From: Escherichia phage SP27
Length of the DNA: 64,000 nt
Sequence record: LC494302.1
Strand: one strand, 5' to 3'
Position 1 is the first letter of the stretch. The number at the start of each line of letters is the position of its first letter. A model generated the notes under the pieces. It was not told the DNA's origin. It did no database searches and saw only the letters and a list, made by a program, of their open reading frames with translations. This document shows positions 1 through 64,000 of the stretch, piece after piece. The position numbers were made by a program, and so were the translations under genes.

Positions 1-976
1 TCTTATTGTTGATGAGTGTAGTATGATTTCAGATGAACTATTCCAGCACATACAAGACCAATTGTGGCGTGTCCGTAGAGCAGTTTTATTCATTGGTGAT
101 CGTTGTCAATTGCCTCCAGTTGAGTCAGAAGGAACAATGGGCGAGACTAAATTGTCTCCTACGTTTGATGTACCTGTTCAATATGAGTTAACTGAGGTTT
201 TACGACAAGCATTAGATAATCCGATTCTGGCAGTTGCAACTGCTATTCGTGAGTGTATTGGAACTAGTAAAAATCCATTTGATATTATGCACCAAACATA
301 TGGTTTAAGCACTATTACACCTATTGATGATGAAGATTTGTTTTTGAATGTTTATCGTGAATTTATTATGGAAAACAAGGGTTCATCTAAAAAAATATTT
401 GATTTCGTAAATGAAAATAAAATCTTAGCATATACTAACTATCGAGTTAATTTGGCTAATATTTACATTAGAAGTCAACTATTTGAAGTACCAGATGAAT
501 TTACTAAAGGTGAACCAATTGTTTTTGAAAGCATAACTGAGAATAGTCCATATGTAGTACAACAAATTATACAATGTCCTGAAGTGAAACGTGAAAGTTT
601 TATGGGGATTGATTGTTGGCAATTCCGTTTACCTAATGGTAGTTATATTTTAGGCGTAGGACCAGAAACAAGAATTGCAATGGACGAAAAACTAGATAAA
701 CTTGTTAAGGATATTGAGAAAAAAGAAATAAATCCATTGACAAAGAAACCATATATGTGGCAGGATTACTATGTAATTAAGAACAAATTACATATCATCA
801 ATTATCCTTATGCAACCACTGTTCATAAATCACAAGGAAGTACTTTTGATAACATTTGGTTTGATACTGATTTTATTGAACGTATTGGTACAAATGATAC
901 TAAGTGTAGAATTTTATACACTGCCATGACACGCCCACGCTATAGTGTTATGTTGAGGCAAAATGCACGATTCTAA
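1..976 (+). CDS. SF1 helicase, Dda/RecD-like, C-terminal part (5' end outside window)
   Basis: Translation ends ...TVHKSQGSTFDNIW...LYTAMTRPRYSV, matching SF1B helicase motifs V/VI; no Walker A in window, so the N-terminus lies upstream. Confidence 0.6.
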   Translation, partial: LIVDECSMISDELFQHIQDQLWRVRRAVLFIGDRCQLPPVESEGTMGETKLSPTFDVPVQYELTEVLRQALDNPILAVATAIRECIGTSKNPFDIMHQTYGLSTITPIDDEDLFLNVYREFIMENKGSSKKIFDFVNENKILAYTNYRVNLANIYIRSQLFEVPDEFTKGEPIVFESITENSPYVVQQIIQCPEVKRESFMGIDCWQFRLPNGSYILGVGPETRIAMDEKLDKLVKDIEKKEINPLTKKPYMWQDYYVIKNKLHIINYPYATTVHKSQGSTFDNIWFDTDFIERIGTNDTKCRILYTAMTRPRYSVMLRQNARF

Positions 977-1059
977 AAGACTAAATGTTATACGTAAATA
1001 TTTTTGATTTTTAATAATAAATAATCAAAAGTGTTTTGTATTATGGAGAAGAATATACA

Positions 1060-1626
1060 ATGAACAATTTACTACAAGTATTTAAAATTGAAGTTGCAGG
1101 GACGAACCTAGATAATATCCCATATTATATGTATGGTGATTATGATTCATCTTCCCCAACAACCGCACCGACTGACCAGCAAACTATTGATAAGTCAATT
1201 GCACTTTTGCGTTACCTACAACTTTCTCGTTTGCTTTCAACTTATTCAGTACCAGTTTATAGCAATGTTGAATTTGCTACACCAGGAACTGCAAAAACGA
1301 TCCCAACTGGTGCAACAATCACTGTTGGATATATTAGTTATCAACCTTTTCTTAGTACTTTGAGTGTTGCAGAGCAAGCAGCACTAACTAGTGAAGATAT
1401 GAAAACAGCAAAAGCTGCTGAGATTATCCAAACACTAATCAATGATTCATTGAAAGGTAATGGCACTAATGCACTAGAAAATGAAGAAATTACTGTACAA
1501 AAAACCATACAACGTATCAAGAATGCTCTTACTACGAGTACTGTTGATTTCATTGAGTATGAGAACGTGTATCTTAATGTTCCTTCTGTTTCTGATGCAT
1601 CTGTAGTATCTTACGTTAAATTATAA
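1060..1626 (+). CDS. hypothetical protein
   Basis: ORF with GGAG RBS before ATG at 1060 (MNNLLQVF...); no recognisable motif. Confidence 0.5.
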   Translation: MNNLLQVFKIEVAGTNLDNIPYYMYGDYDSSSPTTAPTDQQTIDKSIALLRYLQLSRLLSTYSVPVYSNVEFATPGTAKTIPTGATITVGYISYQPFLSTLSVAEQAALTSEDMKTAKAAEIIQTLINDSLKGNGTNALENEEITVQKTIQRIKNALTTSTVDFIEYENVYLNVPSVSDASVVSYVKL

Positions 1627-1649
1627 TTTTATAACATGGAGTTCTTGAC

Positions 1650-1844
1650 ATGACTGACAAAACATTTTATGATCGTATTATTGAAGACAAGGGAGTTTTT
1701 GATAAGGTAGTTTATGACCTAGAACTTATGATCAAAGACGCACCGAACCCCCGTGTGCGAACCCAAGCAGAATTTGCAAAAACTTATCTTGTTCAAGTTC
1801 AAGCAATCTGTGAAGCAATTAAAAAACACAATGATAGTGCTTGA
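1650..1844 (+). CDS. hypothetical protein (64 aa)
   Basis: Short ORF in operon spacing. Confidence 0.4.
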   Translation: MTDKTFYDRIIEDKGVFDKVVYDLELMIKDAPNPRVRTQAEFAKTYLVQVQAICEAIKKHNDSA

Positions 1845-1870
1845 CAGAACTAATGTTCTATCCTATAATT
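1841..1870 (+). promoter_or_regulatory. sigma70-like promoter (TTGACA-N18-TATAAT)
   Basis: ttgacagaactaatgttctatcctataat upstream of the IF-3 gene. Confidence 0.5.
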
Positions 1871-1913
1871 ACTATCGAACAAAACATTAAAATCATATTG
1901 GAGCTTTTATTAC

Positions 1914-2976
<1,063 letters not shown>

Positions 2977-2992
2977 AATATAGACTTAAAAA

Positions 2993-5153
<2,161 letters not shown>

Positions 5154-5154
<1 letters not shown>

Positions 5155-5945
5155 TGCCAAGTAAGAGTAAAAGTCAGGCTAAATTCTTCGCAGCCGCCGC
5201 ACACAATCCAGAATTTGCAAAGAAAGCTGGAATTTCACAAAGTGCTGCTAAAGAATGGAATGCCGCTGATGAAAAGGAAGGAAATCTTAAAAAAAGTTCT
5301 AAACTTCCTAATAAAGTAAAAGAAGCAAGTATGCGTAGTTTAGTCGATATTGTACAAGATGCAGAATTAGCTGATACAGACGACAGAACTTGTGATATAA
5401 TGGATTCATGTGAAGACGACAAAGATAAGTTGGATGAAATGCCACAACGTTTCGATAGTTTTCAAGGTCAAGACCGAGACGAGTTTGTCGATAAAACTGC
5501 CGAAATGACAGGTAAGCACAACATGGTTAAGTTCGCAGAACATAAAGACTATGATGTATATATGAACAAAAACGGTACTGGATTTATCGCTTACGATAAG
5601 TCTGGTAAACAGCTTGCTATAGTTAGTGGGCATTTATCCAATGATGCAGTACTTGGTGTTCAAAACGTTTTTGAAATTGCCGCAACTGCATCTAAAACTG
5701 GAACTAAAGGTATAATTTATAATATTTTTATGGATATGATATCACATGGTATTAAAGTTCTGAGTGATAGTCTGCATACTGATGATGCAATTAAATTCTG
5801 GACCCGTTTAATTGGTTCCCATCAAGTTTATATTGTTGGTGGTGGTGAAGTACTTGCAAAGGCGAGTCCAGATAAGGTTCATAAGTACTGGAGTGATGAT
5901 GAATCAAGTCCAAGTGCCGAACTTCAACTTATGTTAGTAAAATAA
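5154..5945 (+). CDS. hypothetical protein
   Basis: 263 aa ORF; ATGA overlap with upstream stop suggests translational coupling. Confidence 0.5.
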
Positions 5946-5949
5946 TAAT

Positions 5950-5981
5950 ATATCGGGACAAATTGTTCCGATATTTTTTTT
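5950..5981 (+). terminator. rho-independent terminator
   Basis: atatcggga / ttccgatat stem plus tttttttt. Confidence 0.55.
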
Positions 5982-6043
5982 GAGACAAACAAAACATTGG
6001 TGATACAATGTTTTATGACAAAGAGACATGATAAGGAATTCAA

Positions 6044-8008
6044 ATGGCTAAGAAAGAAAGTGCTGTTCTACAGGAACATGATGTTCAACGACTAAATGAT
6101 TATCAACATGCTCGTTTGCGTACCGAGATGTATCTTGGTTCTCGTTCAGTGCATGAAAGTCAAGTACTGATTTTTGGCGAATCAGGTTATGAGGTTAAGA
6201 ACGTAGAATGGGTTCCTGCAATTCTTACTGCTACACGTGAAATTATTGATAACAGCTTAGATGAATTTAAAAAAGCTGGAACCAAAGAACCTGTTTTGAA
6301 AGTTGATTTCAATGAAGAAGAACTATCATTTGAAATTAGTGACAATGGACGTGGTATTCCAATTGATTATGTTCCAGAGTATCAGAAAAACTTGTGTACT
6401 ATGGTAATGACTGAAACAAAAACAGGCCGTAACTTTGACGATTCAAAACGTGATGAAACGATTGGTCAGAATGGTTTAGGTGGTTCTGTTGCAATGATTG
6501 TCAGTTCTAAGGCAGAGTTAGAAATTCATCGCCAAGGTCGTCCGTATAAAACACAAAGTAGTAATGATGGTTATGATGGGTTTTATAAGTTCAATCAGAA
6601 GTTTGAGGAAGGAACTATTATGTTCCCTGAGCTTCATGTACACGAACCTACTATTAGAAAGGTACAAACCGATAAAACTGGAACAACAATTCGTTTTACT
6701 TTGAGTAAAGAAGTTTTTCCAAACAGAAAACTACCAACCGAATTACTTTATAGTATTCTTAAAGAAATGGCAGCAGCTAACCCAACTTATAAAATCTTTC
6801 TGAACGGGAAACGTATTGCTATTAAAGGAAACACTGAAAAAGCACTCTTCAATGCATCTAAATTAATGCAGTTGAATGTTAAAGATGATTCATTCAATTT
6901 TAACAGTACTTTTTATATTGTTCCTAATGCAGTAGCTGGCATGAACACGAATTTCCATATGCATGGGTTGGTTAACAATGCTCCTGCATTTGATGGTGGT
7001 ACACATCTTGATACATTCAAGAAATTCTTCTCACTCGGTGTAGGAACTGCACTAGAGAAAGAATCTAAGAAACGTAGGATGAAACCTAATCGTTCTGATA
7101 TTGAAGAAGGTTTGTTGATTTATAATGTCACAACTATGAAAGCACCTTCATTCAACTCACAGATTAAATCTAAACTAACTAATGAAAACGTAATCCGTCC
7201 AATTCAACAAGCTATGAGTACCGAATGGTTTGATGAATTAGTTAAGAAGAACAAAGAATGGGTTGATGAAATCTTCGAACGTTGTGCTGCCCGTACAAAT
7301 AAGAAAGATGCAGAAGAAGATCGTCGCCTAGCAAAGAAACTTCTAAAAGGTAAAGTTGCAAAACTATTGGATAGTACTGGAACAGACCGTTCACAGTGTA
7401 TTCTATTGATTGCAGAAGGTGACTCTGCAATTTCCAACATGGCTAGTGCTCGTATACCAAGTATTCATGGTATTCTACCATTGCGTGGGAAAATTATGAA
7501 CGTCAGTGGTACTGAGAAAACCAAAGAATTAATGGATTCAATGGCTTTACATGATATAATGGCTAGTATCAACTTAGTTCCAGGTGTTAAAGCAGAACGT
7601 TCTGAACTAAACTATGGTAAGCTTTACATCTGTGCTGATGAAGATGAAGATGGGAAGAACATTGGTGCTCTAGTGTGTAACTTCTTATTTAAATTCTGGC
7701 CTGAATTGTTTCAAGACCCAGAAAATCCATTTGTGTATGTATTCAAAACACCATTTATCATTCTTGAGAAAGGTAAAGAATCAAAATACTACTATGGTCA
7801 TAATGTGCATGAATATAACCCAGATGATTGGAAAGGCTGGAAAGCAACGCGTGCAAAAGGTTTAGGAACTTTAGAAAAAGCAAACTTCCGTGATGCATTC
7901 ACTAATAGTGTTGCAGTAGCGATCACCGATGATGGACGTCTTGGAGAAACTCTTGATTTGATTTTCAACAAGAAACGTGCAGATGATCGTAAGAACTGGA
8001 TGGAATAA
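6044..8008 (+). CDS. DNA topoisomerase II large subunit (T4 gp39/gp60-like, GyrB-type ATPase + Toprim)
   Basis: 654 aa; GHKL ATPase region (EISDNGRGIP, GQNGLGGS) and Toprim LLIAEGDSA motif; length fits a fused 39+60 arrangement. Confidence 0.85.
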   Translation: MAKKESAVLQEHDVQRLNDYQHARLRTEMYLGSRSVHESQVLIFGESGYEVKNVEWVPAILTATREIIDNSLDEFKKAGTKEPVLKVDFNEEELSFEISDNGRGIPIDYVPEYQKNLCTMVMTETKTGRNFDDSKRDETIGQNGLGGSVAMIVSSKAELEIHRQGRPYKTQSSNDGYDGFYKFNQKFEEGTIMFPELHVHEPTIRKVQTDKTGTTIRFTLSKEVFPNRKLPTELLYSILKEMAAANPTYKIFLNGKRIAIKGNTEKALFNASKLMQLNVKDDSFNFNSTFYIVPNAVAGMNTNFHMHGLVNNAPAFDGGTHLDTFKKFFSLGVGTALEKESKKRRMKPNRSDIEEGLLIYNVTTMKAPSFNSQIKSKLTNENVIRPIQQAMSTEWFDELVKKNKEWVDEIFERCAARTNKKDAEEDRRLAKKLLKGKVAKLLDSTGTDRSQCILLIAEGDSAISNMASARIPSIHGILPLRGKIMNVSGTEKTKELMDSMALHDIMASINLVPGVKAERSELNYGKLYICADEDEDGKNIGALVCNFLFKFWPELFQDPENPFVYVFKTPFIILEKGKESKYYYGHNVHEYNPDDWKGWKATRAKGLGTLEKANFRDAFTNSVAVAITDDGRLGETLDLIFNKKRADDRKNWME

Positions 8009-8020
8009 TATAGACTAATG

Positions 8021-8043
8021 GGGAACATGGTGTTCCCCTTTTA
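8021..8043 (+). terminator. rho-independent terminator
   Basis: ggggaaca...tgttcccc plus tttt. Confidence 0.6.
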
Positions 8044-8058
8044 CCAAGAGACAATGGA

Positions 8059-9471
8059 ATGGCTAAAAGTAAAAAAACAGAAAATCATAATATCGATAAC
8101 CAAACACTAACTCTACTAGATTATAACAGTTCTGATTATGTGAATACAACATCACTAGAATATTCGATGTATACACTAGACCGTGCTATTCCTGGAATTG
8201 ATGGTCTAAAGAGTTCACAACGTAAAGCAATCTTCACATTATCTAAAATTAGTGGGGAAATTAAAACAGTATCATGTGCTGGAAAAATGATTAGTGATGG
8301 TATCTATCTTCATGGGGACACGTCAGCATCAGGAACACTTCAAAATCTAGCATCTCCAGTAGCTAACAACTATCCTCTTATTGGAAAACGTGGTGGTTTT
8401 GGTACACAAGTAAACAGTACACCAGCATCTGCTCGTTACACTTATGTTAAAAAGAATAAGAGTACTGAGATGCTTGTTTTGCGTGATGCTGATATTATAC
8501 CAATGAAAGAGAACTATGACGGGACAACATATGAACCTGTTCATTTCTTGCCTATTATTCCATTATCATTGTTTGGTAATGATAGTATGTCAGTTGGTTA
8601 TAAGAGTACAATTCTACCACATAAAATTGAAGATATTATTGATAATTGCATTCGTGCTATTGATAAAAAACCACTAAAAGAAATGACCCCATATTATGTT
8701 TCATGTGGTGCAAGTGATGTTGTGACTAAGCTTGATGAAAATAAGTATGAATTCTATGGTAAAGCTGAGGTTATTGATGCAAGCACTGTTAAAGTAACAG
8801 GCTTACCACCTAATTACAGTATTGAGAAATTCATCGAAAAACTAATCAAAATGAGTGATGATGGTGAGATTCGTGATTATGACAATGATAGTACTGATGT
8901 AATTGATATTACCATTAAACTTCCACGTGGAACGTCAGCTAAATGGACAGAGATGGATGTTATTGAGTATTTTGGCATTAACAAAAAAATGACTCAACAT
9001 TTAACTGTTCTAGGTGAAAATGGCAAAGTGAAAGTTTACGATACTACGATGGATTTGATTAAAGACTTCGTTGATTTCCGTTTCAAATATTACATCAAGC
9101 GTTATGAAAAGAAACTTGATGATTGTGCTGCTGAAGTTCGTTATAAAATTCTAATTAAAGAATGTTTCGATAATGATATGATTGCTAAGGTAAAAGGATT
9201 TGCAAACCGTGCTGAAATGGTTGAATTCGTTAAATCGTTAAATACCGAAATTGAAGCAACGGAAGAGAATATTCAAAGCATTGTAAACTTCCCTTCATAT
9301 CGCTGGACGCAAGATAATTATCAATCAGTACTACAAGATATTCAAGATAATCTTGATTTGATGGATAAGTACAATGAACTGTTATCTAATCATGACTTAA
9401 TTTGGGACATTTATAAATCTGAACTAAAAGAACTAAGAAAGATTGACTTTACTCCTAAATCAGACAATTGA
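8059..9471 (+). CDS. DNA topoisomerase II medium subunit (T4 gp52-like, GyrA-type)
   Basis: N-terminus YSMYTLDRAIPGIDGLKSSQRKAIF matches the GyrA/ParC catalytic region (Y..Y...RA.P...DGLK...R..L); adjacent to the large subunit. Confidence 0.8.
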   Translation: MAKSKKTENHNIDNQTLTLLDYNSSDYVNTTSLEYSMYTLDRAIPGIDGLKSSQRKAIFTLSKISGEIKTVSCAGKMISDGIYLHGDTSASGTLQNLASPVANNYPLIGKRGGFGTQVNSTPASARYTYVKKNKSTEMLVLRDADIIPMKENYDGTTYEPVHFLPIIPLSLFGNDSMSVGYKSTILPHKIEDIIDNCIRAIDKKPLKEMTPYYVSCGASDVVTKLDENKYEFYGKAEVIDASTVKVTGLPPNYSIEKFIEKLIKMSDDGEIRDYDNDSTDVIDITIKLPRGTSAKWTEMDVIEYFGINKKMTQHLTVLGENGKVKVYDTTMDLIKDFVDFRFKYYIKRYEKKLDDCAAEVRYKILIKECFDNDMIAKVKGFANRAEMVEFVKSLNTEIEATEENIQSIVNFPSYRWTQDNYQSVLQDIQDNLDLMDKYNELLSNHDLIWDIYKSELKELRKIDFTPKSDN

Positions 9472-9481
9472 TATATTTAAT

Positions 9482-9512
9482 GGAAGACCTTATGGGTCTT
9501 CCTTGTCCTTTA
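9482..9512 (+). terminator. terminator-like hairpin
   Basis: ggaagacc ttat gggtcttcc followed by a T-rich tract. Confidence 0.45.
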
Positions 9513-9531
9513 TATAAATAATCTATAGATA

Positions 9532-11952
9532 ATGGCAGCTTGGCTATGGAGAATTATAATGACAACTTTTACCCCACGATGGGATATAAAAGCCGATGCT
9601 CGATATATACAAGAAGGACAAGACATTCTTGTGCGTTTGAGTATCAATAAAGAAAGCACAACGGATGATAGCTATGTATTAAATGAAGATGAATACTTAG
9701 AAATGATTCTTAACATACAATGCTTGGATAGTTCAGGTGCTGTATTTGATCCAGAACCACATTATACTTTTTATGTTGGTAATGACGAAAATACTTTTGT
9801 TCCTATTTCAGATGGTACAACTGGTAATAAATTAGTAAATGGTAAGCATAAGTGTAAAATCAGCAAAAATGAATTTAACTTATCTGCAAGTACTAATAGT
9901 GAAGATGTTTATTTTATAAAAATTCATTGTAAAAATGATGGAACCTATAATAATACAGAAATTATAAATTTTTATTTACAAGCAGTAAATGTTATGTATT
10001 TTGGAAATATTTCACCAAGTGGTGTTCTAGGATTAACTGATACATCAATAACATATGATAGTCAAGAAGTTTGGGTTACACCCGGAGTTGAGATTGGTGA
10101 TGACAAAAAGCTTTATTGTATTGGTGATGTTGAGTATGGCTCCAACAGTACATTGTTCGTTCAAGGATTTGGAAGAAGACGACCTTTCATTTTGGGTACT
10201 GACATGACTACTGATATTACACCTCGTGTCTTTTTTCCAGCATATCGTTTGATTGACATGGATATTTCTGAAGTTCCAGATAAACATATTACGAATGATT
10301 TCGCAGTATTCAAGCCAGCACAATCAACATGGCCTATTTCTGGTATAAACAAAGAAGTAAAAGTTAATATTCAAAATAGAAATGGTAATTTAATTGACAC
10401 TGGAATGGTGTTCAACCCAAATGGGCAATTATTGCAAACATTTTTATATGACTCAGATGCTTGTGATGCATATTTTAAAGTTGAGATTGTTGATATATTA
10501 AGTACATACACCGAAGAAAGTGAAAGGTTTGCTATCAATCAACGATATAAAGCATATCAAATGTGGGTTTGTCCTGAAGACATAGATACTATATATTCTA
10601 TTTCAGAAAAACCACTACCCAATCATTTATATCAATTAAAAGATAATGTTGTGTATCCATACGTAATTAGTGGTGAATACGATAATGGAACAATTAAGCC
10701 CGTTTATGATAGTAGTGATTGGATTGATTTAGGATATTATGACTCTACTCTTGGTGATAATATCATTGGTATGCAAAAAATGTTCAGGGTTTTGATAAAC
10801 GCAGAAGAAGGTAATAATATAAACTTTATTACTGATAGTGATTTAGGAACCATACATGTTGGTGAATATTTTGGAGACAGTATATATCCTAAAATTGAAA
10901 CTGATAGCTCTAATCAAGTTTCGTATGTTTTAGATGGTGGTGATGACATTAGAAAGTATGGGATAGATTTGACACCAGATGGATATCTTGTAGGAACTGC
11001 ATATGCCAAAAGTATTGATTTTAGTGAAAATGATGATATTAAATTATCGTTTTATGTTAAAGCATTTAGTACTGAAGGTGGTGAAGCAAGAAAAATATTT
11101 AACCTTAAGATTGTAAGAGGATTCGGACAGAATTATTTGAGTGCACATGTATTACCTTCGGTTGCATTTGAGAGAGAATGGTTTAAATGTATAAGTACTT
11201 CATCATTCACTAATCAACTATTTTTCCGACAATCTGACAATAGATATGGTCTTCAGAAAATACCGAAGATGTTATTGAAAGAAAACTTCCTAAGTCAAAC
11301 GTATCCATATACTAACCTTTCTGATATCAAGAAAGTATTGAGAAATAGTATAATTAACCCAAATGGAACTACTATTCCAAATGGAAAATTTAAAATGGTA
11401 ATGGGTAATTATAAAATAATATCAGCACTTGACAATCAAGGTAACTTACAATATGATCTATTATATAGAGAGGTTTTACCTGAAGGTTCTTTAGTATCTG
11501 TATCCAAAAATCCACGTCAATATACTCAAATCGACAACGGTCAGCTTGGTGAATTATTTGGTTTACGACAAAATATTTTTCAGGCTATTGGTGAAGACAC
11601 AACCAACTTAGTAAAAGACCCAACCGATTTACAAAATCGTGGTCTATACGTTGATGCGATACCAAGTATCAGTGATGAAATGCTTGATACGGTCCCAAGA
11701 TTTATGAATCACCCATACATTGAAGATGGTATACAGAAAAAATTCATGCCTATCATTCCAGTTGCATATTGTCAACCAGGCAAAGGTGAAGCATTTTTCA
11801 ACACTTTACTTCAGAACAATGAACATGGTACAATGGTAGGTGTAGAGTTCGAAATCACATCGGTTGAATTCGGATACTTTTCGCATGAATCAGTGAATTA
11901 TGTTTCAGATACATTTTTGATTACATTGCAAAACAATAACATAGGAGGTTAA
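9532..11952 (+). CDS. hypothetical large protein (806 aa)
   Basis: Long uninterrupted ORF; no motif recognised. Confidence 0.55.
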   Translation: MAAWLWRIIMTTFTPRWDIKADARYIQEGQDILVRLSINKESTTDDSYVLNEDEYLEMILNIQCLDSSGAVFDPEPHYTFYVGNDENTFVPISDGTTGNKLVNGKHKCKISKNEFNLSASTNSEDVYFIKIHCKNDGTYNNTEIINFYLQAVNVMYFGNISPSGVLGLTDTSITYDSQEVWVTPGVEIGDDKKLYCIGDVEYGSNSTLFVQGFGRRRPFILGTDMTTDITPRVFFPAYRLIDMDISEVPDKHITNDFAVFKPAQSTWPISGINKEVKVNIQNRNGNLIDTGMVFNPNGQLLQTFLYDSDACDAYFKVEIVDILSTYTEESERFAINQRYKAYQMWVCPEDIDTIYSISEKPLPNHLYQLKDNVVYPYVISGEYDNGTIKPVYDSSDWIDLGYYDSTLGDNIIGMQKMFRVLINAEEGNNINFITDSDLGTIHVGEYFGDSIYPKIETDSSNQVSYVLDGGDDIRKYGIDLTPDGYLVGTAYAKSIDFSENDDIKLSFYVKAFSTEGGEARKIFNLKIVRGFGQNYLSAHVLPSVAFEREWFKCISTSSFTNQLFFRQSDNRYGLQKIPKMLLKENFLSQTYPYTNLSDIKKVLRNSIINPNGTTIPNGKFKMVMGNYKIISALDNQGNLQYDLLYREVLPEGSLVSVSKNPRQYTQIDNGQLGELFGLRQNIFQAIGEDTTNLVKDPTDLQNRGLYVDAIPSISDEMLDTVPRFMNHPYIEDGIQKKFMPIIPVAYCQPGKGEAFFNTLLQNNEHGTMVGVEFEITSVEFGYFSHESVNYVSDTFLITLQNNNIGG

Positions 11953-11953
11953 T

Positions 11954-12265
11954 ATGTTTAATCCGTTTTTTGACCCGTCTGGAATGACGGAAAAAGAACT
12001 ACAGTTAAAAATTAATGAACAGTCAATGCGTTTAACTTCTGCTCGTGCTGCTGGCCTAAGCGACATGATTATTGGTAATATGCAAACTGTCTTAAATCAA
12101 TGTTATGCTGAACTAGAACTTCGCCAAGGACAAAAAGAAAAAACTGTTTATGACGAAGAAGATCCATGTATCTTCGATATGGATTCATATCTAACTGACA
12201 ACGAAGAGGCCCAGAAGAAGAAAAATGAAAGTACAAGGAAACAGATTTATAAGTCCCAATGGTGA
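11954..12265 (+). CDS. hypothetical protein
   Basis: 103 aa ORF following GGAGG RBS. Confidence 0.45.
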   Translation: MFNPFFDPSGMTEKELQLKINEQSMRLTSARAAGLSDMIIGNMQTVLNQCYAELELRQGQKEKTVYDEEDPCIFDMDSYLTDNEEAQKKKNESTRKQIYKSQW

Positions 12266-12743
12266 TGTGAAATGTAATCTTAACGCAGTTGTTTATGCAA
12301 TCAATTGCGGTGCAGATATCCAGTACTTACAATTGCAGGAAATTGATGAACCTGAAAGGTTGAAATTCAATGATAACTGTAAAAAATTTGGCTTAGAACA
12401 ACGTATGCTGGATTATACAATTGAGCATGATAAAAATCATGAACTGTGGCGATATGATCCAGTATACGACAATATAAATCTGCGTGACTTTTTCTTACAA
12501 AAATGCACATCCGATGAAGCACGAAAACGTGTTGAGTATGAACTTGATTTATATGAATATTATAATATGACAAAGCTACTAAGATGTATGATATGGCTTG
12601 TTGATTATATGGAAGAAAATGAGATCTTTTGGGGTCTAGGTCGTGGAAGCTCTGTTGCATCATACTGTTTGTTTTTGATTGGACTACATATGGTAGATTC
12701 ATTGAAGTACGAACTTGATGTTAACGAATTTTTGAAATGGTAG
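12225..12743 (+). CDS. hypothetical protein
   Basis: 172 aa ORF; 5' end overlaps the previous ORF, so the true start is uncertain. Confidence 0.45.
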   Translation: MKVQGNRFISPNGDVKCNLNAVVYAINCGADIQYLQLQEIDEPERLKFNDNCKKFGLEQRMLDYTIEHDKNHELWRYDPVYDNINLRDFFLQKCTSDEARKRVEYELDLYEYYNMTKLLRCMIWLVDYMEENEIFWGLGRGSSVASYCLFLIGLHMVDSLKYELDVNEFLKW

Positions 12744-12761
12744 AAAAACATGTGATATAAT
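12732..12761 (+). promoter_or_regulatory. sigma70-like promoter with extended -10 (TGnTATAAT)
   Basis: ttgaaa...tgtgatataat. Confidence 0.4.
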
Positions 12762-12806
12762 GTTTATTGTAGGCTTATATCACACATACAATAAAAGGAT
12801 TTTGAT

Positions 12807-13151
12807 ATGTCTAAACATACAACTTATCGTGGTACAACAATTGACATGGATATGCTCAAGTACCAAAATCAACATCAGGTAGCATTAGGTAATGCTAATT
12901 TAAACGCACGTGGTGATAAAATCGGTTCAGGTGGAACAATTATTAAAACTCGTGAAGAGTTGATTCAAGAAAAAGAACGAGAAATGCAAATTCCTGATTA
13001 TATCCCTGAACATCAACTTCATAGTACTGAACATGGTACGGATGAAGTATGGGATGATGAGAGTTTTGAAGTTAAGCCCGAAGAACAAGAAGCTGAGGTT
13101 TCTGAAGAGAAGAAAGCACCACGTCGAGCTAGAACCAAAGATCAGGAGTAA
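12807..13151 (+). CDS. hypothetical protein
   Basis: 114 aa, acidic C-terminus; RBS AAGGA before ATG. Confidence 0.45.
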   Translation: MSKHTTYRGTTIDMDMLKYQNQHQVALGNANLNARGDKIGSGGTIIKTREELIQEKEREMQIPDYIPEHQLHSTEHGTDEVWDDESFEVKPEEQEAEVSEEKKAPRRARTKDQE

Positions 13152-13159
13152 TATATTAA

Positions 13160-13486
13160 ATGACTAATAAAGTAATGACTGCATGTAAAGGTAAAGTACT
13201 GGTAACTGAACTGGAACATGGTGAACGCAAAACAGCAGGTGGTATCGTTTTAACAAACGATGACGGTAAAATTAGAGGTATTCGTTCTCGCTGGGCAAAA
13301 GTTTATTCTGTAGGCGAAGACATTACTGATATTAAAGAAGGTCAATGGATTTTAATTGATCATGGTCGATGGTCAAGAACTATTGAAGTTGATGGTATTG
13401 AATTAAACTTGGTTGATTATCCAGCCGCAGTTAGTTTAGTTTCAGATGAAGATCCACGAACTAAAATGCTAACCTTTGGTCGTTAA
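13160..13486 (+). CDS. GroES-like co-chaperonin (T4 gp31 analogue)
   Basis: 108 aa; ...GKVLVTELEHGERKTAGGIVLT... parallels GroES (VKRKEVETKSAGGIVLT). Confidence 0.5.
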   Translation: MTNKVMTACKGKVLVTELEHGERKTAGGIVLTNDDGKIRGIRSRWAKVYSVGEDITDIKEGQWILIDHGRWSRTIEVDGIELNLVDYPAAVSLVSDEDPRTKMLTFGR

Positions 13487-13539
13487 TAAAATATAATTAA
13501 AGCTCGGATGAATATCTGGGCTTTTTATTTGGACAGATT

Positions 13540-13812
13540 TTGATGATAACTGATGATGGAAAATTTAGTTTCAAGGATGTAACATTAGTATCTAAAAACG
13601 GAAGATTCATGTTTGAAGATAGAAAAAATACCAAATATGTATATGAAGTTTCACATGATATGTTTAAAGTTTTATTAGTTGCATCAGCCCAAGCTGAAAG
13701 TACTGGGATTAAAAATAAGGCAAATTCTTTTAATTTTTTATTAAATCAATTGGAAATGACAGAAGAACTTTTCACGGCTTTATTATATAATTCAGCCGAT
13801 TGGATTCTATAA
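13540..13812 (+). CDS. hypothetical protein
   Basis: 90 aa ORF. Confidence 0.4.
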   Translation: MMITDDGKFSFKDVTLVSKNGRFMFEDRKNTKYVYEVSHDMFKVLLVASAQAESTGIKNKANSFNFLLNQLEMTEELFTALLYNSADWIL

Positions 13813-13835
13813 CACGTACACATAAGGAAATACAA

Positions 13836-14789
13836 ATGACCACACTATGGACTGAAAAATATCGCCCACAATCAATGGAAGATTATGTATCAAAAAACGA
13901 TGCACTACGCCAGAAAATGGAAGAATGGATTAAGACTGGTGACATTCCACATATTGGGTTTTTTGGCCCAGCAGGAACTGGTAAAACATCTGCGATCAAA
14001 GTACTAATTAATGGACTAGTTCAAAATGGACACCTTGATCCAAGTGATGTGACCACGCTTAACATGTCCGATGAAGGCATTGATGCTGTTCGTGACAAAA
14101 TCGATGCCGCAGCAAAGCTATCATGTTTTGGTAGATATCGTATTTTTGTTCTTGAAGAAATGGAGCAGATGAACCACAAAGCACAAGGTAGTTTGAAACG
14201 TGTAATGGAAGACTATCATGAAAATGCTCGCTTTATTTTAACAAGTAACGAACCACATAAAATTCAAAAACCTATCATTTCTCGTGTTCAAGTTATTACA
14301 ATCGAAAAGCATGATATGGAACAATTCATGACTCGAATTTATAATATTCTTCTAGCAGAAGGTGTTGATTTGAGTAGTGATGATAGTGTTGAACAAGTTC
14401 AAAAGTACATCAATGCTTCCTATCCTGATTTCCGTAAAACACTAAACGTATTGCAAAGTTCAGTTGTTGATGGTAAGCTAGTAAAACTTGAAGATAGTAT
14501 TGAAAATTCAGCAGGGTATCGTACTGCAATTGTTGAAGCATTAAAGGCAGGCAACATTCGCCAAATGCGTGAACAAATTGTACAAAATATCCCTGATGAT
14601 GAGATGGATGCATTTTTCTCTTACTTGTACAGAAATGCTGAAATGTTCAGTACTGATGAAATCACACTGATGAAGATTAAAGTTAAAATTCGTGATGCAG
14701 TTGTTAAGCAAGCAACAGTATCAGACCGTGAAATGAATCTTAGTGCTTTACTGTGTGAGATTGACCTAATTTGTTCGGGGAACATGTAA
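13836..14789 (+). CDS. clamp-loader AAA+ ATPase subunit (RFC/T4 gp44-like)
   Basis: WTEKYRPQSMEDY...GFFGPAGTGKTS (Walker A)...LNMSDEGIDAVRDKI...FVLEEMEQM...LKRVMEDY...RFILTSNEPHKI..ISR: canonical RFC-box order; start at ATG 13836 after AAGGAAA RBS. Confidence 0.8.
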   Translation: MTTLWTEKYRPQSMEDYVSKNDALRQKMEEWIKTGDIPHIGFFGPAGTGKTSAIKVLINGLVQNGHLDPSDVTTLNMSDEGIDAVRDKIDAAAKLSCFGRYRIFVLEEMEQMNHKAQGSLKRVMEDYHENARFILTSNEPHKIQKPIISRVQVITIEKHDMEQFMTRIYNILLAEGVDLSSDDSVEQVQKYINASYPDFRKTLNVLQSSVVDGKLVKLEDSIENSAGYRTAIVEALKAGNIRQMREQIVQNIPDDEMDAFFSYLYRNAEMFSTDEITLMKIKVKIRDAVVKQATVSDREMNLSALLCEIDLICSGNM

Positions 14790-15415
14790 TGAAACCACGT
14801 TGTATAGTTTTTGATTGTGATGAAGTTCTATTGGACCATATGGGTATGCTTTCTGAGTTTGTAAAACAAACTTATAATATCACACCATCAACACCATACC
14901 CATTAGAATATGATTTATCAGACTGGTTGGGTGTTCCTCAACCTGAAGTTAAAAAGATTCTTGAACAGTTCAACCAACAATCATATTTGTTTGGGTTGTT
15001 AAAGCCAGTCGAACCAAATACAGTTGATATTGTACAAGAGCTACGTGATCGTTTTCATAAAGAAAAATTCGTAGTACTCACAAAATGTGGTAAAAAAGGC
15101 TATGGTGAAGTTTTACGAAATGTAAATCTAATGCGTGAATTTGGTGAAAACTGCTTTGATGAGATTATTATCATAGAAATGAATGAATCAAAGAAAGAAG
15201 CATTAGAGGATTTACAAACACGATATGATGTAAAACTAATGATTGATGATTATATCAATAATATTGAAACTGCTATGGGTCTTGGTATTCCATCAGTTAT
15301 GATGGGATGTTCTCATAATACTATGTATAAGAATCATAGTGGTTTTGAATATATCGAAAACTGGACAGAACTTAGACTGAAAATTTATTCAGTACTAGGT
15401 AAATATTACAAATAA
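14789..15415 (+). CDS. HAD-like hydrolase (putative phosphatase/nucleotidase)
   Basis: N-terminal CIVFDCDEVLLD resembles HAD motif I (hhhDxDxT/V); LMIDDYINN is a possible motif IV; start overlaps the upstream stop (TAATG). Confidence 0.4.
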   Translation: MKPRCIVFDCDEVLLDHMGMLSEFVKQTYNITPSTPYPLEYDLSDWLGVPQPEVKKILEQFNQQSYLFGLLKPVEPNTVDIVQELRDRFHKEKFVVLTKCGKKGYGEVLRNVNLMREFGENCFDEIIIIEMNESKKEALEDLQTRYDVKLMIDDYINNIETAMGLGIPSVMMGCSHNTMYKNHSGFEYIENWTELRLKIYSVLGKYYK

Positions 15416-15426
15416 AACTTTTAAAT

Positions 15427-15449
15427 TGGGGTTTGATTCAAACCCCTTT
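15427..15449 (+). terminator. rho-independent terminator
   Basis: ggggtttga...tcaaacccc plus tttt. Confidence 0.6.
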
Positions 15450-15511
15450 TGTTGTATTTTAAAAGTAGTAAATAGTATTATATGTGCTAGTTTTTAAGGA
15501 TAATATAAAAT

Positions 15512-16075
15512 ATGGACGATTTAGATTATACAGATAATGCTATTCAGCAGTTGTATGATAACAGTGGTATGTTAGATATACTTCTTGCTGTAGAGAAATA
15601 TTTCGATGATAATGATTTATATGCGTATAAAGGAATTATTGAGGGTGAGTTGGTAGAGGGGCCAATTGTAAGTAAGTATTGGTGTACTGTTACATTTAAA
15701 TACTATCGTGAAAATTTTCCCGATCCTACCGCATTCTCTATTTTAGAGAAACATGGAACTAAAGTATATGTTAAAGCTGATTATGAAATAACTCCTATTA
15801 AAGAACCAAATCGTCAAGCTGACATGAAAAGTGTAGCGACACAATCTGGCTCTGTACGTATACCAAAAAATGAAAGAATCCCAGTACTATTGGTTAGAGT
15901 GCAGATTCCACGAAACTTGATTAATCCAGAAAGTTTTGATGAATATAAACTAATGGCAGCAGAATTCAATAGTAATCCAATGAATTCTCCTGAGAATATT
16001 GAAGAACCTGTAACTGGTGATGATGTGGATTTAGATGAAGAAGTAACGGATGAGACACAAGAAGGTGGAATGTAA
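15512..16075 (+). CDS. hypothetical protein
   Basis: 187 aa, acidic C-terminal tail. Confidence 0.5.
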   Translation: MDDLDYTDNAIQQLYDNSGMLDILLAVEKYFDDNDLYAYKGIIEGELVEGPIVSKYWCTVTFKYYRENFPDPTAFSILEKHGTKVYVKADYEITPIKEPNRQADMKSVATQSGSVRIPKNERIPVLLVRVQIPRNLINPESFDEYKLMAAEFNSNPMNSPENIEEPVTGDDVDLDEEVTDETQEGGM

Positions 16076-16755
16076 TGAAAAAGAAATTAAATGAACAAGG
16101 CTTACGTCCGCAAGTTCTCAAAGATTTGATTCATCCTATCATTAGTGTTGATGAATATACTCCTAAAATTGAAGATAGTAATATTGTTATTATGTTTCAG
16201 GTACTTAACAATTTTGATGCAGCATATGATTTATCTTCTTTTATTGAAAAATCACCTATTGATGTAGCTGATACAGAAGCAGCAGAAACACCAAATTTAG
16301 ATGGTCGATATCAAGTTTATGTTGAAATGGAACGAAATGCTGAATTCCCTGAAAAACTTTTACGTTTAATTAAAACTATTGAAAATATTTGTCCAGACCC
16401 AGGTTGGAAAATACAACTATATGGTGTTAATGACCCAATCGATGTTGATTTTGAAGAAATACAGCAGAGAATTGATTTGGGTATTCCTAGTTCAATTAGT
16501 GAGTTCCTTGATTATGCTGGTGTTTCAGTAATCAAAGAAGGAAACATGTTGACATTAAAAACAGCATATGGTAAATTACATTACAGTACTGGAAGCGGTT
16601 TTGTTTCAGAAACATATGTGAAAAAGTTATTAAAGAATGATACACAATTAGACACTTCGCGTCTTAGTTCCATACTAGGGGAAAGCTATACAGTACTACG
16701 AAGTGGTGATCAATATGTAATTGGAAGAAACGGGAAATATTTGGTGTTGCGATGA
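16075..16755 (+). CDS. hypothetical protein
   Basis: 226 aa ORF with ATGA overlap coupling. Confidence 0.5.
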   Translation: MKKKLNEQGLRPQVLKDLIHPIISVDEYTPKIEDSNIVIMFQVLNNFDAAYDLSSFIEKSPIDVADTEAAETPNLDGRYQVYVEMERNAEFPEKLLRLIKTIENICPDPGWKIQLYGVNDPIDVDFEEIQQRIDLGIPSSISEFLDYAGVSVIKEGNMLTLKTAYGKLHYSTGSGFVSETYVKKLLKNDTQLDTSRLSSILGESYTVLRSGDQYVIGRNGKYLVLR

Positions 16756-17570
16756 GAATTTTAAATATGCTTAAATCTCTTCACGAAACAACCAAATTAC
16801 ATCAGGATGAAAAGTATCGTCGCAGCCTTACTAAAGATTTAGCATGTCGTATGTATATGCGTAGATTTGAAATTTCAAGAATTGGTAAAGGCTGGGATGA
16901 TGTAAATCGTGAAGACATTGATCCAGATGCAATTTTTAAAGCATACATGGCTAGAAAAGTTTTCATAAATGAAAAAACTTTTTATATTGATAGTGATAGA
17001 GAATTAGAAAATAAATTTACAAAAGGTTTATGGAAGATATGGTGTGTTGAAGTATTCGGTGAAGTATTACCTGAGCCACCTGTTCCAGAAACTTATAAAG
17101 ATTTAAAAAGTATTTTTGATAATGAACATATACATTCAAATTTCTCATTATATGATACTGTGTCAGAAGCTGTATTTTATGGTGAGTTACATGGTCATAA
17201 CAAATACTTTGATAGTATGGTTAGTTTTGATTTGTTTTGTCACTTGCCTGGTGTATCAAGTTGGACATGTGACCAACACAGAGCAAGTAAGATTGATAAG
17301 CGAAAATTCTCGGCCCAAAGATTTATGCAAGTTGCTATGAGTATGTATAAACTTGATTATCTTGGTTGTCCAGAACCATATAAACATTTTTGGAAAGAAA
17401 GAGCACAAAAATGTTTAAACTATTGTATAATCCGTTTAATGGACACATACATTCTTAAGTTTAGAAATGCAACTGTATACGACATGCCTGAACCACCAAA
17501 GAATGAAAAATATCCACCTGTCAAGACATTTGTATGGTACAAGGATAAAAGTAACAAAAGGATGCACTAA
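16752..17570 (+). CDS. hypothetical protein
   Basis: 272 aa ORF; terminator hairpin overlaps its stop. Confidence 0.5.
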   Translation: MRILNMLKSLHETTKLHQDEKYRRSLTKDLACRMYMRRFEISRIGKGWDDVNREDIDPDAIFKAYMARKVFINEKTFYIDSDRELENKFTKGLWKIWCVEVFGEVLPEPPVPETYKDLKSIFDNEHIHSNFSLYDTVSEAVFYGELHGHNKYFDSMVSFDLFCHLPGVSSWTCDQHRASKIDKRKFSAQRFMQVAMSMYKLDYLGCPEPYKHFWKERAQKCLNYCIIRLMDTYILKFRNATVYDMPEPPKNEKYPPVKTFVWYKDKSNKRMH

Positions 17571-17586
17571 GGTGCGTCCTTTTTTC
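17560..17586 (+). terminator. rho-independent terminator
   Basis: ggatgcac taag gtgcgtcc plus ttttttc. Confidence 0.55.
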
Positions 17587-17596
17587 TTTTCAGGTG

Positions 17597-17625
17597 TTGA
17601 CATGTGTAGTCGAAGTATGTACAAT
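17597..17625 (+). promoter_or_regulatory. sigma70-like promoter (TTGACA-N17-TACAAT)
   Basis: ttgacatgtgtagtcgaagtatgtacaat. Confidence 0.5.
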
Positions 17626-17666
17626 ATCACCATAGCGTAAATTTTAATTGATTATGAGGTTTTATA

Positions 17667-18794
17667 ATGAAAGGTAAATATTTTTTCATTGAAAATGGCA
17701 AAGAAGTTGAGATTCAAGAATTTAACTATAATTATGTACTGAACTCTTTATTGAAACAATATGACCGTTCATCAAACAAAAAATACATTTACAATGTAAT
17801 TGTACGTCGCACCTATGACTCGCTGGGTAATCCGTTATTTGATGTAAAAACTCTGTCATTAGATGAAATCTATTTTGATAATAAACGTCTGAAAGTTCTT
17901 GATTTAATGAAGGATAAAATTCATTTTAGTAATATTAGAATTGATCCTAACATGCCAGTACCGCCATTAGAGCGTGAATATCGTGAATGGAAAGACGGTC
18001 GTGCCAAACCACGTTTAGACTTGGTACAAACATCACCAGATGTACCTGCACCTATTGTTCTTAAGAAAAAACCTATCAACCCAGACGATAGCAGAATTGA
18101 TGACATTGAAAGATGGGTTGAATTCCCTAGTACTATTGAAAAGAATTCAGTAAAAGTACTAGACTGGTTTGTAAACTTACCAGTTTGTGCACAAGAAATT
18201 GGAACTAAGATTCAACAAATTTCAGAACGTCAATTGGATCTTAACTCAGCATTACAACAGCATAGTGATTATATTAGAATGCTTATGAATAACCTTACTG
18301 TTGCGTTGGAGACGTTGTTCCCATTGAAGCCGACCTTTACACAGAAATTGTTTGGTAAAACTGATATCAAAGTGCAACCATCAGATTTGCCAAAAGTGAT
18401 GAAAGCACTAAATGAAGCAGTTAAGTATGACACTAATAAGTTTAGTGGTCTTAGTACGATGTTTTCAGAACTTAGAAACGAAGTTAATGAAATCAAAAAT
18501 GAACTTGAATATGGTAAGTTGGGTTGTGAATACGCACTACGTTGTGTGGATGATGCGTTTGAATATGAATTAACATTAGAACGTATTATGAAAATGGGAA
18601 TCACCACCTCCATGACTGAAACGAGCATTATTGCAACAAGTAAGCAATATCAAGTTGATATGAATCGTATGGTAGATATTCAAACTATTACTATTCCTTT
18701 GATTATCAATCGTTTACAATCACAGACAGGTAAAGCTGTGGATGAGAGTACTGTAGAAATTATTCGTAATCTGGCATATGGTAACAAAGAGTAA
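17667..18794 (+). CDS. hypothetical protein
   Basis: 375 aa ORF downstream of promoter 17597-17625. Confidence 0.5.
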   Translation: MKGKYFFIENGKEVEIQEFNYNYVLNSLLKQYDRSSNKKYIYNVIVRRTYDSLGNPLFDVKTLSLDEIYFDNKRLKVLDLMKDKIHFSNIRIDPNMPVPPLEREYREWKDGRAKPRLDLVQTSPDVPAPIVLKKKPINPDDSRIDDIERWVEFPSTIEKNSVKVLDWFVNLPVCAQEIGTKIQQISERQLDLNSALQQHSDYIRMLMNNLTVALETLFPLKPTFTQKLFGKTDIKVQPSDLPKVMKALNEAVKYDTNKFSGLSTMFSELRNEVNEIKNELEYGKLGCEYALRCVDDAFEYELTLERIMKMGITTSMTETSIIATSKQYQVDMNRMVDIQTITIPLIINRLQSQTGKAVDESTVEIIRNLAYGNKE

Positions 18795-18802
18795 AAAAAT
18801 AC

Positions 18803-18831
18803 TTGACTATCATACGTGCTGCCCGTATAAT
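18803..18831 (+). promoter_or_regulatory. sigma70-like promoter (TTGACT-N17-TATAAT)
   Basis: ttgactatcatacgtgctgcccgtataat. Confidence 0.55.
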
Positions 18832-18879
18832 GTTTATCACAGAGCAGCACATCATATTAAATTAAACGAGGAATACTAA

Positions 18880-20016
18880 ATGTCCGAGAAAGAAATCAAT
18901 CCTAAAAAAGCATCCACCGCAGCTAAATCAGCAAAACGCACTACTAAAACTGCGTCTAAAGGTCATACAATTGATGCAAGTGATATTTTTAACCAAACTA
19001 CAAAATCACTACCAGTACTGAAAGATGTTAAGGGAAATACTATGTCTCTAACAGTTCAAAACATCAATACTGTTGGTACAACTGCTGGTGCTGCTGTTGG
19101 GCGTTTGGCTGATGAAATTATGTCTAAAGTTAATGTAACGGATGACAATACCGAGTTTGGTAAATCAATCACCACAATTCTTACGTTGACTCGTGCAGTT
19201 GATATTGACAGTCTTCAAGAAGATAAATCAATTGTTGGTCGTATTAAGAAATTCTTTGTTAATGCTCAACAGAAAGTAGGTGATCAGTACAAAAACAGTA
19301 AAGAGCAAATTGACGAAATTATGAAAACTCTTCAAACTGGTATTAATCGCCAGCACGGAGAATGTGAATGGCTTGATAAAGCATATAATGAAAACAAAGA
19401 ATATTTGTTTGAATTACGTGATACATTAGTTGGTTTAGAAGAAGTAACTAAAACACAAGATGCATTATTATTAGAAATGCAAGCAGACAAAAATGTAGAC
19501 TCTTTTGCTATTCAAGAGCAAAAGATGATTTGTGAAGCACTTTCTAAACAAGAAGATAAGATTCGTCGTCTTATCATGATGTGCGAGCTAAGTGGTCCAC
19601 GTTTGATGAGTATGAAAAAGGTAAACTTGAACACTGTTTCTAAGTTTGAAGATTTAAAATCTGTTGTTATTCCAGCATGGAAGTCTCAATTGGCTGAACA
19701 GTTAATTTCCGAGCGTCAACGTAAGGATAATGAACTAGGCAATCTAATTGATAATGAGACAAACCGTCTTTTGGAAACTAACTCTAAAATGGTTGCAGCA
19801 AATATGTTGGACGCAGCAAAGGCAAACAACCGTGGTATTGTGGATATTAAAACCTTGCGTAATGTACATAAAACGATGATTGACAGTATTGAAGCAGTTA
19901 TTGAAGAAGAGAAAAAAGGCAAATTGGAACGTGAACGTGCTAAACAGGAAATTGCACAACTTTCCTATGAACTGGAAGACACTCTTCGTGAAATTGCCGA
20001 AAAAGCTAACAAGTAA
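18880..20016 (+). CDS. hypothetical protein (basic N-terminus, coiled-coil-like)
   Basis: 378 aa; N-terminal KKASTAAKSAKRTTKTASKG, Lys/Glu-rich C-terminus. Confidence 0.5.
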   Translation: MSEKEINPKKASTAAKSAKRTTKTASKGHTIDASDIFNQTTKSLPVLKDVKGNTMSLTVQNINTVGTTAGAAVGRLADEIMSKVNVTDDNTEFGKSITTILTLTRAVDIDSLQEDKSIVGRIKKFFVNAQQKVGDQYKNSKEQIDEIMKTLQTGINRQHGECEWLDKAYNENKEYLFELRDTLVGLEEVTKTQDALLLEMQADKNVDSFAIQEQKMICEALSKQEDKIRRLIMMCELSGPRLMSMKKVNLNTVSKFEDLKSVVIPAWKSQLAEQLISERQRKDNELGNLIDNETNRLLETNSKMVAANMLDAAKANNRGIVDIKTLRNVHKTMIDSIEAVIEEEKKGKLERERAKQEIAQLSYELEDTLREIAEKANK

Positions 20017-20019
20017 TAG

Positions 20020-20048
20020 TTGACATATGAGTGCGTTTTTAATATAAT
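20020..20048 (+). promoter_or_regulatory. sigma70-like promoter (TTGACA-N17-TATAAT), embedded in terminator hairpin
   Basis: ttgacatatgagtgcgtttttaatataat. Confidence 0.45.
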
Positions 20049-20071
20049 CTTATTGAAAACGCACTCTTTTT
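20029..20071 (+). terminator. terminator hairpin enclosing a promoter -10
   Basis: gagtgcgtttt...aaaacgcactc plus ttttt. Confidence 0.45.
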
Positions 20072-20095
20072 AATGTACAGATAAGGAACTAACTT

Positions 20096-20785
20096 ATGAA
20101 ACGTCGTCATATTAGTGTTGATATTGAAGCTCTTGGAACACCTGAACTTTCCGGTTATGATATTATTATCCCAAATTACGCAGCAGTAGTAGTTCCAAGT
20201 AAACCTGAAAATGACATTCGTCAGTTCTTATATATTAAATTACCATACCAGGATCAAGTTGCTACTGGTTTAAAATCAGACGCAGGTGCAATGGATTTTT
20301 GGATGAATACATGTCAGAAAGAATACCCTAATGCATATGCTGAAGTTGCCAGTACTATGAAACTCAAAGCACCTGAACTGTATGGACCGAATGGTCAATC
20401 ACGACGATTTTTTGCATACAGTAGTATTGTTGATTTCTGGAAAGAATTACGTTACAATGATTATGGTGAAGAAGTTCCTCATTCAGTCTGGGGTAACGGA
20501 TGTAACTTCGATTGTAGCATTTTACAAGCAAACCATTTAAAACTAATGAACGCTGGTGAGTTGTGGAAGTATGATGCACCTGAAAATGCACGCACATTGA
20601 AACGTTTATTGAATGAAGAAGCTCGTATTGAAATGGATGAAATCGTTTCGGTACAGTTGGATAAATTTATCACATATGCAAATACGTGTGGGATTAATGG
20701 GTTGGAGTTACATCATCCACTATTTGATGCAGCACGTGAAGCAATCCAGATTTCATTCTGTCTAAACAAGCTTAAAATGGATTAA
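20096..20785 (+). CDS. DEDDh-type 3'-5' exonuclease (T4 DexA-like)
   Basis: 229 aa; ISVDIEALG (Exo I D-x-E) near N-terminus and HHPLFDAAREA (H-x4-D) near C-terminus. Confidence 0.45.
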   Translation: MKRRHISVDIEALGTPELSGYDIIIPNYAAVVVPSKPENDIRQFLYIKLPYQDQVATGLKSDAGAMDFWMNTCQKEYPNAYAEVASTMKLKAPELYGPNGQSRRFFAYSSIVDFWKELRYNDYGEEVPHSVWGNGCNFDCSILQANHLKLMNAGELWKYDAPENARTLKRLLNEEARIEMDEIVSVQLDKFITYANTCGINGLELHHPLFDAAREAIQISFCLNKLKMD

Positions 20786-20788
20786 TAC

Positions 20789-21883
20789 ATGAATTTCATT
20801 ATTCTGTTAATACCTGCTCTTATCGTTGTATTCGTTATGAAATACATGTACGATAAGCATATCAGTACTAAAGAACTATTGATTCATATTGGTTGTTGTC
20901 TGGTTGGTGCGGCTCTTGTTCTTGGTATTTCATACGCAATCAACTATAGCCAGCTTTATGATGTTGAGATTCTGAATGGTCAAGTAACTTCAAAATACAG
21001 CCACAAAGAATATTGCACACAATCTAGTTCATGTAAGCACTATACATGGCATGAGAAGTGCCATACGCGATATGATAGTAAAGGTAAATCACATCGTGAG
21101 TGTGAATCATATAAGGTTTTTGATTACTCATATGAAGTTGATTGGTATGTGAAAAGTACAGTAGGTGAGTTTGAGATTGAACGTGTGAACCGTCAAGGTA
21201 CAATGACACCACCACGTTGGCAGCAAGTTATTATTGGTGACTATGCCGCAGCAGAGAGTTCATATATCAACTATCTATTTGCTGATAAGAACTCATTGTT
21301 TAGTCCTGAAGAACTACACAACATGTATGATGAAAAGTATCTTAGTACTATTCCAGAATACCCAAGTGTAGTTGATTATTACAAAACACATCACGTAATT
21401 AACACTACAAATTACAACGTTGATGGTTACGATGAATACCTTCGTAATGAGCTAAAAACGATGGGTGCACGAAAGCAGGTAAACATCCAAGTACTAGTTT
21501 ATGATTACAAAGATGTTGATTTTGTTGATGCTACCCTTGCATCGTGGCGTGGTGGTAAGAAGAATGATGTTATTATGTTCTTTGGTATTGACAATGATGG
21601 TAACGTTGTAAAATTTTACAGTACATCATTTGCACAAGGAATGAAGAATGAAGAGTTACATGCAAAGATGCGTATTGATGCATTAAATGAAAAATTAACT
21701 CTTGACTTACTAGTTAAAGAAGTACATAATATTGACAAACATTTTGAGAGACTCTCTAATAAAGAGTTTGAGTACTTGTCAGTAAAAATGGAACCTAGAA
21801 AAGATGTTCTTATCGGTGCTTCCATTGTGTTGTTGATTCTGTCTATTTTCATTGGCCTTTATATGAGGGATAACGATTTATGA
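20789..21883 (+). CDS. membrane protein (N- and C-terminal TM segments)
   Basis: 364 aa; hydrophobic stretches ILLIPALIVVFVM and IGASIVLLILSIFIGL. Confidence 0.5.
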   Translation: MNFIILLIPALIVVFVMKYMYDKHISTKELLIHIGCCLVGAALVLGISYAINYSQLYDVEILNGQVTSKYSHKEYCTQSSSCKHYTWHEKCHTRYDSKGKSHRECESYKVFDYSYEVDWYVKSTVGEFEIERVNRQGTMTPPRWQQVIIGDYAAAESSYINYLFADKNSLFSPEELHNMYDEKYLSTIPEYPSVVDYYKTHHVINTTNYNVDGYDEYLRNELKTMGARKQVNIQVLVYDYKDVDFVDATLASWRGGKKNDVIMFFGIDNDGNVVKFYSTSFAQGMKNEELHAKMRIDALNEKLTLDLLVKEVHNIDKHFERLSNKEFEYLSVKMEPRKDVLIGASIVLLILSIFIGLYMRDNDL

Positions 21884-22434
21884 ATGGTAAACTCCTTGCG
21901 TTAATTGGTATTTTGGTAGTTATCGTACTAATGGTGTTTGGTTCTATTAGTATGTATGTTGGTGCACATGATCGTGCAGTTGAGTTTGAAGGAAACATTA
22001 AAAAGTATTATGATGCATCAGAAAGTCAACTTAGCAATTATACTCTTACTATTCAAGATAAGGTTCAAGTAGCCGATAAGTATAAAGATGCGTTGAAAGA
22101 AACGATTGAATCATACTTTAAAGGGCGTGAAGGTGTTGACCAGAAGTTTGTAATGTCACAGATTCAACAACAGGTTCCAAATCTTGATCCTAAAATTTAT
22201 CAGGAATTGATGGTGACAATTGAAACAGGACGTACAAAGTTCAACAATCTTCAGAAAATGAAAATTGACCAGTGTACTGATTATGCTAAGTTCCGCAAAG
22301 GCTTCTGGAATTCCAAAATTCTTGATTCGAATACGTTTCCAAGTGAAAATATTGAACACCTTTGTACAGTAGTATCTGATACACGTACCAAGAAAGCAAT
22401 GGATACTGGTATTCAAGAATCAATTAAACTATAA
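21880..22434 (+). CDS. membrane-anchored protein
   Basis: 184 aa; N-terminal LLALIGILVVIVLMVFG TM helix. Confidence 0.5.
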   Translation: MNGKLLALIGILVVIVLMVFGSISMYVGAHDRAVEFEGNIKKYYDASESQLSNYTLTIQDKVQVADKYKDALKETIESYFKGREGVDQKFVMSQIQQQVPNLDPKIYQELMVTIETGRTKFNNLQKMKIDQCTDYAKFRKGFWNSKILDSNTFPSENIEHLCTVVSDTRTKKAMDTGIQESIKL

Positions 22435-22443
22435 TTAAATGTT

Positions 22444-22468
22444 GGGAGTACTTTGTACTCCCCCTTTT
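22444..22468 (+). terminator. rho-independent terminator
   Basis: gggagta...tactccc plus cctttt. Confidence 0.6.
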
Positions 22469-22482
22469 CTATGGGGTGTACT

Positions 22483-23070
22483 ATGTTTTTAAAAAATACT
22501 TATGAATTAATTAAAATGCTTCAAAATATGAATTCCGGTGGCTTGTTTCCCTATTACTCTGAGGATGAAACTCATCGTTTAGTCCTTAAATTGGATGAAA
22601 CTGGACGTATTATATCACTAAGAACAACAGTCCCCAGTGTAGAACCAGTAATTACCAAATCAACTCAAAATTCAGGAACTGCTGTTAAAACACCACAAAC
22701 ATACAACTCTAATTACCAACAACCACAAATGTACACGATTAGCACTCCACCTATTAAACGAGTTGCTTGTATTGTGAATATAAAAGTATCTAAGGACTAT
22801 CGCGACTTAATATCAGTTGAATGGTCAGAACTAACATCATCATTAGCAACAAATGGATTTGTAGTAACAAATACAGGTCTAGCACAAAATGTGAAAGAAG
22901 GACAACAGATCATGAGTGCATTGTATCTTAGTAATGGTTGTGTTATCATCAATGGTAAGTTGTATAGCGATGCCGACCCCACTGCATTCACTGAAGATTT
23001 GATTGGTGATAAAGAATACAGCATTCTTGAAATTATGAATTTGAAAAAGGTATATGAAAACCATGACTAG
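22483..23070 (+). CDS. hypothetical protein
   Basis: ORF; ATG at 22483 chosen because the upstream in-frame codons lie inside the terminator hairpin. Confidence 0.45.
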   Translation: MFLKNTYELIKMLQNMNSGGLFPYYSEDETHRLVLKLDETGRIISLRTTVPSVEPVITKSTQNSGTAVKTPQTYNSNYQQPQMYTISTPPIKRVACIVNIKVSKDYRDLISVEWSELTSSLATNGFVVTNTGLAQNVKEGQQIMSALYLSNGCVIINGKLYSDADPTAFTEDLIGDKEYSILEIMNLKKVYENHD

Positions 23071-23635
23071 ATTTCATCAAGATGATTTGCCATTTATACA
23101 AGAACTAGAAGAACTGGTGATAAGTATTATGGATGAAATTAGTACTTGGGATATAACAGTTTTTCGAAATGTATATGATAAAGTGGTGAATTTTAAAAAT
23201 GTTAATATTGAAGTAAAACATAATAATTTTTACTTAACAAAACAATTCATTCTAACTCGACCAGGATCAAAGCCAGTTAAACGTAATTTATCATTCGGAC
23301 ACCTGATTGGTGCAGAAAATGTACATGATGAATGGGTTGATTCAATCTATTCGTATACAAAAGAACTTATTCCTGATATTGAGAAAAAATATTATCTTAG
23401 TATCACATTAGATGAAAACGGTAATCTTAATGCATATTCAATAAATTCTTCTTCAAATGTTCCATTACATTCAGTGACGATTGGTGATAAAAAAATGCTA
23501 ATAAATTCTGAAACATGGTATAATAGAGAAAATTTCGCAGCAGAATCATTTCAGTACTCAGTATCTGAACCAAAGTCACCTTTTGATTTAGTGTTTGTTA
23601 ATAATATTATTTTACGTTTTGGTGTAGGAGTGTAA
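23054..23635 (+). CDS. hypothetical protein
   Basis: 193 aa ORF. Confidence 0.5.
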   Translation: MKTMTRFHQDDLPFIQELEELVISIMDEISTWDITVFRNVYDKVVNFKNVNIEVKHNNFYLTKQFILTRPGSKPVKRNLSFGHLIGAENVHDEWVDSIYSYTKELIPDIEKKYYLSITLDENGNLNAYSINSSSNVPLHSVTIGDKKMLINSETWYNRENFAAESFQYSVSEPKSPFDLVFVNNIILRFGVGV

Positions 23636-23638
23636 TTT

Positions 23639-23992
23639 ATGCTAATTTATTTAAGTGTTATTGTAATTTCATTACTGGTATCATTCGCTGTTCTTAAAAT
23701 TGTTGCTATTTGTAGAAGTAAGATTGATAGTTCTGAAACTAGTTCAGTACTTGACTTGATTATGGACCATCCTAAAATCTGTGGTATTATTGTATTATTC
23801 GTTGTACTGATTAATACATATATTGTCAGGGAACATTTATATAATATGTATGATTGTAGTGTGCGTTCTATTTCACAAGGTGTTGAAACAGACTATAGTT
23901 GGTACTATGAGAAATGTCGATTTAAAAACCAGCATGGTATTTGGGTTGATTTTGATAAACTACGTGGAACACCTTCAGGAGAAGAAGAATAA
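23639..23992 (+). CDS. membrane protein
   Basis: 117 aa with two hydrophobic helices. Confidence 0.45.
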   Translation: MLIYLSVIVISLLVSFAVLKIVAICRSKIDSSETSSVLDLIMDHPKICGIIVLFVVLINTYIVREHLYNMYDCSVRSISQGVETDYSWYYEKCRFKNQHGIWVDFDKLRGTPSGEEE

Positions 23993-23994
23993 TT

Positions 23995-24486
23995 ATGTTT
24001 GAATTCCCAGAAGAGTCATTTAACTTCATTGACCCTACTGATGATGGATACCGACATATTAACATTTATAGTAAAGCCAGAACGAAGTTAGGTAGAGATC
24101 TATCTAACTTTTCTTCGCATAGCTTCACACTTGAACCATATGGTTGGTTCCCTTCAGTTGAAACATTTTACTTTTGGTTTTTAACTGGGCAAAAACATGA
24201 TGACCTTAGAAAAGTATCTGGTGCAGCAGCAAAAGCAGCCGCTAACAAATATATGCATGATCGAATTGAAATGACGGATGATTGTATTTCTATTATTCAA
24301 GATGCTATTTGTGCTAAAATAATTCAAAATCCAGAGTTAGCCGAAAGATTAAGAAAAAGCAAGTTGCCTTTTTACCATTACTATGTATATGGTGGTAAAG
24401 TTGTAGATGTATCCGACGAACATGATTGGTTTGTTAAAACATTCGAATATATAAGAACTGTGTTAAAGGAAAACTATGATGGGTAA
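23995..24486 (+). CDS. hypothetical protein
   Basis: 163 aa ORF. Confidence 0.5.
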   Translation: MFEFPEESFNFIDPTDDGYRHINIYSKARTKLGRDLSNFSSHSFTLEPYGWFPSVETFYFWFLTGQKHDDLRKVSGAAAKAAANKYMHDRIEMTDDCISIIQDAICAKIIQNPELAERLRKSKLPFYHYYVYGGKVVDVSDEHDWFVKTFEYIRTVLKENYDG

Positions 24487-24757
24487 ATGTTGGGTATGCT
24501 TCAAGGTGTTTGATGAAGAATATGAAATAATATTAGATGTATTGCCACAGCAGTACATGGTATGTAATGGAAAATACAAATTGGACACCTACCCGACCCC
24601 CAAGTACATGGGAATATGTCCTTTGTGTGATGCAAATGGCGTGTCCAATAGTGAGATTTCATTCACTAACCAAGCCACAACTAACTGTGTATCTGGGTAT
24701 ATAAGAGAGAATCGAGAATATTTTATTAGGAGATTATATGAACGACAAAATCTTTGA
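24476..24757 (+). CDS. small Cys-rich (zinc-ribbon-like) protein
   Basis: CWVCF...CNGKY...CPLCDANG cysteine pairs. Confidence 0.4.
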   Translation: MMGKCWVCFKVFDEEYEIILDVLPQQYMVCNGKYKLDTYPTPKYMGICPLCDANGVSNSEISFTNQATTNCVSGYIRENREYFIRRLYERQNL

Positions 24758-24968
24758 TACATATGACATCGATACTTTACTAACACCATCTGATAACAGT
24801 ACTGTTAAAATGGACATGTACTGGATTGTCGTTGATAAAAAAGTATTTAGACATAAAATTACTAAAGTTTGGCAATGTAATAAAAACAAATCTATTGTTG
24901 AAGGATTGGCACAATGCATTCCTAATGCAGAGGTTTTATTTTTACCATATGCATATACAAAGGAATAA
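24738..24968 (+). CDS. hypothetical protein
   Basis: 76 aa ORF. Confidence 0.4.
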   Translation: MNDKIFDTYDIDTLLTPSDNSTVKMDMYWIVVDKKVFRHKITKVWQCNKNKSIVEGLAQCIPNAEVLFLPYAYTKE

Positions 24969-24969
24969 A

Positions 24970-25131
24970 ATGAAAAAAACTTGGAAAATATTCACAATAC
25001 CTGCTATAATGTTGTTATTGGCACTTTTCACACCGCAGAGTCATGTATTGTCTCTTAATATTGTGGAAATAATTCTTCTTGTAATTCACTGTGTCGTGTG
25101 TTATAATTATGTAAAAGGTGATAAAGAATGA
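24970..25131 (+). CDS. small membrane protein
   Basis: AAGGAA RBS then ATG 24970; MKKTWKIFTIPAIMLLLALF hydrophobic. Confidence 0.4.
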   Translation: MKKTWKIFTIPAIMLLLALFTPQSHVLSLNIVEIILLVIHCVVCYNYVKGDKE

Positions 25132-25550
25132 AGTTCTTTAAAATTCGAATTGGTGTAAGTTCTGGTTTATCTCATTGGGTATTTTATGATTTACCTGATA
25201 GTTATACTATTGATGATGTAATTGATTTATATACCGAAGATCAACAATGGGTGTTAGATACCGAAACACATAGAATTGATTGTCAAGAGATTAGTGAAGA
25301 AGATTACAAGCACGGAAAGCAAGCCATGAAGTATTTTGAAACAAATATCAAAATGCTGTCTGAAAACGTATTTCCTGTAAAAGAATGGGCAATTTTACTT
25401 GCTAATCCTAAAAAACCTGTTAGAATTGGTTATCCAAATTTTCATATGGTGTATCGTATGAATGATAAGCGAGAGCTTAACTATCAATACGATTACGATT
25501 CATCTAAGTTTGGAGTTCTTAAACAATTTTTAAAGGCTTATCCAGTATGA
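25128..25550 (+). CDS. hypothetical protein
   Basis: 140 aa ORF. Confidence 0.45.
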   Translation: MKFFKIRIGVSSGLSHWVFYDLPDSYTIDDVIDLYTEDQQWVLDTETHRIDCQEISEEDYKHGKQAMKYFETNIKMLSENVFPVKEWAILLANPKKPVRIGYPNFHMVYRMNDKRELNYQYDYDSSKFGVLKQFLKAYPV

Positions 25551-25882
25551 GTGAAGATAGTAAAGAGTATATTTTACGTTGTTCTTGTGGCGATAAAATG
25601 GAGCATTGCGTTCACATTGCACAATTTGACTTGACAGAGGAATATGGAGATGATAAACTTGGTCAATGTCTGATAAGTATGCGTTTAAATCCTTTTTTAA
25701 AATGGTATAACCGTGTATGGGTTGCAGTAAAGTATGTTTTTGGTGTAAACGACTATCAATATGTAGAAGCAACAATTGATGTTGACATTCTAAAAGAAGT
25801 TGTGTTACAATTAGAAGATACTAGAACTGATGAGGTTAAAAAAGAACAAAGAGAAAAACGTACTGATGTGAAGGTTTTATGA
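25547..25882 (+). CDS. hypothetical protein
   Basis: 111 aa ORF. Confidence 0.45.
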   Translation: MSEDSKEYILRCSCGDKMEHCVHIAQFDLTEEYGDDKLGQCLISMRLNPFLKWYNRVWVAVKYVFGVNDYQYVEATIDVDILKEVVLQLEDTRTDEVKKEQREKRTDVKVL

Positions 25883-26073
25883 GTACTGAACTTTATGAAA
25901 AAAAGTACTGTACAAATTGCTCAACTGAGTATACAATACAAGGTATGTTGATTTGTACAATATGTCAGTCAAAGAAATCAGCAACTTTCATCGTTGATGA
26001 TAGATTTGGTGATTTGAAACAGTTTAAAGCAAACCGCAATCTTCGTATTTTTAGCAATCTAAATAAGGAATAA
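25879..26073 (+). CDS. small zinc-ribbon protein
   Basis: CTNCS...CTICQ two CxxC pairs. Confidence 0.4.
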   Translation: MSTELYEKKYCTNCSTEYTIQGMLICTICQSKKSATFIVDDRFGDLKQFKANRNLRIFSNLNKE

Positions 26074-26076
26074 TAT

Positions 26077-26505
26077 ATGAATATCGAACAAACTATCCGT
26101 GAACATTCTTTCTTCGCTCCAGAAACTGGTCGTGTTATTGAGAGCGTCAAAATCGAAGAACTAATGGTCAATGTTAAATACAAAGAACCAAATGATGAGA
26201 TTAGCAGTACTTTTTGTGCTCTACGTGCACCATTCCGTAATGAAAAAGCTAAGAAACCAGCATATGTTCTTGCCATTGCACTGGGTTGTGTTGTAAAACT
26301 TGCAGTTGATGAAAATCTTCTGAATATTAAAGTTGCACCAAGCAATGACGATGAAAACATTGATTTGAACTTTGATGGTTCTCTTGATGAAGATGTATTT
26401 TTCCAACAGTCACTTGTTTACGACTTCCGTACAGTGACACATTCTCACATCAAGTTCATTAATGAAATGGTTGGGATTGTTGCTGAATACGAAGAATCTC
26501 TCTAA
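26077..26505 (+). CDS. FQxS C-terminal-module family paralog (hypothetical)
   Basis: C-terminal DEDVFFQQSLVYDF motif shared with about 20 other ORFs in the window. Confidence 0.55.
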   Translation: MNIEQTIREHSFFAPETGRVIESVKIEELMVNVKYKEPNDEISSTFCALRAPFRNEKAKKPAYVLAIALGCVVKLAVDENLLNIKVAPSNDDENIDLNFDGSLDEDVFFQQSLVYDFRTVTHSHIKFINEMVGIVAEYEESL

Positions 26506-26516
26506 GTAAATACAAA

Positions 26517-26539
26517 AGCCTCCATAATGGAGGCTTTTA
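26517..26539 (+). terminator. rho-independent terminator
   Basis: agcctcca taat ggaggct plus ttt. Confidence 0.55.
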
Positions 26540-26558
26540 TCACATAAGGAAATGAAAT

Positions 26559-27110
26559 ATGATAGACCAAATTAAAATCCTTACAAAGCAAATCACTGAT
26601 TTTCTTTCTGATAAAGATGGATTTAATACAGAAGTAAAAATGCACGGTGTTAGTGTTGATGTAATTGCACCAAATGGTAATGTAACAAGTTACGACATGT
26701 ATGAATTACTTCTTTATACTCTAGCAGTACGTAAACTAGGTAGTGATATTGAACTCAATATCAATACTGATGAAAGTGGGAATAAAATTTTTGCAATCAA
26801 CACCAGTGCTAAATTCGATATCAGTACTGAAATTAAAAAAATAAATGAAAGTTTTATTGGCTTTAAGCATGAATCAATTCAAAGTGTTTTTATTGGAAAG
26901 CAAACTTCTAATAGTGAATGCCCATATTGTGTAATGACTTTATATAAAGATGGAAACTGGATGCGTCAAGATTTAGTATTTGCTGAACTTCTGTATGCAT
27001 TTACACATGAACTTAAAATCGAATTGGACGATAGTGTTTATTGCTTTAAGAAAATTCGAAATATAACTAAAGATATACAAACCCAACTTAAAGAATTAAA
27101 TGATAAATAA
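26559..27110 (+). CDS. hypothetical protein
   Basis: 183 aa ORF after terminator 26517-26539. Confidence 0.5.
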   Translation: MIDQIKILTKQITDFLSDKDGFNTEVKMHGVSVDVIAPNGNVTSYDMYELLLYTLAVRKLGSDIELNINTDESGNKIFAINTSAKFDISTEIKKINESFIGFKHESIQSVFIGKQTSNSECPYCVMTLYKDGNWMRQDLVFAELLYAFTHELKIELDDSVYCFKKIRNITKDIQTQLKELNDK

Positions 27111-27225
27111 ATATACCAGAAATGGTTAACATATCATGTTACTTTCCTCCCTTACATAATAATGATGCGTTATTATATTTTCATTTTGTTCTTATTCCCC
27201 TTTTGGTACAAAATCATTTTAGTAC

Positions 27226-27249
27226 TGCCCCGATCTTCGGGGCATTTTT
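27226..27249 (+). terminator. rho-independent terminator
   Basis: tgccccg atcttc ggggca plus ttttt. Confidence 0.6.
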
Positions 27250-27270
27250 CTTATCTAAAATTGAGGATAT

Positions 27271-27666
27271 ATGAAGAACAATATTGGAACTTCAATAATT
27301 AAACCACTTTCTTATTACCTTGAAAAATTTAGAAGCACAAATGGTAATAAATTTAATAATATATTTCAGTTCTCTCATAAAGAATATATTACAATTGATC
27401 ATTTTTCAAAGAAACTAATGTATGTAAATGATAATAGTCATATTATTAAATTATCATTCGATATTGAGTTAGATAAATTAACATTTACTGAATACATTAA
27501 TCAAAAAACTTCTTTTTTATGTCAATACAATAGGAAAGTATATAGTAATATTTCTATGTATCTAAATGATGAATATCACTTTCAACAATCTACAATAGAA
27601 GAAGTATTGTTCAGTACTGAAGAATTAAAAGAACTATATTACTGGTATAATTATTTCACATCTTGA
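27271..27666 (+). CDS. FQxS-module family paralog
   Basis: C-terminal NDEYHFQQSTIEEV. Confidence 0.5.
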   Translation: MKNNIGTSIIKPLSYYLEKFRSTNGNKFNNIFQFSHKEYITIDHFSKKLMYVNDNSHIIKLSFDIELDKLTFTEYINQKTSFLCQYNRKVYSNISMYLNDEYHFQQSTIEEVLFSTEELKELYYWYNYFTS

Positions 27667-27721
27667 CATTATTGTGGGTTTATCCTACAATACATGATGA
27701 TGCTGCATTGAGGATAAATTT

Positions 27722-28132
27722 ATGAGTTTAGATTTACACAATGAACTAAAATATTTTTTAGATTTGGATATATCAGAATTGAACCACCACGTCAATCATA
27801 TGACTAGTACTGTATGGTGGTCTAATGAACAAGACGACCCAATTATCCAACTAAGTGATGAATCGTCAATTATGCGATTTTATAAGATTAATTATAAAAA
27901 GAACATCAAGATCACATATGTACCATACAAAAACATACTACTAGTCGAAACACTTAATCCAAGTTCTTTATTAAAAATCACCGATTTAGATACATTACAA
28001 ACAAGTGAATCTTTATTCCAACGTTCATTAGTTGATGATCTTGGTGGTATTACTTTTGAAGATATATTACAATTGAAGAATATGTATAGTGAATTGTTGG
28101 AGATTAAAAACACTTTAGTAATGGGGAATTGA
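27722..28132 (+). CDS. FQxS-module family paralog
   Basis: C-terminal SESLFQRSLVDDLGGITFEDILQL. Confidence 0.55.
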   Translation: MSLDLHNELKYFLDLDISELNHHVNHMTSTVWWSNEQDDPIIQLSDESSIMRFYKINYKKNIKITYVPYKNILLVETLNPSSLLKITDLDTLQTSESLFQRSLVDDLGGITFEDILQLKNMYSELLEIKNTLVMGN

Positions 28133-28133
28133 T

Positions 28134-28538
28134 ATGGTAAGTTTACTAGATATTGATAATACCAGTTTAGTGCTGGTGAAAAAAGGTTTAATTCCAAATT
28201 CTAAAAAAATTGATTATGCTGTTATTGAAACAAATATTGGAAATATCTGGTACGACTCTGAAAGGGATATTGTGTTTAGCTGTGTAGACAGTGATCGTTC
28301 TGAATGTTGTAGAGTCGGTCATGACGGACAATTTGTTTTTGAATTTCGTTATTGGAAGGACGCAAAATTTCACCAAGAACTGGTTGCTTTGTCAAATGAA
28401 CTATATACAGAAGAATCGTTCTTCATGGCTAGTACTATTAATGATTTTGGTTCAGTTACATTTGAGTACTATAAAAAAATATACGCACTATCCAGAGAAG
28501 TTATGAAAATTATCAGAACTGCTGAAGGTAAAGAATAA
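28134..28538 (+). CDS. FQxS-module family paralog
   Basis: C-terminal TEESFFMASTINDFGSVTFE. Confidence 0.55.
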   Translation: MVSLLDIDNTSLVLVKKGLIPNSKKIDYAVIETNIGNIWYDSERDIVFSCVDSDRSECCRVGHDGQFVFEFRYWKDAKFHQELVALSNELYTEESFFMASTINDFGSVTFEYYKKIYALSREVMKIIRTAEGKE

Positions 28539-28539
28539 C

Positions 28540-28917
28540 ATGACTACTATATATGATATTTTGGGTGTTCTGAGTAGAAATATAGATGATGATTTTGTTA
28601 TTGTTCAAGATACTAGAAATACATTTCAACTACCAATAGGTTCACCAGATAGGTTAATTTTTAATAGATACTCAAATGAACTAACTTACATCCATGATGG
28701 AATTGCAATTGTATCAGTTTCTATAAACGACTATACAATACGATATGTATATGACTTCAACGATTATTGTACAAGAATCCACAGTATTGATATTTCCGAA
28801 GAGGAACTATTCCAATTGTCATTGATTGAGAAAAATGTAATAGGAATTACAGAAATTGGTATTATTAAAAAAGCATTAAACTATACAAATATAAGAATTA
28901 ATGGTGGGTGCAGATGA
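28540..28917 (+). CDS. FQxS-module family paralog
   Basis: C-terminal SEEELFQLSLIEKNVIGITE. Confidence 0.55.
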   Translation: MTTIYDILGVLSRNIDDDFVIVQDTRNTFQLPIGSPDRLIFNRYSNELTYIHDGIAIVSVSINDYTIRYVYDFNDYCTRIHSIDISEEELFQLSLIEKNVIGITEIGIIKKALNYTNIRINGGCR

Positions 28918-29369
28918 ATGTTGACGAAATAAAAAATCATTTTGAAATTGCAATGTCATGTGAATTTGACACACAACGTGTTCATGACCCGAAAGAACAT
29001 ATACGCATTTGTTGTGAATTGTCAGATGATTGTAATATTTTTATTGGAAAAACCTATGACATGATCGATCTTTCATGTATAGATCCATTGGAAAGAAAAA
29101 CAAAATATTTATATCTGTACAACACAACATCAGATACGATTGCAATACAACTAATATCAACCACAACATCCCAAAGTTATTATAACATAACTGAGGTTAG
29201 TAGTTTAACGTTAACCGAAGAAGGATTCTTTCAACAATCGCTTATTCGTGAAATTGGTGTTAGTTATGATGAGTTAAATGTATTAGTAGATTGTTTCGAA
29301 AAATTGAGTACTTTTGTATTATCCCTTTTTAATATACAGTCGCAAAATCCAATGGTGGTGAAATGCTAA
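28908..29369 (+). CDS. FQxS-module family paralog
   Basis: C-terminal TEEGFFQQSLIREIGVSYDE. Confidence 0.55.
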   Translation: MQMNVDEIKNHFEIAMSCEFDTQRVHDPKEHIRICCELSDDCNIFIGKTYDMIDLSCIDPLERKTKYLYLYNTTSDTIAIQLISTTTSQSYYNITEVSSLTLTEEGFFQQSLIREIGVSYDELNVLVDCFEKLSTFVLSLFNIQSQNPMVVKC

Positions 29370-29803
29370 ATCCAAGTAAATTTCTCCACTTACTTTCGAT
29401 AACATCAATACCGGATCTTACCAGTGAAACTAATGAATATCGTGAAGCTGGGGTGGTGTCTATGGAACTCGATACATTTGACCACAAATGCTATGTGACA
29501 TATGACCCACCCCGTTATGGTAAAGAACATTCTTCTTTTATTTTTGTATTCGTATACACTGTATATGATAATACAACACTTGATGATGTTTGTATTGACA
29601 CTTACGAAATTTGTGATAATATCATAACTGATGACAACAATAATTCATTTGATATGTCACTATATAACACAGAAGAATCGTTGTTTCAACTTAGTACTGT
29701 TATTGATGCACCATCATTAGAAGATATAAAACAATTTCAAGAACATCTTGACGCAGTTCGTGAGATGTTCTATAATCATTATCCAGAAGTAGAGTTCAAT
29801 TAA
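29363..29803 (+). CDS. FQxS-module family paralog
   Basis: C-terminal TEESLFQLSTVIDAPSLEDI. Confidence 0.55.
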   Translation: MLNPSKFLHLLSITSIPDLTSETNEYREAGVVSMELDTFDHKCYVTYDPPRYGKEHSSFIFVFVYTVYDNTTLDDVCIDTYEICDNIITDDNNNSFDMSLYNTEESLFQLSTVIDAPSLEDIKQFQEHLDAVREMFYNHYPEVEFN

Positions 29804-29817
29804 CTAAAGGTAATAAG

Positions 29818-30078
29818 ATGACTAAAGTAGTTCGTAAACGCCACATGATGAACATGGATGAATTTCGCACATTTGACAAATATCGTACTATGTTTCGTAT
29901 GCTTTCACAGGGCCGTCCAATCGTCATTGTAACAGAGAATTACATGTCACCTGAGATTATGTTTGGTAATTATGAAAAGGTCTTCATGATGTACGTGAAG
30001 CGTGGATTACTTACAATCAAGACATTAGCTGAAGCAACTGATGAAGATATGGATGGTGATAATACCTTTACCATGTGA
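29818..30078 (+). CDS. hypothetical protein
   Basis: 86 aa ORF. Confidence 0.45.
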   Translation: MTKVVRKRHMMNMDEFRTFDKYRTMFRMLSQGRPIVIVTENYMSPEIMFGNYEKVFMMYVKRGLLTIKTLAEATDEDMDGDNTFTM

Positions 30079-30156
30079 GGAAATATATGTCTGAAAAGCC
30101 AAAAGAACCATTAGATCGTGATGATGATTTTTATGACGAACGATATGGAGATGATG

Positions 30157-30408
30157 ATGAGTGAACATAGTGCTGTGCTTAAAAAGATTTTAAAGGAACT
30201 TGATGGTGAGTTTAATGTCACAGAAGAAGAATATCAGCATTGGAAGAAAGGTTTTGAACAACTAACCGAGTATGATAAAGTGTTCAATATGATTGGCGTA
30301 ATTAGCCAGTACTTACTCGGTGGAGGACGTGCAAGTGCTTCAATTCTGGCATCTGCAATCATCTGTACATCACGATGGTGTGATGAAAAAAGTTTGGAAG
30401 ATTTCTAA
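30157..30408 (+). CDS. hypothetical protein
   Basis: ORF in the 30118 frame; start placed at a later ATG (MSEHSAVLKK...); a 25-aa acidic mini-ORF (30087-30164) overlaps upstream. Confidence 0.4.
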   Translation: MSEHSAVLKKILKELDGEFNVTEEEYQHWKKGFEQLTEYDKVFNMIGVISQYLLGGGRASASILASAIICTSRWCDEKSLEDF

Positions 30409-30460
30409 ATAAGATGCTATAATATATTATAGTACCTTAACAATATAAAAAGGATTTTAT

Positions 30461-31321
30461 ATGAAACCTATCCGAGTACTTTCTCTTTTTAATGGAATGA
30501 GTGTGGGATATATGGCATTGCAAGATGCTGGTATCCCAGTTGAAAAATATTATTCATCCGAAATTGATAAGTACGCAATAGCTGAATCTCAATCTAACTT
30601 TCCTGATATTATCCAATTGGGTGATGTAACTAAGTGGAGAGAATGGGATATTGAGTGGGACAAAATAGATTTATTAATGGGTGGTTTCCCATGCCAAGCC
30701 TGGTCAGTTGCAGGTAAACAGGGTGGTTTAAATGATATACGTGGGCAGTTATTTTTAGTAATGGTTGAAATTTTTGATCATATCAAAAGTCTCAATCCTA
30801 ACTTGAAATTTCTGTTTGAAAATGTTAAAATGAAGGAAGATTTCAAAGAATACATTAATAGTATTTTAGGAATCACGCCAGTACTGATAAACTCCCAGCA
30901 TTATACGCCTCACTTCAGGCAGAGATATTACTGGTACAGTACTGATAAGCTTTTCATACCACCTGCATTATCCAATGCACCTAAACTTCAAGATATTATT
31001 GAAGATGGTTGGTACACTGACAGAACCGCTTCGTACTGTATAGATGCTAACTATTTTAAAGGTGGTGATTGTAACCAGTACTTTAATAAATCCAGACGAC
31101 AATTGGTGTTTCGTGACCCAGTGATCAGTCGTCAATATCTATTAGAGAATGGCAAAAGAAATATTGACTATAGACACTTAAGTGTAGTAGAATGTTGTAA
31201 ATTACAGGGTGTTCCTGAAGATTTCTTTAAAGTGTCTAGTAAGACACAAGCATACAAAATGCTTGGGAATGGATGGACTATGCCAGTTATATCACATTTA
31301 CTAAGAGAGATATTCTTTTGA
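30461..31321 (+). CDS. dcm: DNA (cytosine-5)-methyltransferase
   Basis: Motif I LSLFNGMSVG, catalytic motif IV GGFPCQAWSVAGK, motif VI ENV, C-terminal MLGNGWTMPV: canonical C5-MTase order. Confidence 0.85.
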   Translation: MKPIRVLSLFNGMSVGYMALQDAGIPVEKYYSSEIDKYAIAESQSNFPDIIQLGDVTKWREWDIEWDKIDLLMGGFPCQAWSVAGKQGGLNDIRGQLFLVMVEIFDHIKSLNPNLKFLFENVKMKEDFKEYINSILGITPVLINSQHYTPHFRQRYYWYSTDKLFIPPALSNAPKLQDIIEDGWYTDRTASYCIDANYFKGGDCNQYFNKSRRQLVFRDPVISRQYLLENGKRNIDYRHLSVVECCKLQGVPEDFFKVSSKTQAYKMLGNGWTMPVISHLLREIFF

Positions 31322-31803
31322 ACATAAACAAATACCAAACTTATATAAAACGTACAGAAAGTTTCAAACGGCTGGCTGTAAAATCTGAATTAGAATTTAA
31401 TTTGTATTATCCTAATATTGGTGATGAGGTATTTTATTGCTCTCATTCAAAGAATGGAACTTTACTTAAATCGGGTAAAGGAACTATTGTTGATATGACC
31501 GCAAATTTCAGAGGTAAACTTAATGTAATGTACAAAGTACAAGATTCAAGTACTGAGTGTATTCATGAAGTGATGCATAACATACCTGCATATCCAAAAG
31601 ATTTTGTTCAGCTAATATCTCGAAGGGAGAAACCTATGTTTTATTGTGGTTACGACAAATTAACCAAACAAATTATTCCTAATACTATGGGAAAATTTAA
31701 AAGTGATGTGAAATCTGAACTTGAAAAGAAATTTGGCACGTCATGGGAAACTGAAAACGAGTTTATCGAAATTCGTTTAATTGAAATTACTATACTTGAA
31801 TAA
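31273..31803 (+). CDS. hypothetical protein
   Basis: 176 aa ORF overlapping the MTase 3' end; an in-frame TTG at 31318 is an alternative start. Confidence 0.45.
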   Translation: MDYASYITFTKRDILLNINKYQTYIKRTESFKRLAVKSELEFNLYYPNIGDEVFYCSHSKNGTLLKSGKGTIVDMTANFRGKLNVMYKVQDSSTECIHEVMHNIPAYPKDFVQLISRREKPMFYCGYDKLTKQIIPNTMGKFKSDVKSELEKKFGTSWETENEFIEIRLIEITILE

Positions 31804-31808
31804 TTACA

Positions 31809-31833
31809 AATCCACGCATTGCGTGGATTTTTC
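31809..31833 (+). terminator. rho-independent terminator
   Basis: aatccacgc att gcgtggatt plus ttt. Confidence 0.6.
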
Positions 31834-31845
31834 ATAGGTGCATAT

Positions 31846-32361
31846 ATGCCAATTCCTTATGTTAAAATTATTAATAATATTCTCGATTCATGGGAAGATG
31901 TTATTACTGGTAAAAAGAAACCATCACCAGTACATGCTTTATCTGGGAAACTTCAATTCAGAATGTCAAACCAAACTGAAACATTTAATAATCATGATAT
32001 TTGCATTACATTAAAAACACCTGTTAGTATTGTAATTAAAAAAAATAAAGATGATGAATTGACATTATCTATTGGTCGTGATAAAATCATTTTAAGTAAT
32101 TTGTCTGAAGAAGAATTCTTTCAAAGAAGTACTATTATCGATATGAAAGATTTCACATATGAATCATTGGTTGAACTCAATACACGTTTTAACGATATTC
32201 AGGAACGATTGCGACCAATTCTTCGTATCGAAGAAGAAGCCTGGATTGAAAGTATTAGGAAGATGCAAGAAATGTTGAAAGAAAATATTAACAATCTGGG
32301 TAAAGCTACAATGGAATTTGGTAAAACTTTTAAACTGAACTTTTCAAAGGATCGTAAATGA
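31846..32361 (+). CDS. FQxS-module family paralog
   Basis: SEEEFFQRSTIIDMKDFTYESL; start set at ATG 31846 downstream of terminator 31809-31833. Confidence 0.5.
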   Translation: MPIPYVKIINNILDSWEDVITGKKKPSPVHALSGKLQFRMSNQTETFNNHDICITLKTPVSIVIKKNKDDELTLSIGRDKIILSNLSEEEFFQRSTIIDMKDFTYESLVELNTRFNDIQERLRPILRIEEEAWIESIRKMQEMLKENINNLGKATMEFGKTFKLNFSKDRK

Positions 32362-32813
32362 AAATTGATAATTTGATTCATGTTTTAGGATCTTTACATA
32401 AAATATTATCACATCTACATGAGATAAAGAAACTGGGATTTAACATCTCAAATTCAATTGAAACTACATTTAAATATCAATCAATTACTGGTGATGGTTA
32501 TTACATAATCGAATATACTTATGAAACCGATCCAGACTTCTATCCTCTTACGTTGAGAATTTATCCAACAAATCCGAGAGGAATTCACGACATATCATCA
32601 ATTTCACTTGATCCAGATGGTGAAACGAGTATTGAATACAATAATGATTCAAAACCAGAATTTTACATTGATGATATTAAAATGATGTTCAACGATGAAT
32701 ATGTTTTCCAACAAAGTACTGTGCATGATGTTGGAAGTACTAATGGACAATTTTGGAATACATGTTATTATCATATGATTGAAATTTGTAAATTATTAAA
32801 AGGCGATGATTAA
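32358..32813 (+). CDS. FQxS-module family paralog
   Basis: C-terminal NDEYVFQQSTVHDVGS. Confidence 0.5.
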   Translation: MKIDNLIHVLGSLHKILSHLHEIKKLGFNISNSIETTFKYQSITGDGYYIIEYTYETDPDFYPLTLRIYPTNPRGIHDISSISLDPDGETSIEYNNDSKPEFYIDDIKMMFNDEYVFQQSTVHDVGSTNGQFWNTCYYHMIEICKLLKGDD

Positions 32814-33196
32814 TGAAATACAGCATTGAAGTACATTACACTACAGGGGACACTGAAACTGAAGATTCAGTTACCAATACATTGGATGTTCAATGGGAAT
32901 CAAAGGATGAGGCAGTTGTAGCATTACAGTCTTTGAAAGAGCATTGGGTATTCTTTAAGAAACTCGATGATGCATATAGTAACGAACGTGCGACAATAAT
33001 CGATGAAGCCAAACATAAAGAATGGTTTGATCCAATGTCATGTGAATTCTCTTTCTTTGTAAAAATTGGAGATGAAAAAATTCCAGTACGTACACCGTGG
33101 AACGGCTACTTTGAAACTCTTCATAATGCACGAGTTGTCGCTGTTGATAATCCTGAACAAATCGATTTCGATTCATTGGACTGGAAAAAACTATGA
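32813..33196 (+). CDS. hypothetical protein
   Basis: 127 aa ORF. Confidence 0.45.
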   Translation: MKYSIEVHYTTGDTETEDSVTNTLDVQWESKDEAVVALQSLKEHWVFFKKLDDAYSNERATIIDEAKHKEWFDPMSCEFSFFVKIGDEKIPVRTPWNGYFETLHNARVVAVDNPEQIDFDSLDWKKL

Positions 33197-33636
33197 CAGT
33201 ACTGCACCAATTGAAGAAGGTTAAGCATCCAGTTGTATATGAGGACTGGAAACGTCAGAAGCTGATGGGTGATTTTTATTTCCCAAAATCTAAAGTACTA
33301 GCAACGTCAAAAGCTATATACTTGAAATATAAGGATGAAGATTGTTTGTGTATTCAAATGGGATTCCATCCTAAAGTTGGTTTGTTTACAACAAATCAAA
33401 CATTTTATAAATTTAGAATTCAAAAAGATACATTTAGTATTCATATCGAAAAGCATGATGTACAAGATACAATTTATCGTGTGGAAAGTGAGCCTTTGAA
33501 TCTTGTTGAGATTCCGTACAATAATTTAGAAGAAATGTACTTTCAGCAGTTGACAATACAAGAAGACTTTGGTATGATAGGACTTCAAGAGTTAGAGATG
33601 ATTAAACAAATTCGTGATATCTACTTTAAGGAGTAA
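33193..33636 (+). CDS. FQxS-module family paralog
   Basis: C-terminal LEEMYFQQLTIQEDFGMIGLQELE. Confidence 0.5.
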   Translation: MTVLHQLKKVKHPVVYEDWKRQKLMGDFYFPKSKVLATSKAIYLKYKDEDCLCIQMGFHPKVGLFTTNQTFYKFRIQKDTFSIHIEKHDVQDTIYRVESEPLNLVEIPYNNLEEMYFQQLTIQEDFGMIGLQELEMIKQIRDIYFKE

Positions 33637-33638
33637 CT

Positions 33639-33782
33639 ATGCCAGTACGTAACAGTACTTCACGCTTTACGCTTCAACAGAAAGCAGATCTTTTGAATAT
33701 GGCAAACAAAGATTCTAATTTTCACTATCTAGTACTCGGTGGTTCAGTTGAAAAGATTGACCTACGTGAGTGTATGAAATAA
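33639..33782 (+). CDS. small hypothetical protein (47 aa)
   Basis: ATG after AAGGAG RBS; below the ORF-track size cutoff. Confidence 0.3.
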   Translation: MPVRNSTSRFTLQQKADLLNMANKDSNFHYLVLGGSVEKIDLRECMK

Positions 33783-33796
33783 CAAAAGGGGCTAAA

Positions 33797-33967
33797 ATGA
33801 GTTTACGTGAATCATGGGAACAATTTAAAGAAGAGATTGGTTATCGTGGTGTTAAGATTGAACCAATCAATCGTACTGAAAGCATCAAAGCTAGTACTAA
33901 TGGTACTACCTATGATCGTTATGATGAAAAGTATGGTTTACATTCTAAACCAAAGGATACTGAGTAA
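33797..33967 (+). CDS. hypothetical protein
   Basis: AAGGGG RBS then ATG 33797 (MSLRESWEQF...). Confidence 0.4.
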   Translation: MSLRESWEQFKEEIGYRGVKIEPINRTESIKASTNGTTYDRYDEKYGLHSKPKDTE

Positions 33968-34110
33968 TGGTGTATACTAATATTTTTACTGGTATTATGC
34001 GTAAATTTATTAATGGTACTGGATACGTATCTAATGACAACGGTAGTACATGGGTAAAAAATAATACGTCTGAATCTTTAGTAAAAAGTCTTCCGTATTA
34101 TAAAGCTTGA
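33967..34110 (+). CDS. small hypothetical protein (47 aa)
   Basis: ATG overlapping the upstream stop; below the ORF-track cutoff. Confidence 0.25.
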   Translation: MVYTNIFTGIMRKFINGTGYVSNDNGSTWVKNNTSESLVKSLPYYKA

Positions 34111-34135
34111 CACATGAAAATGGAGTATGTATAAT
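34107..34135 (+). promoter_or_regulatory. sigma70-like promoter (TTGACA-N17-TATAAT)
   Basis: ttgacacatgaaaatggagtatgtataat. Confidence 0.55.
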
Positions 34136-34167
34136 ACTCCTATATTAATTAAACGAGGATATACGAA

Positions 34168-34740
34168 ATGGCTGGTGTTGATAAAATTTGTGAATTCAGT
34201 TCAGATTATGAAGGTTACGAAATGTACAAGTCCAAGCGTAATCACATCCAAGTACTGTCAAAGTACCGTAAAGAATTCAGAGGCCACAAAGCAACATTGT
34301 ATGTTTTTGAGAATGGATATTCTGAAGTTTTCACAAGTGGTGGGTACAGTACAGCTAACATGGCACATATCAACCCAAACCCAACTGAAGATGATTGGAA
34401 TAGTGGTAACGCTTTTCGTATTTCAATTTTGAATAAAATGAATCGTTACGACCGTTATTGTACATTCTTTGAAAATATTTCAGAATACAAGCAAGCATTA
34501 AAGAAATATAATCAACGCTTACTAATGAATTATGATTACATTCTTCATGTGCCAACTGTTCCAGGTCAGGTTAATGGTCTGTATACGAATAGTACACATG
34601 ATTTAACTGCGGTGAAGCGTCGCCTCAAACGTATGTTGGGTTGTCGTAATTTAACAATCAAGGTTGTGCGTAATGAATCAATGTATAACTTTTTAGATGT
34701 ACTACACTACACATTGAAGGATAATAATGGAAACGATTAA
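34168..34740 (+). CDS. hypothetical protein
   Basis: 190 aa ORF downstream of promoter 34107-34135, with AGGA RBS. Confidence 0.5.
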   Translation: MAGVDKICEFSSDYEGYEMYKSKRNHIQVLSKYRKEFRGHKATLYVFENGYSEVFTSGGYSTANMAHINPNPTEDDWNSGNAFRISILNKMNRYDRYCTFFENISEYKQALKKYNQRLLMNYDYILHVPTVPGQVNGLYTNSTHDLTAVKRRLKRMLGCRNLTIKVVRNESMYNFLDVLHYTLKDNNGND

Positions 34741-34924
34741 GTTTATGTTTGAGGTGTTTGTTGCATTCATCTTATGTGCTGTGTCTATTACTATTGCTTT
34801 AATCCCAGTAATCGTTTACCAAGTTAATGGTGGGACAGATCCAACAATTGATATTTTACTTCGTTGTTTCGGGTTTTTTATATGGTTGGCGATGTTTATG
34901 TACTACATGCATCTTGAGGATTGA
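34727..34924 (+). CDS. small membrane protein
   Basis: Two hydrophobic helices (FVAFILCAVSITIALIPVIV, FGFFIWLAMFMYY). Confidence 0.45.
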   Translation: METIKFMFEVFVAFILCAVSITIALIPVIVYQVNGGTDPTIDILLRCFGFFIWLAMFMYYMHLED

Positions 34925-35757
34925 TTATGTCATTAGAAAAAATAATCATTTCTGAATTCCGAAAGTATATCATGGATTGTGATAGAGATGTACAGCGTAA
35001 GTTCAATGAGTACCTTGACAAATATCCGTATTTGATGTTTAATCCGTTTGAAACTGATGATGATTTATATCTTGGTTTTTACATAGGATTTACTCAACGA
35101 ATTCTTCATAAAGATGAAATGAAACAATCTGAGATTTGGGTAGAAACTGACTCATCCGAGTCTAATGTTTTTTATCTTTATACATATTATGCCGAAATTG
35201 TTAGAGATACGACACCTGATGGTTGTCTATTTGTACAATCTTCTGATATTGAAAGAATATATATCGAACCTGTATCTTTAGATATGGTTGCACAGCTTCC
35301 AACTATCCAACAGTTAGGTGCAGACGAATTAACTTATTCTGTATTTGAATATCTAGGTAGAGATGATTTGACTCAAGAAATTGATAAAATGGTTTCTAAA
35401 TATACTTCATCACTTATTTCGAATGGTAAACTTAAATTAGAACTAATTTTTGAAGATACTAGTATTAATCCAGTAAGAGGGGTTACAATTGGAAAAGTTA
35501 CCATACGTGTTGTTTACGATAATGAAGTACTAGGATATATTTCAAAACGTGGACATGATTTATGTATAATTAGTACATTCGTTATTTCTCGTAAAAAATG
35601 GAATGATTTAATGCAAAAAATCGTGGACGGCAGTAAAATTCGTGATATAATATGTAATGACATGGTAATTATGAATCCTGATGTTGACTGTGATGTATAT
35701 TTTCCAGTTCCTGGATTTACACGAGAAAACTTTAGTAAATTGAAGGATACGAAATGA
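34921..35757 (+). CDS. hypothetical protein
   Basis: 278 aa ORF. Confidence 0.5.
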   Translation: MIMSLEKIIISEFRKYIMDCDRDVQRKFNEYLDKYPYLMFNPFETDDDLYLGFYIGFTQRILHKDEMKQSEIWVETDSSESNVFYLYTYYAEIVRDTTPDGCLFVQSSDIERIYIEPVSLDMVAQLPTIQQLGADELTYSVFEYLGRDDLTQEIDKMVSKYTSSLISNGKLKLELIFEDTSINPVRGVTIGKVTIRVVYDNEVLGYISKRGHDLCIISTFVISRKKWNDLMQKIVDGSKIRDIICNDMVIMNPDVDCDVYFPVPGFTRENFSKLKDTK

Positions 35758-36044
35758 AAATTTTAGAAGTCTTGCTAGAAAAAGATGCATCTGGTACTCT
35801 TTATGTTGGTAATGAGTTCAGTCCAGATCCAATTGATATGTTACAGAGAATCCAAACACTGACTCAAAACATCTCGGTTAAAAAACCGTTTCAGAAAGAA
35901 TTGGAAATCTTTTGTGATAAAGATATTGAACAGCATGATAATGTGATTTCAGATATTAAAAGTCTATTGACAAAAAATGGTTATGTAGAGTATAATCCTC
36001 CTATCGTAATCGTTATTCCAGACTTCATGAAAGGAACAATCTAA
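35754..36044 (+). CDS. hypothetical protein
   Basis: 96 aa ORF. Confidence 0.45.
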   Translation: MKILEVLLEKDASGTLYVGNEFSPDPIDMLQRIQTLTQNISVKKPFQKELEIFCDKDIEQHDNVISDIKSLLTKNGYVEYNPPIVIVIPDFMKGTI

Positions 36045-36313
36045 TGACTAAAGACGAAATGAAATCTCACTTAAGCGAACTGAAGAAAGAACGTAAACTA
36101 GTACGTTTAGACTGGGATATCCTTAACAGGAAAGATGAGCAATCATATGCTAACTGGAGTTCTGATAAAGTACGAAATGACCGTTCTAAAGAAGATGCAA
36201 AGCAATTCATGGCATTATCGAAGCGACTATCATCTTTGAACAGTGAAATTACTGGCCTTCAGAAAGAGATCATTTCCATTCTTAAAGCGGAGATTGAATC
36301 ACTCTATGAATAA
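36044..36313 (+). CDS. hypothetical protein (coiled-coil-like)
   Basis: 89 aa, Lys/Glu-rich. Confidence 0.45.
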   Translation: MTKDEMKSHLSELKKERKLVRLDWDILNRKDEQSYANWSSDKVRNDRSKEDAKQFMALSKRLSSLNSEITGLQKEIISILKAEIESLYE

Positions 36314-36602
36314 ACATGAAGTAATTCATTTTGATGATAAGATCTATATTCCAAATATTGATAGTACTGAAACATATTACCTAATCAATAAGATTATGGC
36401 TGAAACAAATACGTGTTGTCGTCAACAGCCAGGAAAATATGAGTTCAGTCAGACTATTGGTTATTACCGATATGATATGTTAGAATCATTTACAATTGAT
36501 AAGTCTAAAGTTATTGACATTCTTGTACAGAATGGATATAATGAAGAACGTGTAAATAATACAGATTTACCAGTTTCAAAAATTGTTCTTTCTAATAATT
36601 AA
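36306..36602 (+). CDS. hypothetical protein
   Basis: Start placed at ATG 36306 (MNKHEVIHF...) overlapping the upstream stop. Confidence 0.45.
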   Translation: MNKHEVIHFDDKIYIPNIDSTETYYLINKIMAETNTCCRQQPGKYEFSQTIGYYRYDMLESFTIDKSKVIDILVQNGYNEERVNNTDLPVSKIVLSNN

Positions 36603-36605
36603 ACA

Positions 36606-36634
36606 TTGGACAAGAACAGATATTGTGATATAAT
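36606..36634 (+). promoter_or_regulatory. sigma70-like promoter with extended -10
   Basis: ttggacaagaacagatattgtgatataat. Confidence 0.45.
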
Positions 36635-36717
36635 GTTTGTTATCGGCAGATATTAAAATGCAAACCATTCCTCAATGATGAGGGTTTTTCATAAAAAAGA
36701 AATAAAAGGGTATTAAA

Positions 36718-36927
36718 ATGGCTAAAGAAACTAACGCACAAGTACTAGATATCACCGACTTCGACCGCACTGTGAACTACATTCAATTCCAGATTCATCA
36801 AGCAGAAGAAGCTCTAGCAGTATTCCACGGTACTGGTGCAAGGCCAATCCGTTTTGCTCACTTGATTGCATGGAAGAAAAGTCTTCAAGAAGAACTATCT
36901 GAACTGCGTAAAGCAAATCGTAAGTAA
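36718..36927 (+). CDS. hypothetical protein
   Basis: 69 aa ORF between promoter 36606-36634 and terminator 36939-36966. Confidence 0.45.
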   Translation: MAKETNAQVLDITDFDRTVNYIQFQIHQAEEALAVFHGTGARPIRFAHLIAWKKSLQEELSELRKANRK

Positions 36928-36938
36928 TTTATCTTACC

Positions 36939-36966
36939 GCCTCATCATTTTTGATGGGGCATTTTA
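36939..36966 (+). terminator. terminator-like hairpin
   Basis: gcctcatc...gatggggc stem (one G-T) plus atttta. Confidence 0.4.
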
Positions 36967-36992
36967 ATCATATAAAGTAAGAGGATTTATAA

Positions 36993-37499
36993 ATGAGTGT
37001 TGAATATTGGTTTTTGTTTGTGTGTATTGGTACACTTGCATTAATCACCATTGGATTGATTTTCAATACCATGATTAGTGGAAGTAAGTACTTTAAGACA
37101 TTCCAACTTTTAATGTCTGCTATGCCATATAGTGCTGATGCCGAAAAAACAATTTCTCTAATTTTAGATAAGTTCGATGCAAATCTTTTGGTGGCTAAAA
37201 TTTCAGCATGTGATACAAATATTTCATTCTACTCGGTAGACACGGATCTAGATGGAATTGATACACAATACTCAAATCCAGTAGTTGCTGAAATTTTCAT
37301 TGGTTCAAAATATTATGCCTATGGATATGTAAGAAAATATTATTCAGAAGCAAAAGCTGAGTTGACGAAGAAGCGACCATCAATAAAAACTTTAAAACGC
37401 ATCATTGCGTTGGAAAAATCACTTCGTGGTCAAACAAGCGTTAATGAGCCACCATCAGTGATTAAATCCAAAAAAAGTAATGTTGTGGAGTTGGAGTAA
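36993..37499 (+). CDS. membrane-anchored protein
   Basis: N-terminal WFLFVCIGTLALITIGLIF TM helix. Confidence 0.5.
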   Translation: MSVEYWFLFVCIGTLALITIGLIFNTMISGSKYFKTFQLLMSAMPYSADAEKTISLILDKFDANLLVAKISACDTNISFYSVDTDLDGIDTQYSNPVVAEIFIGSKYYAYGYVRKYYSEAKAELTKKRPSIKTLKRIIALEKSLRGQTSVNEPPSVIKSKKSNVVELE

Positions 37500-37789
37500 T
37501 GGAACCAGAAAAATCAAGAAAAATTCTTATTGATGTCCAAACTAAATTACTAGATATTATGGAAATCATCAATGAGTTACCACAGGGTTATCAGTACAAA
37601 GTTCGTGAAATGTTATCTTGTGCCGAAACCGTTGTTTCTATGTACGATGATATTCAACATGGTATTATCCCTGATATTCTCAAAGATGACGTAAATATTA
37701 ACACTGAGGTAAAAGAAACTAAATTAGAATCAGAAACAGTATCTAATAAAAAAGTTCTAGACCTTAGTGGTATAAAAATTAATATCTAA
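37499..37789 (+). CDS. hypothetical protein
   Basis: 96 aa ORF. Confidence 0.45.
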   Translation: MEPEKSRKILIDVQTKLLDIMEIINELPQGYQYKVREMLSCAETVVSMYDDIQHGIIPDILKDDVNINTEVKETKLESETVSNKKVLDLSGIKINI

Positions 37790-37811
37790 AAAACATCCAA
37801 TAGGAGAAGTA

Positions 37812-37961
37812 ATGAGTAATCAAAAAATCGACTTAGTAGTAAAACTTCAAGAGATTCAAGCACTAGCTAAAGACCTTGATAACACACGTGCATCAGTAGT
37901 TGATTCACTATGTGCAACAATCCTGACTGTTTTTACAGATTACGAAAAGAAATCTGATTAA
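37812..37961 (+). CDS. small hypothetical protein (49 aa)
   Basis: TAGGAG RBS then ATG; followed by terminator 37976-38004. Confidence 0.35.
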   Translation: MSNQKIDLVVKLQEIQALAKDLDNTRASVVDSLCATILTVFTDYEKKSD

Positions 37962-37975
37962 ACGTTACTTTGTAA

Positions 37976-38004
37976 ATACCCAGTACTTGACTGGGTATTT
38001 TTTT
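37976..38004 (+). terminator. rho-independent terminator
   Basis: atacccagt acttg actgggtat plus tttttt. Confidence 0.6.
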
Positions 38005-38015
38005 AAGGAAATAAA

Positions 38016-38408
38016 ATGACTGAATCAGAACTACACGAAATGATAGATTTCATTTATGAAATGGTACAAGATAAAAATAACATCAATACAATTGCATCAG
38101 GCCCAAGACAAATTGGTAACCAAATAACATATTCTTTGTCCTTATGGTTACACCCGTGCATTAAGGTTGATTGTTTGTATTTCCGTCCTGATATTGATGC
38201 TTATTATTTTGTCAATCATGATGCATTAATGAAACCACATAATCGTCCAGTTGATGATACCTTTGTGACACACCCATTTTACCTGGCTGATTCCGAAGAA
38301 GATGAGTTTCAAAAGAACACAACGTTAAGCCCAGGTGAAATTTGCATCCCTTACGTACTTAAAGATAAAATGAATCACATCACAGAAGTTATGAAAACAT
38401 GCTGGTAG
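38016..38408 (+). CDS. FQxS-module family paralog (divergent)
   Basis: SEEDEFQKNTTL variant of the family motif. Confidence 0.45.
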   Translation: MTESELHEMIDFIYEMVQDKNNINTIASGPRQIGNQITYSLSLWLHPCIKVDCLYFRPDIDAYYFVNHDALMKPHNRPVDDTFVTHPFYLADSEEDEFQKNTTLSPGEICIPYVLKDKMNHITEVMKTCW

Positions 38409-38438
38409 ATGCAATGAAACTCTGATATAATACAAATA

Positions 38439-38675
38439 ATGATAATAAGAGGATATATGAAATTTATTGATTTTGATATTTCTAAGGCCAAAGAATTATT
38501 TGTAAGAAATGAAGTTTATGATATCATGTTACATAACGGCACTGTACAAGAAGATGTTGTGTTGTTTTCGTTTGATGGTGAAAATCTCGAAACTATATAT
38601 AAATTCAGCAACTTAGATGGTGACTTTTGGGAAACCAGTGCTGTTAAAATGTATAGAATTAAAAAGGAGCATTAA
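38439..38675 (+). CDS. hypothetical protein
   Basis: 78 aa ORF. Confidence 0.45.
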   Translation: MIIRGYMKFIDFDISKAKELFVRNEVYDIMLHNGTVQEDVVLFSFDGENLETIYKFSNLDGDFWETSAVKMYRIKKEH

Positions 38676-38676
38676 C

Positions 38677-39165
38677 ATGCCAATTCGTGGTGTACCAGAA
38701 CCATTAATGGAAGTTATTAAGCATGTTCGCATTGGAGATCGAGAAGTTAATCTTCGCCGTAATAACATTTATTACTTTAAAACTTCAGAAATGAGTTCTG
38801 TACAGATTGTCATTGGTACATCTATTAAGATTACTCGTGTACTTGATGGTAGTACTGATTTCGTTGAATATAATGTACTTACTAACAAAGTAATACACAC
38901 ATATAAATGGAGTGGGTATAAAACTATTAAGTATGAGTTTGATGTTGCTAGAACTGAAGAAGAACGATTTATGTTAAGTACTATCAATCCAGCAAACTAC
39001 CCTGACCTTGATACATTTTTGCTAATTTTAAAACTGTATAATGAAGCAAATGGGAAAGCGAAGGAGTATGATAGAATTATGTATGAACGCAAAAAAGAAC
39101 GTGCTCAGAAAAGTTATGATCTTTATGATAACCCATATGTAAAATATAATAAGGGGAGAAAATGA
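38677..39165 (+). CDS. FQxS-module family paralog
   Basis: AAGGAG RBS then ATG 38677; C-terminal TEEERFMLSTINPANYPDLD. Confidence 0.5.
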   Translation: MPIRGVPEPLMEVIKHVRIGDREVNLRRNNIYYFKTSEMSSVQIVIGTSIKITRVLDGSTDFVEYNVLTNKVIHTYKWSGYKTIKYEFDVARTEEERFMLSTINPANYPDLDTFLLILKLYNEANGKAKEYDRIMYERKKERAQKSYDLYDNPYVKYNKGRK

Positions 39166-39566
39166 ATAACGAAGTTCAAATTATCATAACTCCACCTATA
39201 CAAAGTCTTGATGTATCTATTAGTGATTTTTTAGAAAAATATTATGAATGGTTTAATAATGATAATACCATTTATAATCATTCATTACCAGATGGTTTCG
39301 TGGAGCTTATCGAATTAAATTCAAAATCACTATACTTCTGTGTTGAATACAATGATTATATGACAGATGAAGATTATCGCTTTCGTTGTACATTGTATCC
39401 GAATTATTTTTCAATAGGTTATAAAGATTACCAGTACTGTACCACTAACTATAGTGTTGAGGAAGAATTTCAGTACAATTTACTTTATCCTGATTTAGAT
39501 TATACGATTGCAGTACTGTTGACTAAAATCATGGATTTTTATAAAGATAAATATAATGCAGCCTAA
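39162..39566 (+). CDS. FQxS-module family paralog (divergent)
   Basis: C-terminal SVEEEFQYNLLYPDLDYT. Confidence 0.45.
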   Translation: MNNEVQIIITPPIQSLDVSISDFLEKYYEWFNNDNTIYNHSLPDGFVELIELNSKSLYFCVEYNDYMTDEDYRFRCTLYPNYFSIGYKDYQYCTTNYSVEEEFQYNLLYPDLDYTIAVLLTKIMDFYKDKYNAA

Positions 39567-39741
39567 GACATTTGATGAGTGGTTTAATCTACACTATAAT
39601 ATAAATGCAGCAGATATATACTATTTTAAGCTTGAATTGTATATATCATTGCGTAACCCAATTGAGTACTATAACAACATTATCAATTGTGATGATTTTG
39701 GTACATATTTTAGTATAGCCGTTATGGATATTAAGAGATGA
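39556..39741 (+). CDS. hypothetical protein
   Basis: 61 aa ORF. Confidence 0.4.
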   Translation: MQPKTFDEWFNLHYNINAADIYYFKLELYISLRNPIEYYNNIINCDDFGTYFSIAVMDIKR

Positions 39742-39917
39742 CACATGAAGAATGGATGGCAATGATGAAAAAACGTTATGACCAGTTTGGAAATGGATTT
39801 ATTGATGGTCATTTCGATATTTTACGAGACAAATATAAGTTCGAATCATATGTACTAGATGAGAATGGAAATCGTTGGTTCATCTATGAGCTTGCGGTTA
39901 GAGACAAAAAAATATAA
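39738..39917 (+). CDS. MTHEEW mini-protein paralog 1 (59 aa)
   Basis: MTHEEWMAMMKKRYDQFGNGFIDGHFDILRDKYKFESYVLDENGNRWFIYELAVRDKKI; one of five related copies. Confidence 0.5.
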   Translation: MTHEEWMAMMKKRYDQFGNGFIDGHFDILRDKYKFESYVLDENGNRWFIYELAVRDKKI

Positions 39918-39946
39918 TAACCTTTTCCATTGTCCATTGCAATGCT

Positions 39947-39995
39947 TTCTTTACAGAAGAATAAATGAAACACTTAATTGAACTGGATACATAAA
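39947..39995 (+). repeat. duplicated upstream segment preceding MTHEEW paralog 2 (copy of 40461-40514)
   Basis: ctttacagaagaa...acacttaattgaactggatacataaa versus ctttacaaaagaa...gcacttaattgtactggatacataaa. Confidence 0.55.
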
Positions 39996-40172
39996 ATGAC
40001 ACATGAAGAATGGATAGAGTCACTAAAATATAAACATGATCATTTTGGATTTGGTATACGCCAAGGCCATTATGATGTTTTGAACGATAAAAAAACGTTC
40101 GAATCATTGGTTTTGGACGAAGATTCCAACCACTGGTTCATCTACGAGCTTGCTATTAGAGATAAAAAATAG
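39996..40172 (+). CDS. MTHEEW mini-protein paralog 2
   Basis: MTHEEWIESLKYKHDHFGFGIRQGHYDVLNDKKTFESLVLDEDSNHWFIYELAIRDKK; conserved upstream repeat. Confidence 0.5.
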   Translation: MTHEEWIESLKYKHDHFGFGIRQGHYDVLNDKKTFESLVLDEDSNHWFIYELAIRDKK

Positions 40173-40177
40173 TAAGA

Positions 40178-40513
<336 letters not shown>

Positions 40514-40514
40514 A

Positions 40515-40697
40515 ATGACACACGAAGAATGGATGTCCAAACAGCATAAAGAACATGACTGCTTTGGGAATGGCATTCGTCAGGTACATTATGATATATT
40601 AAGAGATGAAAATCTTTTCAGGTCATATGTTTTGGATACCAGAAAACCCTGGTTTATATGCGAACTGGCATTTAGAAAGTCAAATAATCAAAACTAA
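40515..40697 (+). CDS. MTHEEW mini-protein paralog 3
   Basis: MTHEEWMSKQHKEHDCFGNGIRQVHYDILRDENLFRSYVLDTRKPWFICELAFRK. Confidence 0.5.
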   Translation: MTHEEWMSKQHKEHDCFGNGIRQVHYDILRDENLFRSYVLDTRKPWFICELAFRKSNNQN

Positions 40698-40713
40698 ACA
40701 AGGAATACAAAAA

Positions 40714-40932
40714 ATGGAAACAACTTTATTTGAAGTTATTCAATCATTAAAACCTGAAGATGAGGTTCAAGTACTACTACATGGTTATCGTGTAAAAGGT
40801 ACTGTGGTTTTAGTCAATGATACAACATTGGTTATTACAGAAACAAACCCATATGATAGTAATCAACTTGCCAATATCCATATCGATATCACTGGAATTA
40901 TTGGTGTCGGTGTATCTAAAACACTTGCATAA
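40714..40932 (+). CDS. hypothetical protein
   Basis: Start placed at METTLFEV (40714) to avoid overlap with paralog 3. Confidence 0.4.
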   Translation: METTLFEVIQSLKPEDEVQVLLHGYRVKGTVVLVNDTTLVITETNPYDSNQLANIHIDITGIIGVGVSKTLA

Positions 40933-40985
40933 ATCATTAATTCATTATATAATGATTATCACTGGTTCTAGATGAGGATAATATT

Positions 40986-41258
40986 ATGCATTTTGAAAAA
41001 TTCAACGTAAATCGTAACACACGCATTGAAGTTCTTTATGAAACTCAAGACACCATTAGTATTCGTACAAGTAGTGGGGATGTATATCATGACTGTACGA
41101 TTGGCTGGGAACAGGGAAGAACGCGTAGTGCAGTATTTGATAATTATCGCTTTTATCAAGGAGACACTACGATTTGGCCTGAATACGTAGAAGATATTGC
41201 GTTTGAAGATGAACATAAAGATGAATTTATCAAATTTAATCCTCAAACTGAATCATAA
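40986..41258 (+). CDS. hypothetical protein
   Basis: 90 aa ORF. Confidence 0.45.
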   Translation: MHFEKFNVNRNTRIEVLYETQDTISIRTSSGDVYHDCTIGWEQGRTRSAVFDNYRFYQGDTTIWPEYVEDIAFEDEHKDEFIKFNPQTES

Positions 41259-41275
41259 ATAATGGGACATCACAT

Positions 41276-41388
<113 letters not shown>

Positions 41389-41395
41389 CCAAAAT

Positions 41396-41497
<102 letters not shown>

Positions 41498-41502
41498 AAA
41501 CC

Positions 41503-41663
41503 ATGACGCATGAAGAATGGATGAATGACATTAATTTTAGATATGCAGGTTTCGGTAACTGGAGAAAGTATCATTGGGAAATCATGTCAGACCCAGCAGA
41601 ATACGATAAACTTATAAACCATGAAGCGTATCCGTGGTTCTTTATTGAAATAATGGTACGAAC

Positions 41664-41667
<4 letters not shown>
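41503..41667 (+). CDS. MTHEEW mini-protein paralog 4 (54 aa)
   Basis: MTHEEWMNDINFRYAGFGNWRKYHWEIMSDPAEYDKL...; below the ORF-track cutoff. Confidence 0.45.
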
Positions 41668-41829
<162 letters not shown>

Positions 41830-41837
41830 AAAAAAAG

Positions 41838-42251
<414 letters not shown>

Positions 42252-42308
42252 CTAAATAATTCAGTACTGAGGATATTAATATGTTTAAAGATGAACGTCC
42301 AGATTTGT

Positions 42309-42346
<38 letters not shown>

Positions 42347-42421
42347 GAATTCCACAATCAGACGTATATGGTGTAAGTTACGTCGATGCAATCCAGAACA
42401 AGATCTCTGGTACTCTAGGAA

Positions 42422-42631
42422 GTGGTGAATGTTAACCTAGACGGGTTTGATAATTGGACGATAGGCAATTATTACTTGACTAGCAGGTTGAAACTAGAGG
42501 TGACAGTCCTTCACCAAACTGGAAAACCGGATGGACTTTTATTTAAAAGGGTAAGGCGTGGAAATATGTTTACAGAAGTTGCTTTTAGTAGCCTGTACGC
42601 CCCACGTCAAGGTAGCCGAAAGGCAAGTTAA
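42422..42631 (+). CDS. hypothetical 69-aa ORF (alternatively part of a non-coding RNA)
   Basis: ORF lies in an unusually GC-rich segment between promoter 42318-42346 and terminator 42636-42692; coding status uncertain. Confidence 0.3.
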   Translation: MVNVNLDGFDNWTIGNYYLTSRLKLEVTVLHQTGKPDGLLFKRVRRGNMFTEVAFSSLYAPRQGSRKAS

Positions 42632-42635
42632 AACG

Positions 42636-42692
42636 GATGGTTATAAAGCTGAATTAACAGCGGCGTTTAAAAGCGTCACCATCCATTTTTTT
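42636..42692 (+). terminator. terminator-like long hairpin
   Basis: ggatggt...accatcc (7 bp closing a 35-nt interior) followed by attttttt. Confidence 0.4.
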
Positions 42693-42708
42693 AATTAAAG
42701 TTGGTGAT

Positions 42709-43473
<765 letters not shown>

Positions 43474-43488
43474 TTCACATGATATAGG

Positions 43489-44161
<673 letters not shown>

Positions 44162-44180
44162 AGAGGTACTTCGAGTATGC

Positions 44181-44304
<124 letters not shown>

Positions 44305-44307
44305 ATA

Positions 44308-44394
<87 letters not shown>

Positions 44395-44449
44395 GACTGC
44401 CAAACAGCTTGAAGTACTTTGTAGTGCTGCACCTATGCCGACACTTGGC

Positions 44450-44550
<101 letters not shown>

Positions 44551-44562
44551 TATCTTACTTCT

Positions 44563-44652
<90 letters not shown>

Positions 44653-44658
44653 TACACT

Positions 44659-45084
44659 ATGAAATACAACATTGTTAAAATGGTGAACTATGTATTAAAA
44701 AACAACGCATGGTCACTGCATGATGTACAATTAGAAGATATTGGTGAAGTTAGAGTATTTTGCTATGATCCAGATTTGAATCAAACCACAGATTTGAGTA
44801 AATGTTTTAATATTTTTCTTGGTTATGAATTCAATAATCATTTTTATTCATTTGATGTGTATTTTGAAAAAGTTATATTCAGAAGTTATGAATGTGATAA
44901 TGAAGATTATGATTATGATGATGAATCAATTGAATTGAATGTTAACGATATTGATACTGAAGAAAAATTCTTCCAGTACTGCCTCCTTAACGACATATTA
45001 GGATTAACATTTGAGGACATTAAAGCTATACTTAAAGTTCAAAAGTTGATTCCAGAAGAGGTACTAAATCCATTAAATGACTAG
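44659..45084 (+). CDS. FQxS-module family paralog
   Basis: C-terminal DTEEKFFQYCLLNDILGLTFEDIKAIL. Confidence 0.55.
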   Translation: MKYNIVKMVNYVLKNNAWSLHDVQLEDIGEVRVFCYDPDLNQTTDLSKCFNIFLGYEFNNHFYSFDVYFEKVIFRSYECDNEDYDYDDESIELNVNDIDTEEKFFQYCLLNDILGLTFEDIKAILKVQKLIPEEVLNPLND

Positions 45085-45442
45085 TCTAATAGTACGTATA
45101 ATGCAAGATGTTTGTAATAACCTTTATACAGGCAATTTTGACGATCCGAACATAAAAATATTATGTTATGATGGTTTTACAATGGTACATCCATCCTATT
45201 CAAATAATATCTACGTAGCATATACAGGTGAAAATCTATTATATCAATTTGATATATATAGTACAATGACAAAGATAATTTTGGATGCCTCTAAACCAGC
45301 AATCTTTATTGCTTCTCATGATTACCATTACACTGAAGAATCACTATTTCAGTACTCAATGATTAATGACATTGGTGGGTTGACATTGGATGAGGTTAAT
45401 GCTATACTAGCTGTCTCACGTTTGGTTAAAACCCACAATTAG
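45077..45442 (+). CDS. FQxS-module family paralog
   Basis: C-terminal YTEESLFQYSMINDIGGLTLDEVNAIL. Confidence 0.55.
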   Translation: MTSLIVRIMQDVCNNLYTGNFDDPNIKILCYDGFTMVHPSYSNNIYVAYTGENLLYQFDIYSTMTKIILDASKPAIFIASHDYHYTEESLFQYSMINDIGGLTLDEVNAILAVSRLVKTHN

Positions 45443-45451
45443 GAGATTCAT

Positions 45452-45643
45452 ATGTTCTGGAATTTATTATGCTTGTTTGGTCGTACATTGGTTCTTGCTA
45501 TTATTCATACACCTGGTATTCGTAATTATGTTTCTTATGAATTTAAGAAAAATTATCACAACAATACTGAAGTTCGTACAACTAAGATGTGCAAAGACTT
45601 CAAGGTAGATGTTCCACCATTCAAGAAGTACGAGGATGAATAA
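45452..45643 (+). CDS. hypothetical protein
   Basis: 63 aa ORF with hydrophobic N-terminus. Confidence 0.4.
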   Translation: MFWNLLCLFGRTLVLAIIHTPGIRNYVSYEFKKNYHNNTEVRTTKMCKDFKVDVPPFKKYEDE

Positions 45644-45927
45644 TGGAATTCATTGTTGCACCTGATGAACTTAAAACATTCACGTTCAGAGATAATAACA
45701 ATTATCCTTATACAAATCATTCATTGAATTCATTACATGTTATTGCAATCATTGCATCTGAATACAGGGATAATCCATGTATTGATTTTAAAACCACTGA
45801 TGGCGAATATACATGGGTGTTCCCAAAAGATAAATATAGTTATCAAGGGGCAGTAGAAATTCGTGACTCGATTCTAAAACAAATCGAAGATGGAAATACT
45901 CATCCTAAACTAAACACTCAGTACTGA
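45643..45927 (+). CDS. hypothetical protein
   Basis: 94 aa ORF; ATGA coupling. Confidence 0.45.
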   Translation: MEFIVAPDELKTFTFRDNNNYPYTNHSLNSLHVIAIIASEYRDNPCIDFKTTDGEYTWVFPKDKYSYQGAVEIRDSILKQIEDGNTHPKLNTQY

Positions 45928-45940
45928 AATCGTTTAACCC

Positions 45941-45996
45941 GATAGCTTCTAGTCAGTACTGATTCCTCCTTATGTATAGAAGCTATCACTTTTTTA
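45941..45996 (+). terminator. terminator hairpin with CAGTACTG in the loop
   Basis: gatagcttcta...tagaagctatc 11-bp stem then acttttttt. Confidence 0.5.
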
Positions 45997-46116
45997 CGTA
46001 TAATGATATTACCCTCAAATTCATTATATTCGTTACCCTCTAACAGTATCTTTTTATTCCTCTTGGATGCTGTAATTTAGAAGTTGACTTTTTAACTTCT
46101 ACTGTGTTATACTTAA

Positions 46117-46144
46117 GGCTGATTCGATGAATCGGCCTTTTTTC
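46117..46144 (+). terminator. rho-independent terminator
   Basis: ggctgattc gat gaatcggcc plus ttttttt. Confidence 0.55.
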
Positions 46145-46161
46145 TTATATAGGTGAATGCA

Positions 46162-46581
46162 ATGAGTTATTTGTTTACTTTAATTGATAAGTATGTTGAC
46201 ATTGTATACCGTCAAGTTTGTAGTGATACGTTTGAAACAAAAAACCCAATTAGAGATGGCATTTTTGATGTTGTCGTTGGATCATTTTTGAATGGATACA
46301 CAGAGACATTATACAACAGTAATAATATTTTTATTTCAGTTCAATCCAGACATACATCAGACTATGCTGTTAGCATTGATATTTGGGAAAATAATATAGA
46401 AATAGATATAACGGAACATACTAACATTCATGTTGATGATACATTTAATCAATTAACTGAAGAAATGTACTTGCAGTTGAATTTTGTACATGATCTTACA
46501 AATATCAGTTATGATACATTAAGGAAAATATGTTTTCTTAGTGGGGTGATCCGTAGTAATATGAGTAAGGATAGGAAGTGA
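46162..46581 (+). CDS. FQxS-module family paralog
   Basis: C-terminal TEEMYLQLNFVHDLTNISYDTL; AGGTG RBS. Confidence 0.5.
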   Translation: MSYLFTLIDKYVDIVYRQVCSDTFETKNPIRDGIFDVVVGSFLNGYTETLYNSNNIFISVQSRHTSDYAVSIDIWENNIEIDITEHTNIHVDDTFNQLTEEMYLQLNFVHDLTNISYDTLRKICFLSGVIRSNMSKDRK

Positions 46582-46582
46582 A

Positions 46583-46999
46583 ATGTTAAAAATTCCACCT
46601 AAGTCGTTAACACATCTTATTGAATGTGGTGTAATATTTTCCGAAGGTGATACCTCATCATACACATTGGTCGATGAACCTTATAATTTTTCATACCAAT
46701 CTTATAAAAATAATTCTAAAATTTCTTGTAGATATGCTGAAAACATATTAATAGATGTTTCGTTACATAATGTTCCGAAATTTTACATTGATATCTTTGG
46801 TGATTCTTTGACAATTCGAACATATGATTATTTTATTAATAAAGACCTCTTGAGTCTTCCAATTGAACATGATACTATAGATTCAGAGATGTTCTTTCAA
46901 CTATCAACAGTTTACGATTTACAGGGTTTAACTGTTGAGCAGTTGAATGGAATATTTGAGATTTCACGAAACATACGAAGCAGGAATAAAAATGTCTAA
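46583..46999 (+). CDS. FQxS-module family paralog
   Basis: C-terminal DSEMFFQLSTVYDLQGLTVEQLNGIF. Confidence 0.55.
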   Translation: MLKIPPKSLTHLIECGVIFSEGDTSSYTLVDEPYNFSYQSYKNNSKISCRYAENILIDVSLHNVPKFYIDIFGDSLTIRTYDYFINKDLLSLPIEHDTIDSEMFFQLSTVYDLQGLTVEQLNGIFEISRNIRSRNKNV

Positions 47000-47393
47000 T
47001 ATTTTAAATGAAAAAACAGTTGATGTTGTTATTGGTGTTCTTAACACCGCAACTTCATTTCAGAAGAAACACAGTGTTGTATACTTTGGTGAAGATTGTT
47101 GGCTGAACTATACTAATAATTCGTTTATAATTCGTGTAGAGGCTGATGATATTGGATTAACCGTTCAGGTAGGATGTGCCAAAACTGACAAACAAATCAC
47201 TGTCATTGTTGATAAACTTACGTCTTCTTTTTATGATAGTATAGATGATTGTGAACACTATAGTTCAACATTTTATGATACAGAAGAAGAACATTTTATG
47301 GAAAGTACTGTTCAAGAGTTAGCTATTCCATATAAGCTAATGAAAGCCGTGAGTGATTTAATTTTAAAATATAAAAAAAATAGGAGTTACTAA
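46992..47393 (+). CDS. FQxS-module family paralog
   Basis: C-terminal TEEEHFMESTVQELAIPY; start placed at ATG 46992. Confidence 0.5.
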   Translation: MSNILNEKTVDVVIGVLNTATSFQKKHSVVYFGEDCWLNYTNNSFIIRVEADDIGLTVQVGCAKTDKQITVIVDKLTSSFYDSIDDCEHYSSTFYDTEEEHFMESTVQELAIPYKLMKAVSDLILKYKKNRSY

Positions 47394-47839
47394 TGCAATT
47401 TAATGGTAAAGTTTCCAAAGTAGGTTTGGTTTTTGAAAACTGTGAATTTGTTGATATTGATGTAAAGAATGTTTTATGGATGCATATTGCTGATGAGAAG
47501 ACTCTTTGTAGCCGTTTTTCAAACGGACTGACAATTAGTACTGTTATCGGTGAGTTCGGTATTGCATTACGCAGCAATACACCATCGGATTTCATGGACA
47601 ACTCTACACTGTTAGACCGTTTAAAAATGCGTGACGTTACACACGTTTATCTATATGATACTAACGGTGTTGAACAGCGTTATGTAGTTGAATGGGCTAA
47701 TTATAACCTTAGTGATCAATATTCAGTAAACCAGCGTGTTCAAATCACCCCTGGTGGTAATATTGTGTTTGTTAGTTCAACTGGTAAATTAATCAGTGTA
47801 GATGATAAAAACATTGACCTATTCACAGCATATAACTAA
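47393..47839 (+). CDS. hypothetical protein
   Basis: 148 aa ORF. Confidence 0.5.
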   Translation: MQFNGKVSKVGLVFENCEFVDIDVKNVLWMHIADEKTLCSRFSNGLTISTVIGEFGIALRSNTPSDFMDNSTLLDRLKMRDVTHVYLYDTNGVEQRYVVEWANYNLSDQYSVNQRVQITPGGNIVFVSSTGKLISVDDKNIDLFTAYN

Positions 47840-47850
47840 TACGAGCTTCC

Positions 47851-48270
47851 ATGAAAACAATCAAAATTCATTTCAAAGACACTTGGACAGAAGTAAGTAC
47901 TGGTAATATTCAGGATATTTTATATAGTACTGAAACTATTCATGTTTATGATGAAGAGACTGCTTCCGAGCAGTTAAAAGTTTTGCATCGTAGTGTTGGT
48001 GTGCACACTGAATATGGCATTAAACATACTCGTGAATTACTTAATACTAATCACATTGAAACCCGTAAAGCAAACTTATCAAAAGAAGAAATGTTCGATT
48101 TCATCCTGAACCATAAAGTTCATATTGAGCCTGATGGGTCTATATGGGAGAACACTGCTGGACAAAAAGTGCTGAAAAAATATCATGTTTCAATTGATAA
48201 TGTAAAAATGTCAGGGTATGATTTGGAAGATGCAATTAATGAATATGTATCTAGGCAGAGGGCAAATTGA
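47851..48270 (+). CDS. hypothetical protein
   Basis: 139 aa ORF. Confidence 0.5.
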   Translation: MKTIKIHFKDTWTEVSTGNIQDILYSTETIHVYDEETASEQLKVLHRSVGVHTEYGIKHTRELLNTNHIETRKANLSKEEMFDFILNHKVHIEPDGSIWENTAGQKVLKKYHVSIDNVKMSGYDLEDAINEYVSRQRAN

Positions 48271-48641
48271 TGAGCTTGATAACATTTACAATTATTTGTT
48301 GCATTACTATTGTACTTTGTCGCCTGATTCATGTATACTCATATCATAAAGCGTTGCGAATCGAACAAGAGATTTACAACGAAAACCGAGAACCAGAACC
48401 AGTCAAGAAGCCACCATCACCTTATGGGTTGAAACGTGAGATGCATTCTCAAAGTAAAAAGTGGGGTTATGCAATTACTAAAAATGGCTACATCTATACT
48501 GCAAGTAATGGTTATTTTCAAATTCACCACGAATTAGAAGTGGCAGTTCAAATTTTGTGGGAGATGGAGGACATTGGTGGTTATGAGCGTACTAAGTTTG
48601 AATTCATATCAAATGATCCAGGAACTTCACGAGAAACATGA
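48267..48641 (+). CDS. membrane-anchored protein
   Basis: N-terminal LITFTIICCITIVLC TM helix. Confidence 0.5.
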   Translation: MMSLITFTIICCITIVLCRLIHVYSYHKALRIEQEIYNENREPEPVKKPPSPYGLKREMHSQSKKWGYAITKNGYIYTASNGYFQIHHELEVAVQILWEMEDIGGYERTKFEFISNDPGTSRET

Positions 48642-48675
48642 TATAATTGTTGATGTGGAGAAGAAGGAAGTCGTT

Positions 48676-48786
48676 ATGAAAAAGCAAGCATATAGAATTT
48701 TAGAAGACTTCCATCTAAAAGCATTTATAATGAAGTTCTGTACAGATGAACATCTTACCGGACGAGTAATACGTAAGGAGTTGTAA
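48676..48786 (+). CDS. small hypothetical protein
   Basis: AAGGAAG RBS then ATG 48676; the longer alternative (from 48574) overlaps the upstream gene. Confidence 0.3.
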   Translation: MKKQAYRILEDFHLKAFIMKFCTDEHLTGRVIRKEL

Positions 48787-49128
48787 ATGAACTTAAGTTC
48801 AACAATTCAGTACTTGAGCAGTAACTTCGAGAAAATTATTTCTCGCGGTGGGATGATTGTACACCCAGAAACAGAGGAAATGTACATCATTGGATTTGAT
48901 AAAAATTCTTATGATCAAGTACTTGTAATTTCCAAGTTAGAAAGTTATAATGAAGTTGTTCAGTTTTGCTGTACCGAATTTGGTATCTATATTAAAGACG
49001 CTGAAACTAATACAATTTCGCATTATTTTTACCACACACTGATGGGTACTAAAGACTTCGGCTTGAAGTTCGATGATTTAGTACAATGTCACTATATGTT
49101 TAAAACCTTCCCAGCTAGTGGGCATTAA
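48787..49128 (+). CDS. hypothetical protein
   Basis: 113 aa ORF. Confidence 0.5.
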   Translation: MNLSSTIQYLSSNFEKIISRGGMIVHPETEEMYIIGFDKNSYDQVLVISKLESYNEVVQFCCTEFGIYIKDAETNTISHYFYHTLMGTKDFGLKFDDLVQCHYMFKTFPASGH

Positions 49129-49141
49129 GGAGTATATCAAT

Positions 49142-49930
49142 ATGAGCAACATTTTCTTCAAAACTATTTCTTTCAAAAAAGCATCTTACTCCTACGCCTA
49201 CGTTGATGGTAAAGTGCTTAATATTGTACTGGATGGTGTTGACGTACCAGTTGAATTTAAAACACATGAAGAAGCAGTTGAAGGTGCTAAAGAATTGAAT
49301 TCAATTCTTAATGGTGAAGTAAGTCAAAAACAACATGTAAAATCTGATTTAGATGTACTTTTGGAAAAAATCAAAACTGGTGAAGTATTAGAAATTTTAG
49401 ACAACTGTAATGAAAAACTTCGTAATGTAGTTAATAATGTTCGTGACCAGATTCAAGAAAAAGCACTAGAGCAAGCATTCAAACATGTATCCAAGAATGC
49501 TGAATCTCGTATTGACGGTATGGTTAAAAATCTTGATGATGTACTATCTCATCTCTTTACTAAAGAATACGAACAAGAAGTTGAAGAAGAACCAGTAAAA
49601 GAAACTAAAAAAGAAAAACGTAGCTTTGGCTCAGGTGATGATGTGTTTGGTTTTACGAATGTCAGAACAAGTGCAGATGAACCAAAAGAAATTAGTGAGA
49701 TGCTCATTGGTGACATGACAACTAAGCAGCTTCGTAATGAAATTGACAAGTTTGTAACTAGTTGTATCAAATCAGAACGTGCACAAAGTATGTTTAAAAG
49801 CATTAGTGAGAACTTTGGTCCAGAAGCAACTGAGCAGGCACTAACTGCATTTAAAGAATTGATTTATAATGTAGCCATTAGCAATCCAGATAAAACACTT
49901 GAAGAAGTTCTACGTGACAATTTCAAATAA
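49142..49930 (+). CDS. hypothetical protein
   Basis: TAAGGAG RBS then ATG 49142; acidic, Lys/Glu-rich. Confidence 0.5.
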   Translation: MSNIFFKTISFKKASYSYAYVDGKVLNIVLDGVDVPVEFKTHEEAVEGAKELNSILNGEVSQKQHVKSDLDVLLEKIKTGEVLEILDNCNEKLRNVVNNVRDQIQEKALEQAFKHVSKNAESRIDGMVKNLDDVLSHLFTKEYEQEVEEEPVKETKKEKRSFGSGDDVFGFTNVRTSADEPKEISEMLIGDMTTKQLRNEIDKFVTSCIKSERAQSMFKSISENFGPEATEQALTAFKELIYNVAISNPDKTLEEVLRDNFK

Positions 49931-49942
49931 TTAGATAAAATT

Positions 49943-49972
49943 AAAGCCACTACAATGTAGTGGCTTTTTTTA
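49943..49972. terminator. bidirectional terminator between convergent genes
   Basis: aaagccacta caatg tagtggcttttttt; A-run on one side, T-run on the other. Confidence 0.6.
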
Positions 49973-51127
49973 TTATGCGTTGTAACCAACTATTACGACT
50001 GAGCAGTCAAGCGGTTCTACTACTTTAAGAATTACATTATCATCTTCATCCACTTGTATTTCACTATGAACTACATGATTGTCTGAAGAATATAATTGAA
50101 CTTGTGGTAGTGCTTTACCATGTTCAGTTACTGGAACTGAGATAGAGTACATAGAGTCTTCACCGAGAACCCACTCACTTAAAGTATATTCTTTATGGAA
50201 AGGAGTAGTATGCAGTGTTTTTCCGATTATACTCAAAGAAACAGGTAAATTATCAGTTTGATACACAGTAATATTACCTTCTGCGTCTACAGAAAGATCT
50301 ACACCAACTTGATATAAGTCACCACTGTATGCTTGAAGTGCTAAGTACTGTCCACGATCATGAACATCAAATGGAACAACCGCAGAAAATACACCTTCCG
50401 AAACAGGTTCAAATTGGGATAGAAGAACTGATGTAACAAAATCAATATCCTCACCACTTTCAAGAACATCAAATTCCACCACTTTAGTGTTATAATATGG
50501 AGAAGTGAGCGTAGCAGTACCTTTCCCTGATTGTGTGATAACATCAACTGGAATTGTAAATGCATCATTAACAAATTGGGTAGTAAAGTATTCTGTCCCG
50601 TCTGGTAATACGATTGTTATTACCATACCGTTAGTATCAATTTCTGAACCAGTGTTGAATAATTTACCACTAATTGAGTCATTACCAACAAATACTGGTG
50701 AAATGAGAATATTATCTATATCACGATCTATAATACCACATTCAGGTGTATACATATGATACAAGGTTTGTGAACTACCTAAAATTGTTTTATGTAGCAT
50801 AAATTTATATACAAATCCAGTATCAGTTTCTTGTGGCTCTTCAGAATATCCACGAACAAAGAAACAATTTTTATTAATTTCACTTAATAGTTGGTCATTA
50901 GTTTTATTGTAATTTAATATATAACCTTTATTATCTTTAGTTGTTATTTGTACTTTACGATATATTATATTAGTTCTTGGATCAACTAAATCATATAATC
51001 TATGGCTTCTTTGGCGATAGATTCTAATATTTTTTAGTCTAGTTCCATCGTTGAGGATTGCACCATCAACAACATAACCACATTCACCAAACTTATAGCG
51101 TCCAGCCGCAGCAATTGACCTTGACAT
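49973..51127 (-). CDS. hypothetical protein (384 aa); only minus-strand gene in the window
   Basis: Long minus-strand ORF converging on a bidirectional terminator at 49943-49972; rich in Thr/Ser/Val/Gly, beta-rich-looking. Confidence 0.55.
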   Translation of the reverse strand: MSRSIAAAGRYKFGECGYVVDGAILNDGTRLKNIRIYRQRSHRLYDLVDPRTNIIYRKVQITTKDNKGYILNYNKTNDQLLSEINKNCFFVRGYSEEPQETDTGFVYKFMLHKTILGSSQTLYHMYTPECGIIDRDIDNILISPVFVGNDSISGKLFNTGSEIDTNGMVITIVLPDGTEYFTTQFVNDAFTIPVDVITQSGKGTATLTSPYYNTKVVEFDVLESGEDIDFVTSVLLSQFEPVSEGVFSAVVPFDVHDRGQYLALQAYSGDLYQVGVDLSVDAEGNITVYQTDNLPVSLSIIGKTLHTTPFHKEYTLSEWVLGEDSMYSISVPVTEHGKALPQVQLYSSDNHVVHSEIQVDEDDNVILKVVEPLDCSVVIVGYNA

Positions 51128-51187
51128 TTATCCCTCCATTGGTATAATTATTATAACGTATTTATTATGCATATCCAAAAAATGAGC

Positions 51188-51216
51188 TTGACTGGTGTAT
51201 GATTTGGTGTTATCAT
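51188..51216 (+). promoter_or_regulatory. sigma70-like promoter (TTGACT-N17-TATCAT)
   Basis: ttgactggtgtatgatttggtgttatcat. Confidence 0.4.
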
Positions 51217-51243
51217 GTAGTGAATGAATAATGAGGTGTTTTT

Positions 51244-51828
51244 ATGAATGTTATTGATAATAGATTAGTACTGAAAAATGGAAAAATGACTGTTAAGTTA
51301 TATAAAGATGAAGCTGATTCTTTTATGGCAAAAGCGATTGAAAAATCAGAACGATATAAACTTTTGGCTCCAGCAAGTAAATCGCCATATGGTTTTAATC
51401 ATGCACATAGTCATTTTGTTGGTATGGTGTGTGAGCACGCATCTTTAGTACTTTTTAATGAAATTGAAAACAATACTGGTATTAAACTTAATATCGATCC
51501 AGCATTCCAAAATGAAGCACGTGACGGTGAATGTGATATTAAGGTAAACAACCTTCGTATTGAAGTAAAAGGTATCAAGTATAAATCATGGACTGACTTT
51601 GGACCATGTGTTAGTACTCGACAGTTAAAAAATATCCAGAAAAAAGCTGACGTAATACTATGGGTATTGTATAATGAGAAAAAACAAGAGTTCACGTTTG
51701 AGGGATTCAACTATGTAAAAGATATTAGTTCTATCCCAGTTATCCTCACTGGTGTACCAGGGCGACCAATGATTGAAAATCACCCAGTACTCGGTATTAT
51801 GAAACCACTACAGGAGTTACCATTGTGA
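51244..51828 (+). CDS. hypothetical protein
   Basis: 194 aa ORF after promoter 51188-51216. Confidence 0.5.
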   Translation: MNVIDNRLVLKNGKMTVKLYKDEADSFMAKAIEKSERYKLLAPASKSPYGFNHAHSHFVGMVCEHASLVLFNEIENNTGIKLNIDPAFQNEARDGECDIKVNNLRIEVKGIKYKSWTDFGPCVSTRQLKNIQKKADVILWVLYNEKKQEFTFEGFNYVKDISSIPVILTGVPGRPMIENHPVLGIMKPLQELPL

Positions 51829-52052
51829 TTACTGCAACTGTATATCAAGATATCAATGAAGAATTTCATTCTAAAATTGCGTTCTTATCATTTCCTGTAC
51901 TCCCAGTAGTTGGGTCAACGTTGAATCTTACCATTTGTGGGTTTGAGAAATATTATAAAGTTCTAGATATTGAGTACTGTGCTGATGTATATTCATGTAA
52001 TAGTGAAATTGCAATTCCAGTATCAATCGATATTATTGTAAAAGAGGTTTGA
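51825..52052 (+). CDS. hypothetical protein
   Basis: 75 aa ORF. Confidence 0.45.
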   Translation: MITATVYQDINEEFHSKIAFLSFPVLPVVGSTLNLTICGFEKYYKVLDIEYCADVYSCNSEIAIPVSIDIIVKEV

Positions 52053-52510
52053 TTATGTTTAAGAATTTTATGGTTATCGTAGCAGTACTGTTTGGTACAT
52101 CATGTTTTATTTCCCCAGTACACGCAGAAGAACAACGTCAAACTATTAAAACTATTGGGACTGGTAAAACTCCCCCTAAACGTACTGCTGACGAATACAT
52201 GCCTGAAATGCGTGAACGTTATCGTCAGACATACAGGGAAAAACATGCTAATGATAAACCCATCAAGAAGCATAAATGGGAAGTTGTTAAATCTCCTTCA
52301 TTTTGTGCTGGATATGCTAAAGTAAAGATTGAGCAGCACAAAAACCAGTACTATAAAGATATGTATTACTTCTATGACTCCAGAATTTCTGACACAGATA
52401 TGATGGCAGGGAAGGTTGATAAAGAAGAATTTCTACAAGGCTATGATATGATGGACGATGACAAAATCATGGAATGCGTTGAAGTGTATGAAAAATACAG
52501 AGGCTTCTGA
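52049..52510 (+). CDS. secreted/periplasmic protein (signal peptide)
   Basis: N-terminal MIMFKNFMVIVAVLFGTSCFISPVHA is signal-peptide-like. Confidence 0.5.
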   Translation: MIMFKNFMVIVAVLFGTSCFISPVHAEEQRQTIKTIGTGKTPPKRTADEYMPEMRERYRQTYREKHANDKPIKKHKWEVVKSPSFCAGYAKVKIEQHKNQYYKDMYYFYDSRISDTDMMAGKVDKEEFLQGYDMMDDDKIMECVEVYEKYRGF

Positions 52511-52986
52511 TGTTAACAATAGTGTTGTTGGTAAGTCCATTTGTGTATTTTGTGCTGTATAATATTTTTAGTAATGCTAATCATTTTAAATATGCACAAA
52601 CAATTGCAAAGCATGAAGGTTTTTGGAATTTTTTCCCAGCATTACTATGCTCATATCTATACCATGAACGCTATTTCATTTTTCCTGAATATAAAAATTA
52701 TGGTTATGATTCTAAAGTAAATGGTATAATTGAGTACTGTATAAGAAATTATCTTAATAATAATGATAACGTCCAAGTAAGAATAGGAAATGGTAATATA
52801 TCAAGAATAGTTTTCATACCTGATATACAAGATCCAATATACTTATATCCATATGATTATAGTATTAGTGTAGGTTGTTCGATACATGGTAGTAAATCTA
52901 TGTACGATTACTTTATCTTACCACCAACACAAATTAGATTAATAGAAAAATATTTGAGGGAAAAGTTTGACAACAAAGATTCTTAG
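52510..52986 (+). CDS. membrane-anchored protein
   Basis: N-terminal hydrophobic helix LTIVLLVSPFVYFVLY. Confidence 0.45.
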   Translation: MLTIVLLVSPFVYFVLYNIFSNANHFKYAQTIAKHEGFWNFFPALLCSYLYHERYFIFPEYKNYGYDSKVNGIIEYCIRNYLNNNDNVQVRIGNGNISRIVFIPDIQDPIYLYPYDYSISVGCSIHGSKSMYDYFILPPTQIRLIEKYLREKFDNKDS

Positions 52987-53027
52987 TATTATAATTAACA
53001 CACCAAGTAACCCAAGGGGGATGGAAA

Positions 53028-53486
53028 ATGGATGTATTAGCTACAAATTTCAAACGTAATGTTGAAGAGCGTGAAGGTTATTTTAGTATTAGTGAAGTTG
53101 TCGATGACAATTTTAAACAATACATTTTTAATAGTGCAATTAAATTAAAATGCACAAAAGATTCACCTGATCGTAGCTTTACTAAATGGATTGCGTATTG
53201 GGAAGATTCACCAGTTGCAATTGAAATGACTGTGATTACAACAGTACTTGAAACTGGTTACATCAAAGCCATTATAGTTGATAAGAAAGTCCGTACTCTT
53301 GATGAAATTAATCCATATCCAGCCCGAAATTCTAAAGTTTTTGGTGTATTGGTTGATGGTAAATTTATGATAGAAAAAGATGCAAAGGAATATGTAATTA
53401 ATAAACTTCAAACTACAGCAGAAAAAAAAGAAGTAGTGGATCAAAACTCAGTTGATGCAATCAAAAAAGCATGGGGACTAAAGTGA
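53028..53486 (+). CDS. hypothetical protein
   Basis: 152 aa ORF after GGGGGA RBS. Confidence 0.5.
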   Translation: MDVLATNFKRNVEEREGYFSISEVVDDNFKQYIFNSAIKLKCTKDSPDRSFTKWIAYWEDSPVAIEMTVITTVLETGYIKAIIVDKKVRTLDEINPYPARNSKVFGVLVDGKFMIEKDAKEYVINKLQTTAEKKEVVDQNSVDAIKKAWGLK

Positions 53487-53487
53487 T

Positions 53488-53910
53488 ATGTTCACACTAA
53501 GTAATGCAAAATATCTTTTTCTTATTGGTATTATTGGTTGGGTTATGGCTCCAGTGCTAAATGCACTGGGGTTTTCCGATGAACATAAACTTGTAAATGT
53601 TTCAGGTTTAATTCAGGGTATTTCATGGTATACATTAATTACATTTTCAGTGTGCATCAATACATTTGCCCGTGATTATCGACGTTTGTTATATCTGAAA
53701 GTATTTGGAACTACACGATATAGTTTTGTTTACACTTTCATTTTATTACCGTGCATGTTATATGCATTTGTATTTGATTACTATACATATCTATGGGTAT
53801 GTGGAACTATGTTTGTTATGTTGGAATACATCAGAACTGTTCAAAACTCATATGCCGATGAGTTTCATGATCTAGAAGTTAAACGAAAATTAACGGAGCT
53901 AAACAAATGA
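53488..53910 (+). CDS. multi-pass membrane protein
   Basis: Several hydrophobic helices. Confidence 0.5.
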   Translation: MFTLSNAKYLFLIGIIGWVMAPVLNALGFSDEHKLVNVSGLIQGISWYTLITFSVCINTFARDYRRLLYLKVFGTTRYSFVYTFILLPCMLYAFVFDYYTYLWVCGTMFVMLEYIRTVQNSYADEFHDLEVKRKLTELNK

Positions 53911-54332
53911 GAGGCTATAATAAGATTTGTATTTTTGTATTTTTAGTTTGTGCATTCAATTCGTTTGGTTACTACTGTACAGAAAATAATATTTCATATG
54001 GTTTAAATCCTTTGTGGTTTACAATTTCCAATGTAGCACAAATTGGTATTGCTCTTATGTCTGCACTTATGTTCTGTCCAATTGTCACTATGGATACGGA
54101 TCATGAAAGGCTTGGATTTCTCCGTGATACTGGAGACGAACCTTACAGTAGATTGATTGTGTTGTATCCATTTATTGTTATTTTAGGTACTAACATCCAA
54201 CTTGGGTCATTATCTAATAGTGTTACATCAGCAGCTATTGCTATATTTGCATTCACATTTTTTATGGTACACAAATCAGTACTTAATTGGTATATCACAA
54301 AAATGGCAGAAGAAGGTACTAAAAATACTTGA
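53907..54332 (+). CDS. multi-pass membrane protein
   Basis: Several hydrophobic helices. Confidence 0.5.
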   Translation: MRGYNKICIFVFLVCAFNSFGYYCTENNISYGLNPLWFTISNVAQIGIALMSALMFCPIVTMDTDHERLGFLRDTGDEPYSRLIVLYPFIVILGTNIQLGSLSNSVTSAAIAIFAFTFFMVHKSVLNWYITKMAEEGTKNT

Positions 54333-54358
54333 CATAATTTAGTATGTTATATATAATT
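54329..54358 (+). promoter_or_regulatory. sigma70-like promoter
   Basis: ttgacataatttagtatgttatatataat. Confidence 0.45.
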
Positions 54359-54391
54359 ATTTTGTTAAAAACAAATTAGAGTAAGGAACTT

Positions 54392-54643
54392 ATGAACATC
54401 GATACGGTCAAAGAACTTAGTGCTGCACTAATTAAGAATGAAGAAGTTTGTGAAGAACTTCGCAGTACTATCAAAGTTGAGTACGCACGACTCCAAGGTA
54501 TGCTTCAAGAATCAGAATGGGTAGTAACTAAATCTATCGAAGCAATCTATAAGGATATCGAATCCCTTTTCAACAAGAAAAGTAAGATTGAATCTGATTC
54601 ATATAACAAACGTAAAGAGTTATCTACTGCACTTGGTATCTAA
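54392..54643 (+). CDS. hypothetical protein
   Basis: 83 aa ORF after promoter 54329-54358. Confidence 0.45.
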   Translation: MNIDTVKELSAALIKNEEVCEELRSTIKVEYARLQGMLQESEWVVTKSIEAIYKDIESLFNKKSKIESDSYNKRKELSTALGI

Positions 54644-54649
54644 AAGTAT

Positions 54650-54678
54650 TTGACATAACAAATAATATGGAGTACAAT
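54650..54678 (+). promoter_or_regulatory. sigma70-like promoter (TTGACA-N17-TACAAT)
   Basis: ttgacataacaaataatatggagtacaat. Confidence 0.5.
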
Positions 54679-54717
54679 GTGCTCCTAATTTAATTATCAG
54701 CTAGAAAGGAAAACATT

Positions 54718-54978
54718 ATGAAATCTATTCTCGTTGCAGTTAACCTAGTTGCTTCCCCATCTTTCAACTTCAAACAAGTGGTTGCTGATAATCTGAAGAA
54801 GATCTGTCCAAACGCTGAATTAACTTTCTGTGTGTTTGATTCAGAAAAAGTAACTAAAGTTGATCTAAACTATCTTTTGAACGAAGTAAAAAGCGTTTCT
54901 GGTGAAAGTAACTTAAAAGTTCTTCATGATATTGCTGATGATTATGATGATACACTTGTAATTTCGGAGAAATTCTAA
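54718..54978 (+). CDS. hypothetical protein
   Basis: 86 aa ORF after promoter 54650-54678. Confidence 0.45.
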   Translation: MKSILVAVNLVASPSFNFKQVVADNLKKICPNAELTFCVFDSEKVTKVDLNYLLNEVKSVSGESNLKVLHDIADDYDDTLVISEKF

Positions 54979-54983
54979 ATAAA

Positions 54984-55403
54984 ATGTTTAGATTTCTTCA
55001 GTACTTAATCATTAAATTTTTTGGCTATTATACGATTGAAGGCAAAGCTACACTCGCACATAGAATCTTTGTAGCATTATGTACGGGTGATTATGACGTA
55101 TTGAATAAGTACTGTAAATCTAAAGCATGTATTGATATAATGGCACTTCGTATCTATGAGTGCCGTTCCAATAGATACAATTTTTACCAATACAGATTTG
55201 ATGAAAAAGAATTTGATAGCATCAAAATGCTTAAGAATTTATGTAACAATAAAAAGAATATGCATATATCAGAATTTGTTGCTTTGTATTTTTATTTAAA
55301 AAGTTCATTGTATATGAACACAATGCAAAGATTCGATACTAGAATTAATGTATTCACCGATAAAGAATTTTATATATACGATAAATTCTTAGATAAGGTT
55401 TAA
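54984..55403 (+). CDS. hypothetical protein
   Basis: 139 aa ORF. Confidence 0.45.
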   Translation: MFRFLQYLIIKFFGYYTIEGKATLAHRIFVALCTGDYDVLNKYCKSKACIDIMALRIYECRSNRYNFYQYRFDEKEFDSIKMLKNLCNNKKNMHISEFVALYFYLKSSLYMNTMQRFDTRINVFTDKEFYIYDKFLDKV

Positions 55404-55404
55404 T

Positions 55405-55902
55405 ATGACAACTGTTTATATTGATAAACGATTAAATTTATTGATTACCGATTCTAGAGTTACGTCAACTATACCACGAAACTTATTTGGTTTTTTCCCA
55501 CTAAGACCAAAATATCAATATGGAGTTGTTAATCAAAAAACTTTATATGTACATGACCGTTTATTCAGTGCTAGTGGGGTAGTAAGTGAAATTGATAAAG
55601 TACTGGATTGGTTAATTAATAAAGTACCAGTTATACCTGACAGAAAGTTAAGTTGCCATTGTGTGCTTCTTTCTAAAGATTATGTTATTCATATGATTTT
55701 AACTAAAGGAAAGTTTATTAAAAAACTTGAATATCTACATGAAGACTACACTTTCTTTATGGGAAGTGGTGGAGAATACATGCTAGATGCTGCTATTCAT
55801 GAAGAACATACAACTTTATATGATAAAGTGTTTAGTACTTTCATGGATGTGCACAACCATGATTGCTTCACAGATGATAATATTAATGTATATCGATTTT
55901 GA
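55405..55902 (+). CDS. hypothetical protein
   Basis: 165 aa ORF. Confidence 0.45.
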   Translation: MTTVYIDKRLNLLITDSRVTSTIPRNLFGFFPLRPKYQYGVVNQKTLYVHDRLFSASGVVSEIDKVLDWLINKVPVIPDRKLSCHCVLLSKDYVIHMILTKGKFIKKLEYLHEDYTFFMGSGGEYMLDAAIHEEHTTLYDKVFSTFMDVHNHDCFTDDNINVYRF

Positions 55903-55923
55903 TTTCGTCATTAGGAGATGTAA

Positions 55924-56889
55924 GTGAAAAAGCTTGATTTAAATACAATTGCCGAAGAAGTTCTGGATGAATGTTTTGCTAATGAAGAAGTCAACACACT
56001 AGAAGCCTTAGATTTCGTTGAAGATAAAGATGATAATGAAGGTAAAGTACAAAGCAGTTTCAAATATAATATTACACTTAAGCGACCACCAAATGTTTCC
56101 AATGAAGATCTAATTCGTGATATTCAAGCTGGTATCAATGTAAAGAAAAACACTGAACTGTTAGTTCGTTACAATTATGGACTGATTATTGATGTAGCAA
56201 GTAAATGTACTTGTTATATCCCATTTGAAGATAAGATTTCATATGGTGTTGAGGGGTTCATGAGAGCACTAAAAACCTTTGATCTTAATAAGAATGTTAA
56301 GTTCATTACCTATGCTTCTTCTAGTATTTACATGACAGTCTATAACGAAAGTTCTGACGCTAACTATATGGTACACTTCCCACGTTATATGAGTGTTCAT
56401 AAGATCAAAGTAAAAAGATTCTGCCAGGAATATATGCGTAAACATGGTGTTCGCCCAACACCTGAAATAATCTCAGAGGGTACTGGGATTGAGATTCAGC
56501 ATGTTAATAATTGTTTATTATTTCAAAGCGAATACACTTCACTGGATGCACCATTAGACGGTGTTACAGATGGTACATTAGGTGACATTATTCATTCACC
56601 TGCTTCTGATTTTAACCTCAATGTTGATAGTATCCGTGCACCTTTACGTTATGCTATCAATGAACTGACTAACGAATTGAGTACTAAAGAACGTGAGATT
56701 ATCCAGCGTGTTCATGGTCTAGGTGAATATGAACCTGAAACGCTTCGTGAGATTGCTGATAATGGTTTTGTTGATGATAATGGAAAATATGTTAAATCCC
56801 GTTCATCAATACACCGAAAGTACAGTGAAGCTATGCAAAAGCTTAAGAAGTTAGTACTTGCAAAAGGGTACGAATACGAAGATTTCTAA
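55924..56889 (+). CDS. sigma-70 family RNA polymerase sigma factor
   Basis: GTG start after AGGAGA RBS; region-2-like LLVRYNYGLIIDVASK...GVEGFMRALKTFD...FITYASSSIY and region-4-like HTH LSTKEREIIQRVHGLGEYEPETLREIADNGF...IHRKYSEAMQKLKKL. Confidence 0.6.
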   Translation: MKKLDLNTIAEEVLDECFANEEVNTLEALDFVEDKDDNEGKVQSSFKYNITLKRPPNVSNEDLIRDIQAGINVKKNTELLVRYNYGLIIDVASKCTCYIPFEDKISYGVEGFMRALKTFDLNKNVKFITYASSSIYMTVYNESSDANYMVHFPRYMSVHKIKVKRFCQEYMRKHGVRPTPEIISEGTGIEIQHVNNCLLFQSEYTSLDAPLDGVTDGTLGDIIHSPASDFNLNVDSIRAPLRYAINELTNELSTKEREIIQRVHGLGEYEPETLREIADNGFVDDNGKYVKSRSSIHRKYSEAMQKLKKLVLAKGYEYEDF

Positions 56890-56896
56890 AGAACAA

Positions 56897-56923
56897 GGGT
56901 TGGCTTATGCCAACCTTTTTTTT
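56897..56923 (+). terminator. rho-independent terminator after the sigma factor gene
   Basis: gggttggc ttat gccaacc plus tttttttt. Confidence 0.65.
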
Positions 56924-56943
56924 ATGGGATGAAGTAAAAGTTT

Positions 56944-56952
56944 GTGATATAA
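56944..56952 (+). promoter_or_regulatory. extended -10 promoter element reading into an ORF-free segment
   Basis: tgtgatataat immediately after terminator 56897-56923. Confidence 0.35.
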
Positions 56953-57447
56953 TTATCTTGTACAATTCTGTTGGCATGATATTCATGTACCTGATCCACT
57001 CGAAAACGTAGAGGGCAGTTGAGCAGTCCGACAGTGCGAACAGCAAAAGAAACCCGTTAGATGTGGGCATAGTTTGAACCCCTCACGGCAATGCGGCTGT
57101 ATAAAGAACCACGTTAGGATAGCTGGTGGTTCCTTGATAGACATATAAGGATAACACCTTACGAATTATCTAAGGGAGAGTTATCGAATTTTGTACAGGA
57201 AAGTTGCGTCCAAAATTTGAGTACTCACATTAAGTATTTGATTGCATAGATACTTAATGAAGATACACTATGTTTAAAAGTGTAGACCGTCATATGAAAC
57301 TGAAGTAGAGAGAAACAGGATGACCCGCTTTCGCACTCGTTATGAGTAATCTTCAATGCAATAGCTCTGATACCATCAGCGTCAAATTTCCCTCCTTGTG
57401 GGGGGAAGAAAAATCCCTTCCTCAAATCCCGTCAATATTAAAAGTCC

Positions 57448-57476
57448 TTGACAGTTATTAATCATTCGCGTAGAAT
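57448..57476 (+). promoter_or_regulatory. sigma70-like promoter (TTGACA-N17-TAGAAT)
   Basis: ttgacagttattaatcattcgcgtagaat. Confidence 0.45.
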
Positions 57477-57540
57477 ACGTAGTATTAGAAGCGAACAGAC
57501 ATCTCGAAGAGATGGATGATTAACCATTAAGGAATATCAA

Positions 57541-57750
57541 ATGAATTCAGTAATCTTTTTAGTAGTCGCTTTCTCTGTTAATTCCGGTGTACAAATAACC
57601 CCAATGAATTCCATGAATCAATGCATAGCAGTACGTGATAGTACATACGAACAAGTAAACAAAGATATTTGGATTACAGTTAGTAAAGAACAAATGTGGT
57701 GTTACAATAGTAATACTAACACAAAGCTTATTGTAGGACAAACTCAATGA
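57541..57750 (+). CDS. small secreted/membrane protein
   Basis: N-terminal MNSVIFLVVAFSVNSG signal-like. Confidence 0.4.
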   Translation: MNSVIFLVVAFSVNSGVQITPMNSMNQCIAVRDSTYEQVNKDIWITVSKEQMWCYNSNTNTKLIVGQTQ

Positions 57751-57977
57751 GTTATGGCGTTCGTTTTGAGATTCGTTCTATTGTCATCAATGCAGAGAAA
57801 CAAGTATCGTTGGATGGTGATATACGTGAAATTTATCTATCATGTATCCGTGCGAAATCTGAAGCAGATGCCTTAGTACAAATGTATAGTTTTAACTTTT
57901 CAAATGGATTCTATTTGGTACGAGTTATTGAAGTGAAAAAAGTACTTATTGGTTGTAGCATAGAAGGATTAATGTAA
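57747..57977 (+). CDS. hypothetical protein
   Basis: 76 aa ORF. Confidence 0.4.
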   Translation: MSYGVRFEIRSIVINAEKQVSLDGDIREIYLSCIRAKSEADALVQMYSFNFSNGFYLVRVIEVKKVLIGCSIEGLM

Positions 57978-57978
57978 A

Positions 57979-58767
57979 ATGAGCACTATAGATGAACTGA
58001 TTCGACGGAATTCAAAATATTACCAACCATCAGAAATTGTAGGTAACATTACCAAATCAGAGTTTGGTCCAAATACTCGAAAACTCATTCATGTAATGTC
58101 ACGTGATGGCTTTAAATGTGATTGTTGCGGTGAATCTAATGTAGTATTCACTTTACACAAGCACAGTACTAAAGATCGTTATAAATTCAGACCTTATGTA
58201 CTTAAAGGGAAACGCCTTGTACGCATGACGTTAGACCATAATGTACTGGACTGTCTTCAGGGCGGTAATGATAAAGAGAACATGACTGCACTGTGTGAAG
58301 ATTGTAACGCATTACGCCAGCATAAGTTTGCTGAATACAGTGAGTTTAAACACTGGTATCATAACGCGGATCGTTCAATCGAGCCTGACGTTAACTACTG
58401 CTTCATTGAGTACATTAAGAATGCCAAAGATACATACATTCTTAAATCAATGTCACCTATTACCGTGTTTCCTGAGAACCTATTCACTACATTAAAGAAT
58501 AGTTTTATTGTAGGTGATATTGATGCATTCAAGTATTTTGACAAAGGTGCAAAACATTTTGAAATTCAATGTCTTAGTACTGCACTATGTGAACTCATTA
58601 AAATTTACATAAAAGAGTATTTGGGTATTGACAATGTACGTGTACCAGAGTATACTTTTTCTATTGAATTCGATTGTGAATCAATCAAAGAGTTTGGAAT
58701 TCTTTTCAATAAACAAATAGAACTTGCAATTCAAAACGAAATCAAGTACTATACTACTAACATTTAA
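57979..58767 (+). CDS. HNH endonuclease (free-standing, homing-endonuclease-like)
   Basis: CDCCGES...HKH...RMTLDHNVLDCLQGGNDKENMTALCEDCNALRQHKF: CxxC / DH-N / CxxC spacing typical of the HNH beta-beta-alpha-metal fold. Confidence 0.55.
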   Translation: MSTIDELIRRNSKYYQPSEIVGNITKSEFGPNTRKLIHVMSRDGFKCDCCGESNVVFTLHKHSTKDRYKFRPYVLKGKRLVRMTLDHNVLDCLQGGNDKENMTALCEDCNALRQHKFAEYSEFKHWYHNADRSIEPDVNYCFIEYIKNAKDTYILKSMSPITVFPENLFTTLKNSFIVGDIDAFKYFDKGAKHFEIQCLSTALCELIKIYIKEYLGIDNVRVPEYTFSIEFDCESIKEFGILFNKQIELAIQNEIKYYTTNI

Positions 58768-58782
58768 TCAGAGGAAATTATC

Positions 58783-58965
58783 ATGCAAATTATCATTCTT
58801 ATCGTTGGCATCATGCTGGGTGTTTACGGTCACTCCTGGATGAACGAGAAGTTTCCTAATACGCGTCCTGAGTATTGCAGTTCTAATGTATTCCAGAATG
58901 GTGAGAAACCAAAGGAAAGCATTGGTAAAAAGCTGGATAAAGTACTTGATGTGATCAATGAATAA
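58783..58965 (+). CDS. small membrane protein
   Basis: MQIIILIVGIMLGVYG hydrophobic N-terminus. Confidence 0.4.
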   Translation: MQIIILIVGIMLGVYGHSWMNEKFPNTRPEYCSSNVFQNGEKPKESIGKKLDKVLDVINE

Positions 58966-59176
58966 GGGCCATAAAATGTTTAAACCGAATTCCAATGTTG
59001 GTAAGAAAGTTCAATTACTTGAAGATGTATCCACCATGAGTGGAATTTTCCCAAGAGGTCACATCATGACTATTATTGCCGAAACATCCCGTGGGTGGGA
59101 TTTGGAAGATGCTGATGGTAATCGCATCCTTGAGGCTGGATTCTATGGTCATCGTGAATATAAAATCGTTGATTAA
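58958..59176 (+). CDS. hypothetical protein
   Basis: 72 aa ORF; an alternative start exists at 58976. Confidence 0.4.
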   Translation: MNKGHKMFKPNSNVGKKVQLLEDVSTMSGIFPRGHIMTIIAETSRGWDLEDADGNRILEAGFYGHREYKIVD

Positions 59177-59272
59177 GGATACAACATGACTTTAGAGATT
59201 GTCTTTGGTATTGTTAGCTTAGTCGTCTGTGTGGGTTGGTTTGGGTATCTGATGATTTTTAGTGATTAATAC

Positions 59273-59300
59273 TTGACATAAGATATCAGTACTGTATAAT
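59273..59300 (+). promoter_or_regulatory. sigma70-like promoter with CAGTACTG spacer element
   Basis: ttgacataagatatcagtactgtataat. Confidence 0.55.
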
Positions 59301-59345
59301 GTTTATATCAAACGAAATCCACTTTAACAAATGATAGGAAATATT

Positions 59346-59624
59346 ATGTCTTTTTCTAAAGAAGAACGTGACCTTATTAAAAAAGCAATTTGGTTTTATG
59401 CTAATGAAGGGAAGTGCGATGAAGAAAAAGCACGTGAACTGTGTAATATTCTTGAGAAGAAACAAGAACTGAAAGTGTATCGTATCCGTGATTTGGATGA
59501 AGGGGATCGTATTGTCCTAGCTGAAACAAAAGAAGAAGCAGAACAAATCTTCACTGATAAAAACGAAAATCCACATTGGATGGAAGAAGTCTGTGATGTT
59601 AAAAAAGGTACTTATATCGATTGA
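59346..59624 (+). CDS. hypothetical protein
   Basis: TAGGAAA RBS then ATG 59346; downstream of promoter 59273-59300. Confidence 0.45.
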   Translation: MSFSKEERDLIKKAIWFYANEGKCDEEKARELCNILEKKQELKVYRIRDLDEGDRIVLAETKEEAEQIFTDKNENPHWMEEVCDVKKGTYID

Positions 59625-59662
59625 CAGTACTGAATAATAGCAGTATTATGTTTTATATAAAA

Positions 59663-59722
59663 GGGAATGCAGTGAAAGGAAAGACAGCATAATCGTACTC
59701 GTCACTGCGTTCCCGCCCTTTT
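59663..59722 (+). terminator. long stem-loop (13-bp stem), terminator or regulatory hairpin
   Basis: gggaatgcagtga (26-nt loop) tcactgcgttccc then gcccttttaaa. Confidence 0.4.
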
Positions 59723-59743
59723 AAATTAAATGAGGAATTAACT

Positions 59744-60052
59744 ATGTTTCAAACTAACACTCAAGGTTTTGTAATCATCGATTTGAATCAAAACAGCGGT
59801 TATTGGATGAAACCTACTGACGCATGTATGCAGTTTGATTTTTTAGGTTACAGGATTAGTGTAAGTACTGGTGCTTCTGTACTGAGAGGTGGTTGTATCG
59901 TTGAACATCTGGTAACTGATCCAGAAGGTCGTGAGTATGAAATCGCAGGTTCAGTACAAGATGCCATTATGTTTGTATGTCAGCGTGAAATGAATGGTTC
60001 GAATTCAAATGCACTGACTCATGCTCTTTCTCAAGAAGTGGAGGTTCGTTAA
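59744..60052 (+). CDS. hypothetical protein
   Basis: 102 aa ORF after GAGGAA RBS. Confidence 0.45.
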   Translation: MFQTNTQGFVIIDLNQNSGYWMKPTDACMQFDFLGYRISVSTGASVLRGGCIVEHLVTDPEGREYEIAGSVQDAIMFVCQREMNGSNSNALTHALSQEVEVR

Positions 60053-60297
60053 TGAAATACATTGTAGCAGTACTCGTCGCATTTCTACTCACTGCATGTG
60101 ATGCTTCTACCAAAGAACGTACAAGTGATTTTGTTCTACCTGCTGAATTAAAAGAAGCAGGGTGTAAGATTTATCGTATGCAACAAGATGGTGCTGGTGC
60201 AACTTTATACACTGTGTACTGTCCTAATGCAAATACAAGTACTGGATACACTAGCGGTAAAACACGAATCAACACTTCCGTAATTCATGGAGAATAA
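60052..60297 (+). CDS. lipoprotein
   Basis: Signal MKYIVAVLVAFLLTAC with lipobox L-T-A-C followed by Asp (+2). Confidence 0.55.
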   Translation: MKYIVAVLVAFLLTACDASTKERTSDFVLPAELKEAGCKIYRMQQDGAGATLYTVYCPNANTSTGYTSGKTRINTSVIHGE

Positions 60298-60299
60298 CA

Positions 60300-60668
60300 A
60301 TGAGCCTTGATACAACACGTGCAGCAGATTTATTAACTCGTCTGAATGATGAAGAATATCTTGCTGAGATAAAGTACAAGCTTGACAAACTTGTTCGAAG
60401 TGCTGAAGTAATTGAAGTTGAAGGTCACTTACCGATGGATCAATACCATAGGTTCAAGGAAGATATGGTTTATTATCCTAATGAAATTTGGATTGAGTGG
60501 CAACATTGGACTAACAAAACTCTTCGCATTGAAGGGTATTGTGTGAAGTATGAAAGTTCACCTGGTGATGTTACAAAAACTCTATCAATTTGGTGTACAA
60601 AAACAAATGAACTCGTTGAGGTGAATTTGAATTATATGAATGGATTCCGTTGGGGTGATGTTAAATGA
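60300..60668 (+). CDS. hypothetical protein
   Basis: 122 aa ORF. Confidence 0.45.
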   Translation: MSLDTTRAADLLTRLNDEEYLAEIKYKLDKLVRSAEVIEVEGHLPMDQYHRFKEDMVYYPNEIWIEWQHWTNKTLRIEGYCVKYESSPGDVTKTLSIWCTKTNELVEVNLNYMNGFRWGDVK

Positions 60669-60940
60669 TTAAAAAACTCTTGACTGGAATCATTGTGTGC
60701 AGTACAATGTTTCTTACAGCATGTAATGATGACGGCAGGTTTAGTGCAAAAGACTTAGTTCGTCAGGATTGTACATTCACAGGTAAGTCTTTTATTAACG
60801 AGTATGAAATATGTACACAATCAGGTCGTATCTGTGGTGGTTGGGAAAAACGTCAGGAGCGATTGTATGTATATGAATGCCCTGGACATCACAACAAAGT
60901 ACTAAGCACACACAAACTTGTTTATGATAAGGTTGAATAA
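60665..60940 (+). CDS. lipoprotein
   Basis: Signal MIKKLLTGIIVCSTMFLTAC with lipobox; Cys-rich mature part. Confidence 0.55.
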   Translation: MIKKLLTGIIVCSTMFLTACNDDGRFSAKDLVRQDCTFTGKSFINEYEICTQSGRICGGWEKRQERLYVYECPGHHNKVLSTHKLVYDKVE

Positions 60941-61155
60941 TGACTACCAATGAAATGATGCAGGTTATTTGGGATAAAGGTTGTGATATTAAAATCACTA
61001 GTACTGATGTTCGTGTATTCAAAACTGAATATATGGAGTACTTGGACCTTGATACTTATAATAATATTGTATCAATTGAACACAAAGGTGCAGTACTGGA
61101 AACCATTGACGTAGTACTCAAGAAAGCTACCGACCTATTAGGAGTGGCAGTGTGA
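60940..61155 (+). CDS. hypothetical protein
   Basis: 71 aa ORF. Confidence 0.4.
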   Translation: MTTNEMMQVIWDKGCDIKITSTDVRVFKTEYMEYLDLDTYNNIVSIEHKGAVLETIDVVLKKATDLLGVAV

Positions 61156-61299
61156 ATAACAAAGAGTGGGAAGATTACCGCAAGAAGTGCAGGGAGTTTG
61201 ATAAAGAACTTACTGGTACAGTGAATGCAGTAATGTGGGTATCTGTAATTATTGCAGTTCTTGCGTTGGGTGCTATTATTATTAATAAATTATTCTAAG
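61153..61299 (+). CDS. small membrane protein (GTG start, tentative)
   Basis: GTGA overlap with upstream stop; C-terminal VMWVSVIIAVLALGAIIINKLF TM helix; not in ORF track. Confidence 0.3.
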
Positions 61300-61308
61300 G
61301 CGAATATC

Positions 61309-61509
61309 ATGTTTACTTTATATCTCGCAGTAGTTCTCACCAATGGTGAAATCACTCGTACTATTGGTGAAGGTGTATATAAAACACCAGACCAGTGCTA
61401 CTCTGCCACTCATTGGCCTCGCGATAGTGGGGATGAAACTCGCACTGAATTCAAATGCATGAAAGTAAAAGGTGATTTTGTTAACCTTAAGGTTATCGAG
61501 GCGAAATAA
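61309..61509 (+). CDS. hypothetical protein
   Basis: Start placed at ATG 61309 (MFTLYLAVVL...) after AAGG RBS. Confidence 0.4.
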   Translation: MFTLYLAVVLTNGEITRTIGEGVYKTPDQCYSATHWPRDSGDETRTEFKCMKVKGDFVNLKVIEAK

Positions 61510-62027
61510 TGGATATTAATGAGTTGTTGAAATTAGTGTTTAATCGTGAACGCCGCGATACAAGACCAATTGAATATCAAGATGTGATACGCATTGAAAC
61601 TGATTTCTGTTATGGTAAAACAACTCATGACCTTTTGAATCTCTCTGGAAAACGCTATGCTGATGTTTGTTTTTCAGAGAGAAGTGATGGTTCAGAAATA
61701 ACGAGTACTGATATTGTTTGTTACGCACGCAGTGCTGATAAATCTTATGAAATAGAACTTATATATTCCCCTAGTTCTAAAACAAATCATCACCGCCATA
61801 TTTTATATGATGTTTATACACCACCTGGTATTGCTGAATATTTTGTTATTGATTATAGTACTGAAGAAAATGTGTTTCAACAAAGTTTGATTCATAACTT
61901 TGAGGTGAATGATCCATTAGTACCAAAGTTGTTCAAACTACTTGACACCATAGATGTTGATTTTGAATTTGTTATGTGCATTAGAACTTCTTTATTCAAT
62001 GAATTCATGGAACTTTTTAATATATGA
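61509..62027 (+). CDS. FQxS-module family paralog (distal copy)
   Basis: STEENVFQQSLIHNFEVNDPLV near C-terminus. Confidence 0.5.
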   Translation: MDINELLKLVFNRERRDTRPIEYQDVIRIETDFCYGKTTHDLLNLSGKRYADVCFSERSDGSEITSTDIVCYARSADKSYEIELIYSPSSKTNHHRHILYDVYTPPGIAEYFVIDYSTEENVFQQSLIHNFEVNDPLVPKLFKLLDTIDVDFEFVMCIRTSLFNEFMELFNI

Positions 62028-62245
62028 ATAGATACTATGTTGTGTATGAACACGTCTCTGAATTTAATAACATACGCGGGTTTTCCAGAGTAGTCACCAA
62101 GATGGATGTATTCATTCGTGCTCTTAGTGAAGTAGATGCACTGTTTAAATTGTTTGATGAAATTACAAAGTATAACACACCTAAAACACACCGCTATGTG
62201 GAAACTGTACATAGCATTATGCTAACTGAAAGTGATGAGGAATGA
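62024..62245 (+). CDS. hypothetical protein
   Basis: 73 aa ORF. Confidence 0.4.
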   Translation: MNRYYVVYEHVSEFNNIRGFSRVVTKMDVFIRALSEVDALFKLFDEITKYNTPKTHRYVETVHSIMLTESDEE

Positions 62246-62248
62246 TAA

Positions 62249-62467
62249 ATGAATTTATATCTAGTTGAAGGTTTAGTACAAGTCTATAAACCAGAAGGTG
62301 AAGGTCAACGTTTTTCACACGTAGAAGAATTTAAGTACGTTGTACAGGCTGATGGTCAGTACGATGCGGAAATTCAAGTAGATGAATCATTCCGTAAGAA
62401 AAATGAAATTGGTAAATTTCAATACCAGAACTTACAATATAAAGTATGGCCTAGTATAAATGACTAA
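62249..62467 (+). CDS. hypothetical protein
   Basis: 72 aa ORF. Confidence 0.4.
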   Translation: MNLYLVEGLVQVYKPEGEGQRFSHVEEFKYVVQADGQYDAEIQVDESFRKKNEIGKFQYQNLQYKVWPSIND

Positions 62468-62675
62468 GATGTGGTGGTGTCATGGTGTATATAACGTGTA
62501 TGTAAATGGTAGATATAAAATGTCTAGTACCTATGCAAGACGTGTTAATGCGAACAACCAAGTTGATGCTGCTTGTGAGATCATTGAGTGGTATGCTGAG
62601 TTCAATGCACCTGACTATATGTACGAAATAGTTACAATAAATGTTGTACAAATCGATACATCTTTGATACAATAA
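62460..62675 (+). CDS. hypothetical protein
   Basis: 71 aa ORF. Confidence 0.4.
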   Translation: MTKMWWCHGVYNVYVNGRYKMSSTYARRVNANNQVDAACEIIEWYAEFNAPDYMYEIVTINVVQIDTSLIQ

Positions 62676-62708
62676 CCACATCAAAAAAAATTGCATCTGA
62701 GGATACTT

Positions 62709-63371
62709 ATGTTAGTTAATCTTAATTTCATCACTTCACCTGACTGGGCATTACGTGGAGTTTCTTTAAACTTCAAGGAAACTATGTTTGACTACATTGG
62801 TGAGTGTACATTGGTAAATGCAACTTTTGATCCAAATCATCCGTTTTGGGCTGAAATTCATGATCCAAATGTAAACAACAATACATCTGTTATGACTATT
62901 GTCCAGACTAAACATGCAGGTATCCTTGCAGGTTATCGACCTGCACATGCAATTGAACACTTCACTGATTACGATGTCGTGGATGAATACCCAATGATCC
63001 ATGAAGATGGAAGTCTATACACATCTGAAGACTTCCGTGCTATCTTTAATAGTACTGATGATATTCTACCAAGTGGACGTCCACGTCCTGAGTCTTATCT
63101 TATGCATCCATCTTATGGTGTAGCAGATACGCTTGAACAGATTATGAATAAGTACAAGAACCTAATTGAAGGTCCAGAAGAAATTGTCCTGTGCTATCAC
63201 CCAGTACTGAAGTCTGAACAACCAAAGGATGGTGGATGGCGTTGGCATAAGAATGGTGAGTATATCGGTACTAAACGAAGTAAAGAACGTTTTGAGTACT
63301 TGTGTGATGAGCCAGATGTTGATGTGGTTTTGTGTTATAATTTTATTAAGGTGAAAAAGAAATGTATCTAG
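62709..63371 (+). CDS. hypothetical protein
   Basis: GAGGA RBS then ATG 62709. Confidence 0.5.
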   Translation: MLVNLNFITSPDWALRGVSLNFKETMFDYIGECTLVNATFDPNHPFWAEIHDPNVNNNTSVMTIVQTKHAGILAGYRPAHAIEHFTDYDVVDEYPMIHEDGSLYTSEDFRAIFNSTDDILPSGRPRPESYLMHPSYGVADTLEQIMNKYKNLIEGPEEIVLCYHPVLKSEQPKDGGWRWHKNGEYIGTKRSKERFEYLCDEPDVDVVLCYNFIKVKKKCI

Positions 63372-63604
63372 TACTAAGTTTTGTTGTTGCACTATTGTTT
63401 ATGTTCTATCCTACACTAGTGGCATTAGCCACTAGACGAACGATGGTAGATCTCACTACTGTATTCTTGCTAAACGTGGCATTAGTACTGGTGTCTATTA
63501 TCATTCCAGTGAGCTTTACAGTTATTGATATTATTTCGGTATTACTCTTCGTGTTAAGTTATCTTATGCTTATTGAAGAAACAAATGTTGACAAACGTTC
63601 GTAG
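63362..63604 (+). CDS. membrane protein
   Basis: Two or three hydrophobic helices. Confidence 0.45.
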   Translation: MYLVLSFVVALLFMFYPTLVALATRRTMVDLTTVFLLNVALVLVSIIIPVSFTVIDIISVLLFVLSYLMLIEETNVDKRS

Positions 63605-63615
63605 TACTGTATAAT
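63588..63615 (+). promoter_or_regulatory. sigma70-like promoter with GTACTG spacer element
   Basis: ttgacaaacgttcgtagtactgtataat. Confidence 0.55.
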
Positions 63616-63661
63616 GGTTCCTGTAGTCTGAAACTTAACACTTAAACTTGAGGTAAAAAAT

Positions 63662-63988
63662 ATGCTATCAGTACTAATTTCAATTCCGTCTTTAATTCTG
63701 ATTTGGCTTCTGGTTTACGAATGCTTTATTACTGATGATAATGATAAAAAAGAGTTCTCTGAGTTGTTTATGCTTGATTCGCCGATTGTGCGTATTTTCT
63801 ATACAGTCGTTGTGGTTTCAGTAATTGTATGGGTTTTGAGTTTTATCTTCCCACTCGGTGCAGTAGTTAAAACTTTGGATTTAGTTGAGAACTTTGTTGC
63901 AATTATGTGGCTAATCAAAGCACTATTTGCAGGAAATGTTAAAATTTGGATTGATATTATCAAATTCAAGTTCACGAATAAGATGTAA
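63662..63988 (+). CDS. membrane protein
   Basis: Hydrophobic helices; downstream of promoter 63588-63615. Confidence 0.45.
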   Translation: MLSVLISIPSLILIWLLVYECFITDDNDKKEFSELFMLDSPIVRIFYTVVVVSVIVWVLSFIFPLGAVVKTLDLVENFVAIMWLIKALFAGNVKIWIDIIKFKFTNKM

Positions 63989-64000
63989 CAGTGAAAATAT

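Follow-up and report, generated by a model that had tools for sequence, protein, structure and literature searches.

The window analysed here, that is the whole stretch of 64,000 nucleotides, encodes a sigma-70-family factor shared by a clade of jumbo phages. In the reading that we favour, with a probability of about 0.6, this factor would be made early in infection by the host RNA polymerase and would then redirect this polymerase, while the 'rigid' promoter consensus found in the same window would result from a local duplication and from a palindrome used by a symmetric protein.

The window belongs to an Asteriusvirus jumbo phage of the 121Q/PBECO4/JP4 type and is 99.5% identical to JP4, an Escherichia phage (Asteriusvirus of about 350–370 kb). 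A previous reading of the DNA, made from the sequence only, had placed the gene in a T4-like phage; this holds at the level of the T4 superfamily, but the JP4 match locates the phage on a distant branch and not among the T4-type phages proper. The sigma gene is the last of four in an operon and is accompanied by the following features:

55924..56889, + strand: gene of the sigma-70-family factor, GTG start, 321 aa, regions 2-3-4, devoid of region 1.1 and of the non-conserved region
55914..55918, + strand: Shine-Dalgarno sequence AGGAG, 5 nt before the GTG
54329..54357, + strand: perfect host-type promoter TTGACA-17-TATAAT (12/12), upstream of the sigma operon
54650..54678, + strand: nearest promoter, TTGACA-17-TACAAT (11/12), heading the four-gene operon 54718-56889
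56895..56925, + strand: intrinsic terminator, 10-pair stem and T run, directly past the sigma stop, annotated in G17 and UE-S1

The GTG start proposed earlier is borne out by the Shine-Dalgarno sequence and by the G17 and UE-S1 records, which use the same start. Judged from profile and fold comparisons, the product is, as had been claimed, a genuine sigma-70-family protein; it carries regions 2 and 3 and a probable region 4. Indeed, Sigma70_r3 of Pfam matches above its cut-off (37.8 bits vs 25.3, E 2e-9), as does the superfamily model TIGR02937 (44.7 vs 42.9); PHROG 351 'RNA polymerase sigma factor' matches at 2e-60 and RpoD_Cterm of NCBIfam at 6e-25. In the PDB, the protein matches 58 sigma sequences by phmmer, and sigma chains account for all of its best 50 Foldseek matches (E 6e-11 to 8e-9). 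Regions 2 and 4, the two signatures noticed at first, are both matched by Pfam, each just below the cut-off (Sigma70_r2, 23.0 bits vs 24.0, E 7e-5; Sigma70_r4, 23.8 vs 24.1, for a match spanning residues 251–279, its first half only). Region 2 aligns to residues 379–456 of sigma-70, with N383, D403, G408, G411, F419 and Y430 conserved, and is modelled by AlphaFold2 with a pLDDT of 80–90. No Pfam match to region 1.1 or 1.2 was found in the protein.

In both HMM and fold comparisons, the phage sigma comes closest to bacterial group 1/2 factors (E. coli RpoD, RpoS), with which it shares the sigma2-sigma3-sigma4 architecture. The core-binding pattern of sigma-70 region 2.2 is kept (D403, G408, G411, M413, A415, F419), and K426, F427, T429, Y430 and A431 are also retained. 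However, the bacterial group 1/2 sigmas are just 24% identical to the phage protein, which lacks region 1.1 and the non-conserved region. A primary (group 1) RpoD equivalog is ruled out by the TIGR02393 score (88 bits, far below the cut-off of 354), the missing region 1.1 and the replaced -10/-35 residues. The gp55 protein of T4 is a minimal, sigma2-only relative that reads a -10-only promoter. Like the phage sigma, gp55 (with gp33 and the gp45 clamp) is a phage-encoded specificity subunit for the host core polymerase, but the protein described here has a full sigma3 and, as it appears, a full sigma4, which speaks against a gp55-type late sigma, and is encoded by an early-region gene.

This gene is not new, since public records and the literature already name it: it is annotated in public records, the sigma gene of the Rak2-like jumbo phages has been described (PMC5259590, PMC11895373), and the factor is known from the literature as a hallmark of this jumbo-phage group. 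The sequence-only reading was right that the sigma factor is bona fide, but not that its presence in such a phage stands out. Orthologues (31–99% identity) occur in Asteriusvirus, RaK2, Munch/SE_PL, GAP32/CBB/BF and XaC1, and tblastn searches with the protein give 94–100% coverage in RaK2, Munch, CBB, GAP32 and XaC1. The sigmas of 121Q, PBECO4 and G17 are 99% identical to the window protein, those of RaK2, CBB and XaC1 31–44%. The Rak2-like ('group 2') sigmas, i.e. CBB_513, RaK2 ORF244, that of GAP32, 121Q gp167 and Sharanji WNN14470.1, are orthologous to it and show no material difference in length, early-region context or PHROG 351 assignment. As judged from its sequence and context (a PHROG 351 orthologue, located in an early array of a ~350-kb phage), the window protein is thus a Rak2-like jumbo-phage sigma. 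In the clade, the DNA flanking the sigma gene consists of one-strand arrays of small genes with host-type promoters, and the protein displays two family-specific conserved motifs, MKKLDLNxIxDEVLDECF at the N-terminus and KGYExEDF at the C-terminus. A scan of IMG/VR for further relatives returned only 121Q itself.

Promoters were defined as TTGACA and TATAAT hexamers 16–18 bp apart, co-oriented with the downstream gene. Allowing at most 2 mismatches, 55 sigma-70-like sites lie on the + strand of the window vs 12 on the - strand; 11 perfect (12/12) promoters are found on the former and none on the latter. The + strand carries 24 intergenic promoters, typically ~30–100 nt ahead of a gene start, and these sites have all the sequence features of host sigma-70-type early promoters. 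A further 12/12 promoter, at 52967, also precedes the sigma operon; no terminator-like site was found from the 54650 promoter to 56895.

The phage sigma itself is unlikely to read TTGACA/TATAAT promoters, because the residues involved are replaced family-wide and region 4.2 carries an insertion. In every family member, the residues that read and melt the -10 are replaced (Y425V, W433S, W434S, R436Y, Q437M, T440Y, R441N). Those of the extended -10 (H455Y, E458V) and most of those of the -35 (E585S, R586S, R588H, Q589R, changing RERIRQ to RSSIHR) are also replaced in the phage sigma. The helix-turn-helix of region 4.2 contains an 8-aa insertion, past which alone the second helix of region 4 aligns to residues 582–599 of sigma-70; in the AlphaFold2 model, helices 274–280 and 293–313 are separated by a beta-hairpin lying inside the helix-turn-helix. 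These changes and the insertion are conserved across the 10 homologues compared. Nevertheless, Y430, F419, T429 and K426 (part of the -11A pocket) as well as R584 are kept, so some TATAAT-like or -35-like reading is possible. The residue analysis leads to a concrete prediction, namely that the phage sigma will not initiate at TTGACA/TATAAT promoters.

The sequence-only reading had stated that many promoters share an unusually rigid consensus, TTGACT-AAATAGTTCAGTACTG(A)-TATAAT. Exact copies of this sequence occur only twice in the window, at 41839 and 42318; together with the degenerate copies at 42248 and 43089, they fit into 1.3 kb of the tRNA cluster. The spacers of some 20 other intergenic promoters are unrelated to it. 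What does recur is a shorter element, AGTACTG, found directly 5' of TATAAT in 5 of the 24 promoters (41839, 42318, 43089, 59273 and 63588) vs ~0.1 expected. The sites concerned are:

41839..41866, + strand: exact copy 1, TTGACT-AAATAGTTCAGTACTG-TATAAT, driving the ORF 41898-42251
42318..42346, + strand: exact copy 2, in which one more A precedes TATAAT (canonical TGnTATAAT)
42248..42276, + strand: degenerate copy, TTGACTAAATAATTCAGTACTG, without a good -10 hexamer
43089..43117, + strand: diverged copy, TGGACA-ATAGTTTTCAGTACTGA-TATAAT, ahead of tRNA-Ser, tRNA-Met and tRNA-Asn
59273..59300, + strand: independent perfect promoter; its spacer, unrelated for the rest, has CAGTACTG at its end, directly before TATAAT; kept in UE-S1
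63588..63615, + strand: independent perfect promoter, whose unrelated spacer ends with TAGTACTG before TATAAT

The copy at 42318, whose -35 is joined to another AGTACT (AGTACTTGACT), drives a segment of ~330 nt with a terminator at its end. The tRNA cluster harbours a repeat family (D1) and neighbouring repeated gene starts (D2-D4), and part of the 'rigid' consensus would come from the local duplication, within this cluster, of a 41-bp promoter cassette. Globally, this consensus is mostly a local duplication built around the palindrome CAGTACTG.

The same placement is found in a 352-kb relative, where, of 113 strong promoters, 21 have an AGTACT starting at position -7 or -8 relative to the -10 hexamer (about 0.6 expected), in spacers that are diverse outside AGTACT. 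In many cases the -35 also carries, joined to its upstream edge, another AGTACT roughly two helical turns from the first; pairs of AGTACT sites 20–24 bp apart number 27 vs ~12 expected. Since roughly one in five of the strongest early promoters carry the palindrome at this fixed place, a simple regulatory switch is suggested.

The abundance of this palindrome extends far beyond promoters:

1..64000, no strand: over-representation of AGTACT, 153 copies, coding and non-coding, in all three reading frames

The number expected in the window is 21.5, 16 or 30 for Markov models of order 0, 1 and 2, respectively. The 352-kb relative carries 919 copies vs 119 expected (7.6-fold over); its commonest 8-mer is CAGTACTG, with 204 copies vs 4 for GAGTACTC, G being disfavoured at -1. 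AGTACT is enriched 6.5–13x in RaK2, CBB, Munch and XaC1, and every Rak2-like jumbo phage sampled has about one (C)AGTACT(G) site per 400 bp. No enrichment was found in two unrelated AT-rich phages with sigma homologues. The sampled hosts of the AGTACT-rich phages are E. coli, Klebsiella, Salmonella, Pectobacterium and Xanthomonas; this enrichment across five host genera points to an unrecognised DNA-level function, and since it peaks in a Xanthomonas phage, a host-specific factor is a poor explanation. Promoter control is probably not what the palindrome mainly serves, because ~84% of its copies are intragenic and strains differ in the individual sites that they carry. Searches of the literature for CAGTACTG returned only primer sequences, and no description of the clade-wide palindrome (C)AGTACT(G) was found in the searchable literature.

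Several explanations of this excess were discarded. Codon usage or dipeptide bias does not produce it, since shuffling of synonymous codons gives 34 +/- 5 copies within genes vs 126 observed, in all three frames. A drive resembling very-short-patch repair and tied to the C5-cytosine methyltransferase encoded at 30461-31321 would deplete the transition neighbours AATACT/AGTATT, yet these occur about as often as expected (observed/expected 1.06). A signal acting at the RNA level or on one strand is disfavoured by the flanks of the non-coding copies, which are two-fold symmetric (A/C/G/T counts of 38/67/10/32 at -1 and, complement-matched, of 39/70/8/30 at +6). Position-specific regulatory sites throughout the genome are not indicated by the comparison of 90%-identical strains, a small sample in which 67–76% of the sites are retained vs 56% for any hexamer; in this same small sample, losses and gains of AGTACT are found in pairs close together. 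AGTACT is the restriction site of ScaI, and the SlmA-binding site of E. coli is GTGAGTACTCAC. The AGTACT core and the two-fold symmetry are common to these two sites and the phage palindrome, which differs by its preference for C...G flanks. A restriction site would normally be avoided rather than enriched. Binding sites of host SlmA or LexA were rejected, as the flanks do not fit and the enrichment is highest in the Xanthomonas phage. Some AGTACT sites are simply halves of terminator hairpins. The abundance of AGTACT contrasts with the fate of other six-bp palindromes, which these genomes tend to eliminate: 23 of the 64 are wholly absent from the 352-kb relative.

The sequence-only reading had attributed the promoter consensus to recognition by the phage sigma or by a co-factor. 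Recognition by the sigma is not supported, given its replaced reading residues and the perfect host sigma-70 consensus of the promoters, whereas a co-factor may act at the conserved spacer, the palindromic core of which is two-fold symmetric and keeps a fixed place in the promoter. Two properties of an operator are found here, a two-fold symmetry extending into the flanks and a fixed site over core promoter elements. We tentatively propose that a symmetric protein or modification system encoded by the clade uses (C)AGTACT(G) genome-wide and that the palindrome doubles as an operator of early promoters. Its user would most likely be a DNA-binding or DNA-modifying protein which, at promoter-overlapping sites, could modulate transcription by host sigma-70, probably by shutting it off; if so, the palindrome could mark or organise phage DNA (self-recognition, compaction, replication, packaging, defence evasion). 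It is highly improbable that the sigma, alone or with a partner, recognises TTGACT/A-...CAGTACTG-TATAAT with the spacer as specificity element. Such recognition would fit the fixed position of AGTACTG beside the -10 in the 21 promoters of the relative and the presence of both sigma and spacer in Asteriusvirus and RaK2, and a different extended -10 is conceivable as the residues of regions 3.0 and 2.4 are unlike those of sigma-70. However, a two-fold-symmetric palindrome is ill-suited to a one-strand sigma element, the many copies inside genes have no TATAAT nearby, and the promoters concerned already have a perfect host -35 and -10. Furthermore, the sigma is devoid of W433, W434, Q437, T440 and most of the RERIRQ motif, CBB, Munch and XaC1 keep it while the spacer arrangement is absent from their sigma-flanking DNA, and the promoters of its own operon lack AGTACTG. 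It is unlikely, too, that no extra factor acts at the promoters, AGTACTG simply offering host sigma-70 a good spacer or, by its TG, an extended -10 and having spread through duplicated promoter cassettes, with an unrelated cause for the genome-wide excess. The exact copies of the window are local duplicates, and many of the copies found at 302–322 kb in the relative, in an array, have flanks in common that reach well past the motif, which indicates cassette duplication; moreover, 7 of the 21 cases are AGTACTGnTATAAT, with a canonical TGn extended -10. In the other 14, however, TG directly abuts TATAAT, outside the canonical extended -10 register. Moreover, AGTACTG recurs with unrelated spacers and flanks (59273, 63588, RaK2 25133), and many of the -35 elements are joined to another AGTACT.

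As regards the sigma itself, gene position and residue changes lead us to infer a role in middle-gene expression. Once made early by the host RNA polymerase, it would bind the host core polymerase and redirect it to a different class of promoters, most likely those of middle or delayed-early genes. This would leave the TATAAATA-type late promoters, which are present in the clade, to a separate gp55-like factor, whose gene has been reported for this clade (PMC5259590). Functional analogues would be T4 MotA/AsiA and the gp28 / gp33-34 cascade of the Bacillus phage SPO1, early products that switch the polymerase to middle promoters; T4 remodels host sigma-70 instead of replacing it, and the likeness drawn here is one of function. 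It is quite unlikely that the phage sigma serves late transcription, with or instead of the gp55-like factor, or mainly competes with host sigma-70 for the core as a host shut-off. The clade has been reported to lack the gp33 and gp45 homologues required for T4-style late activation (PMC5259590), but a clamp-loader homologue is present in the window according to the JP4 annotation, and therefore the absence of a T4-like late machinery is not established here. The conserved N- and C-terminal motifs could be protein-docking sites, and upstream k-mer searches yielded neither a cognate motif for the sigma nor a middle promoter motif; however, the late (C/A)TAAATA promoters have no -35, yet the sigma appears to keep a full sigma4, and its gene is located in an early operon. 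When 255 upstream regions of a relative were searched de novo for promoters of a third class, only host-type, late-type, GTACTTGCAA, ribosome-binding-site and terminator words came up, GTACTTGCAA being a -35 variant of the early array. A TGAAACG promoter class has been reported for CBB and GAP32; it was rejected as sigma target, being neither enriched nor intergenic in the window.

Beside the sigma gene, in the region 56960-57440, lies a structured non-coding element that is more strongly conserved than the proteins; it has four dispersed copies, and copies of it occur in the clade. The genes adjoining the sigma gene gave no match to a DNA-binding domain, and no Rfam match was obtained for two non-coding elements.

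The ORF for which the sequence-only reading had proposed a sigma-70-family factor does encode one, as confirmed by matches from Pfam, PHROG, NCBIfam, phmmer and Foldseek.

55924-56889, + strand: sigma-70-family ORF, GTG start with AGGAG 5 nt upstream, 321 aa

The HMM check for sigma domains suggested by that reading was positive for region 3, which lies above the Pfam cut-off (Sigma70_r3, E 2e-9), and fell slightly short for regions 2 and 4 (Sigma70_r2 about 1 bit and Sigma70_r4 about 0.3 bit under their cut-offs). The protein matches PHROG 351 ('RNA polymerase sigma factor') at 2e-60; the top NCBIfam model, RpoD_Cterm (6e-25), scores 88 bits where its equivalog cut-off demands 354, a wide shortfall, and TIGR02937, a superfamily model, is the only one whose cut-off is exceeded. 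By phmmer, 58 PDB sigma sequences match, with RpoD, SigA, SigB and RpoS at the top and residues 55-283 aligned. The AlphaFold2 model, built from 23 homologues (mean pLDDT 72), displays confident sigma2 (about 50-150), sigma3 (154-200) and sigma4 (240-313) domains, and each of its top 50 PDB matches in Foldseek is a sigma chain from an RNA polymerase holoenzyme. Two terminal motifs, MKKLDLNxIxDEVLDECF (residues 1-18, 55924-55977) and KGYExEDF (residues 314-321, 56863-56886), are strongly conserved and rank among the best conserved parts of the family, above much of region 2; bacterial sigmas contain nothing comparable. Both motifs lie where model confidence is low and may serve for docking.

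As given, this finding is already known. About 20 Asteriusvirus jumbo phages of Escherichia and Salmonella (JP4, slurp01, phAPEC6, G17, 121Q and PBECO4 among them; genomes of 310-373 kb) match the surrounding 3-kb stretch at 97.5-99.5% identity, and the gene carries an RNA polymerase sigma factor annotation in most public records of Asteriusvirus relatives. Full-length orthologues, nearly all annotated as sigma, were found by tblastn in every branch of the Rak2-like clade of jumbo phages, with identities of 44% in RaK2, 37% in Munch and SE_PL, 35% in GAP32, CBB, BF and fHe-Yen9-04, and 31% in XaC1. In a large protein collection, the family forms 12 close clusters (47-99% identity), below which come a gap and then bacterial sigmas at 21-35% identity. 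The CBB orthologue, CBB_513, possesses regions 2, 3 and 4 and is located in the presumed early region; a separate gp55-like factor and three promoter classes were also reported for CBB (PMC5259590).

The window has a G+C content of 33% and 115 of its 131 ORFs on the + strand (greedy ORF map). According to the JP4 annotation, it carries T4-superfamily replication genes (Dda-like helicase, topoisomerase II, clamp loader, exonuclease), virion genes, a C5-cytosine methyltransferase, a tRNA cluster and long arrays of small genes of unknown function. The sigma gene lies among the following signals.

52967, + strand: host-type promoter, 12/12 matches
54329, + strand: host-type promoter, 12/12 matches
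54650, + strand: host-type promoter, 11/12 matches
56895-56925, + strand: terminator-like hairpin, 10 pairs and a T run, directly 3' of the sigma stop codon

As no terminator-like site was found downstream of these three promoters before 56895-56925, sigma is the last gene of a four-gene operon (54718-56889), which the host sigma-70 holoenzyme should read immediately after infection. Of the upstream neighbours, one shows weak similarity to HslV; on the downstream side of sigma there is an HNH endonuclease.

The sigma-70 residues considered here set -10 and -35 specificity. Alignments of the phage sigma with E. coli sigma-70 (BLASTP, 24% identity, E 7e-19) and with ten family members indicate that it retains the region 2.2 core-binding pattern and part of the -11A pocket (in sigma-70 numbering, N383, D403, G408, G411, M413, A415, F419, K426, F427, T429, Y430 and A431). 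The residues that melt and read the -10 box are changed family-wide (Y425V, W433S/T/A, W434S/T/A, R436Y, Q437M, T440Y, R441N), and those of the extended -10 are also changed (H455Y, E458V). In region 4.2, the -35-reading motif R584-E-R-I-R-Q589 becomes R-S-S-I-H-R, and the turn of the helix-turn-helix contains a family-conserved 8-residue insertion, DNGFVDDN, which forms a beta-hairpin in the AlphaFold2 model. The promoter specificity of the phage sigma thus probably differs from TTGACA-N17-TATAAT and, because the -10, extended -10 and -35 reading residues are replaced, this factor is unlikely to read TTGACT/TATAAT-type promoters, contrary to what had been proposed. Made early, it would turn the host core polymerase to promoters of a non-consensus class, most likely those of middle genes; its cognate motif was sought and not found. 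The many consensus early promoters would be served by the host factor, and the (C/A)TAAATA late promoters, visible upstream of large structural genes, by a gp55-like factor.

With at most 2 mismatches, the window holds 55 host-type promoters on the + strand and 12 on the - strand; the 11 perfect ones are all on the + strand, and 24 lie between genes, typically at a distance of about 30-100 nt from the gene downstream. The claim that many of them share a long, rigid consensus (TTGACT-spacer-(A)-TATAAT) is incorrect for the window, where this consensus is exact at 41839 and 42318 only and has two imperfect copies.

42248, + strand: degenerate copy with one spacer mismatch, lacking the -10
43089, + strand: diverged copy preceding three tRNA genes

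The four copies are local duplicates: all are found in a 1.3-kb stretch that also holds repeated small genes (families D1-D4). The spacers of the remaining intergenic promoters are unrelated to the consensus. The promoter at 42318 drives about 330 nt (42318-42705), with a long-stem terminator at about 42635-42695. This stretch of the tRNA cluster, which contains a single doubtful 69-aa ORF and has no match in Rfam, is absent from a 97.5% identical relative (OR844650.1, 352 kb) and is therefore an insertion specific to this strain, possibly a gene for a small RNA. At 39738-41683, five small ORFs share the same first 20 nt, ATGACACATGAAGAATGGAT (protein start MTHEEWM...), and are a paralogous small-gene family interleaved with tRNA genes.

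A shorter spacer element, AGTACTG, lies directly 5' of TATAAT at 41839, 42318, 43089, 59273 and 63588, the last two promoters having otherwise unrelated spacers. Promoter statistics were obtained from OR844650.1, an unannotated genome assembled for counting. AGTACT starts 7 or 8 nt before the -10 hexamer in 21 of its 113 promoters with at most 1 mismatch (about 0.6 expected from site density), most of them beyond the window, in a 30-kb array whose genes average about 95 aa. In a second promoter family of this array, AGTAC is fused to a TTGCAA -35 (aaaAGTACTTGCAa...gCGTATAATgtttt). The array (20-30 kb, at about 301-322 kb of the relative) has a higher G+C, 38-39%, and 60-67 AGTACT sites per 10 kb. 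Its genes are preceded by about 22 near-identical promoters, aaaAGTACTTGCAa-N17-gCGTATAATgttttacatc, and every one of these has a strong GAGGGG ribosome-binding site behind it; the whole resembles a region of immediate-early cassettes that has been duplicated many times. The window promoter at 42318 is occupied at both positions (AGTACTTGACT...AGTACTGATATAAT), 20 bp apart, and pairs of AGTACT 20-24 bp apart number 27 genome-wide versus about 12 expected.

Near the sigma genes of relatives, this arrangement was found once in RaK2 and not in CBB or Munch, and the 14 kb around the XaC1 sigma gene contain no TTGACA/TATAAT promoters; therefore, the element does not travel with sigma. At promoters, the symmetric site occupies -19 to -14 and, further upstream, about -40 to -34, positions at which a putative bound dimer would overlap the polymerase footprint. 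We infer that these sites fit an operator for the shut-off or other modulation of early transcription. The earlier observation is confirmed in part and its interpretation supported in part: the sigma factor is real and a co-factor for AGTACTG promoters is possible, but the factor was known before, and these promoters are unlikely targets for it.

The main role of the spacer element would be genome-wide, as a symmetric DNA site. AGTACT occurs 153 times in the window, versus 21.5 expected from base composition, 16 from a first-order and 30 from a second-order Markov model, and CAGTACTG 26 times versus 0.6-1.7. Within genes, 126 copies, in all three frames, compare with 34 +/- 5 after synonymous-codon shuffling. 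OR844650.1 contains 919 copies versus 119 expected, with enrichment in every 10-kb bin except the short terminal one, and its commonest 8-mer is CAGTACTG (204 copies). Coding DNA carries 2.4 sites per kb and non-coding DNA 4.3, and the density rises modestly ahead of starts and in the first 40 nt after stop codons. The rise after stops comes partly from terminator hairpins built of two AGTAC halves. Such a terminator family recurs, for instance at about 37975-38005 in the window and many times over in the relative; examples of its stem are gCCAGTACTTGATACTGGc, with T-rich sequence behind it, and acccAGTACTtgACTGGGTattttttt. The flanks show almost perfect two-fold symmetry, with C preferred at -1 and G at +6, and with G disfavoured at -1. 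AGTACT ranks first or second among over-represented hexamers in the sigma-flanking DNA of RaK2 (8.2x), CBB (8.1x), Munch (6.5x) and XaC1 (13x), and shows no excess in two unrelated AT-rich phages with sigma homologues. No description of this word was found in a literature search.

A repair-driven bias could be considered for this excess but is unlikely, since the one-mismatch neighbours of AGTACT are not depleted. Between 90%-identical strains, in a small sample, 67-76% of individual sites persist, only a slight advantage over the 56% of random hexamers, and losses and gains occur in pairs close together, which suggests selection on density rather than on individual sites. Palindromes are otherwise extremely avoided: 23 of the 64 six-bp palindromes have zero copies in OR844650.1 (all eight G/C-only ones and 15 of the 24 that have four G/C; about 9-32 copies of each would be expected) and 27 are absent from the window, AGTACT being the one strong exception (7.6x over-represented in OR844650.1). 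The C5-cytosine DNA methyltransferase gene (30461-31321, + strand; Pfam DNA_methylase, 7.5e-38) contains two CAGTACTG sites (30879, 30937); CpG-context methylation was reported for RaK2 (RaK2 paper).

Together with the palindrome, a non-coding element is worth follow-up.

56960-57440, conserved core 56990-57333: non-coding element, about 350-450 nt long, immediately 3' of the sigma terminator

It contains no credible ORF and has no match in Rfam. The relative carries three more paralogous copies (70-85% identical), dispersed at about 128, 208 and 262 kb and co-oriented with transcription. With a profile, the element is also recovered close to the sigma genes of CBB (E 7e-54), Munch (E 2e-33) and RaK2 (E 2e-14, partial), each time in a non-coding gap, and its conservation therefore far exceeds that of the proteins. 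When the four copies are folded jointly with RNAalifold, 58 pairs result, of which 24 show compensatory double changes, and a TATAAT box lies upstream of the core in most copies; the element could represent either a family of structured RNAs or something akin to an origin.

Follow-up and report, generated by a model that had tools for sequence, protein, structure and literature searches.

Organization of the locus

The stretch of DNA analysed here (referred to below as the window) comprises 64,000 nucleotides of Escherichia phage SP27 (LC494302.1), an Asteriusvirus of the 121Q/slurp01 type. Its largest gap without a plus-strand ORF of at least 45 aa extends over 651 bp (positions 56890-57540), and this interval is overlapped only by short ORFs, of 34 and 39 aa (plus strand) and of 25-75 aa (minus strand). 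The gap directly follows an ORF (55924-56889) encoding a sigma factor of the sigma-70 family (Pfam Sigma70_r2, r3 and r4). The next ORF downstream begins at 57541 and is preceded by its own promoter and ribosome-binding site. The region contains the following elements:

56895-56926 (+): intrinsic terminator of the sigma-factor gene (10-bp stem at 56895-56918, then a T run), outside the RNA; upstream boundary
56925-56930 (+): upstream promoter box TGGGAT at the -35 position (family consensus TG(A/G)AAC), 17 bp before the -10 element
56945-56953 (+): extended -10 element TGATATAAT (TGnTATAAT) of the putative promoter
~56960-57434 (+): predicted RNA gene; profile and covariance-model matches cover 56956-57436
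57448-57476 (+): promoter of the next transcription unit (TTGACA-17-TAGAAT, 11 of 12 positions matching), outside the RNA; downstream boundary

An earlier note on this DNA had described a segment free of ORFs and apparently richer in G+C than its flanks, located between the terminator of the sigma-factor gene and the following promoter, and had suggested a structured RNA as one possible explanation. This description was confirmed, with minor corrections of coordinates. The G+C content of positions 56900-57200 is 0.43-0.45, compared with 0.23-0.38 in the flanks. The downstream promoter lies exactly where it had been placed, and the terminator stem, previously positioned at 56897-56923, was refined as listed above. 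The extended -10 element is contained in TGTGATATAAT (56943-56953), 1 nt downstream of the position originally given (56944-56952). A hairpin noted at about 57392-57411 (ttccctcc/ggggggaa) is also real; it spans 57387-57408 and is conserved in every homologue. The suggestion of a structured RNA is borne out by a conserved promoter and by a covarying fold, presented in the next section.

Across 43 non-redundant copies of the element, the promoter has the consensus nnTGnAAC...TGnTATAAT, with TG at -15/-14 and TATAAT each present in 41 copies. The same motif has been described in phage CBB as a 'divergent RpoD-like' promoter (PMC5259590). Transcription would start approximately 7 nt past the extended -10 element, and the predicted RNA measures ~424 nt to the end of helix P16, or ~475 nt with P17 and the conserved tail. 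The plus strand was assigned because of the promoter, the terminators of the paralogues and the excess of G.U over A.C combinations (303 versus 158 cells) at paired positions. An intrinsic terminator directly follows P16 in 19 of 40 copies, and in many paralogues the transcript would end there. In the window copy, no terminator separates the RNA from the next promoter (57448), and the 3′ end may be generated by processing or read-through. This copy is the single one in the window, since blastn, nhmmer and model R1 detected no second one within the 64 kb.

Predicted fold of the RNA

Folding of the window copy as a single sequence was unexceptional (z = -1.3 for the plus strand and -1.6 for the minus strand), so the case for structure rests on comparative data. 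Comparison of 40-77 distinct homologues yielded a fold of about 17 helices with four pseudoknots, supported by compensatory substitutions, and approximately 60 invariant nucleotides in junctions and loops. The pseudoknots are formed by (i) P1 with the P4 loop, (ii) the P7 loop with J8/9, (iii) the P10 loop with a strand 3′ of P13 and (iv) P12 with the P14 loop. The elements, from 5′ to 3′, are as follows:

56968-57037 (+): 5′ pseudoknot region (P1-P4)
56968-56974 / 57028-57034 (+): P1, CUGUUGG paired with CCGACAG in the P4 loop; 74% paired (MAFFT), 6 of 7 pairs changed on both sides
56975-79 / 56983-87 (+): P2, variable
56996-57001 / 57011-15 (+): P3 with conserved loop GAAAAYGUA; 86% paired, 5 of 5 pairs changed on both sides
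57023-25 / 57035-37 (+): P4 hairpin; 100% paired
57040-44 / 57096-100 (+): P5; 100% paired, 4 of 5 pairs covary
within 57040-57100 (+): conserved internal loop AAAAGAAAC / CAAUGCG of the P5-P6 domain
57054-57 / 57085-88 (+): P6; 100% paired
57065-67 / 57079-81 (+): P6a, variable cap with conserved loop CAUAGUUUGAA
57106-12 / 57126-32 (+): P7 hairpin; 94-100% paired, 7 of 7 pairs covary
57117-21 / 57167-71 (+): PK7, pairing of the P7 loop; 85% paired, 4 of 5 pairs changed on both sides
57136-50 (+): invariant junction GAUAGACAUAUAAGG
57146-50 / 57157-61 (+): P8; 96% paired
57171-57178 (+): invariant unpaired UAAGGGAG; TAAGGG in 40 of 40 aligned copies, the next A in 39 of 40, the final G less conserved
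57178-81 / 57223-26 (+): P9 (57178-57226), enclosing an optional hairpin module with a loop like UNUACAAnAnAG
57228-57362 (+): 3′ core, P10-P15; model R1 matches 57227-57387 with 124.7 bits (E ~2e-28)
57228-37 / 57250-59 (+): P10; 98.4% paired (77 copies)
57241-47 / 57356-62 (+): PK2, P10 loop AUUGCAU with AUGCAAU; 99.6% paired, 7 of 7 pairs covary (77 copies)
57264-68 / 57280-84 (+): P11
57289-93 / 57320-24 (+): P12 pseudoknot, GUCAU with AUGAC in the P14 loop; 100% paired (77 copies)
57301-05 / 57351-55 (+): P13, forming a three-way junction with P14 and P15; 98.9% paired (77 copies)
57308-12 / 57328-32 (+): P14, three-way junction; 100% paired (77 copies)
57335-38 / 57344-47 (+): P15, three-way junction; 90.7% paired (77 copies)
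57369-57383 (+): P16 hairpin, GAUAC CAUCA GCGUC, with conserved YAUCA loop; 81% paired
57387-57408 (+): P17 hairpin, UUUCCCUCC-UUGU-GGGGGGAAG, with invariant G run GGGGGGA; 77% paired
57423-57434 (+): near-invariant tail CAAAUCCCGUCA (family consensus CAAAUCYCGUCA), followed by A/T-rich sequence

Both halves of the fold were supported when the proposed pairings were compared with slid controls. In the alignment of the 3′ half (A2), 82.4% of cells were paired, compared with 41-48% in the controls, and the covariation score was 0.425 compared with at most 0.13, a value as high being reached in none of 500 shuffles. The corresponding alignment of the 5′ half (A3) gave 84.9% versus 33-39%, again with 0 of 500 shuffles. 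In the covariance-model alignment of 77 distinct copies (A5) pairing reached 96.5% (33-44% in the controls), and 36 of the 44 pairs were changed on both sides. The values obtained in A5 for PK2 (99.6%) and P12 (100%) are free of model bias, because both pairings had been left out of the model. The covariation is equally compatible with intramolecular and intermolecular pairing. Insertions and deletions among the homologues fall in the hairpin tips.

Several elements vary between copies. P1 is extended to 8 bp (CUGAUUGA/UCAAUCAG) in copy L057, and P6 is in some cases (e.g. L020) capped directly by a UUCG loop. P9 was 47% paired on the MAFFT alignment, which is poor in this part, and a column scan revealed 4 of 4 covarying pairs; its hairpin module is missing from some copies and duplicated inside P15 in others. 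The palindrome UUGUACAA in the loop of this module was considered as a site of kissing-dimer formation, an idea that was rejected, as the palindrome is not conserved (variants UUUUACAA and AUUACA). The sequence UAAGGGAG (57171-57178) resembles a Shine-Dalgarno sequence, yet no start codon follows it. PK2 is paralogue-specific: the P10 loop reads AUUGCAU in type A, UCAUAU in type B, AUUGUAU in type C and AUCGAAU in type D. The register of P16 differs by 1 nt between subfamilies. The RNA also shows a local resemblance to the J11/12 sequence of RNase P, which we treat as a lead only. An RNase P-like P4 pairing of GAAAAYG with ACCCGCUUUCG was discarded, since it shows no covariation and CUUUC pairs locally as part of P14.

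The variation in P17 is almost exclusively C/U opposite G, and this tolerance of G.U pairs argues for pairing at the RNA level, on the plus strand, and not for selection at the DNA level. In a whole genome the G run accompanied the four RNA copies and occurred nowhere else. Conservation of P17 and the tail extends even to paralogues in which a terminator precedes both.

Copies in phages and integrated elements

The segment is 87-100% identical in 33 related Asteriusvirus-type genomes and ~70% identical across genera. Among close relatives, conservation of the core exceeds that of the flanks; in phage ECO103, for example, it shares 99.4% identity, compared with 97.0% for positions 55900-57719. 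Genomes of Rak2-like jumbo phages contain 3-5 paralogues each, which are ~70% alike, co-oriented and dispersed. The complete ECO103 genome carries four, at 18.5, 128.6, 208.4 and 261.8 kb; a fifth match, to the tail sequence at 185.8 kb, was dismissed as a chance match inside a coding sequence. Homologues were identified in Rak2-like phages of Serratia, Erwinia, Cronobacter, Yersinia, Klebsiella and Salmonella, with looser synteny between the RNA and the sigma-factor gene in the phages of Yersinia and Serratia.

In bacterial assemblies, six copies were found at GC-content boundaries of islands. Single copies reside in serine-integrase prophages, one of them between a large serine recombinase gene and a CI-like repressor gene, and in a small E. 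coli island at ffs, which carries the candidate defence system PDC-M45 and no packaging genes. The plasmids searched gave no match. Candidate loci L027, L035, L036, L045, L055 and L060, together with ~17 metagenome loci, were rejected as chance pattern matches and are not members of the family.

Each orthologous position has its own distinct flanking genes, and flanking ORFs cluster only by orthologous locus; no constant partner protein gene was found across the RNA loci compared. The C-type copy is antisense to both neighbours (convergent genes for endonuclease VII and a baseplate hub protein on the other strand). In the jumbo phages, genes for a Dam methylase and an ADP-ribosylglycohydrolase are among those located 200-700 bp downstream of some copies. 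The proteins common to the integrated elements are membrane-like and have no homologue in the jumbo phages.

Searches of Rfam 15 with the window region and 10 other copies (11 divergent copies in total), at gathering and at relaxed thresholds (E up to 10 for the window region and up to 5 for the other copies), returned only terminator-like sRNA models outside the RNA body, and no match to group I or group II introns, RNase P, tmRNA, GOLLD or ROOL. ARAGORN predicted no tmRNA in the window and no tRNA in the RNA region. RNase P RNA and tmRNA were rejected on these grounds. The literature searched contained no description of such a family. The RNA appears to belong to no described family. From the comparative sequence data, we regard it as almost certain that positions ~56960-57434 of the plus strand constitute a gene for a structured RNA of this undescribed family.

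Nature of the RNA and comparison with known systems

With regard to its mode of action, we lean, with moderate confidence, towards an independently transcribed gene whose product, a large non-coding RNA of complex fold, would act in trans, and not towards a leader, an intron or a DNA scar. Two observations do not fit this reading: the conservation of P17 and the tail past the terminators is unexplained by a purely trans-acting RNA that ends there, and the co-orientation and even dispersal of the copies, which a diffusible RNA does not predict, count against it.

The earlier note had also considered the remnant of an endonuclease-associated mobile insertion, on account of an HNH endonuclease gene placed ~550 bp downstream, and had named a group I intron core search as a check. 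An ORF of 262 aa starts at 57979, 532 nt past 57447. Its HNH character has as its sole basis a CxxC...DH...N...CxxCN pattern read by eye; the ORF has no Pfam or PADLOC match. Some other copies also have HNH-like homologues at a distance of a few kb at most, and the RNA, like an intron, is pseudoknotted. An origin as a group I or II intron, or as a homing-endonuclease-associated insertion remnant, nevertheless appears highly improbable. The indel is the downstream cassette (57720-58758; 1,039 bp), which contains a 76-aa ORF and the 262-aa HNH-like ORF: it is absent from phage ECO103 4-12-1, where the RNA is retained at 97-99% identity, and the segment itself is present in all 33 close relatives, contrary to the idea that it might be an insertion. 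No gene is interrupted, as the sigma-factor gene ends upstream with its stop codon (56889) and terminator and the next ORF downstream has its own promoter and ribosome-binding site; the RNA, too, has a promoter of its own. None of the 11 divergent copies matched an Rfam intron model at E 5-10. The pseudoknots supported by covariation are ordered differently from the P3/P7 topology of group I introns; P12 crosses P13 and P14, and just 7 nt separate P12 from P13, which leaves no room for a P4-P6-like domain between them. In the case of group II introns, no copy contains an internal ORF of more than 85 aa. A mobile-element scar or MITE was also rejected, since the paralogues are only ~70% alike and not near-identical; this divergence, together with their synteny across genera, indicates ancient duplication and not recent mobility. 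Even less probable, to the point of being negligible, is that the region consists of unannotated small protein genes. Minus-strand ORFs of 53-75 aa occur in the window copy, and several GenBank records place 3-5 'hypothetical proteins' over the region, an annotation that the present analysis corrects. The lengths and positions of such ORFs are not conserved among homologues (the longest internal ORF ranges from 24 to 85 aa), substitutions in helices are compensatory and lack codon periodicity, and indels are located in hairpin tips.

Two further explanations, each of which we consider improbable, deserve more attention. The first is a replication origin with a structured primer transcript (~450 nt), similar to ColE1 RNA II or T4 oriF/oriG, in which the folded RNA would favour a lasting RNA-DNA hybrid close to the G-run hairpin, the tail and the A/T-rich region, and so prime DNA synthesis. 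This would agree with the autonomy of the units, which are tied to no neighbouring gene, with the presence of 3-5 co-oriented units spread around a 350-kb genome, as in ECO103, and of one in much smaller integrative elements, and with the conservation of P17 and the tail past the terminator, next to A/T-rich DNA. However, known primer transcripts need far less structure than four pseudoknots with covariation and dozens of invariant nucleotides in junctions, canonical terminators separate the RNA body from the G-run element in half of the copies, and the tolerance of G.U pairs in P17 points to selection on RNA rather than DNA. There are no iterons or initiator-binding repeats, and no inflection is seen here in the cumulative GC skew. 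The other explanation is a cis-acting leader, either a processive antitermination element (HK022 put-like), which would modify the polymerase transcribing it, or a giant riboswitch governing read-through into downstream genes. The window copy and those of types B, D and E are indeed followed by genes on the same strand, the terminator found just past the folded body in many copies recalls an aptamer-plus-terminator layout, and no terminator precedes the downstream unit of the window copy. Against this, the genes that C-type copies face are convergent, prophage copies are succeeded by a single small ORF and a convergent repressor gene, and the downstream unit has a strong promoter of its own. 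Moreover, each locus has different downstream genes, only 19 of 40 copies have a terminator, and the terminator sequences vary freely, with no conserved competing pairing to the body found by inspection; an alternative terminator/antiterminator pairing with P14 was rejected for the same lack of terminator conservation.

For the trans-acting RNA that we favour, the folded molecule may serve, in infection or in lysogeny, as a component of a ribonucleoprotein, a ribozyme or a self-assembling scaffold from which the mobile element profits. It may plausibly take part in conflicts between phage and host or between phages, although the link to defence and anti-defence genes is only one of guilt by association. 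The occurrence of several anciently diverged, co-oriented copies per giant genome and of single copies in prophages and a defence-type island suggests a portable RNA-only module. A more far-reaching scenario, which we think rather unlikely, is that the RNA is a new ribozyme, or forms a higher-order particle through its paralogue-specific 'pseudoknot' pairings; giant phages would use it in several specialised copies, and its adoption by temperate elements and defence islands would have given these a weapon or counter-weapon made of RNA alone in the conflict of phage and host. Large, intricately folded RNAs are rare in bacteria and phages (rRNA, RNase P, tmRNA, group I and II introns, OLE, GOLLD, ROOL and HEARO), and each class has revealed new biochemistry. 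The present family is tractable, as it is carried by phages growing on E. coli K-12 and O157 (121Q, PBECO4, phAPEC6 and Sharanji).

The RNA shares with the group I introns of T4-like phages its phage setting, a pseudoknotted fold and a homing-endonuclease-like gene nearby. Unlike these introns, it lies outside any gene, has its own promoter, does not match RF00028 and has another pseudoknot topology, and the endonuclease-like gene is located outside the RNA and varies independently of it. The ColE1 RNA II and T4 oriF/oriG transcripts are likewise promoter-driven, folded, non-coding and ~0.5 kb long, and form autonomous units, several per large genome, but they lack pseudoknots and extensive invariant junctions.

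Four putative long non-coding RNAs (ncRNA001-004) have been identified by RNA-seq in the Pseudomonas jumbo phage PA5oct, which is distantly related to the Rak2/121Q group; one of them, ncRNA002, measures 451 nt, is free of ORFs and accounts for ~5% of phage reads (PMC7318152). Such phages thus do express abundant RNAs of this size. Neither the nhmmer profiles nor model R1 detected a homologue in positions 7000-24000 of PA5oct, which include ncRNA001 and ncRNA002.

There is a likeness in kind, though not in homology, to GOLLD and ROOL, large 'ornate' RNAs of phages and prophages, shown by cryo-EM to form RNA-only multimers (PMC12286853). Like them, the RNA described here is the product of a stand-alone gene in phages and prophages with no obligatory protein partner, falls within a size range of ~400-800 nt, and combines many helices, several pseudoknots and invariant junction nucleotides with long-range covarying pairings that could equally be intermolecular. 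It differs in that none of the 11 copies matches their Rfam models, in its occurrence in mobile elements of Enterobacterales (GOLLD and ROOL are found in Lactobacillales, rumen and lake bacteria), in its position away from tRNA genes (the nearest in the window ends at 44642, ~12 kb away) and in the presence of 3-5 diverged paralogues per genome.

Finally, the pRNA of phi29 is also a structured RNA encoded by a phage, whose covarying loop-loop pairing is intermolecular and builds a ring. It is not homologous to the RNA of this study, being ~120-174 nt long, single-copy and tied to the phi29 packaging motor, whereas the present RNA also occurs in islands without packaging genes. By analogy with pRNA, PK2 and PK7 could be formed between molecules.

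Promoter, fold and strand of the RNA gene

Comparison of related sequences indicates that the segment following the sigma-factor gene of Escherichia phage SP27 is almost certainly a gene for a structured non-coding RNA. The earlier note had offered this as one of two readings, and it is borne out by a promoter motif, covarying helices (P1-P17, numbered 5' to 3') and four pseudoknots. The signals described there were also recovered: the sigma-gene terminator (56895-56918 plus a T run), the extended -10 element (TGTGATATAAT, 56943-56953), the hairpin (57387-57408) and the next promoter (57448-57476) are present, and the segment is richer in G+C (0.43-0.45) than its flanks (0.23-0.38). The ORF-free region, 56890-57540, extends over 651 bp and is the longest of the window when plus-strand ORFs from 45 aa upwards are counted; the next longest, 49931-50504 (574 bp) and 50760-51243 (484 bp), probably hold minus-strand genes.

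Features of the RNA locus in the window
55924-56889 (+) ORF of a sigma-70 family protein, adjoining the RNA on its 5' side
56925-56953 (+) promoter, predicted from its motif
~56960 (+) putative RNA start
56968-57178 (+) 5' domain, P1-P8, with invariant junctions GAAAAYGUA, AAAAGAAAC/CAAUGCG, AUAAAGAA, GAUAGACAUAUAAGG and UAAGGGAG
56968-74 with 57028-34 (+) pseudoknot 1, P1 with the P4 loop
57117-21 with 57167-71 (+) pseudoknot PK7, formed by the P7 loop
57178-57226 (+) P9, enclosing an optional hairpin module
57228-57383 (+) 3' domain, P10-P16
57241-47 with 57356-62 (+) pseudoknot PK2, formed by the P10 loop; 7 bp, 7/7 covarying, 99.6% of cells paired
57289-93 with 57320-24 (+) pseudoknot P12, inside the P14 loop; 100% paired
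57387-57408 (+) P17, the G-run hairpin
57423-57434 (+) near-invariant tail, CAAAUCCCGUCA

The copies of the RNA are preceded by the motif TG(A/G)AAC-N17-TGnTATAAT, in which TG at -15/-14 and TATAAT are each found in 41 of 43 non-redundant copies. This motif belongs to the "divergent RpoD-like" promoter class of phages CBB and GAP32 (PMC5259590). Rak2-like jumbo phages carry diverged paralogues of the RNA (A- to E-type; the window copy is A-type). In B-type copies (L014, L018, L025, L032, L033, L050, L056, L066 and L068), a strong hairpin with a U run separates the TGnTATAAT promoter from P1, within the first 60 nt after the -10; it resembles a terminator belonging to the upstream gene, and transcripts from this promoter would need to pass it.

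The fold was derived by a column-pair scan and inspection of alignments, and the pairs were then counted on independent MAFFT alignments of 40 copies (pairwise identity <96%). Paired cells amounted to 84.9% in the 5' half (alignment A3; slid controls, 33-39%; covariation 0.400 vs ≤0.09) and 82.4% in the 3' half (A2; 41-48%; 0.425 vs ≤0.13). In a model-based alignment of the 3' core of 77 distinct copies (A5), 96.5% of cells were paired (33-44%; 0.643 vs ≤0.12), with both sides changed in 36 of 44 pairs. In each alignment, 0 of 500 shuffles scored as high. Four long-range pairings cross other helices; PK2 and P12 were left out of the covariance model, so A5 was not fitted to either. The single-sequence folding energy of the window copy is unremarkable, and the case for the RNA is therefore comparative. 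Its assignment to the plus strand follows from the agreement of (i) the excess of G.U over A.C at paired positions (303 vs 158), (ii) the variation of P17, confined to C/U opposite an invariant G run, and (iii) the common direction of the promoter and terminators of the copies.

A canonical intrinsic terminator is located between P16 and P17 in 19 of 40 copies. The window copy lacks it, and the next promoter begins 13 nt past its tail. P17 and the tail are conserved even 3' of a terminator. The optional module is a hairpin with the conserved loop UNUACAAUAUAG and the 3' strand AUCCGUC/UUGCGUC, located in P9 (window 57182-57222) and also within P15 of D-type and prophage-type copies (e.g. L013, L047, L079 3950-3985). 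Most copies have one module, some two and others none; it behaves like a movable sub-domain.

Occurrence in jumbo phages

A blastn search matched the segment in 61-70 of 50,697 phage records. The 656 bp around the RNA are identical (100%) in Escherichia phage vB_Eco_slurp01 and 98.6-100% identical in 121Q, PBECO4, phAPEC6, Sharanji and relatives, all Asteriusvirus jumbo phages of ~350 kb; altogether, 33 close relatives retain the segment (87-100% identity). A core of ~430 nt (window ~56990-57440) is shared, at ~70% identity, with more distant Rak2-like jumbo phages of Serratia, Erwinia, Cronobacter, Pectobacterium, Yersinia, Klebsiella and Salmonella, and with two "Xanthomonas" phages. By blastn, the RNA occupies 3-5 separate places per phage genome; blastn, profile and covariance-model searches found a single copy in the window. 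Phage ECO103 4-12-1, whose genome was examined in full and is unannotated, contains four copies (18.5, 128.6, 208.4 and 261.8 kb; count confirmed by the covariance model), spread around the genome on one strand with 70-85% mutual identity. Pattern scans (two of IMG/VR, one of metagenomes and one of GTDB genomes) yielded ~140 loci with a copy, and the copies were co-oriented in all 11 jumbo-phage contigs from IMG/VR.

Yersinia and Serratia phages likewise encode sigma-factor homologues 1.6-4 kb upstream of an RNA copy, which argues that this arrangement is old. A Dam-type N6-adenine methyltransferase is the second ORF after B-type copies (L014, L018, L066; start ~0.7 kb downstream), and an ADP-ribosylglycohydrolase ORF follows D-type copies within ~0.2 kb (L040, L053), in several genera. 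Counter-defence is a typical role of both.

At the RNA locus, some GenBank records are blank; others (e.g. OR699282.2, PP886230.1, PQ330092.1, MK773491.1 243795-244288; ON568341.1 80759-80916) show a "repeat_region" (the 5' part in UE-S1) or 3-5 short "hypothetical proteins", labels that are probably over-annotation of a non-coding gene. The internal ORFs of the copies (24-85 aa) show no conservation, and small ORFs are effectively excluded as an explanation. The RNA is unmentioned in the genome papers of UE-S1, CBB and Sharanji, and a jumbo-phage review of June 2026 mentions non-coding RNAs for phiKZ only (PMC13282480). Our search of a literature set containing few subscription-journal papers found no description of the RNA; an earlier one may exist.

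The window also contains six tRNA genes clustered at 40200-44642, one called as tRNA-Ser with the unusual anticodon ACT (43128-43219). ARAGORN did not call an additional weak Rfam tRNA match (41396-41474), which at 29.3 bits lies just above the threshold of 29.

The neighbouring cassette and copies in bacterial genomes

The other reading of the earlier note, a mobile-element scar or insertion remnant, conflicts with the retention of the segment in the close relatives and, at 97-99% identity, in ECO103. What ECO103 lacks is a cassette of 1,039 bp (window 57720-58758) containing the end of a 69-aa ORF, a 76-aa ORF and a 262-aa HNH-like ORF; in this otherwise 96-97% identical phage, ~86 bp stand in its place. 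This sequence pattern of presence and absence is that of a free-standing homing endonuclease; since ECO103 has the RNA without the cassette, the endonuclease-like gene is the mobile part, independent of the RNA. The downstream gene noted earlier does exist (57979-58767, +), and its HNH character was read by eye solely from the pattern CxxC...DH...N...CxxCN; the ORF had no match in Pfam or PADLOC. Genes for weak homologues of the protein are found no more than a few kb from certain other RNA copies (L039, L148, L016). A scan with Rfam 15 of the RNA body of the window and 10 divergent copies gave no family match even at E 5-10, including group I/II introns, RNase P, tmRNA, GOLLD, ROOL, HEARO and OLE. 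The segment interrupts no gene, and an intron or scar is effectively excluded. The RNA-seq-defined, "putative" lncRNAs 001 and 002 of PA5oct, a distant jumbo-phage relative (MK797984.1 8263-8498 and 21951-22401; L054), were considered as homologues; profile and covariance-model searches found no relation.

The genome pattern scan identified six true copies in bacterial assemblies (Buttiauxella, Silvania, Citrobacter amalonaticus, Enterobacter chinensis, one Enterobacteriaceae strain and a 2.8-kb contig binned as Clostridium). Five lie at a drop in G+C content, from 50-59% to 29-42%; the sixth is the 2.8-kb contig, too short to show one. In Citrobacter and Enterobacter, chromosomal hofB/ppdD-like genes are followed by a large serine recombinase, the RNA, a small ORF and, in convergent orientation, a CI-like repressor. 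The recombinase lies directly upstream of the RNA in ten loci of bacterial chromosomes and metagenome contigs (L079 1845-5730, L084 1522-5118, L097, L118, L123, L127, L140, L149, L161 and L078), with the convergent CI-like repressor on the other side of the RNA, at the edge of an AT-rich element that has inserted beside hofB/ppdD-like genes.

Among 5,426 complete E. coli genomes, two have a copy, unannotated in both; searched plasmids had none. In E. coli EEC_W5 the RNA (L174 14001-14583) is part of a ~10-kb island between ffs and ybaA (L174 9997-20341, corresponding to NZ_CM130020.1 241200-251544), together with a tyrosine integrase split by IS3 and a candidate defence system, PDC-M45 (dual-OB and DUF488 proteins), adjoining a DUF4326 protein. 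Prophage-type copies are nearest to that of one metagenomic jumbo phage (L019/L128): inspection shows the promoter region, the P10-loop pseudoknot sequence and the second optional module to be common to both. This resemblance suggests transfer of the RNA between element types.

Proposed mode of action

The comparisons establish the promoter motif, fold, paralogy, portability between elements and independence from neighbouring genes. We propose, at somewhat better than even odds, that the gene would give rise to a discrete sense transcript of ~0.42-0.52 kb whose three-dimensional fold lets it work in trans, whether as a ribozyme, as a scaffold that assembles itself or as part of a ribonucleoprotein. 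Four pseudoknots and so many invariant nucleotides outside helices speak for a structure that is precise in three dimensions. That the gene is found in elements of lytic, temperate and island type speaks for a module sufficient in itself. A part in conflict is weakly suggested by some neighbours: the Dam methylase, the ADP-ribosylglycohydrolase and PDC-M45.

A replication origin with a primer transcript would account for dispersed, co-oriented copies and for conservation 3' of the terminator, but it leaves the elaborate fold unaccounted for, and we consider it improbable. We attach equally little weight to a cis-acting leader or antiterminator: downstream genes are on the same strand at most loci, but the prophage layout does not fit, nor do C-type copies, which are antisense to their neighbours, endonuclease VII and the baseplate hub (7t3, L004). 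As for the action in trans, the sequence of PK2 differs, one per paralogue, and covariation gives the same signal for pairing within one molecule or between molecules; the RNA may therefore assemble in the manner of ROOL, GOLLD or pRNA.

Follow-up and report, generated by a model that had tools for sequence, protein, structure and literature searches.

The HNH endonuclease gene in the stretch of Escherichia phage SP27 DNA analysed here (64,000 nucleotides of sequence record LC494302.1, which we refer to as “the window”) raises a question of gain versus loss: the gene is present in most of the close relatives of this phage and missing from a few, and it may either have been inserted recently, as a mobile cassette, or have resided at its position for long and been lost by some lineages. 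A second question is concerned with the role of the nuclease. Our comparative analysis argues for loss, and the best explanation overall, to which we assign a probability of roughly 0.6, is that of a resident HNH gene that has been lost in some relatives and that would encode a homing-type or interference nuclease. The gene is ordinary in itself, being already public as “HNH endonuclease” in 121Q (gp170), PBECO4 and other phages; our searches of the Asteriusvirus and jumbo-phage literature have found no analysis of the HNH locus.

The open reading frame runs from ATG to TAA at exactly positions 57979-58767 of the plus strand and encodes 262 amino acids; its start codon is located one nucleotide past the stop codon of a 76-aa ORF (57747-57977) and is preceded by a Shine-Dalgarno-like motif, AAGGA. 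Genes for a σ factor and for an HslV-like protein surround it, along with small ORFs that have no known function, and a 650-bp ORF-free stretch (56890-57540) is located upstream. The coordinates of all features are collected in Table 1. The HNH gene is the third gene of a predicted gp168-gp169-HNH unit, located behind a σ70-type promoter-like site at 57448, which is kept, along with the adjoining RNA block, across all Asteriusvirus relatives. The nuclease ORF is a separate gene between gp169 and gp171, and no Rfam group I or group II intron has been matched around it; the description of the gene as free-standing, which had been proposed from the letters of the sequence, therefore stands, as the ORF is separate and the PHROG match, the PDB profile and the predicted fold, presented below, agree on the nuclease. 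The GC content over the HNH span is 0.30-0.39, compared to 0.24-0.41 elsewhere in the profiled 52-64 kb, where no GC island is confined to the HNH gene, and no direct repeats of at least 18 nt flank the cassette.

Table 1. Features of the HNH locus and its surroundings, in the numbering of the window.
Feature	Position	Strand	Remarks
Phage σ70-family factor gene	55924-56889	+	σ70 regions 2, 3 and 4 matched
Intrinsic terminator-like hairpin and U-run	56895-56918	+	closes the σ-factor gene
Extended -10 promoter-like site TGATATAAT of the RNA gene	56945-56953	+	read from sequence
Predicted structured RNA gene, ~485 nt	56960-57445	+	approximate ends: 5' from promoter, 3' from conservation limit
σ70-type promoter-like site TTGACA-17-TAGAAT	57448-57476	+	promoter scan; upstream of gp168-gp169-HNH
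gp168 homologue, first operon gene	57541-57750	+	69 aa; 3' end overlaps gp169 ORF
gp169 and HNH segment missing from JNE01, Turkey5, EC22.5-2/ECO103 4-12-1	57720-58763	+	blastn breakpoints 57719 and 58759-58764
gp169 homologue	57747-57977	+	76 aa; PHROG 28392; unknown function
HNH endonuclease ORF	57979-58767	+	262 aa; 121Q gp170 orthologue 98.5% identical; E9.1, JP4 100% identical
Codons 5-181, deleted in phage A4	57991-58521	+	exact in-frame; codon alignment MSTI/NAFKH
Predicted ββα-Me nuclease core with Cys4 zinc site	58096-58338	+	~residues 40-120: C47, C50, D86-H87, N101, C106, C109, N110
C-terminal helical module, putative DNA-recognition domain	58519-58764	+	residues ~181-262; at least 2 very divergent allelic types
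Promoter-like site TTGACA-17-TATACT	58628-58656	+	promoter scan; embedded in HNH codons 217-231 (58628-58671)
gp171 homologue	58783-58965	+	60 aa; conserved right-hand neighbour, anchors HNH slot in all relatives

The assignment of the protein to the HNH nucleases depends on the profile that is used. The Pfam models HNH (PF01844) and HNH_5 (PF14279) score 15.7 and 15.1 bits, below their cut-offs of 21.4 and 27.5 bits, respectively, so that a search for the HNH domain, proposed by the sequence-only reading as a check, fails at the level of Pfam; with PHROG 35175 (“HNH endonuclease”), it succeeds at E=6.6e-188, and 13 more HNH PHROGs also match. In the PDB, a family profile, built from a 39-row alignment that is closely similar to the 38-member alignment used for conservation, matches the DH...N...CxxCN motif in the HNH domain of Cas9 (E=1.9e-4) and, at E=1.1e-3, that of the Gme HNH nickase. 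The subthreshold Pfam scores point to a divergent subfamily, the identity of which rests on the PHROG matches, the PDB profile and the predicted fold, where the strands (residues 55-106) and the helix (residues 107-113) form the arrangement of a ββα-metal fold. An exhaustive protein search has found relatives in 95 cluster representatives, compared to 5 relatives only in a word-indexed search.

In the 38 of these representatives that were aligned, residues C47, C50, H87, G95, N101, C106 and C109 are invariant, while T84, D86 and N110 are nearly invariant; by this pattern, the protein is best assigned to the DH...N...CxxCN (“HNN”) variant of the HNH nucleases, with a predicted Cys4 zinc site. 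Judging from its sequence, the ORF encodes an intact HNH nuclease, in which the nuclease module occupies the N-terminal part and a helical module of its own the C-terminal part; this two-domain architecture is retained in homologues that are only 34-38% identical to the window protein. Our search for structural neighbours of the C-terminal module (residues ~181-262) has returned none that is informative, and PADLOC models match neither the HNH gene nor four ORFs next to it. The HNH domains of Cas9 and IscB are structural neighbours of the nuclease core, but the window protein comprises 262 residues only, without RuvC, REC or PI domains. The terminase-associated HNH proteins (HK97 gp74-like) are small phage HNH proteins as well; their genomic context differs, and we have rejected this assignment, as neither terminase nor portal genes adjoin the window gene.

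The sequence-only reading had placed the gene in the context of T4-like phages. When 6 kb of sequence around the ORF serve as the query, they show 97-99.5% identity to genomes of Asteriusvirus jumbo phages (348-384 kb), among them E9.1, JP4, PBECO4 and 121Q, and the source phage is accordingly assigned, by sequence identity, to Asteriusvirus, i.e. to the 121Q/PBECO4-like jumbo coliphages, and not to the T4-like phages. In 30 of the 35 related records, tblastn finds the HNH protein at 79% identity or more; the nuclease is missing from the remaining five (JNE01, Turkey5, EC22.5-2, ECO103 4-12-1 and A4), and closely related phages are thus polymorphic, at this one locus, for the presence of the gene. 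A comparison of synteny, suggested earlier as a way of finding the empty site, has indeed found it, in JNE01, Turkey5 and EC22.5-2/ECO103 4-12-1, with gene order varying among the relatives: 1.04 kb with gp169 and the HNH gene is replaced there by 86-94 bp, with sharp breakpoints between flanks that are 97% identical. EC22.5-2 and ECO103 4-12-1, both 351,992 bp long and with identical alignment coordinates in our comparison, may be one phage. The gp169 gene is lost together with the HNH gene in these JNE01-type alleles, is kept in A4 and is absent from a more distant relative, the metagenomic contig L019.

Three observations bear on the direction of this change. The first is concerned with L019, the proteins of which are 82% (gp174), 63% (σ factor) and 51% (HslV-like protein) identical to those of the window: this contig carries an HNH gene, 59% identical to that of the window, and the slot is the same, as the gp171 homologue follows the gene immediately while gp168 and the RNA precede it, with intervening genes that differ from those of the window.

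The second observation is concerned with the short filler that occupies the empty site. The HNH-less alleles hold, as the sole remainder of the gene, a 45-nt relic that corresponds to HNH codons 217-231 and includes the promoter-like TTGACA-17-TATACT; the filler of EC22.5-2 aligns to 58628-58671 with a score of 41, compared to 19±2.4 for shuffled sequences (reached by 0 of 500), and the fillers of JNE01 and Turkey5 align at the same place more weakly, with a score of only 23 that was reached in 42 of 500 shuffles. The peptide encoded by the relic, G(I/V)(D/K)NAR.P.Y.F, is kept in the homologues that are 34-38% identical to the window protein; since the peptide is conserved in such distant homologues, the relic belongs to the gene family, rather than being intergenic DNA that the gene has captured.

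The third observation is the deletion found in phage A4, where homology to the window, as aligned by blastn, ends at 57989 and restarts at 58523. The remnant is an annotated ORF of 87 aa, A4_184, which equals an HNH gene of the fEgEco12 type minus the whole nuclease domain, with the C-terminal module kept. Between the remnant and the C-terminus of fEgEco12, there are 13 synonymous and 10 non-synonymous changes (dN/dS 0.16), and this apparent selection on the remnant suggests that the C-terminal module has a function of its own.

From the same slot in L019, the 45-nt relic and the in-frame deletion in A4, it follows that the polymorphism would reflect repeated loss. The HNH gene is best read as a long-standing resident of the slot upstream of gp171, and its HNH-less relatives as deletions; the simplest history would place the gene in the common ancestor, followed by its deletion with the promoter-like piece kept, and this retained piece may drive gp171. 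No clear gain of the HNH gene has been found among the relatives compared.

The alleles of the locus have also been exchanged between lineages. To either side of the interval from 57542 to ~58835, EC22.5-2 shows 99-100% identity to the window and to 121Q; inside this interval, its gp168 gene (57542-57741) is 95-99% like JNE01 and only 76-83% like the window and 121Q, while the part past the empty site, up to ~58835, is about equally like JNE01 and the window/121Q. This patchwork indicates that two divergent backbones, one JNE01-like and one 121Q-like, have exchanged the HNH-less allele through homologous recombination. On its left, the patch begins just where a block (57046-57541) ends whose identity is 93-100% in every lineage. 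As a separate observation, the sole clear exchange in these sequences involves the HNH-less allele, and not a spread of the HNH gene.

Divergence from the fEgEco12 clade is uneven along the region, with dS ranging from 0.03 to 2.2 across neighbouring genes. In HNH codons 1-175, dS is 0.31 and dN is 0.023; the nuclease core is under strong purifying selection (dN/dS 0.075). From codon 176 to the end, dS is 1.24 (1.1-1.24) and dN is 0.43, and the C-terminal module thus exists as at least two old alleles, attached to a conserved nuclease core; such modularity fits a putative target-recognition domain. The block formed by gp169 and the HNH core has a dS of 0.31-0.36, compared to 0.61-1.24 in its immediate neighbours, and the region is mosaic throughout; because the whole region is a patchwork, the mosaic inside the HNH gene is no specific evidence of homing.

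With respect to its role, the protein would most likely be, by analogy with known systems, a homing-type or competition nuclease. The C-terminal module would bind at a site in the DNA of a co-infecting relative, either one without the gene or one with a different allele of it, the HNH core would nick or cut the DNA of the co-infecting relative, and recombinational repair or exclusion would then favour inheritance of the HNH-bearing locus along with its flanks, so that this locus would be over-represented among the progeny. In T4-like phages, free-standing HNH homing endonucleases (MobA-E) occur, as do the Seg enzymes (GIY-YIG), and marker exclusion or co-conversion of the flanks is expected of the stand-alone homing endonucleases of T4; marker exclusion and homing activity would be ascribed to the window protein by the same analogy. 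The window gene resembles Mob and Seg in being a stand-alone nuclease gene between conserved genes, present or absent among close relatives, and in combining a nuclease module with a separate C-terminal module; it differs in its Asteriusvirus host and in that the polymorphism reads here as loss, with no gain event seen.

Closer in sequence are the HNH proteins of the GAP32/CBB/BF-type jumbo phages (for instance CBB_535 and CBB_528; PHROG 25420, 25983), which belong to the same protein family: identity over the nuclease half is 28-42%, PHROG 25420 matches at E=2.8e-31, and the signature CxxC...DH...N...CxxCN...FAEYxEFKxWY is shared, whereas the exact slots and the C-terminal regions are different. 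In CBB, the phage σ-factor gene and a copy of the RNA that occurs in the window are found a few kb upstream of these genes; PMC5259590 describes the CBB homologues, by annotation only, as HNH homing endonucleases of the free-standing type. A functional precedent is an intron-borne homing endonuclease of a PhiKZ-like jumbo phage, which is reported to mediate competition when jumbo phages infect the same cell (Birkholz et al. 2024, cited in the review PMC13282480): according to this review, the enzyme nicks the homologous sequence of the competitor, as in the model favoured here, but it is reported to be borne by an intron and targets a polymerase gene, whereas the window HNH gene is free-standing and belongs to an unrelated phage lineage.

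The main rival to a homing-type role is domestication, i.e. a nuclease that has ceased to be mobile, or never was, and that serves the phage directly, for example in host DNA degradation, in the processing of recombination or replication intermediates or in the exclusion of unrelated competitors, while being dispensable in some backgrounds. We consider this explanation possible, if rather unlikely. It draws on the long residence at a single locus, on the strong purifying selection on the core (dN/dS 0.075), on the position behind a σ70-type promoter-like site beside the phage σ-factor gene, on the failure to detect gain events and on the HNH-less allele itself being common to divergent backbones; against it stand the dispensability of the gene in nature, where three or more lineages have independently done without it (the partial loss in A4 being one of these), the hypervariable modular C-terminus, which is typical of the target-recognition modules of homing enzymes, and the scatter of this small, phage-specific family, the members of which occupy different loci among related genera. 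An active selfish element and a domesticated function would account equally well for the strong purifying selection and the long residence.

The claim of the sequence-only reading that the locus is a recently acquired mobile HNH cassette, with the small ORFs and the ORF-free segment being part or scar of the acquisition, has largely been refuted already and now appears very improbable. The presence/absence pattern with sharp breakpoints between flanks that are 97% identical, as well as gp169 travelling with the HNH gene, would fit such an event, but the same slot is occupied in the distant relative L019, the empty alleles retain a piece of coding sequence from inside the HNH gene, A4 has arisen by deletion and no GC anomaly is specific to the HNH gene; small ORFs of unknown function and an ORF-free stretch are indeed located next to the gene, as that reading had observed, but the stretch is the most conserved sequence of the region, an RNA gene, and not a scar. 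Finally, a remnant that has lost its catalytic activity and merely binds DNA or regulates, as might be imagined from A4, which keeps the C-terminal module alone and apparently under purifying selection (dN/dS 0.16), is hardly credible for the window copy, which has all conserved metal-binding and catalytic residues in a core that is the most conserved part of the protein.

The ORF-free segment upstream of the unit is predicted to be a structured RNA of ~485 nt. It is 93-100% identical across lineages with flanks that are only 55-80% identical, and no conserved ORF has been found in it. A 616-nt query matches 253 places in 61 jumbo-phage records (2-5 places listed per record, mostly 3-5), which include Asteriusvirus, BF, pEa_SNUABM and fHe-Yen9 phages, CBB, GAP32, Munch/7t3 and XbC2/XaC1; the copies are mostly unannotated, and a single copy is located within the window. 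Scans of sequence collections have added more copies from viral and metagenomic contigs, while 185,579 genomes of bacteria and archaea, scanned with a sequence pattern, have produced one match, in a 198-kb Serratia assembly contig. Of the 29 displayed copies, 28 have an extended -10 promoter-like motif of the TGnTA(T/C)AAT type within the ~110 nt that precede them (the exception being L018), and many copies are then followed by the TTGAC(A/T)-17-TAnAAT site of the next unit.

The support for a structure comes from covariation. For 29 copies, the RNAalifold prediction comprises 58 pairs, and compensatory changes are seen in 29 of these; across 34 non-redundant copies, 61 pairs in 14 helices are paired in 98.8% of cases, and 40 of the 61 show changes on both sides. 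In shuffled controls, 79% are paired, and none of 500 shuffles attains the observed values; controls with one strand slid by 1-3 columns are 38-47% paired. The contrast is inflated, since the tested structure is partly derived from the same MAFFT alignment; the sequences are also related to one another. Two of the 14 helices are predicted pseudoknots (57241-46 with 57357-62, and 57289-93 with 57320-24), and G-U pairs place the RNA on the plus strand. The single-sequence folding energy is unremarkable (MFE z-score -1.4), so that thermodynamic stability alone would not flag this RNA. Rfam 15 contains nothing plausible at E<=10 for the window copy or at E<=5 for nine other copies. GOLLD, ROOL, HEARO/ωRNA, RNase P RNA and group I introns are of comparable size (~450-550 nt) and share with this RNA long-range helices, pseudoknots and invariant joining regions; unlike these large Rfam RNAs, it is located outside any gene, is multicopy and matches no Rfam 15 model. 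By eye, the RNA recalls RNase P CR-V and the P3-P4 region of group I introns, a likeness that no model supports and that we have set aside.

The RNA is kept in the HNH-less phages, and the copies that we have examined outside the syntenic locus have no HNH gene of the window protein's family in the DNA that was available; the RNA is, therefore, not tied to the HNH gene. An RNA-guided nuclease that would use the adjacent RNA has been rejected on the same two grounds. The jumbo-phage literature that we have searched does not mention this RNA, which may be among the unnamed structured-RNA candidates of viruses, over 10,000 in number, that PMC10690425 lists. We give about even chances to the combined proposal that it represents an undescribed class of large RNA, with its own promoter-like site, at least 14 covarying helices and 3-5 paralogous copies per genome, found in our scans almost only in jumbo phages of the 121Q/GAP32/CBB/BF/Munch type, and that the near-invariant RNA-plus-promoter block serves as a homology arm for the exchange of HNH-bearing and HNH-less alleles.

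The locus offers, at one place, a natural series that comprises the intact gene, a deletion of the nuclease domain, a full deletion with a 45-nt piece kept and a recombinant deletion allele. As isolates with the HNH gene (121Q, E9.1) and without it (EC22.5-2) have flanks that are ~97% identical, homing or interference is directly testable by competition between them. The neighbouring multicopy, pseudoknotted RNA is a more valuable by-product of this analysis than the HNH gene: its size and architecture are within the range of large ribozymes or RNP scaffolds and, should its novelty be confirmed, it may represent a functional class of RNA in jumbo phages that has not been described before.

The structured RNA gene that is located next to the HNH locus contains 14 covarying helices, two of which are pseudoknots; no match to it has been found in Rfam 15, and no conserved ORF occurs within it. 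In the jumbo phages of the 121Q/GAP32/CBB/BF/Munch type, the gene is present in paralogous copies, mostly three to five per genome. The search of 185,579 bacterial and archaeal genomes with the pattern for this RNA has returned a single match, in the assembly of Serratia sp. 2723, where the matching contig may be a fragment of a jumbo-phage genome. The coordinates of this match and of the other features are listed in the table.

Features at and around the HNH locus and in related sequences
Feature	Location	Strand	Details
165-aa ORF	window 55405-55902		directly upstream of the σ-factor gene; weak HslV-family peptidase PHROG match (E=9e-6)
Phage σ70-family factor gene	window 55924-56889
Structured RNA gene	window 56945-57445	+	~485 nt; own extended -10 promoter-like site
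Second presence/absence cassette	window 59322-59642		321 bp; gp173 homologue (ORF 59331-59624)
tRNA-Ser, anticodon ACT (A at position 34)	window 43128-43219		ARAGORN call
A4_184, HNH remnant	L002 (phage A4 locus) 5585-5848		87 aa; intact ORF
RNA-pattern match	L082 5389-5925		Serratia sp. 2723 contig NZ_JBNDIN010000009.1, 198,618 bp

Strong mosaicism among the relatives is seen in the gene for the σ70-family factor: the protein encoded in the window is 99% identical to that of 121Q, 74% to that of A4 and 58-59% to those of fEgEco12 and JNE01, the latter two being 87% identical to each other. When the window is compared with fEgEco12, the dS values of adjacent genes lie between 0.03 and 2.2. The upstream 165-aa ORF is annotated in fEgEco12 as “ATP-dependent protease subunit HslV”. 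Elsewhere in the window, the predicted tRNA-Ser is one member of a six-tRNA cluster (40.2-44.6 kb); an ACT anticodon, with A at position 34, is unusual in bacterial-type tRNAs.

The segment that carries the gp173 homologue, which in A4 is annotated as a σ70-family protein, is absent from fEgEco12 and Turkey5. Because similar promoter-like sequences are located at both of its borders (TTGACA-16-TATAAT at 59273-59300, and the other at ~59623-59650), the arrangement suggests that the segment has been deleted or inserted via recombination between these repeats.

In phage A4, the HNH remnant consists of the first four residues of the HNH protein, followed by the C-terminal module, and its comparison with the full-length fEgEco12 allele gives a dN/dS of 0.16; the C-terminal module of the HNH protein may be functional without the nuclease.

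Follow-up and report, generated by a model that had tools for sequence, protein, structure and literature searches.

Two predicted lipoprotein genes of the jumbo coliphage SP27, one of them a member of the widespread phage family PHROG 902

Results

Two lipoprotein genes lie in a block of small, predicted early genes

We analyzed a 64,000-nucleotide stretch of DNA from Escherichia phage SP27 (LC494302.1), referred to here as the window. The window comes from an Asteriusvirus, a Rak2-like jumbo coliphage, and is 99.8% identical to vB_EcoM_E9.1. The original prediction, made from the letters of the window alone, had proposed a Gram-negative host, and this was correct: Asteriusviruses infect E. 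coli and Salmonella.

Two small genes of the window, here called Lp1 and Lp2, each encode a predicted prolipoprotein (Table 1). They lie within a long series of small, co-directional genes that are predicted to be early. Putative promoters, called purely as matches to the sigma-70 consensus at 11 or more of 12 positions, number 32 on the plus strand (2.4 expected by chance, from shuffled sequences) and 2 on the minus strand. The near-consensus site at 59621 is the nearest promoter-like site upstream of a tightly packed string of genes (59744, Lp1, 60300, Lp2, 60940 and 61152, in that order). Most genes of the string are joined by overlapping stops and starts (TAATG or ATGA), and the stop of the gene at 59744 overlaps the start of Lp1 in this way (TAATG). 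Otherwise Lp1 and Lp2 are surrounded by small hypothetical genes, predicted to be early, and by an HNH endonuclease gene. There is also a phage sigma-factor gene near the block.

Table 1. Features of the Lp1 and Lp2 region (positions in the window)
Feature	Position	Strand	Basis or location
Perfect-consensus sigma-70 promoter-like site, TTGACA-16-TATAAT	59273..59300	+	intergenic gap upstream of the gene string
Near-consensus sigma-70 promoter-like site, TTGACA-17-TATTAT	59621..59649	+	consensus match
Upstream gene, 102 aa, phrog_26720, function not assigned	59744..60052	+	profile match
Lp1, predicted 81-aa prolipoprotein, 65-aa mature protein, PHROG 902 member	60052..60297	+	lipobox rule, profile match
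Lp1 lipobox L-T-A-C and +2 Asp codon	60088..60102	+	lipobox rule
Lp1 predicted beta-hairpin between Cys38 and Cys57	60163..60222	+	predicted strands, family alignment
Intervening gene, 122 aa, phrog_22236, function not assigned	60300..60668	+	profile match
Lp2, predicted 91-aa prolipoprotein, 71-aa mature protein, phrog_31263	60665..60940	+	lipobox rule, profile match
Lp2 lipobox L-T-A-C and +2 Asn codon	60713..60727	+	lipobox rule

The lipoprotein signals are rare in the window and conserved among orthologs

We found that lipoprotein signals in the window are essentially confined to Lp1 and Lp2. A rule in the style of PROSITE PS51257 (K or R among residues 1-7, an uncharged stretch, and a lipobox whose Cys is at position 15-35) was run on every in-frame start of all 355 ORFs of 40 or more amino acids in the six frames. 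Three of the 355 ORFs satisfied the rule. The third, at 52055-52510 (GTSC), has a signal that looks like the signal peptidase I type (VHA/EE). No ORF of the window that is off-frame or on the minus strand satisfied the rule, which argues that the lipobox pattern is not a chance occurrence.

The predicted N-terminus of Lp1 is MKYIVAVLVAFLLTAC followed by DAS, with the n-region MK and the h-region YIVAVLVAFL. The lipid-bearing cysteine would be Cys16 (60097-60099), and Asp17 (60100-60102) follows it. The predicted N-terminus of Lp2 is MIKKLLTGIIVCSTMFLTAC followed by NDD, with the n-region MIKK and the h-region LLTGIIVCSTMF; here the lipid cysteine would be Cys20 (60722-60724), followed by Asn21 (60725-60727). 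The original prediction had described LTAC followed by Asp in the ORF at 60052 and FLTAC followed by Asn in the ORF at 60665, and both ORFs are exactly as described. It had also called both products lipoproteins, and this call held: both satisfy the PS51257-style rule, and the lipid cysteine is invariant in all orthologs of either protein. In Lp1, Cys16, Asp17 and Ala18 are all invariant across 9 orthologs. An automatic UniProt rule already names the orthologs 'Lipoprotein'.

Both genes are under purifying selection, with many synonymous changes (pN/pS 0.10-0.12 for Lp1 and 0.26-0.31 for Lp2). The genome is AT-rich, and at its 33% GC signal peptides can be mimicked by short ORFs, so that the lipoboxes might in principle have arisen by chance in ORFs that are non-functional or mis-called. 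This explanation is effectively refuted already and we give it a negligible likelihood. The strict lipobox [LVI][ASTVI][GAS]C was found in only 2 of the 355 ORFs, Lp1 and Lp2, both on the coding strand and both preceded by Shine-Dalgarno sequences. The selection on both genes also argues against chance, as does the conservation of the lipid cysteine over hundreds of divergent homologs. Judged from their sequences, Lp1 and Lp2 are almost certainly lipoproteins. The comparisons establish that both are real, conserved genes, each encoding what reads as a prolipoprotein of the signal-peptidase-II type.

Lp1 belongs to a large family without a characterized member

By profile comparison, the family to which Lp1 really belongs is PHROG 902, which is large and has no characterized member. 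The phrog_902 profile matched Lp1 with an E-value of 1.5e-13 across residues 1-73, and the family comprises at least 286 representative clusters at E<=1e-3. The lipobox rule was satisfied by 140 of the best 150 matches, and 6 more have a lipobox by eye; nearly all of the 150 matches listed carry exactly 2 or exactly 4 additional cysteines. Over 100 aligned sequences of the family, C38 and C57 never vary, and P30, P58 and K70 are conserved at 90% or more. The core motif is LPxEL-x-DCKxY...VVRCPNSxT...GK. In the same alignment of the Lp1 superfamily the lipid cysteine is at least 90% conserved. Precomputed tables attach the label PF16225/DUF4884 to homologs, and hmmscan did not reproduce it. A literature search found no functional study of the Lp1 or Lp2 genes or of the Lp1 family.

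Members of the family occur in phages of Escherichia, Salmonella, Cronobacter, Erwinia, Vibrio, Aeromonas and Acinetobacter. The phages belong to several genera and include Felixounaviruses and rV5-like, Rak2-like, T4-like and T5-like phages. The phage records examined are 55-386 kb in length, and no typical temperate genome of 40-50 kb was among them. In Felixounavirus, Certrevirus and Vibrio Demerecviridae the family member lies within a string of small hypothetical genes, and no lysis or receptor-binding genes were found beside it. Longer members of the family have short tails only; no enzymatic domain or fusion was found in them.

Lp1 is predicted to be beta-rich. In a structural model of moderate confidence (pLDDT 74), residues 39-44 and 51-56 form strands, and the flanking residues Cys38 (60163-60165) and Cys57 (60220-60222) occupy cross-strand positions, from which we presume that they form a disulfide. 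A predicted strand begins 3 residues past the lipid cysteine, and there is no long tether.

Lp2 is found only in Rak2-like jumbo phages. The mature parts of both proteins (65 aa in Lp1, 71 aa in Lp2) keep a conserved cysteine pair, and the three cysteines of Lp1 and Lp2 align. Comparison of Lp2 with the Lp1 family by hhalign gave a score of 17.7, and the mean for shuffled profiles was 10.1 +/- 2.7, with 3 of 200 column shuffles scoring as high. This is suggestive only, and we do not claim that Lp1 and Lp2 are paralogs. The AF2 model of Lp2 (pLDDT 40) was unusable for a fold search.

The residue after the lipid cysteine points to the inner membrane for Lp1 and varies in Lp2

In enterobacteria, Asp at +2 is a Lol-avoidance signal, and avoidance is strong when D, E or Q is at +3 and no basic residue is adjacent (PMC6469965). 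Lp1 has Asp at +2 and no neighboring basic residue, but its +3 residue is Ala (C-D-A) and not one of the canonical three. We found Asp at +2 in 11 of 13 sequences when Lp1 was aligned with its 12 closest relatives (alignment A5). Across the family matches listed, the +2 residue was D in 37, S in 28, E in 22, T in 16, G in 12 and N in 9, and the family member of the Felixounavirus wV8 has Asn-Pro after the lipid cysteine. Because +2 varies across the family, inner-membrane anchoring cannot be essential to the function of the family. The earlier proposal that Asp at +2 retains Lp1 in the inner membrane is thus upheld in part: the residue is invariant in Asteriusvirus Lp1, but the Ala at +3 and the variation in the family weaken the proposal. 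Lp1 is probably anchored to the inner membrane on its periplasmic side, because it has Asp at +2, lacks a long tether and has a predicted strand so close to the lipid cysteine.

The original prediction had also stressed that the two proteins differ at +2. They do so in the window (Asp in Lp1, Asn in Lp2), but in Lp2 orthologs this residue switches among N, D and E: the residues from the lipid cysteine are C-N-D-D in the window and C-D-D-G, C-D-D-E or C-E-P-E in orthologs. With N, D or E at +2 and an acidic +3 among these orthologs, Lp1 and Lp2 need not differ in membrane, and the contrast at +2 carries little weight.

These features also bear on whether one or both proteins could be o-spanins, the Rz1-like outer-membrane lipoproteins of lysis cassettes. 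They are small lipoproteins of a phage with a Gram-negative host, and spanin annotation is reported to be incomplete in Rak2-like phages (PMC7760394). We nevertheless consider this very improbable. The upstream gene at 59744 has no hydrophobic segment, and the intervening gene at 60300 has neither a signal peptide nor a transmembrane segment, which rules out the latter as an i-spanin; no i-spanin partner is present, as the flanking and intervening ORFs lack transmembrane segments. No holin, endolysin or other annotated lysis gene was found in the neighborhood, which has the character of an early-gene block. Asp at +2 is invariant in Lp1 and present in some Lp2 orthologs, and the mature domains are predicted, from the Lp1 model, to be beta-structured and not proline-rich. 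In phage EJP2, 13 kb separates the two genes. Finally, none of the 60 best-matching records carries a spanin label.

Lp1 and Lp2 are not members of the Cor or Llp families

Two GenBank records label these genes Cor superinfection exclusion protein or lytic conversion lipoprotein. On sequence and gene context, Lp1 and Lp2 are unrelated to Cor, Llp and spanins. Neither protein matched the curated Cor model NF047972 of NCBIfam at E<=0.1, and T1 Cor, the control, reached 55.8 bits, above the cutoff of 31. The PHROG profile for Cor (phrog_1119) matched Lp1 weakly (E 0.0079, residues 1-48), and hhalign confined the match between Lp1 and Cor to signal-peptide residues 1-19. With the signals removed, the hhalign probability of homology to the Cor mature domain was 0.6% for Lp1 and 0.35% for Lp2. 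For Llp, the Lp1 profile matched 8a60 chain B over residues 1-18 only (E 9.4), and the Lp2 profile gave no PDB match at E<=10. Because the similarity to Cor and Llp ends at the signal peptide, the two labels are, on these alignments, signal-peptide artefacts.

Other candidate families gave similar results. TrbK (TIGR04359) reached 15 bits, below its curated cutoff of 23, and the match (residues 4-40) lies mostly in the signal peptide. Bor, Rz1/LysC and other lipoprotein families of Pfam and NCBIfam gave sub-threshold matches to the signal peptide only. Profile searches found no homology of Lp1 or Lp2 to any characterized exclusion protein, a fold search with the Lp1 model (pLDDT 74) gave no match to such proteins, and no similarity to Rtp45 was detected. 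PADLOC defense models did not match the two lipoproteins or seven neighbors.

These results bear on whether Lp1 and Lp2 jam an outer-membrane receptor in the manner of T5 Llp, T1 and phi80 Cor, and Rtp45. Each would attach, from the periplasm, to the outer-membrane receptor that its own phage uses and allosterically prevent the receptor-binding protein from binding; progeny would also be protected from debris. The architecture fits, with a mature domain of ~60-70 aa, a presumed disulfide and predicted early expression (PMC9586334, PMC12685063). Asn at +2 of Lp2 is not a classical retention signal, the restriction of Lp2 to one phage lineage is as expected of a receptor-specific factor, and the two GenBank labels point the same way. 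We think receptor jamming unlikely: no relation to Llp or Cor in sequence or fold was found beyond the signal peptide, Lp1 carries the Asp+2 retention signal, and its core is common to phages of different genera with different receptors, which is unexpected for a receptor-specific blocker. In addition, no receptor-binding or tail-fiber gene adjoins Lp1 or Lp2, unlike llp, cor and rtp45.

Discussion

The original prediction had noted that phage lipoproteins often serve in superinfection exclusion or receptor masking. For Lp1 and Lp2, the database support for such a role comes down to the two annotations as Cor or Llp, which go back to similarity of the signal peptide. An exclusion role for Lp1 and Lp2 is a reasonable hypothesis by analogy, and early small exclusion lipoproteins have precedents in Llp (PMC9586334) and Rtp45 (PMC12685063). 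We tentatively favor an exclusion mechanism that acts after adsorption. Host RNA polymerase would make Lp1 and Lp2 early, and the proteins would be exported, lipidated and disulfide-bonded in the periplasm, where they would sit directly on the membrane surface as small binding modules. Because the Lp1 core is common to phages with different receptors and hosts, their target is less likely to be one particular receptor of the outer membrane than a conserved part of the envelope or a step common to phage entry in general. The altered envelope of the infected cell would then block a post-adsorption step of secondary infection, either penetration of the cell wall or transfer of DNA through the periplasm and inner membrane. 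The functional analogy would be to T4 Imm and Spackle or to TrbK, rather than to Llp or Cor.

Lp1 and Lp2 might instead be early factors for host takeover or envelope management that have no part in exclusion. Examples would be proteins that inhibit or modulate a conserved host enzyme or machine of the periplasm (peptidoglycan hydrolases, Tol-Pal, Lol/Bam/Lpt or proteases), factors that set the timing of lysis, and counter-defense against envelope-associated immunity. A conserved target is suggested by the core that members of the Lp1 family share and by their wide range of hosts, and a small non-enzymatic domain encoded amid early genes without assigned function, with no similarity found to known exclusion proteins, is consistent with such a role. 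On the other hand, PADLOC, Pfam and NCBIfam gave no match to defense, counter-defense or host-enzyme-inhibitor families, and fold searches with the Lp1 model matched neither lysozyme-inhibitor lipoproteins nor other proteins. We regard a takeover role as possible but somewhat doubtful.

A broader reading, which we also put forward as a doubtful possibility, is that PHROG 902 constitutes a widespread class of early phage lipoproteins with its own fold. Across the Gammaproteobacteria, the class would have a conserved target in the periplasm or inner membrane or in the penetration apparatus of the incoming phage, and Lp2 would be a divergent, lineage-specific paralog. Such a class could serve in generic post-adsorption exclusion or in envelope takeover, unrelated to Llp, Cor, Rtp45, Imm and Spackle.

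Small lipoproteins are the best-understood means by which virulent phages shut out later phages (Llp with FhuA, Rtp45 with LptDE), and each case solved has revealed a state in which an essential envelope machine is vulnerable. The Lp1 family is far more widely distributed than Llp or Cor, and many of its carriers are used in phage therapy. A conserved envelope target, if true, would be relevant to envelope biology and to the design of phage cocktails, because exclusion among co-administered phages is a practical concern. Propagation of the names 'Cor' and 'lytic conversion lipoprotein' for these genes in GenBank should be avoided.

Comparison with known exclusion proteins shows likenesses and differences. 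The Cor lipoproteins of T1, phi80, N15 and HK022 are ~75 aa with a disulfide, similar to Lp1 and Lp2 in their small size. Cor has Ser at +2, whereas Lp1 has Asp and Lp2 of the window has Asn, and T1 cor is directly downstream of the tail-fiber gene, whereas Lp1 and Lp2 are not beside such genes. T5 Llp is, like Lp1 and Lp2, a small lipoprotein of a virulent coliphage; it is made early, has a mature part of ~60 aa with an intramolecular disulfide, and acts in the periplasm (PMC9586334). Llp resides in the outer membrane, in contrast to Lp1 with its Asp at +2, and llp adjoins the gene for the receptor-binding protein, which Lp1 and Lp2 do not. Rtp45 of phage Rtp is a ~6 kDa exclusion lipoprotein that binds LptDE at the periplasmic membrane interface (PMC12685063). 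It indicates that proteins of this kind are not necessarily limited to TonB-dependent receptors; in small siphophages, rtp45 is linked to the receptor-binding protein, and Lp1 and Lp2 are not so linked.

The proposed functional parallels are T4 Imm, T4 Spackle and RP4 TrbK. We found no homology of Lp1 to Imm, Spackle or TrbK, and Imm and Spackle are not lipoproteins. T4 Imm acts at the inner membrane and blocks entry after adsorption, and TrbK of RP4 is an inner-membrane lipoprotein that mediates entry exclusion. T4 Spackle is reported to act in the periplasm, where it inhibits the tail lysozyme of the incoming phage (PMC7677548). All three are small envelope proteins that are early or constitutive and that block entry once adsorption has taken place, and it is as such that they may offer a functional analogy for Lp1 with its Asp at +2.

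Lp1 and Lp2 are conserved prolipoproteins

We found that Lp1 and Lp2 are conserved prolipoproteins, both carrying cysteine pairs of the disulfide type. The original prediction placed an LTAC lipobox followed by Asp in the ORF at 60052 and one followed by Asn in the ORF at 60665, and both are present as described, in strict form. We applied a PROSITE-PS51257-style lipoprotein rule at each in-frame start of the 355 six-frame ORFs that are 40 aa or longer. Three of the 355 passed, with a strict lipobox in Lp1 and Lp2 only; these two are also the only lipoproteins among the 123 non-overlapping coding-strand (+) ORFs that make up 89% of the window. Shine-Dalgarno sequences lie at the right spacing for Lp1 (GGAGG) and Lp2 (GGGGTGA). 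Compared with 121Q and vB_Ec-M-J, pN/pS was 0.10-0.12 for Lp1, with numerous synonymous changes (pS 0.31-0.41), and 0.26-0.31 for Lp2. Cys16, Asp17, Ala18, Cys38 and Cys57 are unchanged across nine Lp1 orthologs, as is the lipid Cys across Lp2 orthologs. It is extremely improbable that the two are chance ORFs.

The third rule-passing ORF (52055-52510, + strand, 151 aa) has a relaxed lipobox, GTSC, followed by ...VHA/EE. Its N-terminus is more likely an ordinary secretory signal, with a predicted SPase I site at VHA/EE, than a lipoprotein signal. The protein had no Pfam match. Three membrane-protein genes lie downstream (52510-52986, 53488-53910 and 53907-54332).

In the same two comparisons, pS was 0.18-0.19 for the gene just 3' of Lp1 and 0.015-0.046 for the gene just 5'. 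Lp1 and the next gene (60052-60668) are a local divergence hotspot, which suggests allelic exchange there.

Features of the window and of two related phage records
Feature	Position	Strand	Remarks
Near-consensus sigma-70-like sites (examples)	1841-1869, 20020-20048, 34107-34135, 51121-51148, 59273-59300, 63588-63615	+	at least 11/12 match
Perfect sigma-70-like site	59273-59300	+	intergenic gap upstream of gene string holding Lp1 and Lp2
11/12 sigma-70-like site	59621-59649	+	intergenic gap upstream of the same string
Lone long ORF, 384 aa, amid + strand block	49973-51127	-	six-frame ORF
Phage-encoded sigma-70-family factor, 321 aa	55924-56889	+	Sigma70_r3 37.8 bits, above cutoff; inside putative early block
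HNH endonuclease	57979-58767	+	phrog_35175, E 6.6e-188; Pfam HNH weak; same label in 121Q and vB_Ec-M-J
60-aa protein, N-terminal TM	58783-58965	+	single hydrophobic segment
Lp1, 81 aa	60052-60297	+	N-terminus MKYIVAVLVAFLLTAC, cleavage, then DAS
Lp2, 91 aa	60665-60940	+	N-terminus MIKKLLTGIIVCSTMFLTAC, cleavage, then NDD
48-aa tail-anchored protein	61152-61298	+	single hydrophobic segment
66-aa protein, hydrophobic N-terminus	61309-61509	+	single hydrophobic segment
Signal-less small proteins with ALxKLTxEERKALGL tail	L008 1293-1580; L009 1288-1578		records tied to fENko-Kae01 and EJP2

Lp1 belongs to a widespread family

An exhaustive Lp1 profile search returned 286 representative clusters (E<=1e-3), nearly all of 75-110 aa and matched full-length. 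Of the 150 matches listed, 140 passed the lipobox rule, 6 more had a lipobox by eye, 3 had an SPase-I-like signal in its place, and 1 was an unrelated repeat protein. Exactly two further cysteines were found in 116 of the 140 listed matches that passed. In an alignment of 100 family sequences (consensus LPxELxDCKxY...VVRCPNSxT...GK), C38 and C57 are invariant, and conservation reaches 90% or more at the lipid Cys, P30, P58 and K70. An AlphaFold2 model built from this alignment (pLDDT 74, moderate confidence) has strands at 19-22, 39-44, 51-56, 62-68 and 71-77 and a short helix at 31-35. Cys38 and Cys57 flank the modeled hairpin 39-44/51-56 at cross-strand positions, and the model is compatible with a disulfide between them.

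Lp1 matched phrog_902 (function unknown; E 1.5e-13). By tblastn, the family is found in 571-581 phage records, in single copy per genome, including Felixounavirus, Vequintavirinae/Certrevirus, Rak2-like jumbo phages of Erwinia and Serratia, Vibrio Demerecviridae, and Aeromonas T4-like and Acinetobacter phages. In wV8, CR9 and Vibrio phage 70E37.1 the gene lies within a co-directional run of small hypothetical genes, with no lysis or receptor-binding genes beside it. Longer members have short tails only and no enzymatic domain. One C-terminal tail motif, ...ALxKLTxEERKALGL, occurs on periplasmic members (P0031, P0088, P0097, P0101 and P0124) and also on small cytoplasmic proteins, lacking a signal, that are encoded two genes 5' of the Lp2 orthologs in fENko-Kae01 and EJP2. 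Precomputed tables attach PF16225 (DUF4884) to members P0001-P0008 and P0023; hmmscan against Pfam-A gave no such match, even at E<=10.

Lp2 is restricted to Rak2-like phages

Lp2 was found in 39 phage records, Rak2-like without exception. Divergent orthologs (fENko-Kae01, 7t3 and EJP2; 38-41% identity) retain the lipobox and two cysteines (DC-YTG... and YVY-C-P), and the second cysteine pair is confined to the close Asteriusvirus group. In its cysteine framework Lp2 resembles Lp1. Alignment of Lp1 with Lp2 by hhalign put all three cysteines in register with a score of 17.7, versus 10.1 +/- 2.7 for column shuffles (3/200 reached 17.7); the two are possibly paralogous. In EJP2, 13 kb separate the Lp1-like and Lp2-like genes, and therefore they are no obligate pair.

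Lp1 and Lp2 show no relation to Cor, Llp or spanins

One GenBank record labels an Lp1 ortholog 'Cor superinfection exclusion protein' and another labels both genes 'lytic conversion lipoprotein'. These labels fail under testing. The profile-profile match of Lp1 to a Cor alignment covered signal-peptide residues 1-19 only, and with signal peptides removed the probability was 0.6% (Lp1) and 0.35% (Lp2). The curated NCBIfam Cor model matched neither protein (T1 Cor control, 55.8 bits; cutoff 31). A search of PDB sequences with Lp1 met Llp (8a60_B) in the signal peptide only (E 9.4), and with Lp2 returned nothing, Llp included. No model in Pfam, NCBIfam or PADLOC covers the mature domains. The sequences are already databased as 'hypothetical protein' or 'Lipoprotein', and we found no functional study of them in the literature.

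The +2 residues and membrane destination

In Enterobacteriaceae, the Lol-avoidance (inner-membrane retention) signal is Asp at +2 (lipid Cys as +1), usually followed by D, E or Q without an adjacent basic residue; occasionally Asp is at +3 instead (PMC6469965). Lp1 is probably held in the inner membrane, as proposed, because its Asp+2 is invariant in Asteriusvirus (C-D-A throughout) and present in 11/13 sequences of an alignment of Lp1 with its 12 closest relatives. Residue +2 is not fixed across the family: among the matches listed, D occurs 37 times, S 28, E 22, T 16, G 12 and N 9, and +2/+3 varies by lineage among enterobacterial phages (D-N in CR9, N-P in wV8). The predicted difference between the two +2 residues is true in the window (Lp2 has C-N-D-D), but it is not robust, as Lp2 orthologs have C-D-D-G, C-D-D-E or C-E-P-E. 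The destination of Lp2 is ambiguous.

Lp1 and Lp2 lie in a putative early block

Escherichia phage vB_EcoM_E9.1 shares 99.8% identity with the region. Slurp01, PBECO4, phAPEC6 and 121Q are 95-99.7% identical to it. These four are jumbo phages of Asteriusvirus (Rak2-like), 310-386 kb in size, with E. coli and Salmonella hosts, and this near-identity bears out the predicted Gram-negative host.

Sites resembling the sigma-70 consensus (at least 11/12 match) number 32 on the + strand of the window (11 perfect) and 2 on the - strand, versus ~2.4 per strand in shuffles. Together with the 123 co-directional small ORFs, the + strand sites suggest a very large early region driven by host polymerase. 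The string 59744 > Lp1 > 60300 > Lp2 > 60940 > 61152 is densely packed, with overlapping stop and start codons in most cases. We infer an early block transcribed by host RNA polymerase. In the phage-encoded sigma factor, Sigma70 r2 and r4 scored just at or below cutoff. The lone - strand ORF product had no Pfam match. Tiny envelope-directed proteins cluster around Lp1 and Lp2, as indicated by the hydrophobic segments of three neighbors.

It is very improbable that either lipoprotein is an o-spanin, since the i-spanin partner and a lysis cassette are absent, Lp1 has Asp+2, and the context appears early.

A possible role in exclusion

Our tentative reading is post-adsorption exclusion by Lp1 and Lp2: acting on the inner-membrane or periplasmic side, they would block secondary infection. 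Exported, lipidated and oxidised, they would be small binding modules seated directly on the membrane surface. The target of Lp1 would more likely be a conserved envelope component or generic entry step than a specific outer-membrane receptor, because its core is conserved across phages of differing receptors and hosts. Envelope takeover with no link to exclusion is nearly as likely as the exclusion reading. Jamming of a receptor in the style of Llp, Cor or Rtp45 is unlikely; it is more plausible for Lp2, which is lineage-restricted.

As observed, the finding is real but ordinary; what makes it modestly interesting is how broadly the Lp1 family is distributed, along with the correction of Cor and Llp annotations. 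The proposed post-adsorption exclusion would functionally resemble that of T4 Imm/Spackle and TrbK. If Lp1 and Lp2 are exclusion factors, then they are, like the known ones, small early phage lipoproteins, but their family is unrelated, their fold apparently so too, and their membrane probably a different one.
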